This document shows, one piece after another, positions 1-64,000 of a stretch of 64,000 bases of DNA; the first letter of the stretch is position 1; every line of letters starts with the position of its first letter. The position numbers were made by a program, and so were the translations under genes. The stretch comes from Anthoceros angustus (Eukaryota; Plantae; Anthocerotophyta). The DNA lies in assembly GCA_010909165.1 (NCBI GenBank), contig MU008187.1:438247-502246 (forward strand), written 5' to 3'. The notes below the pieces were generated by a model that searched no databases, was not told where the DNA came from, and saw nothing but the letters and a program-made list of their open reading frames with translations.

Positions 1-675
1 ATCCGTATCCCATCACAGATCTGGCGCAATTCAATTCAATTCAATCCGGCGCAAATTCCACCTTTGCAAATTGGGTGCAAAAAGTGCGTGAAGGATCCCG
101 TAGGCGAAGGCGGTACACAAACAGCCGTAGGTGGTGAGGTGGATCGGGTACAGTGTACGTATTTGTGTGTATCGTTTTGAGGAAAAGTTTCGTAGCCCTC
201 GAGTTTCTCCTTCGTCTTGCGGCTTACAGCTTGCCTGCTGCAGCTGCTGCTACAGCGCGCGTGCGGGCTGCCTTCGCTGCTGCTGCTGCTCCCGGGGCAT
301 CGCGCGCCCGCGTCGGCCGAACCCCTGCCTGCACTGATCGCCCGCCGCGCCGCCGGCTTCCTGGATCCTTCTGCTGTTTGCTCGGCCATAGCTGCAGCAT
401 CCTGCACGGCGGAGCTCGGCTGGGACGGGCGCGGGGCTCGCGCATTGGATTCGCGGCTGCTGGAGCTCGGAGCTGGCGGAATGCGGGGGAGGATGGGGCG
501 GTGAGCCATGGGTGGAGGGACGGCGTGGTTGGACTTTGCGGGCGGGAATTGCGTCGTGAGGGTTGAATTCCAGGGCGGAGGGGCTGGAGCCTGAGCGGGA
601 GGTGGAGGTGGATTGGATTGGACTGCGGGACTGTGGGACTGGGGGGCGGGCGGGCTTAGCTAGTTGGTGAAGCTC

Positions 676-3007
676 ATGAATGCTGGCGTCGAGATGTTTG
701 GGGTAATAGCGGCAGGCTCTTCTCTGCCTAACATGGCCAGCTCCGTGGGAGTGACGGAGGAGGGTTCTAAGAAGATCCGTAAGCCTTATACCATCACTAA
801 ATCCAGGGAGAGCTGGACGGAGCAGGAGCACGATAAGTTCCTGGAAGCGTTGCAGCTGTGAGTTTGCTTGTGCCAGACTCCATCTGCGGTGCGGGTTGTG
901 GGTTTGCTTGGGGCACCTGTTGGTGTTGGCGGTCGCTTCTGATGCCCGCGGCCGCTTTGTGGGATGGATGAGGTTCGTGTGTTGGGATGAGGTGTCGGGA
1001 TTCTCACGCCGCCGCCTTGCCTTCCCGTGTGCGTGCAGGTTCGATCGAGATTGGAAGAAGATTGAAGCTTTTGTTGGTTCCAAGACTGTTATCCAGGTTT
1101 GGGAGCCTCAAAACCTTACTTACCCTCGTCCACTTTCTCCTGTCTCAATGGTGGTGTAAGTGTGAGTCGGTGTGAGGGGGAAGCAGCTGGCGCTGGGGTG
1201 GGTGGAGTGTGGGGTGCCATCAATCATGCTGCCCTCTCGTTGATGCAGATTCGGAGCCACGCTCAAAAGTATTTCCTCAAAGTACAAAAGAATGGCACTG
1301 GAGAACATGTGCCTCCTCCCAGGCCTAAGCGCAAGTCTGCCCAACCGTATCCTCAGAAAGCACCCAAAAGTGGTGAGGCCCATCTCAAGGCTGCTATGTC
1401 CATGATGCATCATGTCCACATTCTGTATCTGTCCAGTGCGCTCTATCTTATACCTGCTTTTCTGTTTCAGTCCCAGTACAACCTCTCGTTTCTCGTGCAT
1501 TGCCTTCTTCCACTGCACAGGCCGATCCTATCTACGCTATGGGGCAGCAGCAGTGTGCTGTCTATGCTGCTTCCGCCACAACGAGTCCTACAGTGTCTGC
1601 ATGGGTGCAGCATTCTGTTCCGCCTCCTGGTACAATAACATATGTACCGAAAGGTAAGTTTATTTCTCATCTTGGACTAGCAAGTTATTTTTTAGCTTGG
1701 ACTATTCTCATGTGGCGTTTGCAACTACCCATCAAGCACCATTGCTTGTTCCTTTCCGTCAGGTTTTTCACTCTGTTGTGGCCCTCGCGCAGATGGAACT
1801 TCCGTCGGCTTGATGGTAGGCAGGAATCGGAGCAGTAGCAGCACTGGGAGCTCTTCTGGAGGATGGGTGCAACAGATCCTACCCGCTGGAAAAGTTAACC
1901 AAGAAGCCTCCTTGCGAGGCATGTACTTGGATCTTGTCTTTTGCTACTTGTCTTTCCTGGAGCGCTTAGTTGTGAATTTGAGCTTTAGATATTATGTGCC
2001 TAAGTGCTTATTTCAATTTCCCTTGTTCTGTGCTTTCTTGCAGCAACTCCAGACTTTGCACAAGTATACAAATTCATTGGTAGCGTATTTGATCCTGGGA
2101 CTGCTGGCCATTTGAAGAAATTGAAAGAAATGGCACCAATAGATAGAGAGACGGTAAGGAGTTTTGAGGCCAGTCGCATGCCCGGTTGGCTGTTAGGCTC
2201 ATACCTCTCGTAGAGCCAAGCTTTGTTACTTATATGGATGCTCATATGTTGCAGGTCTTGCTCTTGATGAGGAATCTCTCCATCAACCTTTCCAGTCCCG
2301 ACTTTGAAGAACATGTAAGTTGTCCCCCATTTTGATTGTCATTCCACTCGTCTCTTTGCAGCTTTCCCCATCAAATCTAATGTATCCCCTCGTTCATTCT
2401 TGCCAGAAACTGTTCTTGTCGGTGTATGATATTGCTGTGGAAACACGACCTGCTGCAACCGAAGATCAGATAAATGGACCATCAACAGCACAACCAGCGC
2501 CATCAGCATCGGTAGGGATGGTGCAAAGGCTGTCTTGAGGGTGAACGTGGTGGCGTGCACACATCTTCTTCCAAGCTAATCCCTTCTTATCTGCAGGATG
2601 CTGGAGATGATGATGCATCTGTATCTGGTCAACCTGGGTGCTCAACTCAAGTAAGTGAAAGTGCTGATTCAGATAGTCATATGGAATCTAAGTCTCGGCC
2701 ACAGGTGCCAGTAACTGCGTATCCTGAGAAGTCAGCTGATGTCTCGCAAAAGCATGGGCATCGATACAATGATGGTGGGGGAGGTGGTGGAGTCCTAGGA
2801 GGGACTCCATGTTCTTTTGCCGGCATTCCTTCGTCACCTCAGTTACTTGAAGCAGCTCCTCCTGCAATGCAGCATCCCCTTGGGGTACAGTCTCAACAGC
2901 AGGGTGCATCCGCAGGTTCAAGGATACCAGAGGTTTATGGCTTGGGTATGCCTCCTCTCGTGCCAAGGGCAGCTGATGGAGCGGGCGTAGATGCATGGTG
3001 GAGTTGA
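676..3007 (+). CDS. RVE: REVEILLE/LHY-CCA1-like single-MYB clock transcription factor (LCL clade, RVE4/6/8-like), multi-exon
   Basis: Exons give [30 protein letters not shown]|[19 protein letters not shown]|[16 protein letters not shown] (SHAQKYF MYB) and the LCL domain [16 protein letters not shown]...[11 protein letters not shown]|[22 protein letters not shown] introns e.g. 858-1038, 1097-1248. The last exon 2597-3007 is inferred from an in-frame GT-AG intron at 2512-2596. Confidence 0.93.
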
Positions 3008-3573
3008 CCCTGTACCTTAAGTGGTTGTATCAATAGTTCGCGTTTTTTCCTGTGCTAAATATTTGTGAATACGACATGTCCTGATGTTTGCTTCTTTCTA
3101 GGGAGGGTAAGATCATTTGTCGAAAGTAAATTTTTCTAGCAAATTGTCCATCGCAGAGTGTGTTATAGTCGCGGTCCTTGTTACAGTTCGCAGCTGAGTA
3201 ATGTCTCAGGAGTGTAAAATTATGAGTAGCATATGCGTACTATAGTGTAAGTAGAATACTAGTGTGTTGCAGTCAGGCGTTGTTCTCTCGTCGGCAAGCA
3301 ATTTCTAGTCCAAATTTTGATGAAACCCCATGGGGTTATGTATCTGTTGTGGGGAGACATCTACAATACAGTATGGTTTCCGTGCAAGCTCTGCGTCGTT
3401 TGCTTCTACTGCATTTGTCGTTTTCCTTATGCCTTCTGCTGTGTGGGCATAGAAGAAGCATTGAAAAAACCGCCCAAACGCAAAGTGGATCTTCAGAAAT
3501 GTGATGGACATCATTCTTTATGTGGAGAGAAGTATCATTTTCTATGTTTGCACACAGACAAGTCAGTTGTAGA

Positions 3574-6500
3574 CTATGCGTCCTGCAAAATCCTCTGGCA
3601 TCTTACAATTCCTGCAGTTCCGCCGTAAGCTAACCAATCGCTCTTATTCGGGTTACTGTTCCATCTGAGCCTATTGATAGAAACAACCTTGAAAGGAAAC
3701 TCCTCAATGGGGGGCAACAGCAACCCTTGGGGTGTGCCATCATCATTATTCGAAGGAGGATCGCATGCATCCTCTACATCCATCTCTCCACCACTGTCCA
3801 CACGCTCTGCCTGGCTGTGCCTAGAAAGATCTGCGGTCGCCTTGCTACCTTTTTGGTTTGCCTTGCCCTCGCTACCTGCACGTACAGGAGGAAGGAAGGT
3901 GCCCCCACCGGCAGCTCTCAAGGCTTGATTCATCGTGGATGCAAACCCCCTCTTGGACCGAGGCGTATTGGTCCACTCAGTGAGTGACTTCTTCATTTGA
4001 ACAGGGCAGCTCTTCTGCTCCGGTACAATCAACAATGGTCCAGACTCTGAGCTGGCAGCCAATGCTCCGATGAGGAAGTGGGGAGCTCTGTGTCTGGCAG
4101 CAGGATTTTGAACAGCCTTGTCCGTGAGCTGTAAGCACAAAACATACCCAGAATTGTGTACAGTTAGGGCAGGAGTCGAGCAGAGCACCAAGTTGTGTTA
4201 GCTTCCTTAGATCTCCAGAATGCTTCCAGCATAAAATATACGACCATCTGCACCAACAAGGTCCATCGCCTCACCTCAAATTGGATGACTGAACCATCTG
4301 CCCCACAATAAGCAACAGTATCTGTTCACACAGTTTCCCTATGTCAGATACAGTGTCGTCACAACCCAGGCAATATTCTGAACATAATTCTAAAACGTAC
4401 AAACCAAAGAACTCGGATCCATGACGTGTGCAGTCCTCAAGCAGTTTGTCATCTCCCTGGTCACTACAATCGAACTTAGTGGTTCTGTTTTGGAACTTAC
4501 TTCTCGACCAACAAGCTTGGATGCCCCAGATTGCAAAGGATGAGCAAAAGTAACTGTGCAGATTCTGAGTCTGGGGTGTGCCCAAGGTATTTCCAGTCGG
4601 TTCTGAGTCAAAATCTGTAGCCGTCAAGTTCACCAACCGCACGGTTCCATCATCCATGCAGAGCAGAAGACACCTAAGACACCAGCAAGTGCACCGATAT
4701 CAAAAGTCATGAAATTTGCATGAGTCTCAACATACACTTCAGTATAGCACTTACTTTGGGTGCGCTATCCAATTCAGCCCCAAAATCCATCCTCTCGATA
4801 TCTGCAGATCCCAGATAGGCTGAAAAGGACCCCTGCAAGAACCGACTACATAATCAAACGCTACAGCTCCAGTGACAGACGCACAAAAGGTGAGAAACTC
4901 ACGGTATCATGGACACAGCACAAAGAAGATCCAGGGTTGAAAGAGATAAACGGCAAGCAACATAAATGTGGAACCCAGTTAGTTTCGAACATTATTATGA
5001 TTTGCAGACAACAAAGAACGTACCGAATATCCCAAAAGCGGACGAATCCACTGTGACCAGCAGTTGCAATCAAATGCTCCCCAGCAGAACCGCTGCCATG
5101 GATTTGTCAGAAAAGACCTGGTAAAACTACCAAGTTATAGCAACAAATCAAGCACTTTATCCTACCTGCCATACGGTGCCCAAGCAACAGCTCGTATTGG
5201 GAAAGAATCAGCAATGAATGACATCAATGGTCGGGCTTCTGCAGAGACCAAACACCACTTCAGTACATTTGCATCTGCCTCGTGTACAACATCAGCATGC
5301 CACTTCAGAAACGTATAATTCAGGTCTTGGTCAGCCCATCTATAAGATAGATCTATCTTACGGAGCCTGCAAAGGAAAACTTTACCTTCCCCAGCAAGCG
5401 CTGAAGCGTCGAATTTCCACAATGCAACCTACACATAAAAAGGTTCTGTTCAATACTAACACACGTTAGGTCTTATTCTCTCCATCCTTTCATAACATTT
5501 GCGAGATGACCCTAGTGTAGGCTATGAGCTTACTGATCCATCATGGCAACCAACAAGAAGCAGATCATAGGGAGCCCAGGTGGACCACTCCACCGCCAGG
5601 GGAATACTGCATATTCCGGAACATCAGTAAACACTGTTCACAACGACGAACAATAATCCGAGATGCTGGAAAGAAAGAGATGTGCCGAGATTAGTCACTA
5701 CTCTTACCTCTTTTGACCTCCACTGCAGAGATCAGAGCATCGTAAAGCAGGTTCAATCCTCACAAATAAGGTGCCAACTTCAAACATACCTGGCAGAGGA
5801 ACGTCAAACCTGAAAGATAAAAGACGTTAAATACCCGCTACTCAGGAAGGAGGTCCAAAACAATCCTCAATTCCCAAGAGGTCTGAGCGACAGAATGTGA
5901 GGGCAGGCATACTCACACTTGCACCGAACCATCGCCAAGAACCACAGCTAAGTAGCCAAGTCGCAACATCTCTCTGTCCTCAGGATCATGCTTTAAGTCC
6001 ACGGCAACAGGCCTCCACTTTGCATCCCACGTAACCAGCCCATCATGTACCAAACCTAGAACCACGCCCGAGAGATCGCAGTCTGCAGCAGAGCCCGATA
6101 AATTCACTCCACTTGATGTCTGCTTGCTGATGTCTAAAGCAACCTTTCCTCTAGCTTTGTCCTTTAATCTAACTCTCAGCTTGCCGCTCATTGTTGATAG
6201 GTTTGTATCATCTAACCCATGAGCAATCTGCTCCCCACCTGCTTCATCTCTTTGACCTGTGGGTGGCTGCACAGAGCCACTCCCAGCGGCTCCATCATTA
6301 CTGCAGTCATGACTATCCTTCCCAGAAAAGGGCCCTACCTCAGACATGCCCGTCTGGGGGAGAGAGCATACACCGGCCGTGCCTTCCATTGGAACAACAT
6401 CCCTCTTCAGATTTAATGCGTCTGCAGAGATTTCAGCCTGGCTCTCCCAGCCACGAGCTGCAAAGTCAACGGCCCAGATTTGCACCAGCCCCTTTCCTGA

Positions 6501-9500
6501 CAAGGGCTGGCCCAACTTTGTGAATGGTGTATCCCCAGGATGAGTCCCTACAGCAAGAAACTAAACACAGCAAAACATCAGCAGCAGACACTGAAAGCAA
6601 TAAACTTTAGCTCACAGCTCAGTTGCATTTATCGTAATCTAAAAACGAATCAACAATATGGAAAATGGTCCAGCTCTTTCAAACCTCTGCTCGGTGGTCT
6701 TGATCAATACAAGGCAGTAAAGGCCACCCTGGTCTCGTGGGGCACCAATCTAAAGCCCAGACAGACCCTCCTGCATTTAGCACGACATCGTTGCTGCAAT
6801 TACAGACGCCAATATTCAGTAGTAAGCAATAGAAGGAGAAGGTGACTCCACTCGTCCAATCCTGGAAATCACAGTGCTCTAACAACAAAAAGGACCCAAT
6901 GTTCCCTAAAGACTTGCTTGTTTGACAGAGAAAGGTATTCTAAGAGCTCACCATGTTTTCATTGTATTAGGTTCGACTGAATTGGGTTCACTGGCAGATG
7001 CTCCCAGCTGATGTGAAAAAGAGAACAGTGGTTAGTACAGGGGCTCTCTGACCCGTGAAACAAGTGTAAGAGTTAAGCAATTTCACAAACATCCAACGAA
7101 CATCACAAAAGTAACGCCCCTTCCACTCCAACGCCAGAAAACACAGAACGTACATCTGGGACGATGGCAGCTGTGAATAGGGGCAAAGTGAAGCCCATGT
7201 GTTTGTCATCAGCGTCAGACGTGTAGCGTAATTCTGGCGACTTCAGAGGAAATGAACAGTAGCTTTGCCAGTCTCTGGCATCATACGTTAGACACAAATG
7301 GGACAGAGTTACTGTAGTGATGATCATGACCAATTCATACGATCAGATAAAGTCGACATGAAAACTTGCAACAGGAACAGCTGCAACAAACGTGTCAAGA
7401 TTGTTTTCACTCATCGTGTAGAACATACGGTATAACAGTGATCTCAGAAAGCCACTTTGAACGAGTTTCATGGATGTCTTCTAGCGATCTCAACCCCTGT
7501 GGCCCTGCACGCTCCTGCTCCTCGCTTCCACCTTCACCAACATCACGTTCGCCAGTTTTAACTTCCTGCTCCTGATTAGCTTCCTTCTTCCCTCTCCCTC
7601 TGCCTCGGCCTCTACCTCTGCCTCTCCCTCGCCCCCTAGTCTTAACATACTCAGCTTCAATTTCCTCCCTGCCCTCCACAACATCGGCCCCGCTTTCACT
7701 GCCCTTGATTCCAGCATCCTCTTGCACAATAACTTCGCCATCCACTCCTTCGGCTATTATCTTATCTCTTCCACTACTACTGCCCCCCTCAGTACCCTCC
7801 ACAGCCACTCCCCCTTCCATCCCTACAGCCTCAGCTAGTGTTTCCGCCTCCATTCCTCTCCCTCGCCCTCTCCCCCTTCCTCTCCCTCTACCTCTGCCCC
7901 GACCTCGCCCTCTGCTTTTCTCAATGCTGTCCATCCCGATTTGCTCCTCAGTCCCTGCCTCCTCCCCCAAACTCACGCCCTCCACTTCAGCGTGCTCTTC
8001 CTCCACAGCCCCTGCCTCAGTTCCTGTTCCTCTCCTCTCCTCCCTCTGCCTCTGCCCCGACCTCGCCCTCTCCTTTTCTCAATGCCGCTCATTCCAGTTT
8101 GCTCCTCAGTCCCTGCCTCCTCCCCAAACTCACGCCCTCCATTTCACTGCGCCTCCACAGCCCCTGCCTCAGTTCCTGTTCCTCCTCCTCTGCCTCTCCC
8201 TCTCGGCCCCGACCTCGCCTCTGCTTTTCTCAATGCTGTCCATTCCCATTGGCTCCTCAGTCCCTGCCTCCTCCCCCAAACTCACGCCCTCCACTTCAGC
8301 GTGCTCTTCCTCCACAGCCCCTGCCTCAGTTCCTGTTCCTCTCCCTCTCCCTCTTCCTCTGCCTCTGCCCCGACCTCGCCCTCTCCTTTTCTCAATGCCG
8401 TTCATTCCAGTTTGCTCCTCAGTCCCTGCCTCCTCCCCCAAACTCACGCCCTCCATTTCACCGTGCGCCTCCTCCACAGCCCCTGCCTCAGTTCCTGTTC
8501 CCCTCCCTCTCCCTCTGCCTCTCCCTCTCCCTCGGCCCCGACCTCGCCCTCTGCTTTTCTCAATGCTGTCCATTCCCATTGGCTCCTCAGTCCCTGTCTC
8601 CTCCCCCAAACTCACGCCCTCCATTTCAACGTGCTTCTCCTCCACAAGCCCTGCCTCGGTTCCTGTTCCCCTTCCCCTCCCTCTACCTCTCCCTCTGCCT
8701 CTGCCTCTGCCCCGACCTCGCCCTCGCCCTCTGCTTTTCTCAACACCGTCCATTCCAGTTTGCTCCTCAGTCCCTGTCTCCTCCCCCAAACTCACGCCCT
8801 CCACGTCAACGTGCTCCTCCTCCACAGCCCCTGCCTCAGTTCCTGTTCCCCTCCCTCTCCCTCTCCCTCTGCCTCTCCCTCGGCCCCGACCTCGCCCTCT
8901 GCTCTTCTCAGTATCGTCCATTCCAAATTCCTCCTCAGTCCCTGTCTCCGCCCCAAAACTCACGCCCTCCATTTCAACGTGCTCCTCCTCCACATCCCCT
9001 GCCTCAGTTCCTGCTCCCCTTCCCCTCCCTCTACCCCTACCTCTACCTCTACCTCTGCCCCGTCCTCTTGCTTTCTCAATACCGTCCATACTCTCGCCTC
9101 CAAATTTCTCCTCAGCCCCTGTCTCTTGCCCCACTTCTGTGCCACTCACGCCCTCCACTCCAACGTCCTCCTCCTTCACAATCCCTGCTTCGGTTACTGC
9201 TCCTCTTCCTCTTCCTCTCCCCCTACCCCTCCCTCTCCCACGCCCCCTGCCTCTGCCGCTGCCTTTTGAGCTCTCTTCCTGAACTCCTTCTACTTCCATG
9301 GCTCCTGCGTCACCCCCTCCTGGCCCAGTAGTTCCAACATTCTGCCCATCGTCCTCTCCTCCTTCCTGTCTCTCCACCATGTCCACTCCACCCTCCTCAC
9401 CCCTTCCTTCAAGACCTAAACCTTCAGTCTCCATTCTGAAACTTCGCAAATCCACCTCCCCTCCTTCCTGCTCCTGCCTCTCCACCACCATGTGCTCTCC

Positions 9501-10116
9501 ACCCTCCTGCACATTCCCCTCAAAACCTAACCCTCCACCTTCTCCCCCTCCCTGCCCCTGCCACTGCCCCTCCACCACGTCCTCTCCACCCTCTCGAACC
9601 GTTTCCTCCACACTCACACCACCTTCAGCTCCTGCTTCATTCGTGACAGTCCCCCCTCTCCCAGCCCCTCTCCCTCTCCCTCTCCCCGGCCCAAATACCG
9701 CCAGCTTCACAGCCCCTCCATTCTCCTTTCCCTCCACACCACCTCGCCCTCTCCCTCTCCCTCTTCCCCTTCCCCTCCCTCTGCCCCTCCCTCCCTCCCT
9801 CTCCCTGCCCCCTCGTACTCGGTACCTCCTCCATCTCACCAGACGAGCTTCCCGAATCCGCGTCTGCCAATCGTGCTCGTTTCCTCCCTTCCTCCCCAGA
9901 GCCTGCTCCCTCCGCTATCCCCTGCCCTGCATCTTCTCCATTCCCGCCTCCCTGGCCTTCATCCCCTGCTCCTGAAGCACCATCTTCGTTTCCGTCAGCT
10001 ACGGGCCTCTTGACGCCTCTCCTGTTCAATTCAGCCGAGTCAGGGGTCCCAGCGAGGAACGGCACGTGATCCTTGTCAGCCGACGGTTCCCCGTCCCCAG
10101 CTTCCATTTCAAACAC
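3574..10116 (-). CDS. WD40-repeat protein, TFIIIC subunit (GTF3C2/Tfc6-like) homologue with N-terminal (RG)n/acidic repeats, multi-exon
   Basis: Exons contain LNAGGSVWALDWCP, GLVQIWAV, LVHDGLVTWDAKWRP, LGYLAVVLGDGSVQV, GHSGFVRFWD and the C-terminal WLAYGGTAGIVRCQ, the layout of the plant AT-hook/WD40 TFIIIC-type protein. The first exon (~10116-7410) has apparent frameshifts near 9800 and 8010-8220 inside low-complexity repeats, probably sequence errors. The start is uncertain. Confidence 0.78.
7585..9810 (-). repeat. Coding tandem array: about 12 (RG)n blocks, with about 8 near-identical 150-180 bp units (GRGRG...TGTEAGxVEEEHxExEGVSLGEExGTEExxGMDxIEKS)
   Basis: Seen directly in ORFs 8169-9839 and 7407-8006 and in the recurring plus-strand text ctgcttttctcaatgctgtccat...cccccaaactcacgccctcc. 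Confidence 0.95.
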
Positions 10117-10960
10117 TCCAGCTTCCTGCCTACGATCCTGCCCCCTGCCTGGTTTTCACGTGGGACAGAAAAGGATGGCAGCCTTTACTGGATCATCCAA
10201 TGCACGCCGCTGTGACGCCTTCTTGCCAAGTCAAGTACGCCGGTTGGGGAGCTGCAACATTGACAACAACCTGACAGTCCGATCCTTCGTCATCCTCATC
10301 GTCGTCGTCCACACTCGTTCCCGTGCCTTTCCTTCAAAAACTCACACCCTGCACACAAATCAAGTCGTGGAATTAGCGTTTGCCCTTTCATTACTGGTTT
10401 CTACCGAGGAACTTCCAGCCGTGTTTCATCTGCAATGTTCATGATAACACCCCCGCTAATCATAACCTAATCTAGATTGATTCCAGATTCGATGTAAACC
10501 GTATTATCTACTATTCTTTGAAAAAACTCTGTGCAATTTACATTTCTAGGTCAAGATTGTCAATGAGACCTACCTAGGTCCATATTTGTTCCACAAAGAT
10601 GGGATAAATCTATCGAGGAGAATTATCAAGGTCGCTCTAAAAACAAAAAGAGAAGATTTTATTCGAATATCCGAACCCCCTTCTCTGACATGTAAACCCT
10701 CTTAGCACACTCCATACAGTCCCAAAACAAGCATTTTAGCATGGTTTGAAAATAGGGCGACCCTTGTCCAAGAAGGGTTGACGTGAAAACCCGTTTCAAA
10801 CACAACGCAACAGTTAATCCAAGGAAAGGCGGCCGGCGCCTTTCCTTACTTTATGAACAAGAGAGAAAAATGATAACATCACTTGGCTAACTGCAATCGT
10901 TCCAAAAGTCTTTACAAACAAAGAGAAGAAGCACATCTATGTGCTTACCAAACCATTCAC

Positions 10961-12190
10961 CTACTCTATAGGGCTAACTTGGGACTCCTCAGGTGCTAGA
11001 GCCAACTCCGAATCCATCACGATGGCTAAATTTCGCATCCGCTCCACTTCCCGTTCATCGAAGCTATCGTTCTCCCCCAAGGCCCTTGAGTCTTCGTTGC
11101 GTCCTGCGTCGTCGTCGTCAGGAGTCGGTGAAGGCTGCCAAACATTATCAAGGGTTTGCTGACCCTCTGCCAAAAGGGCTCCAGTTTTGGTCTTCAGCCG
11201 TCGAGCATTCAAAGAAACCACCTGCGCTTGCAGAGAGTCCTTCTCGCTGATACACACCTCCTTGGCCCAGAATTGCGCAAGTCTTCTGCGGTGGGCCTCG
11301 AATGTCAATTCTTCGTCAGCATCTGGTAGCACCTCATACCCATTGATCCGCTGTGGAATATATCCTGCACACCTCAAGTCAGCCTCAATAGCAATACAAT
11401 TTCGTCCACACAATAGGGCCGCCAATAACGTTGTCCCACTCCCAGAGCAAGCGTCCAAAACCCAAACTCCCTCTTTGGAGAAGGTTTTGATAAGTTTCAT
11501 CATAAGCCCCAGAGGCCTCTGGTATGGGCATACCACCAGCTTGTCTTGTGACATGTACACCTGTTTCTTCACAACCGTCTCATGAGCGATTACAGACTCC
11601 CATTGTTGAAAGTACCGTGCATGGCATTTGGCAGCATTGGAACCCTATCCCCTGTGCACGCATCTTTCAGTCCCCAACCCACCGTGACATATTCCACGGT
11701 TTCAAACCCACCCCTGTCATTGTTCATGTTCGTCTTGTCCCATATAAATGAGACCAACCCCCCTTTCCTGCTCCACTTCCGCATCGACTCCCTCACAGTG
11801 TGAGCCTCCTCCACACCATGCATCACAATCATTCTCAACTCATCGCATGTTGTTTTCTCTGCAAAGCTCTGGAAAACAGTATCCATCATCTGCTTGTCCA
11901 TTCGTTTGTCCATAGGCCCGATTTGAAACCCCCTTGGAAGGTCAATCACAAGAAGTGTGTACTTGCGTCCTCTCAGAAATCCTCGCATGTCTAACACATC
12001 TCTGCTTTCTACTTGGTATTGTACTTGTTTTTCCGAGGATGGAACATTGAAGACCTCTAATCCTTCCTCAAGGTCCTTGTCCGCCAAAGCACGCTGCTCA
12101 TCCTCCAGTCCTTTCCAATTATTAACTTCAAAAATGAAATGTTGGAAGACATCTGGAAGTTTGGACAGGACCTCAATATCCTTCAGTTGC
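10961..12190 (-). pseudogene. Beta-class N6-adenine/N4-cytosine DNA methyltransferase domain (N6_N4_Mtase-like), one frameshift near 11620
   Basis: Motif IV-like YTLLVIDLPRG (11932-11943) precedes PYQRPLGLMMKLIKTFSKEGVWVLDACSGSGTTLLAALLCGRNCIAIEAD (motif I, 11429-11455), the beta-class order. The two halves are in different frames. Confidence 0.85.
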
Positions 12191-12299
12191 TGCCAAACAC
12201 AGGATTGTTAGGCTAAACCGCAAAAAAACAGAGACAAGGGCGCCGGCCGGCCGGCGCCCTCGAGGACCTTGCGACCACACATGTGCAGGAAACTCACCT

Positions 12300-12890
12300 T
12301 TCCAAAGCAAAAGCAGTTTGAAAGCGGGACAGCATCTGGTCTGTCGAATGCAACGGATATTCTTCCCGTACCTCCTCGAATGAAGAGCACCCCAGGTGTT
12401 TGACCATCGCAACTTGTATGACATGGAACTTCTTCCGCAACGTGATCTCCTCATCCATGCCCTTCAAATCAATCACCCAGCTTAAAACTTTTCTCGTAGT
12501 CACTGAATTTGCTGCCCACACTCTCCACCTGGTATCCCTTGGAAGGATTTCCATGGCTTTGCCAACATGTCCTTCGGCTTCACATACACAGTGTCCACTT
12601 GCTTCTGCTCGTCAGCCACCTTTTGCTTCCCTTTCCCTTTCTTGCTTATCCCCGCCGGTAAATGCTTCTTATGTTCCGGTAGTTCTCTAGCCTCCCACTT
12701 CGAAAAAATCGAGTCCACATTGTCCCAAACCTTTCCCTCCTGCTTGGCAATCGAGGGTAGACTACAGGGAAAGACTCCCTGGAGGTTCTCGCTGTTTGGT
12801 GTCAAACTCATAGCAACCGGCCCAAGGAAGAACTTGCTGGTGGAGGCCGACCCCAGGCAGTTGTGCCGTAAGGGCGAGTCGAAGCCAGTA
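12300..12890 (-). pseudogene. Middle exon of the ParB-MTase gene (helical linker region), one frameshift near 12530
   Basis: ORFs 12500-12811 and 12294-12554 join into VWDNVDSIFSKWEAREL...KPKDMLAKPWKSFQGI...VIQVAMVKHLGCSSFEEVREEYPLHSTDQMLSRFQTAFALE. A GTGAGT donor follows at ~12300 and an AG acceptor at ~12205 leads into the MTase frame. Confidence 0.55.
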
Positions 12891-14023
12891 AGCCCGAACT
12901 GAGGTTAGAATAGGAGGAAGAGGATGAGGAGATGAGTAGAGGAATAGAGTGTAGGCGTTAGCGGAAGGCCACAGGCAGAGCCTAAGGGACGAATCCCAAA
13001 TCTGCAAGTAAAAGAGCGCTCCCTGAGTGGAGAAGAGTGGTCTTAGAAGTAGGGACAAAATTGCGGTGTGGATCAGGGGGTCCCTGGGCGCCCGTGATAG
13101 GCTCCTCGCTGCTAAGGCAGGACCTGCAATTGTGTTGTGTCGTTGTAGGTCGGGGATTGGTAGTTTTTCGGAGCAGTGCAAGTGGCGCAGCTGCTGTAAG
13201 AGGGTGAGTAGAGGGCGCCTTGCTTGTTTAGAAGGCTGAGAAGGTGTGTCTCTGCAGGTAGCGATCGGTTATCACAAGGCCTCGAACTTTCACACAAGTC
13301 TCATGGGACGAAACCCAACGCAGGCGACAGTGGACAGTGTGGCCGCTAGAGTGGGAGGATCTCGGGAGCCCCGGGGTTTTCCCTACCACACTAAACCTCA
13401 CCCGAAGTTTATTACTTGGTTCTCGAGGGCGAAGTGATTCGGGCGGCCATTGGCTCCACTCCACCCGCTAGTTTGCAATCTAGTTTTCTCAACTAAGCCT
13501 CGAAGTGTTCGCCACAAGAAGCCGAGAACTTTTGCACAGCGGTGCAGCCGTGGAGCCGAGCATGCTTAACCCGAAGGCTGCCTTTTGCCCCATTTTGGCG
13601 TTTTTGTTATTATGAATTGCTAATTACAAGAAAATATGACCGCAATGTTCTCAACACCACAATTACCGTGATGACCTCCTCTTTCCAACCATATGTTCTA
13701 AAAAAAGCACCACCCCCTCAGTGAACATGCATAAATTTCCATAGCCATTTCGATCCACCCTGGGCACCAGCGTGAGGTGAGCATCTTTCTTTGCCTACCA
13801 TGAACTAAGGTGAACTGTAGATACGTATGTACACAAGAATGTAGGGGATTAGTTTGTGCGCATGACACTGGATCCTAAGAGCCCCGTTGCCAACCTTTCT
13901 TCGAGAAACAGAAGAGCCGAGCCGCACGGTAGAAGAGAGGGGTCTCTTAGTTTCCTTTTGTGCAGTTCCAAATGTGTACCAGTTTTGCCTACTAGAGATT
14001 TTAGAACGTAAAAGTGAACTCAA

Positions 14024-14130
14024 CGTTGTAAATAGTAATAGTTTCTAATTTTACAACGGAGTGTGTTGTAAATGGTAATAGTTTCCGACTTAACAACCGA
14101 GCGCGTTGCAAATAGTAGTTTCCAAAGTCG
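14024..14130. repeat. 40-bp tandem repeat, about 2.7 copies, units with inverted ends
   Basis: cgttgtaaatagtaatagtttctaattttacaacggagtg / tgttgtaaatggtaatagtttccgacttaacaaccgagcg / cgttgcaaatagtagtttcc. Confidence 0.85.
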
Positions 14131-14254
14131 TTTCACACAAACTCACCAGCCCCTGCAGGTGCACAAGGTAGGTGATGCAGGTGCACAAGGCAGGTGAGGC
14201 GGGTGCAATGCATGCAAGATCTTGTCTAATGCACAAAATGTATGTGCGATTGTC

Positions 14255-14950
14255 TACTTTGTTCTGCTTGTAGACATCGTCTTCGCGTCCTTCATGATCC
14301 TCAATCAATCCCAACACTTTGTACAGATTGTACTTCCATGCCATGGTCATCTGTACACCTTCGCGTTTTGCAATCAGCAGCTCATCTCTTAAGTACCGGA
14401 CCTGCTCAATGAAGTTCATCTTCTTCCTTTTGTCCGACATGGTATTGTGATCCGTGGCAAGCACTCGCATTTCTGGGACAGTAAGCCCACAATATACATG
14501 TGCTTCCACATATTGGAACCTCTTCTTCCCTGGTGAGATATCACATAGATGTTTCATAAGTGTGGTTGCCACCAAGAACCCCCATAACGTATTTTTTCGC
14601 CCGCCATCGCTTCCAGTCAAGCTTGAGGTCATCGCACTCACTTGGATCAATCATACATAAGAGTGGCAATACACCCTCCTCTATCCTCCCCTTCGAAATA
14701 ACTCGAGCCAAATAATTGGCCCATGCCTCATCAACCCTTCGAATCTGCGCATCCGGCGTAATGTGCGATGCTGGTCTTAAGTTCTCCAATTTGACCAACA
14801 CTATTTCTACGACAACCTTCTTCGCGTAAGCTGAATCCCTCAGGCGAGAGAGGGGGTCTGCATCCCTGATCGCGTCTTCAGACGTTCATCATCTGTCGAA
14901 ATATGCACAGTTGGAACGGCTCCAACCTGGTCCTCCTATACTGCCATTTT
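14255..14950 (-). pseudogene. ParB/Srx-like N-terminal domain (GGNH motif), frameshifted
   Basis: QIRRVDEAWANYLARVI...VMGVLGGNH (GGNH 14562-14573), then in a shifted frame MKHL...YVEAHVYCGLTVPEMRVLATDHN. This matches the ParB-fold GGNH/GxxR box and the downstream conserved Asn. An in-frame TAG lies near 14938. Confidence 0.7.
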
Positions 14951-14989
14951 CTTCGCTTTCTTTTCTTCCTCCCTGCCTCCGTGCTTCCA

Positions 14990-16864
14990 CTATGTGGTTT
15001 CTTTGTGCCCTCCATGGAATCCAAAGTCGCAGCACGCCTTTGAGCGCCCGCCGGTGGTCATCGCCTCTGCACTAAGGAGGGCGCCGGCCGGCTGGCGCCC
15101 TCCTCCTTCTTCCTCCTGCTCAACCCCTGTCTCGACCCCCATCGCCTCTTCCCCCTCGGGGGATCCAACAACAACACCTCTTCCACTGCGGTCCAGTGGA
15201 AGGGCTCTGGCAGCTGAAGCTCTTCCAGGCGGCCGGCCGGCGCCCCAAACCCCCATCTCCATGTTGAAACTGGATAAACCAGTTGGGATCCGGAGTGGGC
15301 AAGTCCGGACCGGCTCCACCCTTCATCACACCAGGGGCGCCGGCTGGCTGGCGCCCAAGACCCTGTTCTAGACTGTAGGCAATGGTTGGGACAACCATTG
15401 ACGCACCATGCATTGCCAAGCTGGGCAGCATATTTGCATCCCTATGTTCGTCCTGTCCCCCAGAAACTTCTTCATCCGAATGGCCGAGCACGTCTGGAAT
15501 GGGGCCATCTTCCTCATCTGATGGGCCAAGTTCACTCTCTGGGATCCGGGGCTCCGACCGCCTCTTCTTTGATGGGCTGCTCTCACCCTTCTCATTGATA
15601 GCTCCCCTCCGTGATCCACAACTCTCGTAATCTTCCAAATAGCCTCGATGAGGGCCATTCCGACCAACGGTGGCTGGAAAACAGAAGAAGCGAAAGTCAC
15701 GTCAGTCATCAAAGTCTCATGGTTTTGAAAAAGACAGTCATTTGAGACAGCTTACAGTATGTTGGCGCATGCACTCGCGAAACTCTTCGACTAGTGAGCG
15801 AGGTGCACATTTCTTGGCATGGAACCCTCGGAGGCTGAGAACATAAGACCTGTATAGATTAGGGTCCTGGATCACTGCGTTGAACTCATATGGCCTGGTG
15901 GTGCAAAATAACGTAAACTCGGGCTCCCCCTCATTCATATCCATTGTTGCCCAAATTACCCAACCAGCCCTTGCTCTTTGATTGGGCAAAGCCCCCCCTA
16001 TATCCCATTATCCAGAGTTTCAGCAAGGGCGTCCATGCTGCTGTTTCATCTTCTGGATGCGGATCCTGGACGAGCATCCAATCCTTCTGCAAAATGAGAA
16101 CAGGGTCAATCTGGCCACCCAGTCTACGGATGTGCATAGTTTCCTCGTAGCTGAAAGGTGACGGAATTGGGGGTGGCACCGGATGCTTTGAACTTTTTGG
16201 TGCTTCATTCCCCACCCCTTGCCCGCCACCAGCCTTTGTTTGGCTAGTCTTCCCTGAAGACATGCTCCCTGATTTTGCCTCCCTAGCCGAGGCTTTATGC
16301 CCTCCCACACCTCCTGGATGTGCAGAGTGCGCTCCCAGATTGCCTTGCACTCGCCCTGGTGGCGCCCGAACTTCTTCTCCGGTTCGCAGCCGCCGCCTTG
16401 TTTCCACCGATTTCTTACGCCGCTATGGCTGAGATCGGCCCGCCTTTGCCAGTCCTTCTTGCTCCGCCTCCCGCCGCCATCTTTCTTTCCTTCAAAAGAG
16501 TGTATTGCCTTGCACTCGCGAACTAGCAAGAGAAATGCAAGGAAGGGGACACTCTGTTCACATGAAGAGGGCCGAACCTCTCTCGCAAAAACTGCCGATT
16601 GATGCGCGTGTTCGATGGCTTCCGACTGCCTCTCAAAACCTCGGCGACTGTCGCAGATTGCTCAATTCTCTCTCGCGCGTGGCCGCGAAGGGAGGATGCC
16701 TGGAATTCCACTGCAATTGTCTCCAAATCGATGAGCAACACACGCTGTATGCACTCGCCCTCTTTACTTCTCCTGGACTGGAAATACGCCCCACAACGCC
16801 ACACCGTCACGCGAACTAGCAAGAGAAAGAGGGTTGTAATTAGGGTTTCCTCGCCCCCGGGCAT
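14990..16864 (-). pseudogene. Fragmented low-complexity/acidic reading frames upstream of the ParB domain; possible N-terminal exons or a second cargo gene
   Basis: Overlapping minus-strand ORFs (14990-15319, 15120-15638, 15738-15989, 15931-16407, 16020-16529, 16523-16864) include an NLS-like SPSKKRR and acidic tracts. No family recognised. Confidence 0.35.
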
Positions 16865-17364
16865 TTATAGCCCAAAAACTTGCCTGAATTACCTTATGAC
16901 ACCATATTTCGATATGCCCTAATATAAACTCCTCTCTATCTACCGTTGGATATCTGTCACTGATAGTCCATCATGATCTCGTAACTACACAGAAAAATAA
17001 TGTCCTTTATATCTTTGCGATAGGCCTACTAAGGCACACAGCCGCCATTCGCATGCATCTTCCTTGTCCATTCTCCTCGTTACTAAAGTTGTCTTGCGGG
17101 ACGCCTGTAGGCCTGTCTGCCTCTTCCATGTCCACGGCGGGGGTGTTCACATTCGAGGTTCTTCTGAACGACGTGGGCATACAATGTTACGCCTCACCCA
17201 CACTCCGGAAGGAGAAGAGGTTTGAGTTCTTTCCTTCAGCAAGGCTGACTTCCTTTCCCTCGTCGGTCTTGTTTTCGGATTCTAAGTTAAGTTATTTTTC
17301 GATTCTGGATTCATCGGCTTTCAGGATAATCTCTGGGCACAACACAAGCCTTCCCAATGTCTGA

Positions 17365-20300
17365 GTGCTTCACATAAAAAGAGAAGGGAAGAGGCTAGCT
17401 GTACAGGCCGCCACATCACCGTCATCTGCCGCAACCCGTCGTGTGCATTTTGCCATTGCAGAAGAACGTAGGGATGATGAAGGTTCGATTTGTTCCCTTC
17501 AGATTGGTAGTGATGATGCTCGTTGTGAAAATCCATATGGTGTGATCCCTGTTGAATATTCTGATATTGCTGTTGCAGACAGTAGACGAAGACGTCGACA
17601 TTTGGCATCGCCAAATGTCCCGCGGGGTGTTCCTCCAACACCTAGGAATTTGCATCGTTATGCTGCTTTGGAGGGAAGCCCATCCAAACGCCGTTCTCAG
17701 TCTCTTCCCAATGTCAGTGACGTTCCCCCGGGAGATAGACCGCTGGTTCCACGCCGTGGCTTGTTTCATGAGGATAATGTAGCTCGCCTGCACTCACCGG
17801 ATGATGAAGGGCCCATTGGGGACGACGAGGATTCGGTCCACTTCAAGACACCTGCTGCATGTCGTTCCTTCCATCCGAAGCCTCTGAGTGAGACTTTGAA
17901 GGCCCCGACAACCGCAAATACTTTCACGCCGAGACGCGAACTGGAGTGTCGTTGAGAAAAGTGAAGGGAGACAATGCTTGATTTCAAGAAGCCTTGTTGC
18001 AACAACATGTGTCTGCTGAAGCTGACCAAAGAGCGATTTCAGGAGCAGCGATACCGCTTTCTTCGGATGGGGAGGCAGGAACAGGAGACATTTCTTCAGT
18101 CCCTTGTTCAGTCGGATGGAGTGCATGGTGATAGAAGGAAAGCGGTCACACATGTCATGGGAGCGACTCCTATGCGCTGCTGCTTGAAGGCCTTCAAAAG
18201 AGTGTATTGCCTTGGGCACATGAGGTATGAGGAGCTAAAGAGCAGAGTCATTCTGGAATCACCTTGGGATGGATTCGGACCAAACCCGAAGGCACAATCT
18301 ACTTATGCGCTTGATGCCATTTCTTGGATGGACAATGCTTTTACGTTTATGGCCGAGCGGCTTCCAAATTTGGAAGTTTTCAATCTACCCGACACGTATA
18401 CGAAGTTGGAAATATGGACCTTGTACAAGCGTCAGTGCGAAAGCTCTAGCATACGCTATGTGAAGTATCCATGGTTCTTAAAACCGTGGAGAAGCAACTT
18501 CCCAAGAGTGAAAATCCCGAAGTCCAACAAATTTTCAACATGCTCGCTTTGTGCAGGTCTGAAGAGCACTATAAGGAATACAAAGCACAAGCAAGATCAA
18601 GGTAAATTGAACCAATGTGTCCTCCATTGGCTTGTTCCTCTGGTGAATTCCCTGGCTATCATCATGCACCGGATGTTCCCCTCTTGTGTCTCCTTCTGTC
18701 ATAATGGTTGCATGTACTGGCATGTTGCAATACTTACCATGGATTGGGTTTCCCACAAAGGCCACGCTAGAGCGCCGGCCGCCTCTTCTAGAGGCTGCCC
18801 CTCTCGGAAAGCGGGAGGCGCCGGCGCTGCTGAACTCTGATGATGATTGGAGCCTCCCAAATCATCCGGTGAAGAAGGGGAAGGCGCCGGCCCCCTCCCA
18901 CTATCTGTTGCATGATGATTTTTTCGAAAAAAGCTTTTATAGGTTAGATGCTTCTCTGTCTGGCCGAGATTGGGCGGTCTATTTTATTGCTGATTATGAC
19001 GTTTGTATGTGGCACAGAGAAATTTTAGGTTGCTTTGGAAGCACATCGTGTGCGGCTCCACCGAGGCAGAAAATGGCTAAACACGGGGCAAGAGCTATGT
19101 GGAGCCACATAAGTATATCTTGCTCTCAATTGATGGAATGGACCAAAAAAGAGATACCTCATCTTCTCCGGTGGCGAAAAACCTCGTAGAGAGGTAGATA
19201 TTCATCCACGTGGTTGGGTGCATGCTTCACAACTACACAAAGCTAGAGCCTATTTGCATTATGCGAATTTGCGGAACGACGCGAATCTTACGATCAGCAT
19301 CATTCAGGACGTTATACATAATTACGAGGGTGTCCTGCCAAGAGTTTTGTATTTGCAGTTGGACAACACATGCAGGGAGAACAAGAACCAGCTGCTTTTT
19401 GCATATCTGAACATGCTTGTTGATATGGGTACTTTTGAAAAAGTGAAAGTGGGATTCCTTTTGGTCGGGCATACTCATGATCAAATCGACCAGATGTTTT
19501 CTTGCTTCTCCAAAAGCTTGAAACATAAAAAGCTCACACCCTTCCGCATTGTCGAGATCTTGATGCAAGCGTACACTCCAACACGGTCAAGTATTGGTAA
19601 GTGGCGACTTAGGTCATATGTGTGGCCCATTACACAAGGCCAGAGAGGACTCAGTTATGGGGCGGCAGTAAAGAAACTGAACAACCTATCGTTCCAGCAC
19701 CAGTTTAAAATAACACGTGAAGAGAAAGCGGACCGTGGGTTTGTGACAGTTATCAGGAGCAAGCAGTACTCGACCTCGCCTCAGTGGGAAACAGAAGGGG
19801 GTTTGGAGTTTTTGAAATTTGTGCCTTCGGACACTATAACAGTTGCGCCCTTGACTGCACTGCGGTCGAGGGATAAAAAGGAAGCCCGGTACTATTATCT
19901 CCAAGCTGCGGCCGTTGCTCATCTAAAGGACGGTCTTTGAACTTAGGCCTTATGTGACATCAAGGAGTTTTATGGTGGGAAGCTTTACGGGTGGACCAAG
20001 AGGAAATTGCTGTTATTGTGGAAAACAACATTGGCCTTGTGCTACACAAACCTTGGAGGTGGTACTCGGATCGAAGTGGAAGGCAACCTCTGCATGTTCG
20101 GATGAAGCACTCTTTGGAGGAGGCATTCTTGAGGAGCTCCCACAACGAGATATGTATTTGGGAGCATACCAAAACCGAGGGAGGCAACAACAAGAAATGT
20201 CACGGTTGAATGGTGATATCGCGAAATAAAGGAATGTTAGTTGCGTTCCAGCGGACAGAACGCAAAATAGACCCTTTTGGATTGGGAAGGTGACTTGTGT

Positions 20301-22207
20301 TAAACTACATGCACCACCTCACTTCCTTGTTCATTAGTACAGGCGAACACACGATGCGTATGAAGGAGTGCGTGGAAGAATATTTAATCGGAGGGATGGC
20401 AAGGAGCCTAGGAGTAACGGGGAGAGGCGAAGGCTATCCATCAAAGAATATCCAACAAGTTTTTGTTCACCAAGCGGTCATCCTCTATTATGGGTTCAGC
20501 TTGACTACGCGGAAACATTTGTATGTGGCATGAGAAATTTTAGGTTGCTTTGGAAGCACATCGTGCGGCTCCACCAGAACGGAAAATGGCTAAACGAGCA
20601 AGAGCTATGTGGAGCCACATAAGTATATGCTCATCAATTGATGGAATGGACCAAAAAGACAGAGATTCCTCATCTTCTCCGGTGGCGAAAAACCTCGAGA
20701 GGAGTGTCGATTTCACCACGTGGTTGGGTGCATGATTCACAACTACGCAAAGCTAGAGCCTATTTGCATTATGCCAATTTGAACGACGTGAATCTTACGA
20801 TCACCATTATTCGGGCGTTATACATAATTACGAGGGTGTCCTGCCAAGAGTTTTGTATTTGCGGTTGGACAACACATGCAGGAGAATAAGAACCACCGCT
20901 TTTGCATATCTGAACATGCTTGTTGATATGGGTACTTTTGAAAAAGTGAAAGTGGGATTCCTTTTGGTCGGGCATACTCATGATCAAATCGACCAGATGT
21001 TTTCTTGCTTCTCCAAAAGCTTGAGACATAAAGAAGCTCACACCCTTCCCGCATTGTCAGAGATCTTGATGCAAGCGTACACTCCAACACCAGAGGTAAA
21101 GATATTGACTGAAGTGGCAGACTTCCGGTCATATGTGTGGCCTATTACACAAGGCCAGAGAGGACTCACTTATGGGGCGGCAGTAAAGAGATTGAACAAC
21201 TTATCGTTCCAGCACCAGTTTAAAATAACACGTGAAGAGAAAGCGGACCGTGGGTTTGTGACAGTTATAAGGAGCAAGCAATACCGCCTGGGGAAACCAA
21301 GGGGTTTGAGTTTTGAAATTTGTGCCTTGGACACTATAATATACCGATCTGACCGCCCAAGGGATAAAAAGGAAGCCAGTACTATTATCACCAACAGCTG
21401 CTCATCTAAAGGACGGTCTTCGAACTTAGGCCTTATGTGACATCAAGTGAGTTTTATGGTGGGAAGCTCGGGACCAAGAGGAAATTGTCATATTGTGGAA
21501 AACAACATTGGCCTTGTGCTACACAAACCTTGGAGGTGGTACTCGGATCGAAGTGGAAGGCACCCCAACCTCTGCATGTTCCTGATGAAGCACTACTGGA
21601 GGAGGCATTGCCGAGGAGCTCCCACAACGAGATATGTATTTGGGAGCATACCAAAACCGAGGGAGGCAACAACAAGAAATGTCACTATTGAATGGTGATA
21701 TCGCAAAATAAATGTGGATGTTAGTTGCGCTCCACGTACACGCAAAATAGACCCTTTTGGATTGGGAAGGTGACTGGTGTTAAACTACATGCACCACTGC
21801 CTCACTTCCTTGTTCATTGGTACAGAACTAACACAGATGCGTATGAAGGGAGGTACGTGGAAGAATATTTAATCAGAGGGGATGGCAAGGAGCCTAGGAG
21901 TAACCCGGGGAGAAGGGGGGCGAAGGCTATCCATCGAAAGAATATCCAACAAGTTTTTGTTCACCAAACGGTCATCCTCTATTATGGGTTCAGCTTGACT
22001 ACGCGGAAACATTTGTACGCTGTGGATAAGAAGGCAATCAAGGATAAGTTAATTGAATTGCGAGGCTTTATTCAACCAGCGAGTCAAAGTGCAACCGAGG
22101 ACAGTGAAGATGATGGTCATGATGCCGGGCCCAACGAAGATGATGGCGTGAGCCCAAGAGTAGGAAACACTCTGAATGTTGGGTCATCTTCGACGGGCAA
22201 TTGGTGA
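17365..22207 (+). pseudogene. DDD/E transposase (DUF7869/Sola-like) with Cys-rich N-terminal region, a probable intron (~18602-19017) and a C-terminal Tudor/BAH-like segment; frameshifted and partly duplicated
   Basis: KPCCNNMC and WRSNFPRVKIPKSNKFSTCSLC are followed by RNase H-fold catalytic-type motifs SIDGMDQK (19132 and 20640), LYLQLDNTCRENKN (~19350) and FLLVGHTHDQIDQMFS (~19460 and ~20960). Confidence 0.85.
19002..22016. repeat. Direct tandem duplication of ~1.5 kb of the transposase (19002-20517 and 20518-~22016)
   Basis: The two units are collinear and highly similar with different small indels. The junction lies in the microhomology TTTGTA(T/C)G. Confidence 0.93.
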
Positions 22208-22531
22208 GGTTATGCGTCAAGCTCCATTCCTGTAGTTTGGAGTGCACATTTCCACTGGCAATACAAATTTCTGAAAAGTGTCTACGCCCATGATAGGATT
22301 TTGGTTGTGGTTGTCTTCTGTGAGCCGTTGTAGACTTGACATAGTTAATATCTTCCAATGTTCAAGAGTTTTTCCATTACATTCGGAAGGACATGTGGAG
22401 AGTGTGGCCATAGGGCCGCGCTCGGCATTGCGGCATAATGAAAGGCAACACACGATGAGCAGTGCCGGCATGTTTCTATGTGCGACATGTCGGCGGGAAC
22501 TAGTTGCCGCACACTTTTTTAAGTTCATCGA

Positions 22532-23341
22532 TTGCAGTCTGGGGGACTGAAGCATGTGAACAATTTGCGGGCACAATTGAGACTGTGCGGAAGCCATCCC
22601 CCCACCCCAATCCTAAAGTCTATTTGTAAACAAATCCCACTAAAGGCCTGCTACTCTCCGCTATTCGCAAGGCATCATCATGAGAGAGGGACGCCGCCGC
22701 CGCCCCTCCTCTCGACACCTTTGGTACCGCCGGCGTAGTCATTGTCATCCAAATCTGATCACCGTTCTTTTTTGGAGTTTTTAGTGTTGTTGAACGAGAA
22801 AGCCAGGCAGTTACCGGCAGCAATGGCCCTTGTCATGGGTCTTAAATATGCCCCAAATGAGGTTAACTCTTATACCGTAACCCTTCGTGGGCATGAAATG
22901 GATCTTAAATCATTGGTTCATACCAATTGTCACCCTTCTTTTCTGCCTTAAATTGACCCATACCCCAAAAACCACGAGTTCAATACCCATGTGAAACCCC
23001 CTTCAGAAGATATATGTCACAAAACCCTCTTCGTGAATATTCACCCCCTTCGAAAGATATCATGTTTAGTAAAGAATGATCAGCAGGCGCTGGAAACTCT
23101 ACATGCGGATAAAACTGATTGGCAAGTCGAACAGCCTTTAGCAGCAAGAAAATTGGGTAGTCTGCAGGAGTCTGCCATAATTGACAAGTCGGACAAGCTT
23201 CTCCAACTGCAATTGGAAATCCTACACAAAAATGCAATTGGCAAAACGGAACTCAAACAACCTTCAGCTTCAACAATTAGAGACAGTAGGAGATCCTGCA
23301 CAAAAACGTGGCAGAGTAGCCTTGCTGCTACAATCCACTGA
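22532..23341 (+). pseudogene. Decayed reading frame of unknown function (about 270 codons, two internal stops)
   Basis: ORFs 22532-22738, 22742-22951 and 22991-23341 are all in the same frame and separated only by single stops. Confidence 0.4.
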
Positions 23342-24251
23342 GATTCGGCCTCATGTCCCTCCGATTTGTCCCCACCCCCTCAACTTCGCTCCCTTCGCAA
23401 CAACGTTAGAAAGAGGCGCGTCAAGTGCAGAAAAGAGGGTCGAGGATCGATTGAACTGATGGTCAAACAGTTCGAATTGAGATTTTGAGGATAGTTTTTT
23501 CTAGAGAAAAACCTGAATTTTAAATAATGAGAGTTACAAAATGTGTTGAGCATGGAAAAAATTAACAAGCAATTCAATAGACTGCCCAGGCACACACAAC
23601 AACAAAAAAATTAGAGGAGGCCAAGTGTGCAAGGGTCATGATGTAAAGAAGAACTAGGAAAACCATGCTTTCTGCAGATAAAAGAACAAAACAAACGGGA
23701 GTCGCCAAAGACCTTAGGACACTACTAGACTAGCGGTTCATGCCAACTACATCATATTTTAGTTCGTCCAATTGCTGATCCACTCGGGTCCACAAACCAT
23801 TTTGTGGTTTTGTTCAATTTTGCTCAGTACATCTACGATCTGCAACTTTGGAGAGTCAATTCGGCCGATTCGGTTTAGTTTTGAGGCATGTTAGCATTGA
23901 ATTAGCACGAATTGGTATCCGAACGCAATCCCACGTGGCGCTCAATTCACTTTCGTAAGCAGGTATTTATTGCATGTCAGTTTAGTTTCAACTTGTTCTG
24001 ATGTCGAACTGGAATAAGAATAAAAAGCCATAGTTTGACGAAGTTTGAGATTTGTATTTTATATTCTATTATTAAAGTTAATGGTGTCATGGCTCAAGAG
24101 GTCATCTACATGCAGATAGAATTGATTGGCAAGTCGAATATAGTGTAGCAACAAGTCGAATATAGTTTAGCAGCAAGAAAGTTGGGTAGTCTGCAGGAGT
24201 TTGCCATAATTGATAAGTCGGACAAGCTTCTCTAATTGCAATTGGAGATCC
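23116..24251. repeat. Dispersed ~110-bp direct repeat (23116-23222 and 24123-24251)
   Basis: tgattggcaagtcgaa...tttagcagcaagaaa(a/g)ttgggtagtctgcaggagt(c/t)tgccataattga(c/t)aagtcggacaagcttct...gcaattgga(a/g)atcct occurs twice. Confidence 0.9.
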
Positions 24252-24477
24252 TTTCCTCATGCGACATCTTTTTGTTAGTCATTTGCCCTAGATAACTTGG
24301 CCACCTGCACACCCATCTACGTCCTGGCAAAGTGGAATTGGTTTGATTAGGACATACAAGTCTTTGACCCACAGCAGTATCCATGGATTAAGCAAGGCTT
24401 GTGCTGAAGAAAGCAAATAGGAGTGCACTTCATTGAATAAGTAGAGATGGTGTAAGGCCGTCTAAGTCTGACGCAGG

Positions 24478-24564
24478 GTAAGGCACATTTATCCAGGATA
24501 GAGGGTCAATATTTATATAAGGTAAATAAATATTGACCCTCTACACTGGATAAATATACCTTAC
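24478..24564. repeat. Long imperfect inverted repeat (38-bp arms, 11-nt loop); MITE-like remnant or hairpin
   Basis: The left arm gtaaggcacatttatccaggatagagggtcaatattta pairs with the right arm taaatattgaccctctacactggataaatataccttac. Confidence 0.88.
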
Positions 24565-24736
24565 ATAAATGTTAACACTCTACTTCGTTTTTTACTGGAT
24601 ATAATGGTCATTGATAAAATTAATTAATGTTAATATCTTATTTAACTATTTAATTATTGATTTTATTTTCATTTAAATTATTAATTAATTAAAAATAAAT
24701 ATGATGATATACATATTACACCTGGACGACAGTATC

Positions 24737-24980
24737 TACTCCCGAACTGTAACATTTTCTCCCATACTATAACATTTACTCCCATACTATAAGATCTACT
24801 CCTGTACTATAACATTTACTTCCGTACTGTAATATTTACTATCGTACTACTGTAACATTTACTGCCGTACTACTGTAACGTTTACTGCCATACTGTAACA
24901 TTTACTGTCGTACTATAACGTTTACTGCCATACTGTGACATTTACTGCCGTACTGTGACATTACTGCCGTACTGCAACAT
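24737..24980. repeat. 20-bp minisatellite, about 12 degenerate copies (TACTGCCRTACTGTAACATT)
   Basis: Head-to-tail units with no spacers; two units carry an extra TAC. Confidence 0.92.
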
Positions 24981-25468
24981 CTGTCCAAAGTAGACTGTAC
25001 CATAAGATACCTGAAGAAGGAGCCCCAGAGGCCTCATGGAGTCCCATAGGCTCAGTGTAGGAAGACACAACCAAGCTCCCTGTAGTAAAGCCTTTGAGAG
25101 AATCCTAAATCCTGGTTCCACTCTACAAAGATGAGACAAAAATCATCCTCCTTTTGCATTGCAGTATCAACGCAATCGATGCATCCTGCTTGGATTTCAT
25201 TCTTGTTTGGTGACGATGATGCTGCATGGCCGAAGTTGCAAGCGGATTTCTAGAGGTTTGCAGATGATGATAAGAACGAACATGACCAACCTATTAACAA
25301 GTGTGAGCAGGGATGGCGCGCTCTGATCTACTCCAGTTCACAAGGCCAGTACAGGGCCTATCCGTCTCCATGCCGGCCTCGTCCTCCATGCTGCGATGTA
25401 AAGCCGCAATAAATACAGGAACCCAAAAAATCCTCCGAACAACCAAGGCAAACGATGTCGCAAGAAGC

Positions 25469-27252
25469 TCAAGCTGGTGCCTCACCGTTGGCTGTGTCTT
25501 CCAGAACGGAGCAAACACTGGCTTCGTCGCTCCGGGACAGCTCAGGGCAGACCGGGGGGTGGACGGCAGTGGAAAATCCTGTCACATTCGAGCAGTTCCA
25601 GTCGGTCGTGGTCCCGAGGAGGGAGACGTAAGCGACGCATATGTCGAAGAAAGGGGCGTCCTGTAAGCCCTGGAGGTGGCCTGCCGTCTTGATCTGCTCT
25701 CCAAGGATAGAAGAGTACAGAATTCTGTCTATCCGGGGCAGAGCATCGAGGCTCCAGTGGTCGCCCGGATGCTCGCCGTAGTTGCTCGTAATTTCAATGG
25801 CCGTGGTCACGTTTCTCATTTCGACATCGGTGAAGGTGACGTTCTCCACATAGCCGCCCCGCCCTGGTGAGGTTTTGATGCGAAGCCCCCTCCTCGAGTT
25901 ATGGATTATCACTCGTTCTGCATACACGTTTCCGACTCCTCCTGACATCTCGCTACCTATGGCTATGCCTGAACTGGTCGGGGTCTCTGCGATCAGCCCG
26001 CGTATCACTATGTTTGAACTTGGGCAACCATAGGCTATACCATAGTCATCCCATCCACTCTTGATGGAGATGGCATCATCTCCAACACTGATGTAACAGT
26101 TCTCTATGCAGACATTGGTTGATGAATCTGCAAGGGGCAAGGCAGTTAGAAGAGGGCTGCTGCATGCAGCAAGATGGAATCTGTGCTTCACTTGGTTGTG
26201 TCAGGTCACCTTGAGCTCTGTCTTTGCAGACATACCTGGATCGATTCCATCGGTATTGGGAGAGCTGTGTGGGCTGAGAATGGTCACGTCCTGAATCTTC
26301 ACGTCACTGCAGCACCAGGAATTTGAACTCTCCAACGTCAGCTTGGATTTCCACCATGTTCAGGGCACCAATCCAAACTGGTTAGACGACAACACGGGAG
26401 GTGGAAGCGACACCTACGTGCAGTAAACAGGGTGCAGAGTCCAGAAGGGAGAGTTGGCAAGCGTGATGTTTGATATGATTATCTGTGTGGACCACATGAG
26501 CTCCAGGAGATGAGGTCTGGTGAAATCCAGGGTCTTACCCCTGAAGGCCGTCCACCAAACTGCGCCCTGACCGTCAATCGTGCCATTCTCACCTGCAGGG
26601 CAGCGCAGGAGGTGAGATTACAATGCCACCGACAATAGAATCGGTGAGAGCTGAATTCTGCACTTGTCTACCTGTGATGACAACATCCTGCAGATTCTCC
26701 CCGTGGATGAGACTGATGTGCCTTCCACCCGGCAGCTCTCTGCCCTGACCGTAGGACGGCAGAGGATCCACTATGGCATAATCTTCGAAGTCCTGGAAGC
26801 AGCAACCCGAGTCCACTTCAGCGCTGCACAGACATGATGCAATTCGTTGATTCCTGTAGCATGCAGCATACCTGGGATCCCAGGATGACCGCATCACGGT
26901 CCAGGAACAGGGTGAGATGGCTGGTGAGGTTGAAGCTGCCGGTGAGCCAGGTCCCTGCGGGCACGTAGAGCTGCGCACCTCCCTTGTCAGAGAAGTCCTG
27001 GACGTGGTAGATGGCGTTCTGGAAGGCACGGGTGTTGAGGGTCTTGCCATCGCCCACAGCCCCGAAATCCGCCAGGGAGAAGCGGTGGGGGCGGGATCCG
27101 TGCTGCCCCAGGTGCCGCAGGTTCCTGCAGCTTCCGTCGAAGTGGGCTTGGCGCTGGGCGGTGGCCCCGTCGTAGCCACATTGGCCTGCTGTCGAGGCCC
27201 TCAGCCCGCTGGAAGCGACGAGGAGCAGGAGCAGGAGGCGCAGGAGAGCCAT
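25469..27252 (-). CDS. Glycoside hydrolase family 28 polygalacturonase-like protein with signal peptide, multi-exon
   Basis: MALLRLLLLLLVASS signal; FSLADFGAVGDGKTLNTRAFQNAI; GSFNLTSHLTLFL; SPHTNTDGIDP-type exon; CYISVGDDAISIKSGWD; SSGIAIGSEMSGG; RIKT. Confidence 0.95.
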
Positions 27253-27522
27253 CTTCCCCGATTCCAGTGATGGCTGGGTCTGGTGTGGGAGCGGGAGGGA
27301 TGCATGAGCATGGCTGGGTCTGGTGCGGAAGCGGGAGGGATGCATGCGCTGCGCCGCTGCGGACCGGGCGGAGCGCTCAGGAAGACGGATGGGCCCGGGC
27401 TGGAGAGAACGGGCTGGCCGAGGGGATGAAGGCAGATGTGGGCAGCTGCTACACTTAGAAATTGCTGCTTTCAGTACGTGGCTGCCTATTTCGATCCAGT
27501 CGGTGTGCAGCAGAGCGCAGCC

Positions 27523-28352
27523 ATGGCCGATGTTGCTGGCTGTGTCGGCCGGCTGAGGTGGGCGGCTGCGGAGGCCAGGGAGGCAGGGGAGACGCAGCCC
27601 GAGGCCGTGCATCTGCTGCCATGCTGTATCGCCCACAGCGGAGTTGCTCCTGTTTCCCAGTTTTTCAGGCCCAGTGACTCTGGTGAGCTTTGCTGCCCTC
27701 TCTCCCTGGCTCGTGAAAGATTCAGGGCGGCTTGGCTCATGCATGCTCTCGCAGGAGTGAGCGCCGACGGCGTTGCTTACAAGGAGGCAGCTTTCCGCGG
27801 GAGGAAGCTGCTGGGCTCCACTCTGGCACCGGCTCCCGGTTTCTGTGGTGTGTGCCAACTCTCCTGCTCTGCTTCTTGCGGAATGGCGTGCAGAGTCAGG
27901 CAGAAGGCTTCATTCCGGCTGTTTCAGGGCTGGTTCTGGAGAAGGCCATACACGACCCCGAGAGCTCGCTGGAGTTCGACTCGTGGAAGGCTCGGGCCCT
28001 CTTTCGGGAGCTGACGTACTGGAACCATGATACGGTTCCTTCGGATGCAGACCCGGCAAGGCGCTGTGTTGAGTGGCTTGAGGTGGCGAACATGGTGGGT
28101 GGTGCAGTCGTTCACCTTTGCTGCGCAGGCAACATGCTCGTTGTGTTGTAAATTCCGTGCTCCGGCAGATGCAGGAGCCGGTGACTGAAGAAGACGTGGC
28201 GTGCATGCTGGAAGAGCAAAATCTAGCATCAGGTCCGTAAGCTGCAAGGGTTAAAGATGGGCGTACGTTCATGGTGCCTTTCGTGCGTCTTGCGTGACTC
28301 TCTTGGCATTTCAGGGGCGAAGAGGAAGAGCGAGGTCATCTGTCTCGATTGA
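27523..28352 (+). CDS. RNASEH2C: Ribonuclease H2 subunit C, multi-exon
   Basis: Exons VHLLPCCIAHSGVAPVSQFF, EAAFRGRKLLG and FRELTYWNHDTVPSDADPARRCVEWLEVA are the RNase_H2_suC signature blocks. Ends GAKRKSEVICLD*. Confidence 0.88.
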
Positions 28353-28546
28353 CGATGACTTGCCAGCTACAGCTTGGCCTAATGAACAACCATATTAGCT
28401 ACTGATGGACAGCCCACCAAGTGGAGGGCCATCAGCAACAGGAGGACATGAATACATGGTCGGACACAGGGAAACGTTCTCAACTCTTTCGCGTCACAAT
28501 TCCCAAGGGAGGCCATCGAGGTCTCTGGCTTTTTGAGGAACGGCAG

Positions 28547-31539
28547 TTACTGCTCTATCTTCCCAGGAACACCACCGATTGCTCGATGAACCTGTTCTTG
28601 CTGGCTCCCCGTGACCAGCACTTTGTAAGGGTTAAGTATGCCGTTGGGATCAAAAAGGTTCTTCAGCTCCACCATCATATCAACCTACAATGTGCAGCCG
28701 TCAGGATCTCAACACAAGAACTGCATCACACCCCGAAAGCAGGTCTTATCTTACAGCGGCAGCAGATTTGCTGTAGCCTATGGCATGAGCCTTCATGAGA
28801 CCCAGGCCGTGCTCCGCACTCACACTGCCCTTACAAGACGCCGTCCACTCGTAAACGAATGGCTCGATTTTTGCAAGTAACTGTATGGGAATCTGATCAG
28901 AAACTGGGTGACAAAAGAATCAGAAGTTCTACACCTAATTAGTTCCAAGTTAGGGGCTGTTTTTGTATTGAAAGTGCACCGCAGCTCTACCTTCTCATCG
29001 TACTTGGGAGCTGATACGTTCAGATGTAGGTTGCCATCCCCTAGATGCCCATAGCCAACTACTGTTGCAGAATCACCTACACCCACACGGTCCATTGAAA
29101 ATCTGGGATCAGTAGCGAGCAGAACAGACACAGCAGTTGAGCATGTGGCACTTGGATCAATATTGCAAAAGTTACCGAGTCGTGTTCTTAGTTCATCAAC
29201 TAGGCCATAGAGCTGCTTGACTGGAAATGACAAATCATACTTGTATACTGCTCCTGCTTTCTGCAGTGCTTCCGCAATTCCCTGCATTTCACAAGTATGT
29301 GGATCAACTTCCAATAATACCAACTGCCGACATGTATCCAGCCAGGCATACACTTGAGGTAATATTGCACCTCACGAATTCGCCAAAAAGCTGCAGTCTG
29401 GGTTGCATCTTGTGCTACAACGCCATCCAGCACAAGATCCTTTTCCATAGATGATTCCAAAAACGTATCCAGCTTTTCCCTGAAGGACAAACCAAAACAT
29501 AGATGCATGCACATCAGCAAAAGGCAGATTAGCAGAGGTGCCCAAGACACTACATCTCAATGATGGCTGATGCAATCACTTGTCATGGATTGAGTTGCTT
29601 CCAGTTGTCTCAACAAGAAGGTAGAATTGTTGACTCGAGTCTGGCAAAGGGTGTCGAGCACCATCCAAGTGCTTCAACACCTGCCCTGACCACCAGCACA
29701 TGGTTACAAACTAGGATCCATGCCCCTTCAGTCTCAGTTTACAAGATCGTTACAACAATATACACCTTGCCAGAGTTGAAACACGTACAAGGTCTAGTGC
29801 TGCCCGATCAACCATTTCAAAAGCAGACAGGATCTCGCCTAGTTGTCTTCTAGCCAGGATAAACGTCTCCTGATCAAATCAAAATTGCTATTGATATCTC
29901 AGATTGACACCCTAAAGGTCAAAGATAAAGCATCCCAAGTGAGACTTTCCAGGAGCTTGGCAAAGCTGAAGACAGACCTGGCAGGTAGCAAAATCCTTGC
30001 AAGCTAGAAAAGCAACGTTCACAGATGATAGCCGAGGGGGAGTCAAGATTGACACCTTTGTCACCACTCCAAGAGTACCCTCTCCACCTTTTCGTATACC
30101 AGGCAGAAAATGATGAGGCTAGACTGACTACCATGGTGGAGCAAGAAAGGACCCAGTGACAGACATACGGCTTACCAATGAAAAGCTGCTTCAAGTCATA
30201 GCCGGTGTTATCTTTCCTGAGACTACTCAGCATATCAACAACTGTACCATTTGCAAGCACAACTTCAACCCCTGCAATGGTAGAACGTAAAGCAAACCCT
30301 TGTCAGCAGAACATCAGCAATCTCACAATCGATTTGTCAAGAACCTATAGAACCAGAACCAAGTACAGACAAGATGTATGTAAAACAAATGTGAGTCAAC
30401 TAACCAAGAACACTGCCACGAAGTGACCCATACCGCAACAACCTCAGGCCACCAGCATTTGTGGACACATTCCCCCCAATCTGACAGCTCCCTTTTGCCC
30501 CTAAGTCCAAAGGCATTGTGAACCTTCCCATGACAAACACGTTCGGAAACCGTAAACCCAAATATGGTTGGCTTTAAGCAACACCTTCACAATTCCCAAA
30601 AGGATGCACACAATTGCATCAGACCACGTCCAATTGGGCTCACCCTAAGTTGCTGACATAGGCATCCAAATTCTCAAGAATGCAGCCTGCCTCACAAACC
30701 AGAATTCCGCTGACCTGCAACAACGTGGGAATCGACTCAAGCACTAAAACTCCAAGCTATTCCACAAGTGCAGGTAGGAAAGTCAGCAAAGATGAGGAGA
30801 CGGGGAGGAAAATCAAACCTCATCAAAAGAGATGACATTGTTCATTGCCCCAAGGTTCAGTATAATCTGGGACAGCAAATCAACCAGCGGTGAGCTGCAA
30901 GCAGGGATGATGGGGATGCCAGCCCGTCTACAATTCAATCAGGTTGGTACAAGTCGGACCTCATCAAAGACAGGGACACTCCCTCCAACCAAGCCTGTGT
31001 TCCCACCCTGCGGAACACAAGCCAGACGTCTTGAATTGCAGTACTTGAGCACCTGCGACACCTGCGAAGCAAGCGAAATTGAGGTCAACCCTTTCGTCCT
31101 TCCTAATTTGCGTGCATGCAAGCATTTCGTGAAGGATCAAGCACACTAACTTGGTCGGTTGTTTGGGGACGAAGAAGGAGCGGACTGTTTCCGTGGTACT
31201 TTTCCATCCAATCAGTGTTCGCCACTTTGAGCTCATCCGGATCCACAACCACGCCCCTGTCTCCCAGTATTTGTCGAAACCATGAGACATCAGAGTCCTT
31301 GAGGCTGGAAAAGCGCGCATCTCGTTCGATCGCAGGACCTTGCGTGGCGCTTGCAAACCATCTTGTCCGGCATTCTCCGGCAGGGAACTTGAACAAACTG
31401 CCCCGGAGCTGCAGAGAATGCAGCTCGGAGGAAGAGGCTGCTGCAAGCAAGAATCACCCACCACCCACCAGAACGCAGCTGAGACAGCTGCCAATTCGAA
31501 ACGCGCGGGGAGTGCGACTGGCTCACAAGAAAATGCCAT
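28547..31539 (-). CDS. D2HGDH: D-2-hydroxyglutarate dehydrogenase, mitochondrial FAD-linked oxidase, multi-exon
   Basis: [66 protein letters not shown] and C-terminal [13 protein letters not shown]. The start at 31539 assumes an 86-nt intron at 31441-31526 that gives a transit-peptide-like N-terminus. Confidence 0.94.
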
Positions 31540-32456
31540 GCCACGGCCGAGATTGGGCACCTTGAAATGCTCGTCTCCGGCTGAGGAGGTATCGAGCCAG
31601 CCAGGATCGCGCTTGGGCCATCCCGGGCCAGTAGGCAGCAAGAGGCAGAGACCCAACTTACGGCTGGGTGCAAGAATTTTGTGGGCGGTGGGCTCCCGGA
31701 TTCGGAATCACGATTCCCGCTTGCACGCACTGGCAATCGGATCCGATTGCGCACCGACAGCAGAAAATGCGCATTACACGCAACAGGTGTTGTTATTCCC
31801 CCAAAGCCAGTGGTGGTGAGAGATACCTTTACCGGTCGCAGCGTCCTCCAACCTGGGCAGCAGCTTCAAACGCTAGGACCGAGCAGCAGACCAATAGATA
31901 GCGCCCTTTCCTGTGCCCGGACGGCATGCGACAGAGGCGCGTAACGCGTGCCGCATCTGGCAGCAGGACTCTTCGTCTTGCCGTTTCCGCTACACATACA
32001 CCCACATGCTCTGTGGCTCTGAATGCAGCCAGCCCAAAAGCAGCCCAGTGCATTACCTGCGATCGGCTGCCGTTCCACCCGCTGGCGCTGCAGGCTGCAG
32101 CCAGCGCAGTGCTGAGCTAGGGTTGTGGGCGGTCAACTCAGGCTCCTGCCGAGAGTGGGGAAATGTGCTTGCAGCAGTCTTGCTTCTGGCGTCAGGGCAG
32201 AGAGATTGGACTGGTGCTGAGGAATTGGTGAATTGCAGGGCAGCATGGGAGGGAGTGAGCGCTGGTGGTGGGGATAGGGTTGACAGTCTGCAATTCTTGT
32301 GGTCGAAGGTACTTGCAGGATTATGCAAGGCTTCCTCTGCTTGCATGCAACGGCAGGCATGGTCATGAACCTGTTCAGGGCAGGGCAATGGGAGTAGGAA
32401 GGTAGCCTTAACGGGAGAGGGAAAGGAAGCGAAGGGAAGGTTGTGATCGATTGTCG

Positions 32457-35400
32457 ATGACTCGGGTGGTGGTGCAGCGAGTAGGGGGGCCAGCGAACCC
32501 GTCGCAGAGAAGGGATGCCACCCCGTCTGCGTCATCCGCGTCCTCGTCGTCATCATCCTCGGTTTCTGCCCCTTATTCCCCTGCCTTCCCACCTGAGTCT
32601 GCCTCCGCGGAGGATGAGAGTGAGCATCATGGGTATGGAGAATCGGGCAATTTGGCAACTGATCCGGATAGCAGGTACTCGACTTGCAGCTCGCGGGAGA
32701 GGGATGAAGTTGGGCAGAAGGAGAATTGCGGTCTGGACAACTTGCCGGAAGGTTTGGACAGGAGGAGAGAAGGAGAACTGGGTGCGGTCTTGAGTGCTGC
32801 ACAGGTGGCCGGGGAGGGGAGGATTGAGGGCAGCGGTGTTTGGGGGGAGGGAGAATTCGGAAGAGCACTGGACTTGTCTGACGAGGATGAAGGGGCAAGT
32901 TGGGCATCTGAAAGGTCGGGTCCAGAGTGTGAGAATGTGGAGTGTGTGAGACCTGAACAGAGCATGGGGACGGAGCTTGCTGCAGGGGATGTAAGTGGGC
33001 GTGTTCAGTTTCAAACTCAGCATTGCAGCCAATGTTCCGGTGCCTCGTTCCATGTGTCAAGTACTTGCCCTGTCCAGCAATCTGCTCAGCAGGCCCTTGC
33101 TGCTGAGTCTCTTGGACATGCTACAGCTCAGCATTTGGTGCCTAGCTTGCAGTACCATCTTGAAGCGGGTGGTGGCGGGGCTGTTGCCTTTGAGAAGGAG
33201 GAGGTGGATGGGGGGAGGGCCAGCTGTGTGCGGAACGTCATAGAGTCGGTGGGCTGCTCGTATGTGTCAGCACCTGCCCCAGCTGCATCCTTGTCATCGT
33301 GTTCGTCCAAGTCTGTTAGCAGGAGAGGTGGTTGGATTGGACCTGCTGGATCTGGGGTAAGAGCGAGTGGTCCTTCAAGGAGGCTTCCAAGGGCTATGAA
33401 GAGTTCCAGGGTGTCACCAAATGGCTCCCGTCCATCATCTCCCAGGTCCTTTGGTGAAGGTGATGGCTACAACAGTGCGGATGAGCAGAGTGCATGGGGC
33501 TCCGGGCCAGTTGCCTACGAAGATGATGTACGCAGTGAATCTCTCTCCCAGTTCTCTGAATTGTTGTTGTCATGCACACTTGTCCTCCCATTTCATTTCC
33601 AGCTCATGTACTCGGGGTGGAAGTGGTCTATGGTGGAGGTGAAGATGCTTACAGTGGCTGTCTTCTGCAGGGTGAGAGAGAGAGGCAGTTTGAAATTGAT
33701 CTTCGGCGACTGAAGAACTTGGAGGTTAGAAGGATGGCAGAGGATGGCAACTGCCTCTTCAGGGCTGTTGCGGACCAGGTTTATGGTGACACAGAAATGT
33801 ACGATGATACAAGGCAGTTGTGCATAGACTACATGGTAAAGTCACACTTGCAAAGTGAAAATCTGACTGGGTCTTTGATGACATTGATGCTGTAAATGTG
33901 ATTACACACTCCAATATCTGGCCCTCCAGGTTCATTTGACTGTGATCTTGTGCATTATACCACGTTTTGGGACCTTTTTTGTCTCTGAGGGTCGGGATTC
34001 GATGAATGCCATGGTGCAGAGCCTGCTTATTTTCAGTCTGTCGGCTTCCTGGGATCCTGGTTCTGTCTCTTTCGGTGGACTTTGGCCAAGATTTTTGCAT
34101 GGAAGGATAACATCACCTGCCACTCTTGTGCAGGAGAAAGAGAGGGATCACTTTTCATCATTTGTCACAGAGAGCTTCACAGCTTATTGCAAAAGGAAAC
34201 GAAGAGACAAGGTGCCAGCCAGAATATTGTCCACATGTACCCTGAGAGCTAGTTATCTCTGATGACTTCAGCCTAGACGTGAGAAGAGAAATGAGACTAT
34301 CATCTGGCCTTTGCACTCACACTAGACCGGATACGCTTGTTTCGTTGTCAGGTGTATGGGAACAACCTTGAGATTCAAGCAATGGCTGAAATGTACAATC
34401 GACCCATCCACATTTACTCCTATTCAACAGGTAATTGATAACTGTGTTTAGCATATTCATGTCACAGTTCCTCCAAATTCTTACCTTGTTGCCAGTAAGC
34501 ACAATTTTTAACAGTCGTTTTGTCCTTCAGAGCCTATTAACATCTTTCATGGGAGTTATGAGACTGACTTGCCTCCAATGCGGCTCAGTTATCACCGTAG
34601 TAACCACTATAATTCTCTCGTCGATCCATGTAAGCCTGCTGTGGGGGCAGGTCTTGGGTTTAGTAGTCTTCGTGGGGTAAGCTTCCTTATCCTAGACTGT
34701 TGAGATGGAATGGATGGTTGATTTTGAAGAGCAGTAGCCTGCTCTAAATGCTGAACCATTTGTTAGTGAGCCTGAACTTTGGTTAGAAAGTGTCACACAA
34801 GGAATCCCAGTCGGTGGTATGAGACGATTCCACTAAAGTGACCTCAGTGCAGAAAGGAAAAAGGTCTTGGGTCTTGTTTATGGTGGGTCTTTAGCCTTGT
34901 TGTTCCATCATTTTACAGTGCGATAGAGATGGTCACACTAGTTGTCAGGTCTTGTGTCTCTGAGGATCACCAGGTTGAATCCCATGATTGCTTGTTTGAG
35001 TACAGAGGAATGTTGATAGAGAACAAGTTAAGGCTGCAATCAAGGCCCAGCAAGAGCAACAGATAGATAAAGTAAGTGGCTTTTTGAAGTTTGGTCTGGA
35101 GCAAAAAGGTTCTATGAACTTGAGGTACATATGAGATTGTTGCTGATGCAAAAGATGCATGCAGGCCCTTCTTGCTGAGGGTAGGTTCTACTCGGACTTG
35201 GAGCTGACTGAGCAAGAAATAGAGCGGATGGTGATGGAGGCATCCCGAGCTGAGTTCCTAGCCGAAGAAAACCACAGGCAGCAGTTTCCAGGGAATGAAG
35301 AGACGTCAAGTTCTGCCAGTGGCATGCCATCATCCTCTCGCACAAGTGAGCACATGTCTTCGAGAGTTGGAAACCTTTTTTCGCACATTGATTGATGGTG

Positions 35401-35739
35401 TGCCTCTTTGTTTTGTTACTTATCGTTCCACTTTGACCACCAGCGGCCATCCCAGAGGGTGCTGGCACTGTGGTAGTCGAGCAATTTCAGGGGTTGCAGC
35501 ATACTAGCCGTGCTATCAGTCCTTCCACAGCCGCCAGCACTGGTTCCGATGTTCAGCTGCCCAGCAATGTTAGGATGCTGCTGTCCATGGGCTTTAGTTA
35601 CTTGCGAGTCATGGAGGCGCATACCATCTTCGGGGATGATGTCAACAATATGCTTTGCTATTTATTGGAGACGGAAACAGGCAGCTTAGAAGATGGAGAA
35701 AATATGTGCAGAAGGAAAGGCAAAGCTACCGAAGGCTAG
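32457..35739 (+). CDS. OTLD1: OTU-domain deubiquitinase with C-terminal UBA-like domain (OTLD1/OTU6-like), multi-exon
   Basis: MTRVVVQR start; SRPSSPRS..GDGYNSADE; RRMAEDGNCLFRAVADQVYGD; YGNNLEIQAMAEMYNRPIHIY; RLSYHRSNHYNS; ALLAEGRFYSDLELTE; MLLSMGFSY...RRKGKATE. Confidence 0.94.
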
Positions 35740-36334
35740 TATCGATGTGTATATCAGTGCATTGGATCACTTTGCATGTTGCTGCGAAGGCAACTTGTAC
35801 ACTGAACATGTTGGCAAGCTTCCCAGTGTTCACTCAAAATCCTCTCCAAAACCCTTTTCAACGATGAGAAGGGAAGGGAAAATGTAAAATAAGTGTCTAA
35901 ACATTTTAGCAGTTTCCCGTGACGCACGCTGTATGAACGTTGGTTGCAAGCGCAGAGGTTCGAAACGTATTCGCACGTCTCCAAGTTTTGGGGTGAAGGC
36001 TTTTCTATCAGAGTGTAATTAAGAAATCAAGGTTAGGTATAAGATTATATTTTTTATATTTTGATTGAAAAATGTAAATAATGTACTTATATTTATTTTA
36101 ATTAAAAATTATGCTATATGTGATTTGCTTCATTAGATTTAATATTAGATTAGGAACCTACTATAATAGTAATGAATAGGTAGTCATATTTATACTTGTG
36201 TTTATTGATGGGTACTTAGGTGTACTTATAAGCTTTAGCTTTTGATAGTATAGATATCCATGAGTCTTTTGAGAGTAAGAAAGAGTTAAGTGAGGATCTA
36301 ACAAAATCTTATAAAAAGAAGAATGAAATTGGAT

Positions 36335-36424
36335 ATTGATAATGAACTTTGAAATTGATAATGAACTTTGACATTGATAATGAATTTTGAGATTGATAAT
36401 GAACTTTGAGATTGATAATGAACA
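36335..36424. repeat. 19-bp tandem repeat x5 (ATTGATAATGAACTTTGAN) just 3' of the lipocalin gene
   Basis: Units start at 36335, 36354, 36373, 36392 and 36411. Confidence 0.92.
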
Positions 36425-36473
36425 TTTTACAGCAAGATCAAACTTTGAGATTACATTGATTGAATAGTTTCAA

Positions 36474-38063
36474 TCATACAAGAGCACCACAAGAAGTATC
36501 GTGAGGATGAAAAATAAATAGATTATTGCATTCCAAATCAAAATCATTATCCTCTGCAATGTTAAAATACTTTTCTAAAGTATTTGGTGATACTGTAAGA
36601 TTTCTTGAAAAAATGAACATTGATTGACTTACATCTCCATTATTATCTTGAACACATGAATAAACAAGGGCAGAATCATAACCATTTTCAGGTAGTCCTT
36701 CCAAAGCCAATACCCAATAAGGCGAAGTGGCAGGACATTGACTTGAATCATCATTTTCCAAAGTTATTGTAAGTTTTCCCAAGGTTGAATTACTTTGAAA
36801 ACCAGACCCTTGGGTGGAGCAAACAGTTGACGTATTGCATTGATCAATCAAAAGGAAGTTGGCAGTCATTTCTATGGCATCCAAACTCATCCTTATACTC
36901 TCAGTCTTTGCAAGAATGAAACTTATTTGATCCGCAATTTCCATAGTAAGATAGTTGAGTTGAATTGCGGAGTCAGTTGGAGGTTCTAAAGGCTCCAAAA
37001 ATACCGAGTCATCAGCAACAAAAAGCCTTGTAGCTATCTAAAAGAAGAAATATAAATAATTAAAGCTTATAGTTTACTACATGCATTCTAACATGACATA
37101 TAACCTGAAGATACCCAGTAAGTAACATGCAACAAAAAAACTTTATTACCGAGACTATCTCTACACGTTGAAGCTCAATTTGTGAGAGATGTTGAGTAAT
37201 ATTTGAAATTTGGTCACATTCAACATCTAAAAGTGACTTTAGCTTGGTTACTTCATCAGTTCTTGGTGCTCCGTTACTAAGATTAACTATTAGATTTTGA
37301 ATTAAACTCATATTTCCAGCCAGCAGGTCCAAAACATTTTCTATCTTGTCAGCTTCAATTTGGATCCGAGCTGAAGCAATTTCAAGTCCTTTTGCTTCAG
37401 TGGCAAATGGAAAAGCAACACGTGCAATAATGGCTCCAATCTGAATTTTCATGTTTTATTTTTAATTAACTCAGTAGAAAAAAAAAACTGTACACATGCT
37501 ATAATACTGGAAAGAAAAAATTAACGAGTCTCATTCTTCATGATATCATTCAGAAAGGAAAAAAATAATAATGAGAAAAAAATCTTATCAACCTGAGCCA
37601 CTGTTTGTGATATTCGTCCTGTAGCACCAAGTAACCTACAAATTTGTTTAGCTGCACCACAAGCATCATTAGTGGATCTACCGAGTGATCGTATCGCAAT
37701 AGTAGGCACCAAATCCATCACCCGTAGTCCACTATTCACTAATCCAAACGATGTGTTCGAATTTGCATCCAATTTGTAATTAGCTAGTTGACAAATAAGA
37801 CCAGGTTCATTTTCTAAGCTGTCTCGCCCGGTGCTTCCAATTTTATACCATTGTCCCATATAAGATGACAAATCAATGAAGTCATATGTTTTCGGTGAGG
37901 GACACGTCTTATTTCTTAGAACTCTGGGACAAAATCTGGGCGGTGAGTTCCCATAAGAGATGACTTCAGAATAACAACACAAATAACACAAGTGTAAAAT
38001 GAATAAAATACAGAACAATTCTCCCAAATGCCCGCATGTTCCTATATTTTGTGACATTGTCAT
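36474..38063 (-). CDS. Secreted-type lipocalin (ApoD/Blc-like) interrupted by a ~200-aa helical insert; 3 exons, 441 aa
   Basis: Exons 38063-37593, 37440-37150 and 37037-36474 with two phase-0 GT-AG introns give an open frame. N-half: FIDLSSYMGQWYKIG...CQLANYKL (GxW motif). C-half: GKLTITL...PYWVLAL...YDSALVYSC...MFIFSR. Confidence 0.8.
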
Positions 38064-38076
38064 TGTTTAGCATTGA

Positions 38077-39596
38077 ATCCTCTCAGAATGTTAAAATACT
38101 TTTCTAAAAGTATTTGGTGATACCGTAAGATTTCTTGAAAATGAACATTGATTGACTTACATCTCCATTATTATCTTGAACACATGAATAAACAAGGGCG
38201 TAATCATAACCATTTTCGTGTAGTCCTTCCAAAGCCAATACCCAATAAGGCGAAGTGGCGGACATTGACTTGAATCATCATTTTCCAAAGTTATTGTAAG
38301 TTTTCCCAAGGTTGAATTACTTTGAAAACTGCACTTTGGGTGGAGCAAACAGCTGATTTATTGCATTGATCAATCAAAAGGAAGTTACATTTTCTATGGC
38401 ATCCAAACTCATCCTTATACTCTCGCCTTTGCAAGAATGAAACTTATTTGATCCGCAATTTCCATAGTAAGATAGTTGAGTTGAATTATGGAGTCGCTTG
38501 GAGGTTCTAAAGGCTCCAAAATACCGAGTCATCAAGCAACAAAAAGCCTTGTAGCTATCTAAAAGAAGAAATATAAATAATTAAAGCTTATAGTTTACTA
38601 CATGCATTCTAACATGACATATAACCTCAAGATACCCAAGAAGTAACATGCAACAAAAAAACTTTATTACCGAGACTATCTCTACACGTTGAAGCTCAAT
38701 TTGTGAGAGATGTTGAGTAATATTTGAAATTTGGTCACATTCAACATCTAAAAGTGACTTTAGCTTGGTTACTTCATCGCTCTTGGTGCTCGTTACTAAG
38801 ATTAACTATTAGATTTTGAATTAAACTCATATTTCCAGCCAGCAGTCCAAAACATTTTCTATCTTGTCACCTTCAATTTGGATCCGAGCTGAAGCAATTT
38901 CAAGTCCTTTTGCTTCAGTGGCAAATGGAAAAGCAACACGTGCAATAATGGCTCCAATCTGAATTTTCATGTTTTATTTTTAATTAACTCAGTAGAAAAA
39001 AAAAACTGTACACATGCTATAATACTGGAAAGAAAAAATTAACGAGTCTCATTCTTCATGATATCATTCAGAAAGGAAAAAAATAATAATGAGAAAAAAA
39101 TCTTATCAACCTGAGCCACTGTTTGTGATATTCGTCCTGTAGCACCAAGTAACCTACAAATTTGTTTAGCTGCACCACAAGCATCATTAGTGGATCTACC
39201 GAGTGATCGTATCGCAATAGTAGGCACCAAATCCATCACCCGTAGTCCACTATTCACTAATCCAAACGATGTGTTCGAATTTGCATCCAATTTGTAATTA
39301 GCTAGTTGACAAATAAGACCAGGTTCATTTTCTGCTCGCCTTTTGCTTCCAATTTTATACCATTGTCCCATATAAGATGACAAATCAATGAAGTCATATG
39401 TTTTCGGTGAGGGACACGTCTTATTTCTTAGAACTCTGGGACAAAATCTGGGCGGTGAGTTCCCATAAGAGATGACTTCAGAATAACAACACAAATAACA
39501 CAAGTGTAAAATGAATAAAATACAGAACAATTCTCCCAAATGCCCGCATGTTCCTATATTTTGTGACATTGTCATTGTTTAGCAGCTGAATCCTCT
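38077..39596 (-). pseudogene. Second, 3'-truncated and indel-ridden copy of the lipocalin gene (tandem duplication or assembly artefact)
   Basis: Repeats 36549-38076 with many 1-3 nt deletions. It lacks the last ~75 coding bp and the junction falls in ATCCTCT. Confidence 0.85.
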
Positions 39597-40610
39597 ACTG
39601 AAATAGCTGAATCCTCTATTGAAATAGCTCATTAGCTATAAAATCTTCTTCCTTTATTTCTTTTAAATTATTTCTCAAATGTGAAAGAATCTCATGGTAT
39701 CATATATTATACGATTCTTGTGAGATTTGTGAAATAATATCATTATTTGTGATTGTTGAATGTCATGCACTTATGAAGCAAATACAAAGATCAAGTGAAC
39801 GCAGATCCGGGCTCAAATAGCAGCCATGATTTTGCACAATTTAACAACACACACAAACTCATTTTGGAAGAAGGCGGAGTTGTGTGTTTGGTTTGGTAGA
39901 ATAGTAGCTTTCTCAGTTAACCTCCTCCCCAATAAATCATTCATGATCAGTATCATGAGCAACAATCTAATGGATACACTACTATTTTAAATTTCAGTAT
40001 GTTGATTGTTTTCTGTCATGTCAGATTAGATTATACAAACCTAGTCCTTACATGGGATCTTAGAGTCTAGCATGCTGGAGCTCTGGTCTCTCCTTTTTCT
40101 TGTTTGTTCATGGTTATTGGATTACTCATGTGCAAGACTTTGTACCTAGTGTGGGAAAATTAAATTAGCTATCTATATAATTTATAATTATATTAGATAG
40201 TTATATATATATAATGGTAATAAAAAATTGAAATATTTGAACTAGTTGAATAAGCGGACAGAAAAGTCGAGTAGGAGAGGTAAAGAAGAGAGCAGGTGTG
40301 CGAGAGTTTGGCGGGGGTCCAAAGTGGCGCCAACTTCCAAAACAAGTTGGGCAACAACCCCGGTCCGCTTTCTTGTCAGGAGACAGGAGAGTTGGGGAAA
40401 GGAGCCAAGGCCCGAACTCGAGCGTGGCATATCTTCCGGGGCGTGGGTTAGACCACCAACTGTCGGCCCGCGGGCCCCTTCGAATTTCGAACAAGGGGAG
40501 AGGGCAGGGCAAGCGCCACGCCCGCACGGAGCCACGGACCCCTTTTCCTCGCACCCGGACCTCTTTCGCCCGTGAAGTTCACACACACGCAGCGAGTCCG
40601 AGACAAAATG

Positions 40611-40640
40611 GCGGGGCGGGGCGGGGCGGGATGACGTCAG
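40611..40640. promoter_or_regulatory. GC-box cluster (GGCGGG repeats) followed by a TGACGTCA bZIP-type palindrome upstream of the 41102 gene
   Basis: ggcggggcgggcggggcgggatgacgtcag; function inferred from motif identity only. Confidence 0.35.
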
Positions 40641-41101
40641 TCGAATTTGGCGGGGCTAAAGTGGTGGCGAAACTAGCGCCAGCTGCTCCTCTGTCCGCAC
40701 CACTGTTGGCATGGCCGCTGGCTGGGCTGAATTCAAAGCCTCGCAAAGCGCCCGCTGCGCTGCAAGAGAGGGAGAGGGAGGAGGATGCCGCTGCCGCTGG
40801 CTGCCTCGGCCTCGGCCTCTGCCTCTGCCACCGCCTTCCTTCTTTCCCCTCTCCTGCGCACTGCTATATATCCTTCCCCCGCCCCGCCCCTCTCCACCCG
40901 GCGCTCCCTGCTCTCCTGCCTTGCGTGCCAGCGCGCAAGCGGCGGACGACGCCTCTCCTGCGTCCGAGTCGTGCACGAGTCGTGATCGCGTCTCGATTCG
41001 CGTTTGCGTTGCATCCGCGTTTGCGTTCTGCGTGTGAGCTTCGCGGGGTTGCGGTGCGGAATTCTGTGCTCTTGTGAGGAGGAGGAAGGGGGAGGCACGA
41101 C

Positions 41102-41627
41102 ATGGCCACCACGATGCGAGCCTTGGAGACGGGGCGCGGGCACGGGAACGAGAACGAGAACCAGAACCAGGTGCCGCTCTTCTTCGGGGAGCCGAGCGGG
41201 CAGCAGAGGCGGAGAATTGCGCCGCACGGGCTGCCGGACTCGCCGCTGCGGGATCTCACGCGCCTTGCTTATAATGTACGTAATTGCGAAGCCCCGGGCG
41301 GGGTGGGAGTGGATTGGCCTTTGCATCTGGAAAGTGGTGGAAAAGTGCGGGAATTTGTTTCTTGCTGCATGCTCTGGTGTGCATTGCATTGCATTGCATT
41401 TTTCCCGGTCCAGGTCCGCTCACGTTGCGCGCGCCCTGGTGCAGGTGATGAATGTGACGGAGCTGCAGAGGCCGTCCCCGATCAGGTGGAGATTACAGGG
41501 AGGGAGGCCGCTGGCCAGCCCGGCCAGCACGCCGCACAGGGCCAGCAAGGTTTCTGCCATTGGCAACGGAGTCTGCGCCGTGAACGTTGATTCCAGCACT
41601 GTGCTTCTGCGCAAGGGATTCAGATGA
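41102..41627 (+). CDS. Small 2-exon protein (~118 aa) with D-box-like PLRDLT and C-terminal LRKGFR; possible APC/C-interacting protein
   Basis: Exon 41102-41275 plus exon 41445-41627, with a GT-AG intron and a CTCAC branch-like motif, is in frame. An alternative acceptor at 41413 gives a different tail. No firm family assignment. Confidence 0.5.
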
Positions 41628-42777
41628 CATGATAGCGCGGGGCTGTACAGGACAGGACAAGGATAGTGTAGGACAAGGCAAGATGAGAGTGGAGGAGATT
41701 GGGAGCGGGGACTCTAGGTATCTCCATCGCTCTCGGCGGCTTTCCCTCCTCAACTTCTCAACCGGGCTGGACCAGGCCCGGTCCGGCCCGGTCCGGTCCG
41801 GTCCGGTCGGGTCTGGTGTGCTGCAACAACAGCAACAACTAACAACTCTGGTCAGCTGCAACAGATTGGCCCAATTCTTTTAGGGTGATTGGGAACCCTA
41901 CATTATGGATGTATGAGGGAAGAAGAAGAGCGAGCATTGCCAAGCAATGGCTCTTTCTTTCTGGCAGCTTTCATCTCGGAAGCCAACTGACCGACTTCAG
42001 ATTGTAGGTAGCTAGTCTGTAGACAACTCACACACTCACACCCTCACACACATCCTCTCGAGGGTACGGCTTTCATCACAACCCGCATCTGTACTTCTCC
42101 CGCTCGTGGAGCAATTCCGATGCATTGAATTGAGCGGCCGTCACCAATGTGACGAGCCTTGCCACGATTTTCACTCTTTCTGACTCATCACGCGATTCAG
42201 ACGGATTCGGGATACAGTCCTGTGGAACGAGTCCAAGCGTTTCCCCGTGACATTTTGTCTCACCTAAAAGCTGCCTTGTGGCAGGTACAAAAAAGGAACG
42301 CTTTACCGCGGATTTCCCTCTCCTCTCTTCGCTACTATCCAATGCCAAGATCAGTTTGTGGGGATAAAAGCCTTCCCTACTGACGCCACACAGGCGGCAG
42401 GGCCCCACGGCGATCAGATGTCAGGCTTTGTGTCGGAGTTCCGAGGGTACATAAAAGCAACACCCGTGCCCATGAGCGTGGATGTAAAGTCTTGTTTTCT
42501 ACATAAATAACTCTCCAACTCAGAAATGCAGTGTCAGGTCTCCAACTCAGGAATTCAGTTGCATTTAAACCCTAAACCCTATAAAATTCAGTCATATTCA
42601 GTTCGTCTCCTGAGACAATCAGCGATAACTATTTGACTCTCGATCTGAAAAATTAAATTCAGTGAAGTATTACACAGAGTGAGCATAGGCATACTTTGGG
42701 GCAAAGCGATCATTTGAAGTTAGGAATACATGGATAATGTCATACATACAACCCAGACAGAGCACCTCCGTCTGACG

Positions 42778-44500
42778 TCAAAAGGGGACACCTCCTCCGT
42801 CATGCCCCCTCAGAAAAAAGGCTTTGGCTATCTGATAAGCAGCGGCTCGAGAAGCTAAATTCCCTGCCAGCACCTGTTGCTCCACGTCCCTCATTATGCA
42901 TTGGAGAGATTCGTCAGTCCGCAGCCTGCGCCCAGTGACGATGTCAAAGACAGGCAGCAACGGTTTCCTGGAACCTTGCAAAGGGAGGTGGTCTGTCAGA
43001 TATTACTTGCCTTTCGACGATTTCATTTTTTAGATTGCTCCATAGAAGCTGTTTATTCTGTGCCCTCCGTCGAGCTTGTAGTTCCCCTGAAGCTGTCATG
43101 AGTTTCTTGAACTCACAAATACTTTCCCAGACCTGTAGGATGTTTGTTCCTGCTTTGGCACTGCATGACATGACCTGAATAGGGAGGCAGCTGTTTAAAC
43201 CATACAGTAGCTTCAACATCCACGATGAGGAGGATTGAAGGGTCAGAATACAGGCCCTTACCAGAGGACTCCATGTTTTGGAGCGGGGGGACATCAAATG
43301 CAGGGCGTTCTTGTAGTCAGCTACCGTACGCGTTGCTGCTCTTTCAAGATCCCCATCTGCTTTGTTGACAACCAGCATGTCGGCTATCTCTACGACCCCT
43401 GCACAATATCTCTCCTATGTTACCTCCCGTGAGCCTCCTGTGAGTTATCCACAGCCTGCGGATAAAAAGGGAAGAGGTGAGGACAAATTGAATCCTGACC
43501 TTTCTTCATGCCCTGAAGTTCGTCTCCCCCTGCGGGAGGGAGGATGAGCAGTACCATGTCCACAACCTCCGCAACAGCCGTGTCGCTTTGACCTCCGCCT
43601 ACGGTCTCAATCATCAAGACAGAATAACCTCCAGCCTAGACAGGGAAATGACACGTCGTGTTCATGCCAGTTGTCTGACTCAGCAAACAGCTTCTGGGTA
43701 CAACCAAAACTGAATATCCACCTCACACAGCAGTGCAGCATCAGCAGTGTTTCGTGCAATGCCACCAAGATGACCTCTCGCAGGTGTTGGCCTCACGAAG
43801 GCATTCGGATCCACCGACAGCATATCCATCCTAGTCTTATCCCCCAAAATTGAGCCCCCACTCCGCTCCGACGACGGGTCTATCGCCAAAACTGCCACCT
43901 TCTCTCCTGATCTTGTTGCACAGCTGCCAACAACTGACAGATCACAAAGGAGACCTTGCTGCAGCCCCTTGAGGCTACATTCCCTTCCCACACATGCCTT
44001 ACCACTTCCATCCAAATCCAACAAAAACCAAAAATTCTTCTGCTCACCTTCGATGAGAGAAGACTTGCCGGAACCCGGAGGCCCGGTGAGGGCAACTCGG
44101 AACATCGGTGGTCGCGACTGGGAATCAACCAGTCTGGCCATCTGGAGATACTGTAGAAGCGCTGATGCCTGACCCCTGTGATCCACCCGGGTAGATTCAC
44201 AAAGCGTGATCCCGCGGCTCAAACAGCTCTGATTCCCCCCCAAAATCCCCTCTGCCAGCCTGCGGGTGTCTTGCGTCATCTCGACTTGCTCAGCCTTGGT
44301 TGCAGCAGCTCCTGGGAAAACCATCCAGCCACCGTCACAAAATCCCTCCCCCTCTCTGACCAAAATTGAGACGTCTCAAATGTCACCTTACCTGCTTTCG
44401 CAGCTGAAGCGCTCACATGACTCCTGCTCTGTGCAGCAAGCCGGATCATCACCTTCCCCACGGCCCTTCCCGGGCTGCTCTTCATCAACCCGGACATCAT
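42778..44500 (-). CDS. MMAA: MeaB/MMAA (CblA) family G3E GTPase, methylmalonyl-CoA mutase chaperone homologue, multi-exon
   Basis: [28 protein letters not shown] (P-loop), [59 protein letters not shown] and VVNKAD. The 5' exon boundary is uncertain. Confidence 0.92.
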
Positions 44501-44797
44501 CCTCGAAACGGAGACGGGAAAACGCCGTGACTGGTAATTTCACGACTGTGCAGCTGCGCGCACGCGCCGAGGAAAGACAGGCAGAGGATCTGCCGCAGAA
44601 TCAGCAAATCTGACGAGGAATCGCGACGTGAGATAAACGTCCTCTCCGCAATGCACTGCACGTCTTATGCTGACTCACATTCTGTAAGTGAAAGGCGAAG
44701 GCTGGCCTTCTCTAAAGCCCTACCAAAGCCCTAACCTGGACAGGAAGGGAGTCGAGCTTCTGAGAAGCAGCAAGCAGCAAGGGGCAACGAGACGGCC

Positions 44798-45991
44798 ATG
44801 GCGGCCTCCAAGATGGCAGCAGGCCTGGCAGTGACCCATTCCAACGATCTCTTCTGCCCCGCGCAGAGCAGCTCCATCTCCTCCTCGACGCGGAGGAGCC
44901 CGAGATGCCGCGTTTCGTGTCGGATGCGGCGGCATTTCGATGGCGGGGCGCATGCGACCGTCGACAGTCGCCGGACGAGCTTGGAGCGAGTTCCGGAGCG
45001 TGTGAACGGGCTGGACAGGAGAGTGCGGGAGAAGCAGCAGGGGGAGATCGAGCAGCTGCGGGAGATGCGGCTGGCTACAGCGCTCAAGACGCCGTACAAG
45101 GAGGACGGGAGCATCGACATGGAGGCATGGAAGTCGCTGGTGGCGTACCAGATCGAGGGCGGGGCGGACGGGCTGGTGGTGGCAGGGACCACGGGAGAGG
45201 GTCATCTCATGAACTGGAGGGAGCACATCGATCTGATCAGGGTGACGGTGGAGCAGGTGCAGAATTCTGGTGATGCGGGCAAGAATTTCAAGGTGGTGGG
45301 ATATACGGGGAGCAATTCCACGCAGGAGGCGTACGAGGCCACCAAGGAGGGGTTCGATTTGGGCATGCATGCTGCGCTGCAGATAAACCCGTATTACGGG
45401 AAGACGTCGCTGGCGGGGCTGAGGCGGCACTTCGGGTTGCTTCTGGACATGGGGCCTACGATTGTGTACAACGTGCCGCCGAGGACGAACCAGGACATTG
45501 GCCCGGAGCTCATGGAGGAGCTGGCTCAGAGTCCCAATTTCGTGGGTGTAAAGGAGTGCGTTGGGAACGACAGAGTGCTGCACTACACGAGGCAGGGCAT
45601 GGCAGTGTGGAGCGGCAACGACGACCAGTTTCACGAAGCCAGGTGGAAGTACCAGGCTCGCGGCGTCATCTCCGTGGTGAGCAATCTGGTTCCGTCTCTG
45701 GTCAGTAAGCTGCTGGAGGAGGAGGATTCTGAGGCGAATGACAAATTGCTCGTCTTGGTTCGTTGGCTTTTCTCCGACTTCAATCCGATCGGGGTGAACA
45801 CAGCTCTGGCGCAGCTGGGTGTGGTGCAGCCTGTGTTCAGATTACCTTACTGCCCTTTTGACCTGGAGATGAGGCAGGAGTTTGTACGCATAGTTGAAAC
45901 GATCGGGCGGGAACACTTTGTGGGCGATGAGGAGGTCAGAGTGTTTAAAGATGACGACTTCATATACCATCCTGATTTTGCCGGCAAGTGA
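44798..45991 (+). CDS. DHDPS: 4-hydroxy-tetrahydrodipicolinate synthase (DHDPS), plastid transit peptide, single exon
   Basis: LATALKTPY, GLVVAGTTGEGHLM, GSNSTQEA, INPYYGK, IVYNVP and GVKEC; 397-aa uninterrupted ORF with an S/R-rich N-terminus. Confidence 0.97.
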   Translation: MAASKMAAGLAVTHSNDLFCPAQSSSISSSTRRSPRCRVSCRMRRHFDGGAHATVDSRRTSLERVPERVNGLDRRVREKQQGEIEQLREMRLATALKTPYKEDGSIDMEAWKSLVAYQIEGGADGLVVAGTTGEGHLMNWREHIDLIRVTVEQVQNSGDAGKNFKVVGYTGSNSTQEAYEATKEGFDLGMHAALQINPYYGKTSLAGLRRHFGLLLDMGPTIVYNVPPRTNQDIGPELMEELAQSPNFVGVKECVGNDRVLHYTRQGMAVWSGNDDQFHEARWKYQARGVISVVSNLVPSLVSKLLEEEDSEANDKLLVLVRWLFSDFNPIGVNTALAQLGVVQPVFRLPYCPFDLEMRQEFVRIVETIGREHFVGDEEVRVFKDDDFIYHPDFAGK

Positions 45992-46342
45992 AACTAGTCG
46001 AGTCCACCTTCCTAATGCTCATGTAAATCCCGAACAAGACAATCCAGGGGTAGGAAACGTGAGACTCCCATCACGTGGAGGGAAGTTCATGGGTTTGATT
46101 ATCGCGGATTTCTTCGTTTCGCCTGATTGGACGCGGTGTCTTGTCGACCTGTTTTGTAGCCTGCTTAGGATGTGTTACCAAGGAGGATGTTCAATGGATT
46201 CTCTCTGCACACCATAGTATGGTGCACCAAATAGCATTAGTTCAACAATCTCAATTCCCTCCAGATAATCGAAGGGCGGTGTTTCTTACATCAGGAATTG
46301 TGTGCTAAAGTAGATTAAGACGATTGCTACTGATACGTCCTC

Positions 46343-49300
46343 CTAGAATAGAGGGAAGGCCGTTGGGAAGAGAAGAGCAATTAACCTTTTCTCGTGGGCA
46401 GCCCAGTGAAACCAACCAACTTCTTCGATGTACTTTGCTCGCAGTTCATACAGGTGCTTCTGTGGTGGCTTGCCATCGTCCTGAATAAGGTCGTTCAGTA
46501 GCTGTGTGGACAAAACGACTCTGGGTTAGCGACCATGCAAAAAAAGGCAACCTGGGCCAAACGGGGGCGTGAAAAGGTATTCACCTTAATGGCAGATCCG
46601 TAACGTCCAGCACGCCGCTCTCTTCTCACGGTCAGCAGGCCATACTTCGGTGAGGAGGTATCAGCCCACTTTCTGAGCTCAGCATAAAGGGCGTCGATTT
46701 CTTCCAGCACGGCTGCTGCCCCGTTGTTTGGAACATCTAAAACAGCAGTAGAGACTGCGGTTCCGGCCTCCTCCTCTTGTAGTGGCAAGTCCGTGTTACC
46801 TCTGGTGTCTCCTCTGGTAGCCTCTGACAAGCGGGAGGGGAGGCCCTCAGTAGATCCAGAGCCGTGAACAGCTGACTCAGATTCGGTGACGTCCGTGGCA
46901 ACATTATCCTCCCAGGTCACTCCACCGTTTTCAGAAGCAGCAGATGCGACGTGACTTTGAGGCGAAGGCTGGTTCTTCTGATGCCATAAGCAGATGCAAG
47001 TGAGACACAGATGACATCGTACGCATCCAAGGAGGTGAAGAACACTGAGTGATGTGCCGAGGTATACCAGCTTTTGTTCCTCCAAGTTGAGAAGGGAAAG
47101 TCCCTTCTTGTAGAGGGCCTCAGCAAGGGCATCTCGTTGTGTTTCCATGTCCTTCTTCACTTGCTGAAAAAAGCCAACGAGAATGTCACACAGGCAGCTG
47201 CACCAAGGGAAATCAATGCACCAAGGGAAATCACTATCCATGTGGAGAGGATGTCTGAAAAAGTCATACCGCAGCATCCGCTGTTTCGGCTTCCGATTTC
47301 ATTGCGAAGAACCTGGCGAGTTCATCCCTGTCAATTAGGAGTTCTACGTCGTCCGCTGCCTTAATGATCTGCAAACAATCAGGTCTGAACTTAGAGCAGC
47401 ACAAATAAGGTGCAAGAATAGAGCTCTTCTATATCTCTGCTCTCATGAGCTAAGTTCACATCAGACTCAAAGTTTTGCCAGCTGACCAGCTCATCATCGG
47501 GAGTCGAGGCTGCTGCCAGCTTCTGCAGGATCTCCACAAAAAGTTGAAGGTGCTTCGGATACTCCCCCTGGAGTCATGACGGACATAACAGCAATCAAAT
47601 GGACTGCGTCTTAAGTGCTGTCTGACTACCACATTGCTGAAAATTGTCGATGAACGTAAACCTTCAGGGTAGTGACAAGGTCATCCCACTCCTTGCGCTC
47701 GTCAGGTGTTGACAATGGCAAGCTGGAGAGCAGCTTAATTTTCGCATCCCTGACCTGAAGACATTCATGTCAGCACCCCGGAGGAGACTAACAGATGAAC
47801 CGAACGTAACAAGAAACAAGGTTCTTTCTGTAGTTGATACAAAAGGTCCTTCCTCAACAGACGCAAAGAACAGTCTCTAAGAAGGCCATGAGGATCTGTG
47901 GCTTTACTAGTAAGACTGTATTTTACAAACAACGGTCTATCCTTTCCCGTATTAGTCTTCCCAGGTTCATGACTGGGTTCCGTTAAGCGGATTGGAGCTC
48001 TGGTTATATGCGGTCTGGGTTGCAGCAGATAGACTTTTGGAACGGGTCCTTACCTCTTCCTCAATCTTCTGTACGAGGCTTTTCTTGGCTTCAACATTAC
48101 TCTTCTCCTTCGTTTTCTCCTCAGCCTGCATTTCAAATCAACACAGGCACAACTGTAAGCATGATCCAATGAAGAACTTCTCCACAAAGCTAGGTGACCT
48201 TACTAACAGCTTTCGCCTGAGTAGATTGCCAGTCCAAGGCACGACGCAGGGTTGTTTGAGGACAGATCAGTGTTGACCTATCGTAAGTGTGTGTAAATGA
48301 CACAAAGTGAAATGGTATTGTAAGTTAGTTTTGTTATTTCTGTACCTTCCAACACCTTTTCTGGTGCACGAAAAAGATCAGCCTCCCAGCCATACAACTC
48401 TCAAAATCCACACATGAAAAGTAGAGTTACGATATGACCCAGATCTCCAACAGGCCTGCAACGCATAACTGAATCCATGGATCCTAGTTACAATACCCAG
48501 GGAATAACCTTAAAAGCTGGTGATACGACATAGGTGATCTCTGAGGAAGCTGGACATGACGAGTTCTCATTGATGTGCTCCATGCCAAATGATATCTTGC
48601 CAATCAATGTGGTTCCCAGAACCGCATCCTACAATGAGTGCAGCAAATTAATTGCTTGTGAACCAAAAGAAATCAGAATGATGCAACCACTGGATGGTAG
48701 ACCTCATACCTTCGGAAGTTTCTCATCAGCTGGAGCAGCAATGTAGAATGGCCAGGATTCACTGTGACATGAAAGACACGTAAATTGTGGGCCAATTTAT
48801 CAAACGAAACCTGGAACCATCAGGTCCAATAAAAAACTCAAACAACCAACCCAGTTGTCAATCCACGTGCTCAAGCAGTTGACGTCCAAAAATCTTAAAC
48901 AAGTCCAGGGGTGGTGTTATACGGTTACCATCTAAACAAACTCACCCTGGTGAAAGATTCACTGCTTTGAAAGCATACTTGCCAGTCACAGGTCCATCAA
49001 TGCGTGAAAAAATGTTCAACTTTACACTACTCTGCAAATGAGACCAAGGCCAGAACCAACGATGAACAGACTTGAGTACCAGTAGCTTGTAACAATATCT
49101 TTGACAAGATTGCAGTCCACTCACATACCTTGTCATCAAGTGTTCTGTCAATAAAGACTGTGGCCTTTTTAAGCTTCTCTAAGAAGCCGATATTGTCATG
49201 TCTAAAACACAAAGATGTCAACGGAAATCTCAGGCAAAAAATTGATGGAAATCAGATGCAAAGCACACTAGAAAGTGAGGATGGACATGCAGAAGCAGCT

Positions 49301-52300
49301 CAAGGAAAGAAATCAACTACATCTCTGGTAAAGCATGAGCATCTTGGTGAGTTGATCAGAGAACCAACCGGATGTGAACTCGCAACGTATATTCTCCTTT
49401 GGCTAGCTTCACGCCCTTTGGATAGCAGTCACCAGTTGAGAGAACCCTCTGCATGGAAATAAGACAGAAAAGCTCAGCAGAAAAAAACACTCTGGCAAGT
49501 GCATATGCAGGTCACAAGCCAGATGTGTATGTCTAAAAAGGTATGATGTTGGGATGAGAAAGAATGGGTGCAAGGACCTTATTCACATCCGTAATCATGT
49601 ACAACTGGGATTCAAACTCAGCTTCATACAGTCTATTGTTTAAGAAGGGGAAACACGGTTTTATCTTCCCTCCCTCGGACAAAGTAAATTTGTATCTGCA
49701 AGGTCAGGCAACAAATCTTCCCACACATTAGCTCACGCTCACTGTTCAAAATAGCACTGTTTACTTGGGTGATGACTGTGGCAAGCTTACGTTAAAGTAA
49801 GTGAGCTGATTTGCCGTCCATTTGGCAACAGATCCCGAGCAGGTGACAATGCCACCAGCTTCGACTCAACAGGGCGGAATGGCAACCTAACCTGGGACAA
49901 GTGGAAGAGCATGCCATGGTTACAGAAAAGGGGAAAGAAAGTCAGAACCACCAAAAGATAACCCAGGAAATTTCAATGTAACAACTTCTTCTAAGACAGG
50001 CTACCCTCTTTAAACTGGCAGATGGTGATAATCGCTCCATTGACAAAGGAGCTTTTACATCAACCCTCGCAGTCCCCTCGGTTCCATGAATGTATATGTT
50101 TTTCTCACCAGCTTGAAGGCCATGGAATTTAACCTGTGTTTGTGCAGGTTCAACCAGGAGTTCATATGGTCAGCAGACATCTAGCAAGACGCGTACCGTA
50201 AACCGTACCACTGTCTTACGATAGGAGCAGACACCACACCTGGACTTCCATACTTGTAGGGACTGGGCTACCAACACCACTGGACCAGAATTGTGCAATA
50301 CACAGTTCCATAGTAACTCCCCCTTTAATTGCAAATGTAAACCCCTTCGAGGTGGGTGACGTAAATAACACAACACTTTCCCAAACAATGGGCCTTCGCT
50401 TCTTGACGAGCTGCAATTCACCAGCACAGTGATAGTGACAGGTTGGTGAACAGGAAAAGCAAAGGCAAGTTTGACTTTCATGATGACGCAGCACCTCAGC
50501 AACATGCTACACCCTCAAAGAGAACGGAGATGAAATGGTTGCAGCCAAGCATAATCACCTGCACAGCATTTATGAAGAATCGGCGGGGAGTATCAAAGCC
50601 AGCTACATGAAGAACTGTTTCTGCCCAATTGGCACCCTCAGGCACTGCAATGAACTTGCGCTCGATGCGACCTGGACTTGACCAATCACCAATGGTAAGA
50701 ACATTGAGAAAATCTCGATGGCAAGTATTAAAGTTGCACGTCTCACAAAACAAATGACAAATGGGAACCTGGGACCTAGTACCAGGAGTAAATGACAAAT
50801 CCATGAAGGACACAACTGGAGGTCTTGTGACAACTTCCATAGGCTTCACAATGGTGATGGGCACGCGGAAAAGTGGACCCCGCCAAGGAGCACTCGTATC
50901 AATGCCAACAACTTCACTGTAGTGCACACCTTCTCTTAAACTTGTAGGATCTACCATCACACTGCACAAGGGACCCAACAAAGTGGCGCATATGTGTGCA
51001 TGAGAAGAAAAACTAGTCTCATCTAGCATGCTCGTTTCATTACAAAAGTCTAGGCTGCAGGTTATTACTTGAAACTGCGCCCATTGTTTGTAAGGAGGAG
51101 ATACTCCGGAGCTTTCACCCAAGATGCAGAATTTTCCAGTTGCACACGTTCCTCAAATGGGACCAACAACTCCAGCTTGTCCGCATCTTCATGGAATTTG
51201 GGCTTCACTTGAACAGTCCACTGCAAGTTCACAGGAGATAAGCCAGGGAACTTGGCAACCTGAGCTTCAATTATTTCTTTCTCAGACAGGCCATCAAGTT
51301 TTCCAAACCCAATACCAACAAAATACGCAAAACTGTGCGGTGAATTAGCTGGACTCACTGAAACATGACAGATAATATCAAACCTACCTCACTTGCTTGT
51401 TGACAATCATGTACATCCCTGAGGTAAATTCCTCTGAGTGCTGCAGCTACAGAAGTCATCATGCCACCACCGAGCAAGCAACTGTCAGCATCTCTATTTT
51501 AGACTGACTAAAAGTAGTCTCAACCATACTCACAGTGTAAGAAAACAAGGAAACAGGTTGTCCAGACATGTTGAAACATCCAACCATTTAGTGAACTTTG
51601 TGGAAAGGAGGCAAAGCAAATGAGGACAAACTTGTTGATGAACTTCTAGTAAGTTGTATATTGTATGACACTGAGGGGATGTTAGCACATTTCTGCAGAT
51701 AGTCGTAAGCCCTGCCAGTTCCAGGTTATCGGGTTCATCAATGATTACATTGAGCTTGCATACATTGACCATGCTGTAGCCAGAGTCACTTGTAATATCC
51801 AACTATGAAACTGAAAACGAATATTCCTAATAACCCTCAACAGTGAGGATAACTCATACCTGTCTACTTGCAAAAGCCCACGGCCAGTTGTGAGAAGGTC
51901 CTCCAGATCATTGCTCACAGGACTTGCTGTGTTCTCCAAGGCTTTGCGGACCACATGTGGACTGATTTGCTTGCCCTCTGCCTGCACATTGAAAAACGAC
52001 TTCCAAGTAAGGACACCAGCACCGTGCACTGTCTACTCTCTTCTCTTCACATCTGGAACAAGGTGGAAAGCAGTACACTGAACAGCAGTGGGTTGCTGAA
52101 AATCATCACTTCCAGAGTACAACATCAATGCAAATGCACATATTGGTCCTGTGGCCAGCAAATGTGAGGACAATTAAGTCAAACAACTACTGTGCAAGGC
52201 ATAAGGTGGCTGTTCAAAACCGCTTCCCATTCTCAGGTGGGGGAAATCTTGAAGGGTTTGGAAATGCTTATGCTGCAAGACTTGAGGCACTAAACACACT

Positions 52301-55300
52301 AGCTGGACAGCACTTCGGGAAGGAGATCGAACGCACCTTCAGTGCACTAAGCACCAAAGCAATGCCACCACATGCACATGGGGAAGCCATGGACGTCCCG
52401 TTCATGAGCATGCGGCGTTGAAGTGTCCACTTGGGTACAGGTGCAACTGCTCCCCCCGGAGCACTTAAGCACACCCCAAGATCTCCATCTATGGTAGGGC
52501 CCCTGCTAGACCTATTGATCATCATGCTAAATATTTTTAGCTGAGGAATCACCAGGCCTTCAAAAGCAAACTGCCACACTTCAAGTTTGTCGGCAAATTC
52601 AAAACAGAACTCAAGTATCCAAATCTGTTGCGAAAAGCCAACACCATCCTCGAGGCATGTCACACTGCTTTTACCAAGTGTATTGAAGACCCTCAGTGGG
52701 AGGCTCCACAATGGAGTGAGCAGCAGCCGCCATGACTGGTGAAACAAATGCCCCAATTCCGAGGATGTTGGAAGTTGTTCCCCCTGGAGCACCCACTGTG
52801 CTCAAGGAAGGCCCACTATTGCCTGCACTGCTCACAAAAATAACCCCATGCTTCTCGACCACCTGCAAGACAGCAGTTTCAAGCTTACTCTTAGGAAAAT
52901 ACCAAACCACTTAGGCATGCACAGAAGTGCCCATGCTAACCACATGCTTGCTCCATTTTTCTGCATAATCCCTGTGCTGGAAGAGAATTCTGGACTTACT
53001 TCATTCACAAGCTCCACAAATCGTCCACTGTTAGGCATTGTTGTGGGTTCGCCGTAGCTCATGTTGATCAGGTTACACTTGTTCTGTAAATAGTTTTGAT
53101 TTTGGTTTAGGAATCAGAGTCATCTAGCAGATGAGTTTCACTCTTCGAAAGTTCCCATTGCTGTAGCATTTTAAGTTCAATTTACAGTACCTCCACCACT
53201 GCTATGAGAGCTCGAGTCAAACCAGTTCCTGTCTCCATGGAACCCAGTCTTGAATCTCCAATTTTGCAGGAAACAAGTTGTGCCCCTGGGGCCACGCCAT
53301 TGAGAATAGGCTCCTGTGCAGCAGTGATGACCTGTTGAAAAGAACTGGAAAGACTTGACGTACCAGAACACACCCAGGAAAGATACATACCTCAGGATGA
53401 TAAGCAGCAGTAATGCCAGCCACGTGAGTACCATGAGGTGAGCTGTCCGTGACAATACTCAGCACGTTGCCATCATCATACACATTTGTGACAAATGTGC
53501 AGGCATCCATCTTAGTGAACGTCCCATACTTGTGTTCAATCCTGTAAATTCACCCAGAGTACATGAAACTCAATTACAGATCCCTGCATCATTTGTCAAC
53601 AAAGAACGGATGCTACTTCTAACCCAGCACTTGCCGCAAAAGTACCTATAGTTCGTTAGTGGCGTGAAGTCTGCGAGTTTCCCAACCCCAGCTTCATCTT
53701 CCATGTCTTGAGTATCAAGTGCCACCCTCCACACCCCTCCATCATGCCAGACAACAGCATCTAGCACTGGACCTTTATCCTGATAAGTCTGGGGGAGACA
53801 GCAGAAGTAATGTTCATCACACACATTTGACACCAGATTCTTCCACCCTACACAGTTCTTTGATGTGCTGACCTCAGCTCCTTTCTGAAGAAGGTCAATC
53901 CTTGTCTGAAGATCTTCACGTTCCTTTTTCAGAGAAATTTCTCCCGGTTTAGGATGCTTCTGCAACCATGTTCTCAGAGATATTTCTTAAAGCGACAATT
54001 TAACAATGAGTCATCATTTAGGAAATGGTGTGAACTAAGAAATCAAGCAGAGAGACACAACGTGAAGGAATATACCAGATCAAAATTCGTAAGCTGACGG
54101 AGAGCCTTTGTTTGAGCATCATGATGTTTTTCATCCCATTTCTTCCTTCGCTCCTTCTGCGGATGATAGTTGGACTATTAGAATATTGCCAGCGTCAGCG
54201 TGAACGTATTTTCTTTGTGCGACAGCATGAATGGTCCCATGAAAGTAGAAGCTCGGCATCACCACCTTCAATCTGTTAACAAGGGTGTCTGTGAACAGCT
54301 GATATGCGAACTTTGAACCGACATGCCATTGACCCGATGGGTTTCTCCATGATTTGTTGACAAGCAGTTTTGCACCTGCAACAGCCTTGACTTGAATCCG
54401 GGTCCATATGTTTCAAGCTCAAACCATGCTGCTTTTCAGGAGAGCAGATAGGGCAAACGCTTTTCCATTACCTGAGGCACCAATAATAAATCCATCTTCA
54501 TCGGCTTTAACAACCGTTGATGTGTCCACATCTCCGCTTCCTGTGCTGCAGCGGCAAGCCGTCTCAGCAAAAGATAGCAATTACTATGTACCTAGAGCTT
54601 GAATGCTTTGGCCCAAAGCAAGCCCAGAGAATTGAAGCATAAGTGTTCTGGAACCTAGCCTGACTACTCACCAGTCCAGAACATCAATCACTTTTGGCTT
54701 CCCATCTGTAGTTGTCTGCAATCCAGCAGCAGCTGGATCCACACCCGAATCTGCGACACCATCGACAGAAACTGAATTGGTGGTCTACGTCAACCTGAAT
54801 TGTCGCATTCCCGGCACCAAACAGGCAGAATCTAGGTCTGCTAGTTCGTATACGGTTCACAGATTCTACAGCTCGGACATCATCCAACACCTGGAGCTGT
54901 GCAGACCTCACTGACAGTACTGAATCACGAATGAGGTCACATTCTAAATCCTGAAAACCCGGGGATCACACGAGTACAGAATCCAGTAATTACGCAGTGT
55001 CCAAGTGATGGTCGAGTGCCTCATGGCTACCGCAGATGAGTAAGATGGACTCACCAAAGATCGCAACAACAATGCCACGCCCGTCATATTCAGGATGCTC
55101 GTCCAGAAACTTGACGACACCAATCTCATTCTTAGGCATCAGGCCTGCTAGGAATGACGTAGCATCCAAGACCGACGGGACCACCTCCAATCCTGCAGGC
55201 AGCGCCTCATGATCCTCTGGCATTGCCCAAGAGTTGGAATCCTCCAAGGTAGACCTGCACAGTCTGAGAACTCTGCGCTGGCCCTGAGAGGGGCAGTCAC

Positions 55301-55538
55301 AGAATTGCAGCGGCTCGGAACCTGTCTGGCCGTGCCCGCTGCTCTGGAACTGTGTAGATACTCCTTTCCCTTCTTTCAAGCGCTTCCCAGTTCCACCAAA
55401 GCCTTGGTTAAACCCTACAGAATTGCAGACGCCGTTGGGCACAGCGCCGTGGATTGCGACGCCCGCGCTATGCGTTTGGAAAGCAGACGCACAACAAGTA
55501 TCGAGAACGGGGCTGCAAGCAGACGCCAACAGATGCAT
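46343..55538 (-). CDS. TPP2: Tripeptidyl-peptidase II (subtilase S8), about 30 exons
   Basis: LMPKNEIG...[12 protein letters not shown]|DSGVDP (Asp), [12 protein letters not shown] (His), [17 protein letters not shown] (Ser) and C-terminal [13 protein letters not shown]...FPTAFPLF* (stop 46343-46345). Confidence 0.96.
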
Positions 55539-56479
55539 GTGCCCCTGCTGGATCTGGCGGTTGGGGACAGATCGTCCAGCAGCTTCGGAATCAAATGCCG
55601 TGACTAGCAGGGAACCGTAGACATGTGAATGGGTTCCAGCGAGAACCTTGCATGTACTTGAGAATCAGTCCTGGCAGGGAACCTTGAGTGTATGTACTTG
55701 GAATCAGTCTGAATCGTGTCTGTATCTGCAGACTTCAGCACACAGTGTGGGCACGATTATTTGCAGCATAACAGACGGGCCAACAAGCTTTCACAGAGTG
55801 CGGGGAATGTCAGCCAGGGAGCACTTGCAAGGTGAATGCATAGCGTTGAGACCAGGAATGATTTGTTTGTGGCCCACAACGTTGTCTTTCACTCTTCAGC
55901 CTTCATTCACATCACCGTAAATTACATCGGGCACATTACGATCTACATAACGTCCTTTTATGCCCTGTAAAGTAGGAGGGCACGTTCTGGTAACAGACAG
56001 GAGTATGGCAGTGCTTTGAACTGCTAAGTGAGTTCCCTGCAACAAACAGGAGTGTTCCTAGTAGCACAAGATGGCACGGGCAGGACGGCACCTGTGGAAT
56101 GTTTCTGAGGATGGTATGGATGAGCAGGAGGTTAATTGTCAACTTGACAGCGGGGAGCAGGATGGTATAGTGGGGAATGCAACAATTGAATCGTTGGAGA
56201 CTTCGCATGAAGCTGAGTAGCCTACGGGTCGGCGGAGTAAGAGAAAACCAAAGCTAAATGGAAGAGTTTGAGACGTCACCCCATCGCCAAGTCCCCAGGT
56301 TGTAGCACTAGGGATGACCGGTGCGGTTCTTTTTCTGTTGGTTGCGGAAGCAGTGTTGCAGTTACATGTGTACAGCTGCAGCAATCATGTGGCCTATACC
56401 TGTTTATTAACTGTTAAACGTTTGCGGGGATGTGATTCCAGACGTAGTCATGTCATCAAGCAAGTAGAGACATGTTACA

Positions 56480-57378
56480 GTGAAGCTGAAGGTAGACAAG
56501 CGAATTGCGGAAGAGAACGAGAGGCTGCAGAGATTACTTCAAGAACAGAAATGGTTGCAGGAGAACAGGAGAGGGCGAGCAGAGGCACTAGCCGAGCGCA
56601 AACTTCAGGAGCAGAAGCTTGCCGAGAAGCAAATGTGGGTAGGATACAGCAACAAGCGGAGGAGTAGGGCTGGAAACAGCTTCTTCCTTTGATAGGCACC
56701 CTTGTTGTTTGAGAGTGGATAATTCCCTCGGACTTCTTCGTATACAAAGCCGTGCATCTCCTGTCTGAGGTTATGTTTTGGGTGCGATGTGCAGAAAGAG
56801 GGTTCTGATTCAGAGAAACGCTCCATCCGTACTTCTCTTGGCAAGGATCGTGACCATAATCGTTACTGGTTTTTAGGAAAACAAGGTCGTGTGTTTGTGG
56901 AGAGCAAAGATTCTGATGATTGGGGTTATTATTGTGGGACCGTGCCTTTGGCTGGCTCTTCTGGGCAGCTAGACTAGGTCAGCAAGGTCGGTGCTATCCA
57001 AATATTCGCTTTCTACGCATGTCCTTCTTGAAACCTCTGACCTAAGTCTCCTTGCCAGGTCGATGCGTGTCTGGGGTGGCTCAAGGTCAAGGGAGTGAAG
57101 GAGAAGGTCCTACATCAGCAACTGGAGACACACACACTATGCCAAAATATGGTATGGTTCCTTTCCTGATTTCCGCACACGAATGGCTCCTTCACAAGTG
57201 CTCAATCTGGAAGGGACTTCGTCCGTTTATTCGCAGCAATTCGTTTCAGAAGAGAACAAAAGAGCAGGCAGCACGACTAGTTGTGGAAGAGCCCGGTTTA
57301 TGGAGGTCAAGGAGGGTAGGGTCCGGTCTGGGACCTTCTAGCTTTCCGGCTCATGTAAATGGATACAGGAGCATTTGA
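56480..57378 (+). pseudogene. 3' fragment of a DDT-WHIM chromatin protein (DDW1-like): WHIM2/WSD region only
   Basis: IRTSLGKDRDHNRYWFLGKQGRVFVESKDSDDWGYY|VDACLGWLKVKGVKEKVLHQQLET...|FQKRTKE...VEEPGLWRSRRV. There is an extra AC in (AC)4 at 57128-57135, and no room for the WAC/DDT domains before the TPP2 start. Confidence 0.72.
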
Positions 57379-59220
57379 GAGTGGGTGTCTCCACGAAAAT
57401 TTTGCAGATATCTGGCCTGACACAAGCGGTCCTCCGGTTCCGGCATTCCCACAAACAGCCCACAAAAAGGATCAGCAGCTTCCGGTGATCCGCAAATTTT
57501 ATCCAGATAGAGAAATCGACCATGGCTCGCCGCTTCAGGGCAGAACATGCTGATGGGTAAACAATTCATGGGGACGACAGCCGACCATAGATTTATTTTC
57601 GTCAAGCTTATCATTTGGCCTGCTATGTGGGCAGTGATACACAATTGAAACTGAGTACAATACAATGTCAATTATTCTTGATGAGCAACTCCTCCCACTT
57701 TTCCTTGTCTTAGAGACTCTGATAGTATGCAGAAAGGATACCGAATTCCTGGTCCAGATTGGGCAGCTTTCACAAGGGATTTTTACGCTCGTTCGTGGAC
57801 AGAATGGGTGCCTCGTAAAAAGTGATCCAGCCCAACATGTGCGCAAGGTTCCGACGCGTTTTTTGAGTATATAAATGTAGGCCAATTCTGCAATTTGCCA
57901 AGGTGATGTAGATTTTTCTTAGAACACACATGCTAAACCGCCGGGTATTTGTAGCAATTATTAGGAATCATGCTCCTGGTGAAGCATCTTTGGAAAGTAA
58001 CCAGGGTTACGGGAAGGTCTGATGAATATATTTGATAAATATGGTAAATCTCGTTCTTCTAGTGGCCGAGATCCTTGCAAAGGACATTATTGTTTACGTG
58101 AGAAGAAAAGGAGAAAAGGAACAAACACTAATAGACAGTATATATATTTTGCTTCAATTCCATGTGTTAGTCGATGGATAAACCAGTATTTATACCTCTA
58201 GAGCTCATACAAAGTTGTATTCCTCTCCAAGGACATAAAGAAGGCAATCTTGAAAAGAGCACGGCCACGGGTATTGGGCAAGATGTCATAGCTATAGATG
58301 ACACCGACCTAGCCTACCTGACGATTTTATAACAGGTTTTGTAAATACATAATTAACAAAATTATCCCATTATACATGAATTATCTTGTCAGAATAATTC
58401 TTATATAGCAATAAATAAATAATAATTAGGCAATCGAAGTTCTCCTTATCTGCTGCGGTCTTCTTGGCACGAAGAGGTCTAGACCATGCATAAAAAGCCC
58501 CATAGCTCCAAGAACCGCAACCAATTCTTCCACCATGTGGACGTGGCTCAAGGTGTCATCATGGCACAAGCCCAAAAAGAAGTGGCTGTACAGAGCCGAT
58601 TGGAAAAGCGAGAGTCCAATGCAAGCATACGATTCCAAGCAAGTTTATAGTGAATATAGTGGCCGATGGCAAAATGGCCAACAGAGATAAGGAGGAACTA
58701 GATGATTTTGTGGGTTATAGAACTATTGGAAAAACTCTAAGGAAAGATCCATTCTCCTAGAGAAACCATAATTTTATGACAGGCCATTAAGTACACCAAG
58801 AGAATTTTGCTTTCGGAGCATCTAAATCGTCTTCAAAATCGAGTAAACTCTATAAAATAGTATCTACACCAGTGATAGTCCTTTCCTTTCAATTGACCTT
58901 TCATACACAAGCAATTCATTGTAGAAGCTTTTCATGATATCCAAACCACGTATGCCGGAATTTATCAAACAACTTATTCAAAACTTGTTCATTGACTATT
59001 AGTCCAGACCAAAAGACAACTTGTACAAAACTTGTTCGTTGTCTGTTAGTCCATGCCAAACCTTGTTCATATTACTGTCCATAAACAAACAAAGTTCATC
59101 GAACCCAAACTAAGAATCCATGATATTATTTCTGGGTACATGCATAGTTTGATGTTGCACTAAGAGTAGTAATGAATGAAACAACTTGAAAATTATTCAT
59201 GATCATGAATCACTTTTAGA

Positions 59221-59510
59221 TGATGAAAGTGATCACATTCATTTTCATCATCTGAAGTGAACTTAACATTATTAAGTTCACCCACTTCTAGGTTGAAAGT
59301 GTTGAGATCACTCACTTTCAAAGTAAAGTGATTTCGACACTTTTGGGCATGAACATGGATCACTTTCATATGAAAGTGATCACTTTCATCTTCATGTCTA
59401 AAGTGTACTCAACATTGTTGAGTTCATCCACTTTGAGGTTGAAAGTGTTGAGATCATCCACTTTCACTTTGAAAGTGATTTCAACACTTTTAGGTTAAAA
59501 GTGACTTCAA
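59221..59510. repeat. ~147-bp tandem duplication built from palindromic GAAAGTGATCACTTTC-type modules
   Basis: 59221-59365 resembles 59369-59510. Perfect palindromes lie at 59358-59381 (24 bp) and 59370-59389 (20 bp). Confidence 0.8.
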
Positions 59511-61138
59511 CACTTTCATTTTTAGATGATGATGTTGACTCACTTTTAGATAATGAACTCAACAATCATGATCAATCATTGATTGTAAAATTATTTACGA
59601 TCAATGATGTTTAGACCAAGCAAGTAGTTCATTTGATGTAATCATAAAGTCTTTTGCTAAAACCCATATAAATCAATCTACATGGGGAATGGTTCTTAAT
59701 TATCTTAATCAATTCTTACAATGAATATTATTTTAATGATAATAATATATCAATTAAAATATTATGTATGAACTGAGGTTACATGTACTCATGTTCATAT
59801 ATTATGTATGGTGTATCTAACTCTGGAGATCTTGAAGATTACAATGCGGGGTTTGTGATGTGGCGTCGGATTGTTTGTGGCATGCACGTCAGCACTCATA
59901 TGACCTTTGTCCGTTACCATTACGTGCCATGTCATTTATCCTCTATGTCCCTTAAGATCCGTGCCCCGTATGATCTATCATCTACGTTCCTGAAGATCGT
60001 GTCCCATATGATATGTGTGGTTCATTTTCTCTGTCCCTTAAGATCCAGGTTTCTTATGATCTGTGTGGGTTGTTTGTGATCCATGGCGGTCTCCATCTCT
60101 TTGCTTATAATGCTCGTCATTTGTGATCCGTATATATCGTGATCTCATATCGGTTTTGTTTATGATATGTAGCATTCATAATTTATATTGATCGTTTATA
60201 ATCCGTGTCAGTATTCTGTGTCGGCTTTGTTGTATGGTAACGATCTTCTATATCAAAGTCGATTTTCCATATCAAAGTCATTAAGCCTATCACAAAAGCA
60301 TTGAAGTATAGATGGATGAACACTATTGGCCAAAGCTATGTGGAAGACTAACTCAAAAACCGCAGAGCAAGAACGACAAGATGACTATGAGGCTTCCGTA
60401 AATGAGCCCAAGGGATGAGGCAGGCAGGTAGCTTACATAGGCATGGCCTTGTTCAAAAATGGGCTAGCCGCTGGCACAACAGTGCTTTCTTGCTACTGTC
60501 CCTCCATGGCGAAAGCGCCCAGCCTACAACCTTGAACTAGGCTCCAGGCCCCAGGACCGTGTTGGGGACGTTTAGGCCGGGCGCACGCGCCTCTCCCTGC
60601 CACTGGCCCGCCTCCGCCTGCAACTCTTTTCTTTCGCTGCTGCTCGCGCTCAGCGTTCGGATCTGGCAGGCTCCAGGGTTGGGTTCGGTCGAGCGAGCTC
60701 AGGCGCACGGCAGTGCAGCTCGCGCCACTCTGCCTGTGCTCCACCTGCATTGCGCGCGCGCAGGCGTGCGTGCGCTCGGTCTGTGCAGCAATTCCTCGGC
60801 TGCCCTGCGATTGCAACCTCCGCCTGCCTGCCTGCACGTCTGCTCCGCCCGCGGCCTTCTTGCTGTGGCTACAATGCGGCTCCGGGTTGCTTGTGGCGCG
60901 CACTTCGGCCATGGCTGGAGCCGGCCAGCCGTTGCCTAGCTCCCGTGCTCACCTCTTCCTGTAGCTGCTGCTCTCTGTGGCCCCTGCTCCGGGTCTGTTC
61001 TGGCGAGGACGAGGCTCGCTTCCATGGTTGTTACACTCTGAGGGAGGGAGCTGAAGGAGGCTGACATTGCTGCCGGAGCCTGCTATTTATTTCGCAACGG
61101 CAAGGGGAATGTCTGGCGCTCCGCACCTCGGCCTGTAG

Positions 61139-62575
<1,437 letters not shown>

Positions 62576-63729
62576 TTCCTGGTAGTGATGCATCAGCTGG
62601 CCTGGGGACAGAGCGAGACAACACTGTGCCAACTATATTTCGGCAGCAGTTGCTGACAGGATAGTAATCCTTTGTGGTGTAAGTTAGAGTAGTTCGGTTT
62701 TCCTTTTCACGCAAGCCCATTTTGTCGCAGATCAACGGGTAGGAGCCGGGCAGCTTAGGCACATGGTGGTGTAGACATGATGAATTGTAGGCGTTTCAAC
62801 GCCAGAATTTTTCTGAACACGTGTGGTAAGCGACTTGTTTCTGGCCTTGTCTGGTAGCACTGCAGGTTGCACATGGCATGCAGACTTTGAAGTAGAAGTA
62901 GGTGTTATAATTTTCGGCCAACCGAATTCTCGAGAAGAGGTGTGAAATTGAGCAGTGTCTTTGGTGCTTGGACAGCGTGGTGGAAGTCCAAATTCCTCCT
63001 GACAAGTGAGCTCCAGCCTCCAACGAATCTGTGTCAGCCAGTGATCCAGGGTGATGTAAATTCTCTACAAGTGACGCTGGCCTGCCCTCCGCGCCACCAT
63101 GTGGCAGGTGCATTGGGCTCACAGTACCAAGCCCAGCCCCCGAGTCGTTAAAGTACGCACTAGCAGTGGGACCAAGGGGGTCAATGTCGCGGCGACTGGC
63201 TGCCACTTGCGTGGCTGTCAACCCATGCTGCAAGTGTTGCTAGCGGCGAACAAATATTGGTCCCCCGAGAAAGGACGCAAATACGCGAAAAACTCCGCAA
63301 TTTTAACCCAAAAACAGAGAGCAGGAGCAGGAGCAGGCCACACCGGTCTCCTCCCCAACATGCAACGGTGGTCTGTCAAAACCCGACGCCAACCCCAACC
63401 CCGTACTGGGACATCGCAAACCAAGCCCGCCGAGCACCGCCCACTTTCAACGCCGCACGCCACCTCTCTGTATGTACCGTCGGTACTTTCCACTACATAC
63501 GTATGTACTAAGGTAGTCAGACGTTCAGTATGTCTTCGCTGTCACAAAGAAAAAACGCAAGTCTTTGCCTCGGAGGCACGCAACCCCACTGACTTCAGGC
63601 GCTGTGAACATGCAGTACTTCTAAAAACCGAGCGATCGGGGGACCTGGGTGTGTACTGTGAGATGCAGTGCAGCGAAATGCGAGCGTGAGACGGAGCCAG
63701 GGTCATGTCTCATATATGTAACCAACTAG

Positions 63730-64000
63730 CTAATTATACACCATGTACTTTGGTGTGGCACTGAATTTCTGATATCCCTTGATGACTTTGTTCACTGCCT
63801 CCAGGAAGTCCTTCTCTGTTGCAGTTTTCCTCCGAGCTCGGATTGCGTACATTCCAGCTTCGGTGCACACACTCCGGATATCCGCACCTGCACAACGGCG
63901 TGCACTGAGTGAGATGAGGAAGTAAAACTGCAACTGCCAAGCATCCAGAGCCTCGATTTCAAGACCACAGTACCTGTGGAATTGGGGCAGAGCCGGGCAA
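63730..64000 (-). CDS. RPT1: 26S proteasome AAA-ATPase regulatory subunit 7, 3' end only (runs off the window)
   Basis: ARLCPNST|[52 protein letters not shown]. Confidence 0.96.

Follow-up and report, generated by a model that had tools for sequence, protein, structure and literature searches.

A probable decayed copy of a streptophyte DNA transposon lineage with a DUF7869 transposase and a ParB-like/methyltransferase gene

Introduction

A 64 kb stretch of the Anthoceros angustus genome (hereafter the window) contains a transposase gene next to a prokaryote-type methyltransferase (MTase) gene. Do these two genes belong to one mobile element, and does this copy still function? It is rare for a transposon to supply a DNA-modifying enzyme of its own; the known cases are the fungal TET/JBP transposons and DNMT-bearing retrotransposons, and such elements show mobile DNA fighting or exploiting the epigenetic control of its host. 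In the literature we searched, no description of a DUF7869 transposase combined with a ParB-like/MTase gene in one transposon was found. Our analysis indicates that the region of the two genes is most probably a decayed, no longer mobile member of a lineage of composite DNA transposons present in streptophytes.

Results

Two divergent genes in a region without host genes

Pfam identified DUF7869 twice on the plus strand, at 19194-19730 (E 6.5e-41) and 20829-21239, and N6_N4_Mtase on the minus strand at 10964-11644 (E 1.5e-11). The initial annotation had predicted a transposase and a ParB/MTase gene; both enzymes were recovered in this way, but the ParB part had no Pfam match. The genes had been described as lying back to back, whereas they are in fact divergent, head-to-head (Table 1). 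No host gene recognisable by Pfam was present between ~10.2 and 25.4 kb of the window, which agrees with the earlier proposal of a host-gene-free insert. The exons of a GH28 gene begin at 25469. When the surroundings of the window copy were searched by blastn and by 9-mer seeds, no terminal inverted repeat match exceeded 10 nt, and no target-site duplication was found there. The boundaries of this copy are therefore undefined, and termini enclosing both genes, as anticipated for a transposon, were not recovered at this locus.

Table 1. Features of the two genes and their palindromes in the window.
Feature	Position	Strand	Remarks
Leftmost GC palindrome (AGGAAAGGCGGCCGGCGCCTTTCCT)	10822..10851		~110 nt 3' of the MTase stop codon
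MTase C-terminal half	10961..11602	-	PYQRP; motif I VLDACSGSGTT; non-conserved tail; stop codon
Frameshift in MTase domain	11593..11602	-	between ...GTFNNG and SVIAHETVVKK; homologue alignments abut in different frames
MTase N-terminal half	11603..12189	-	family HMM 88.5 bits; without Pfam hit
GT-AG intron, 108 nt	12190..12297	-	donor phase 2, acceptor phase 0: 1 nt defect
Perfect 20 nt palindrome	12237-12261		inside the 108 nt MTase intron
Helical linker exon(s)	12298..12761	-	conserved SSFEEVREEYPLHS block; frameshift between 12491 and 12533
GT-AG intron, 1473 nt	12762..14234	-	phase-consistent, TT|GTGCAT ... CTGTAG|T
ParB/Srx-like N-terminal domain (probable)	14235..14885	-	...LLCMIDPSE...VLGGNH / ...YVEAHVYCGLTVPEMRVLATDHN; frameshift ~14561; upstream limit uncertain
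Three GC palindromes	15078-15102, 15223-15247, 15334-15358		upstream of the ParB-like exon
Transposase exon 1	17974..18601	+	N-terminal CC..C / F..C..C domain; family HMM positions 61-268, 106 bits
Transposase GT-AG intron, 427 nt	18602..19028	+	phase-consistent; contains GC palindromes
GC palindromes in transposase intron	18772-18789, 18872-18896		within 18602..19028
Tandem copy A, catalytic part	18999..20536	+	DUF7869 19194-19730; LQLDN, GHTHDQID; IDGMDQ out of frame; further frameshifts
Tandem copy B	20515..22032	+	DUF7869 20829-21239; frameshifts at places other than in copy A
Transposase C-terminal domain, then stop codon	21725..22207	+	family HMM positions 629-717

The methyltransferase gene

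The minus-strand gene is collinear with full-length ParB-like/MTase proteins of Chara and Ginkgo, and the family HMM of the MTase covers positions 27-318 in the window. The C-terminal half scored 134 bits and is 46-50% identical to the relatives P0001 and P0002. AdoMet-binding motif I (FxGxG-type, D..SGSGT), conserved across the family, is located at 11429-11461. The motif order IV ... I is that of beta-class amino-MTases. Among PDB entries, the family profile matched adenine-specific beta-class enzymes, DpnA best (7e-14), followed by MboIIA, CcrM and RsrI, and the family motif IV aligned with the DPPYG of solved enzymes. In the window, catalytic motif IV reads VIDLPRGF (11926-11943) as against D[FILV]P[YH]G in the family, and DLPRGF departs from the consensus (D/N/S)PP(Y/F/W). 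P0001, P0006 and P0011 have the same Y-to-R change. Since DLPRG lacks an aromatic residue where the wider family has DxPYG, the function as a 6mA/4mC writer is unproven for the subclade of the window, and with it the earlier designation.

An exhaustive representative search with the window MTase gave best matches of at most 51% identity, and the gene is therefore unannotated in the collections. A word-indexed homologue search with the family alignment yielded essentially only Ginkgo paralogues and a few weak matches, the window protein being absent. A metagenome scan with a generic motif I returned only bacterial MTases among the matches listed, and tblastn against plasmids gave weak matches to the MTase domain only (23-45% identity over short stretches).

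The N-terminal domain

Pfam ParB had no match on the minus-strand exons of the window even at E<=10, and none (PF02195) on full-length relatives at E<=0.01. The family N-domain HMM matched the window (E 2.5e-9 and 1.2e-3), where the domain is collinear with P0013 and P0012. When the family N-domain was aligned with bacterial ParB_N by hhalign, a P of 0.0037 was obtained, with GG[CG]H aligned to GHTR and the following strand/helix. A PDB profile search placed sulfiredoxin in the top four positions (E ~0.5), and the AF2 model of the ParB-like domain, built on a 6-sequence alignment, gave no reliable fold (pLDDT 41). Among the metagenome matches examined, several of the bacterial MTases closest to the family in the MTase domain are ParB_N+N6_N4 fusions. 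The GxxR nucleotide-binding motif is not preserved: the window has GGNH and the relatives GGGH[SY] or GGCHS, with no arginine directly after. The homology to ParB/Srx is weak, although probable. For the ParB domain originally assigned, there is a remote similarity with aligned motifs, but no Pfam match and no GxxR arginine. A chromatin reader had also been suggested. No reader domain was detected by Pfam in any minus-strand exon, and the ORFs upstream of the ParB-like domain (15123-16422), which have neither a Pfam match nor a relative in other loci, encode no conserved one.

The transposase gene

The family HMM of the transposase covers positions 61-717 in the window. Exon 1 matches a 385 aa ORF of L001, a charophyte-like metagenome contig, and ends with the donor CAAG|GTAAAT. 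The C-terminal domain resembles the C-termini of Riccia and Chara transposases, and that of a relative is beta-rich in its AF2 model (strands 407-482). To characterize the catalytic core, we used the AF2 model of the L001 transposase (P0162; pLDDT 84.6). Its top Foldseek matches, all at E>=1.8e-3, are almost all nucleases with an RNase-H-like fold, mainly transposases and integrases, and include IstA, the PFV integrase core (prob 0.96), Mu and TnsB. Terminase nucleases are also found among the matches. D44 is located on strand 1 of the model, D127 after strand 4, and E166/D169 at the start of a helix. In this structural model, the DUF7869 core is an RNase-H-like fold with a D..D..E triad (IIDGMDQ / LQLDN / GHTHEDID). 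The first D motif of the triad is out of frame in the window. Pfam at E<=10 recognised DUF7869 and no other family in these proteins, thus no rve, KDZ, Plavaka, hAT, MULE or PIF, and comparison through Pfam showed no similarity to a named transposon superfamily (Ginger/GingerRoot, Kolobok, KDZ and others).

Decay of the window copy

The MTase gene contains three frameshifts (~11598, 12491-12533 and ~14561) and one splice-phase defect (12297/12190). Several exon junctions of the initial annotation correspond to these frameshifts, which leave no room for an intron. At 11593..11602 there are two extra bases; the alternative of a 47 nt intron at 11597-11643 was dismissed, as homology runs through it in the other frame. 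Spliceosomal introns had been inferred for both genes. Those at 12762-14234 and 18602-19028 are GT-AG and phase-consistent, while 12190-12297 has GT-AG borders but is out of phase. The 1473 nt MTase-gene intron is missing from the relative L003.

The transposase carries several frameshifts and an internal tandem duplication of 1.5 kb, the copies of which are 88.5% identical with many 1-2 nt indels. The frameshift directly after the catalytic motif IDGMDQ is common to both copies. Programmed frameshifting at the A-run following this motif was rejected, because a +1 shift would be required and the A-run does not form an in-frame slippery heptamer. The host genes of the window are intact, as exemplified by DHDPS, which forms one 397-codon ORF, and we therefore do not attribute the frameshifts to assembly errors. 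The best matches of this DHDPS among named streptophytes reach 51-61% identity, and a MeaB GTPase is also present; these two features could fit a streptophyte alga as host in place of a bryophyte. These lesions make both genes pseudogenes. Hence nothing in the window copy is functional, and the self-marking previously envisaged cannot be performed by this dead element.

Palindromes in both genes

The motif GGCGCCGGCC occurs six times in the 64 kb window, always within 10831-18892, compared with 0.05 copies expected, and confirms the GC palindrome reported earlier for the region of both genes. A 20-mer palindrome was matched three times versus 0 expected. Each element has its own palindrome of 20-26 nt in 7 to >20 copies, and in the window, L001 and the Riccia sorocarpa loci L005 and L057 it is found in non-coding parts of both genes. 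The sites are alike across elements: one intron in each of the two genes, the intergenic/shared promoter region between them, and a position immediately 3' of the MTase. Palindrome arrays occupy the equivalent position in the transposase introns of L001, L005 element 2 and L057. The leftmost palindrome of the window, which possibly lies near the left end of the element, has counterparts at 11956/11980 in L057 and in a hairpin just inside the right terminal repeat of L001. When the two outermost palindrome sites of Riccia L005 were aligned, the palindrome itself was the sole shared sequence. GCGATAT and AAACCGG are common to the terminal and internal repeats of L001, each ~fivefold enriched, with counts that were reached in 2-3 of 200 shuffles; this sharing is only suggestive.

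Relatives probably carry both genes as one unit

The head-to-head layout recurs in L001 and in Riccia L005 and L057, which lie on different chromosomes. In L001, terminal inverted repeats (28 nt at 96%, extending to >=44 nt at ~89%) enclose both genes. The element measures ~8.9 kb between these repeats and contains both genes intact and no other recognisable gene. Because the L001 contig ends at its left repeat, it shows no target-site duplication. Terminal inverted repeats were not clearly found in Riccia L005. At four Chara loci (two MTase, two transposase), the partner was absent within 10 kb, and N gaps adjoin the genes. The co-occurrence foreseen for relatives was thus observed in L001 and both Riccia loci, but not at these Chara loci with their adjoining gaps. 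Comparison of the loci supports that the transposase and the ParB-like/MTase gene form one mobile unit, as the initial annotation had proposed.

Two separate mobile units are a very unlikely explanation. The MTase gene and its palindromes would then be cargo or a non-autonomous module that lands repeatedly beside DUF7869 transposases or relies on them for mobilisation in trans. Both MTase-bearing Riccia copies (L005, L057) indeed adjoin truncated transposases without catalytic core, and a transposase-only element with a different palindrome adjoins one of them. In addition, most DUF7869 proteins (animals, other algae) show no MTase partner, and fungal TET/JBP genes move between transposon superfamilies (PMC12730594). 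However, all four linked loci agree in gene order and orientation, a single element has the same palindrome in its transposase intron and in its MTase intron, and in L001 both intact genes lie inside one pair of terminal repeats.

We consider it more improbable still that the ParB-like/MTase gene is an ordinary or decaying host gene next to an unrelated DUF7869 transposon insertion. The lack of enclosing termini in the window and the separate Chara MTase and transposase loci would fit this explanation. It is contradicted by head-to-head adjacency in four loci of at least three lineages, by the L001 inverted repeats around both genes, and by an element-specific palindrome common to the two. Moreover, the MTase family is multi-copy, with at least five paralogues each in Chara and Ginkgo, some truncated in both, and its member in the window is a pseudogene. 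DUF7869 has at least ten paralogues in Chara and 392 matches across algae and marine invertebrates.

Least credible is the view that the region is left from a larger integrated element (endogenous virus or plasmid-like), with DUF7869 as integrase and a ParB-MTase that serves DNA packaging or partition in the way of phage ParB-terminase loci. In its favour, fusions of ParB_N with an MTase are characteristic of phages and plasmids (PMC4738411), and the Foldseek matches include integrases and terminase nucleases. Against it, L001 measures only ~8.9 kb between its repeats and has no other recognisable gene, capsid, polymerase and packaging genes are absent from the window and the Riccia flanks, and both genes have spliceosomal introns.

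Discussion

The composite transposon lineage that we favour resembles several known systems in part. Like the bacterial and phage fusions of ParB_N and N6_N4 (PF02195 + PF01555), the family has a ParB-like N-domain before a beta-class MTase with motif IV before I. Unlike them, the eukaryotic N-domain is unrecognised by Pfam and has GG[GCN]H without the GxxR arginine, an extra helical linker of ~200 aa is present, motif IV is DxPYG or DLPRG rather than DPPY, and the genes, interrupted by spliceosomal introns, are part of a eukaryotic transposon.

Fungal DNA transposons (KDZ, Plavaka, others) carry TET/JBP dioxygenases (PMC12730594). They likewise combine a cut-and-paste DDE transposase with an accessory DNA-base-modifying enzyme and show lineage-specific expansion, but encode a dioxygenase, while the streptophyte element encodes an amino-MTase. 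Its DUF7869 transposase has no KDZ/Plavaka Pfam match, and palindrome arrays, the ParB-like domain and streptophyte hosts set it further apart. DNA methyltransferases of their own are also encoded by eukaryotic retrotransposons, namely SymbioLINE/DIRS-Dnmt, those of Klebsormidium, and DIRS1 with its Dam-like domain (PMC5890265, PMC4738411). These elements have C5-MTases or an inactive Dam-like domain, contained in a polyprotein, in contrast to the separate, divergently transcribed beta-class amino-MTase gene of the DNA transposon described here.

Ginger/GingerRoot elements occur in non-seed plants as well as corals, sea anemones and other animals (PMC6839031), a distribution that overlaps with that of DUF7869, and in both families the catalytic core has an integrase-like fold in which D and E are closely spaced. 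The GingerRoot transposase matches Ginger2 at E 5e-16, and the elements have terminal repeats of 100-150 bp and duplicate 6 bp of the target site; an MTase is not reported for them (PMC6839031). DUF7869 proteins lack an rve match even at E<=10, and we rejected identity with GingerRoot on the absence of rve-type similarity.

Marchantia DN4MT1 and bdelloid N4CMT are also prokaryote-type N6_N4 MTase folds in eukaryotes; a ParB-like domain or linked transposase is not reported for them in the cited sources. N4CMT (8s9m) matched the family profile less well than the adenine enzymes. DN4MT1 has TSPPY (bioRxiv 10.1101/2021.02.12.428880). Identity with it was rejected on this ground, and the suggestion that such elements were the source of domesticated plant amino-MTases is unlikely for this not closely related enzyme.

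An intact element, as represented by L001, consists of two divergently transcribed genes between terminal inverted repeats (~9 kb). The first encodes a two-part transposase with an N-terminal Cys-rich domain, an intron and the DUF7869 catalytic core, which presumably cuts and pastes the element. The second encodes an accessory protein in which a helical linker connects the ParB/Srx-like N-domain to a beta-class amino-MTase related to bacterial/phage ParB_N-MTase fusions. The palindromes may be cis sites for a protein of the element in the manner of parS, with the Cys-rich N-domain of the transposase or else the ParB-like/helical module as the part that binds. The MTase might mark element DNA, for example by distinguishing replicated from unreplicated copies, or interfere with host silencing. 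The bacterial transposons IS10/Tn10 and Tn5 are regulated by Dam, a methylase that belongs to the host. By analogy, methylation of symmetric sites could tie transposase expression or end use to replication, a possible role for the palindromes and the MTase, except that here the element would bring its own methylase. That a streptophyte transposon marks or clamps its own DNA independently of host 5mC, through a complete bacterial-derived self-recognition module (a ParB-like domain for DNA binding or as nucleotide switch, fused to the amino-MTase, with arrays of co-evolving parS-like palindromes in the introns, promoter and ends of the element), is a proposal we regard as doubtful. If it is true, self-marking could time transposition to replication or evade silencing, the active writers would be relatives that keep DxPYG intact, the L001 element among them, and the DLPRG subclade of the window would be a derivative that is either non-catalytic or re-targeted.

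The copy in the window is no more than a fossil. The lineage to which it most probably belongs ties a prokaryote-type amino-MTase and a ParB-like domain to the widespread, uncharacterised DUF7869 family, a tie seen in Riccia, the charophyte-like metagenome contig and the window genome, and gives this family a functional context. Element-specific palindromes and intact proteins, such as the L001 pair, provide a testable set for 6mA/4mC on eukaryotic transposon DNA. Elements of this kind are also a possible route by which bacterial amino-MTases entered and spread in green-lineage genomes.

A DDE-type transposase gene on the plus strand

The initial annotation had proposed a DDD/E transposase on the plus strand, and the gene indeed carries two Pfam DUF7869 matches (see table). 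The DUF7869 protein of L001, an 8.9 kb metagenome contig with proteins closest to Chara, was modelled with AF2 from a 104-sequence alignment (pLDDT 84.6). The top Foldseek matches of this model were almost all nucleases with an RNase-H-like fold, mainly transposases and integrases (IstA, retroviral integrase cores with prob up to 0.96, Mu, TnsB, NurA and PIWI), though at E 1.8e-3 or worse. Three invariant acidic positions form a DDE arrangement in the model: D44 terminates strand 1, D127 comes after strand 4, and E166/D169 opens the next helix, with spacings of about 83 and 39 residues. This points to a transposase of the DDE type with putative cut-and-paste mobility. No model of a named transposon superfamily matches DUF7869. 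DUF7869 proteins form a large family of patchy distribution: the 392 matches, all annotated as uncharacterised, include at least 10 Chara paralogues and members in Cymbomonas, oysters, mussels, corals, urchins and amphioxus.

An HMM of the family, made from 104 DUF7869 proteins, aligns to the window transposase over positions 61 to 717. The tandem copies A and B of this gene are 88.5% identical (blastn) and differ by many indels of 1-2 nt, with a short microhomology, TTTGTA(T/C)G, at their junction. The duplication begins ~30 nt 5' of the intron acceptor and so gives copy B an acceptor of its own. In both copies the first catalytic motif, IDGMDQ, is in a different frame from the sequence downstream of it, and this lesion is therefore older than the duplication; the other frameshifts lie at different sites in the two copies. 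The element lies between an RG-rich gene (~10.1 kb) and a GH28 gene (25.5 kb). The stretch from the transposase stop to GH28 contains direct repeats of ~125-150 nt (23098-23223 and 24105-24252; 82-90% identical, ~1.03 kb apart), which might be another small element or a decayed right flank.

Coordinates of features in the window and in related elements (window positions unless a locus is named; MTase, methyltransferase)
Feature	Position	Strand	Remarks
DUF7869 match, copy A	19194-19730	+	Pfam E 6.5e-41
DUF7869 match, copy B	20829-21239	+	Pfam E 1.5e-33
Tandem duplication, 1.5 kb	18999-20536 and 20515-22032	+	blastn
Cys-rich N-terminal domain of transposase	17974-18601	+	terminates at canonical donor CAAG/GTAAAT
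Transposase intron, 427 nt	18602-19028	+	connects N-terminal exon in phase to copy A
N6_N4_Mtase match	10964-11644	-	Pfam E 1.5e-11; motif I VLDACSGSGTT
MTase exons collinear with full-length relatives	14759-14553, 14500-14402, 12751-12551, 12491-12309, 12183-11593, 11602-11267	-	
Window palindrome type GGCGCCGGCC	10822 (3' of MTase), 12237 (MTase intron), 15078-15358 (upstream), 18772-18896 (transposase intron)		
L057 palindrome GCAACTCATGCG-N-CGCATGAGTTGC	5538-5667 (transposase intron), 7256/7319, 8601-8744, 10468-10609 (between ParB-like and MTase), 11956/11980 (3' of MTase)		14 copies
L005 element 1 palindrome, CCATGA-N3-TCATGG type	between 5480 and 13530		23 copies
L005 element 2 (neighbour) palindrome CATGCG-N-CGCATG	14332-16551		
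L001 inverted repeats of CGTATATCGCTATCGGT-type motif	2262-5941		equivalent gaps
MeaB-type GTPase and intronless DHDPS	43680-44360 and 44798-45988		DHDPS only 51-61% identical to any named streptophyte protein

The methyltransferase family and its catalytic motif

The C-terminal exon was searched exhaustively; the window methyltransferase (MTase) had no close relative, its best match reaching 51% identity, and a family of like architecture emerged, with named members from several streptophytes. The members nearest to the window gene are contigs of run SRR33208241. There are at least five paralogues each in Chara braunii and Ginkgo biloba, several of those in Ginkgo with internal deletions, and two in Riccia sorocarpa. 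The Ginkgo proteins P0002, P0111, P0154, P0155 and P0156 are 55-95% identical over their aligned parts, their internal deletions differ, and by sequence they resemble decaying copies of a family that arose fairly recently. The Chara gene model GBG66685.1 (P0013) bypasses an in-frame stop (10736-10738 of its locus, L002) via an annotated 'intron', and this copy also looks decayed.

When PDB was searched with the family profile, DpnA scored best (7e-14), followed by MboIIA, CcrM and RsrI, all adenine-specific beta-class enzymes; the rotifer N4C enzyme matched more weakly. Motif IV aligned with DPPYG of the PDB enzymes and reads D[FILV]P[YH]G in the family, and DLPRG in the window gene as well as in the three relatives closest to it. 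Marchantia DN4MT1 has TSPPY and belongs to a separate clade. Since the arginine of DLPRG is conserved among sequences that are only 30-50% identical, it is a trait of this subclade rather than the result of random decay. With it, the aromatic residue expected in motif IV is gone, and the proposed role as a 6mA/4mC writer therefore stays putative for the subclade. N-(I/L)-P-Y variants of the motif are catalytically active in the Erm/KsgA adenine methyltransferases, so that DxPYG members of the family could, by analogy, well be active.

The same gene had been described as a ParB fusion. Pfam gave no ParB match in the N-domain even at E<=10, AF2 yielded no confident model from a six-sequence alignment, and the GxxR motif lacks its arginine. 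Nevertheless, among the matches listed, several of the best bacterial counterparts of the family's MTase domain are ParB_N + N6_N4 fusions, and hhalign aligned the eukaryotic N-domain profile with bacterial ParB_N (P 0.0037), pairing GG[CG]H with GHTR and the next strand-helix, v.C.VY.GLT..EA...HN, with vPc..ddLt..Q..a.RL.DN. Furthermore, the top four matches of a PDB profile search were sulfiredoxins, aligned at GGCH (E ~0.5). On these three indirect lines of evidence, we favour a ParB/Srx-like N-domain as the probable reading.

The window copy is a fossil

Both genes of the window copy are broken. In the MTase gene, frameshifts were located at ~14561 (GGNH in one frame and LMKH... in the next, encoded by the same bases), between 12533 and 12491, and at ~11598, where ...GTFNNG joins SVIAHETVVKK with two surplus bases. 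At all three sites homology resumes in another frame, and the space is too small for an intron. Spliceosomal introns had been suggested for both genes: the transposase intron and a 1473 nt MTase intron (12762-14234) are phase-consistent, but a 108 nt GT-AG intron of the MTase (12190-12297) has a donor in phase 2 and an acceptor in phase 0. The larger MTase intron contains two tandem hairpin units of 40 nt at 14025-14104 (GTTGTAAA...TTTACAAC).

Assembly error is an unlikely cause, because the host genes in this window have stayed intact: DHDPS forms one ORF of 397 codons that matches 284 of the 289 Pfam positions, and the GH28 exons are long. MeaB-type GTPases are chaperones of B12-dependent methylmalonyl-CoA mutase; the window encodes one beside DHDPS (the two genes at 43680-44360 and 44798-45988). 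The host may be an alga of the streptophytes that the protein collections lack, and not a land plant. A sharp AT-rich island at 36000-40300 (GC ~0.33, flanks 0.45-0.65) contains a minus-strand lipocalin-like gene (GxWY motif, Pfam Lipocalin E 1.6e-6), whose first exon is present twice (37521-38060 and 39039-39572, 97% identical). The stretch 7700-9980 (GC 0.61, strong C skew) carries overlapping long ORFs in several reading frames, encodes repeats of the (RG)n / (PL)n kind with a unit length of ~200 nt, and probably represents the low-complexity section of the host gene to the left.

The divergent gene pair recurs in related elements

The two window genes had been placed back to back; instead, their 5' ends face one another, and the layout is thus divergent, or head-to-head. 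The same layout was found at three other loci. In L001, an intact ParB-like/MTase of 789 aa is divergent from a transposase made up of two ORFs on one strand. In Riccia, an N-terminal transposase fragment (L005) is head-to-head with the MTase gene, and a truncated transposase on another chromosome (L057) is head-to-head with ParB-like + MTase; a second, transposase-only element adjoins the former. Both transposases end after the N-terminal part (L005 5572-6373, up to HMM position 263; L057 5209-6474, up to 339), and the MTase-bearing Riccia copies may be internally deleted elements that retained the MTase. At four Chara loci no partner was seen within 10 kb, but N gaps occur less than a few hundred bases from the genes there; the sequence of a fifth is mostly N. 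Terminal repeats, likewise sought, were found in L001: an inverted repeat bounds the contig on either side, with 96% identity over 28 nt and ~89% when extended to at least 44 nt, where it runs into the contig end.

The GC palindrome reported as shared by the two window genes is genuine: GGCGCCGGCC occurs six times in the window, always inside the element region, compared to 0.05 expected. All of the related elements have palindromes of their own, 20-26 nt long and repeated 6 to 23 times at equivalent sites (transposase intron, intergenic region, MTase intron and 3' of the MTase). The L057 type is absent elsewhere in the 21.8 kb of that locus, and the two adjacent L005 elements have unlike palindromes. 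That the sequence turns over while the placement is conserved suggests cis sites co-evolving with an element protein, and also links the two genes of each element. The window-type sequence GGCGCCGGCCGGCCGGCGCC and, for L057, GCAACTCATGCG-N-CGCATGAGTTGC are candidate cognate sites; adenine methylation is impossible within the core of the window palindrome, as that core has no A or T.

A proposed mechanism and its place among known transposons

In the mechanism we infer, the DDE protein would move the element by cut-and-paste, the palindromes would be bound by the Cys-rich N-domain of the transposase or by the ParB-like/helical module, and the MTase would methylate element DNA. Dam controls IS10 and Tn5, and Ac binds hemimethylated ends. 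By analogy, an attractive model is that symmetric sites would let the element sense replication.

As the initial annotation had supposed, the literature, within incomplete coverage, yielded no account of a DNA transposon that carries a ParB-like/amino-MTase gene, nor any paper naming DUF7869. Transposons carrying DNA-modifying enzymes are already known, and the pairing of a ParB-like/amino-MTase with DUF7869 falls within that kind.
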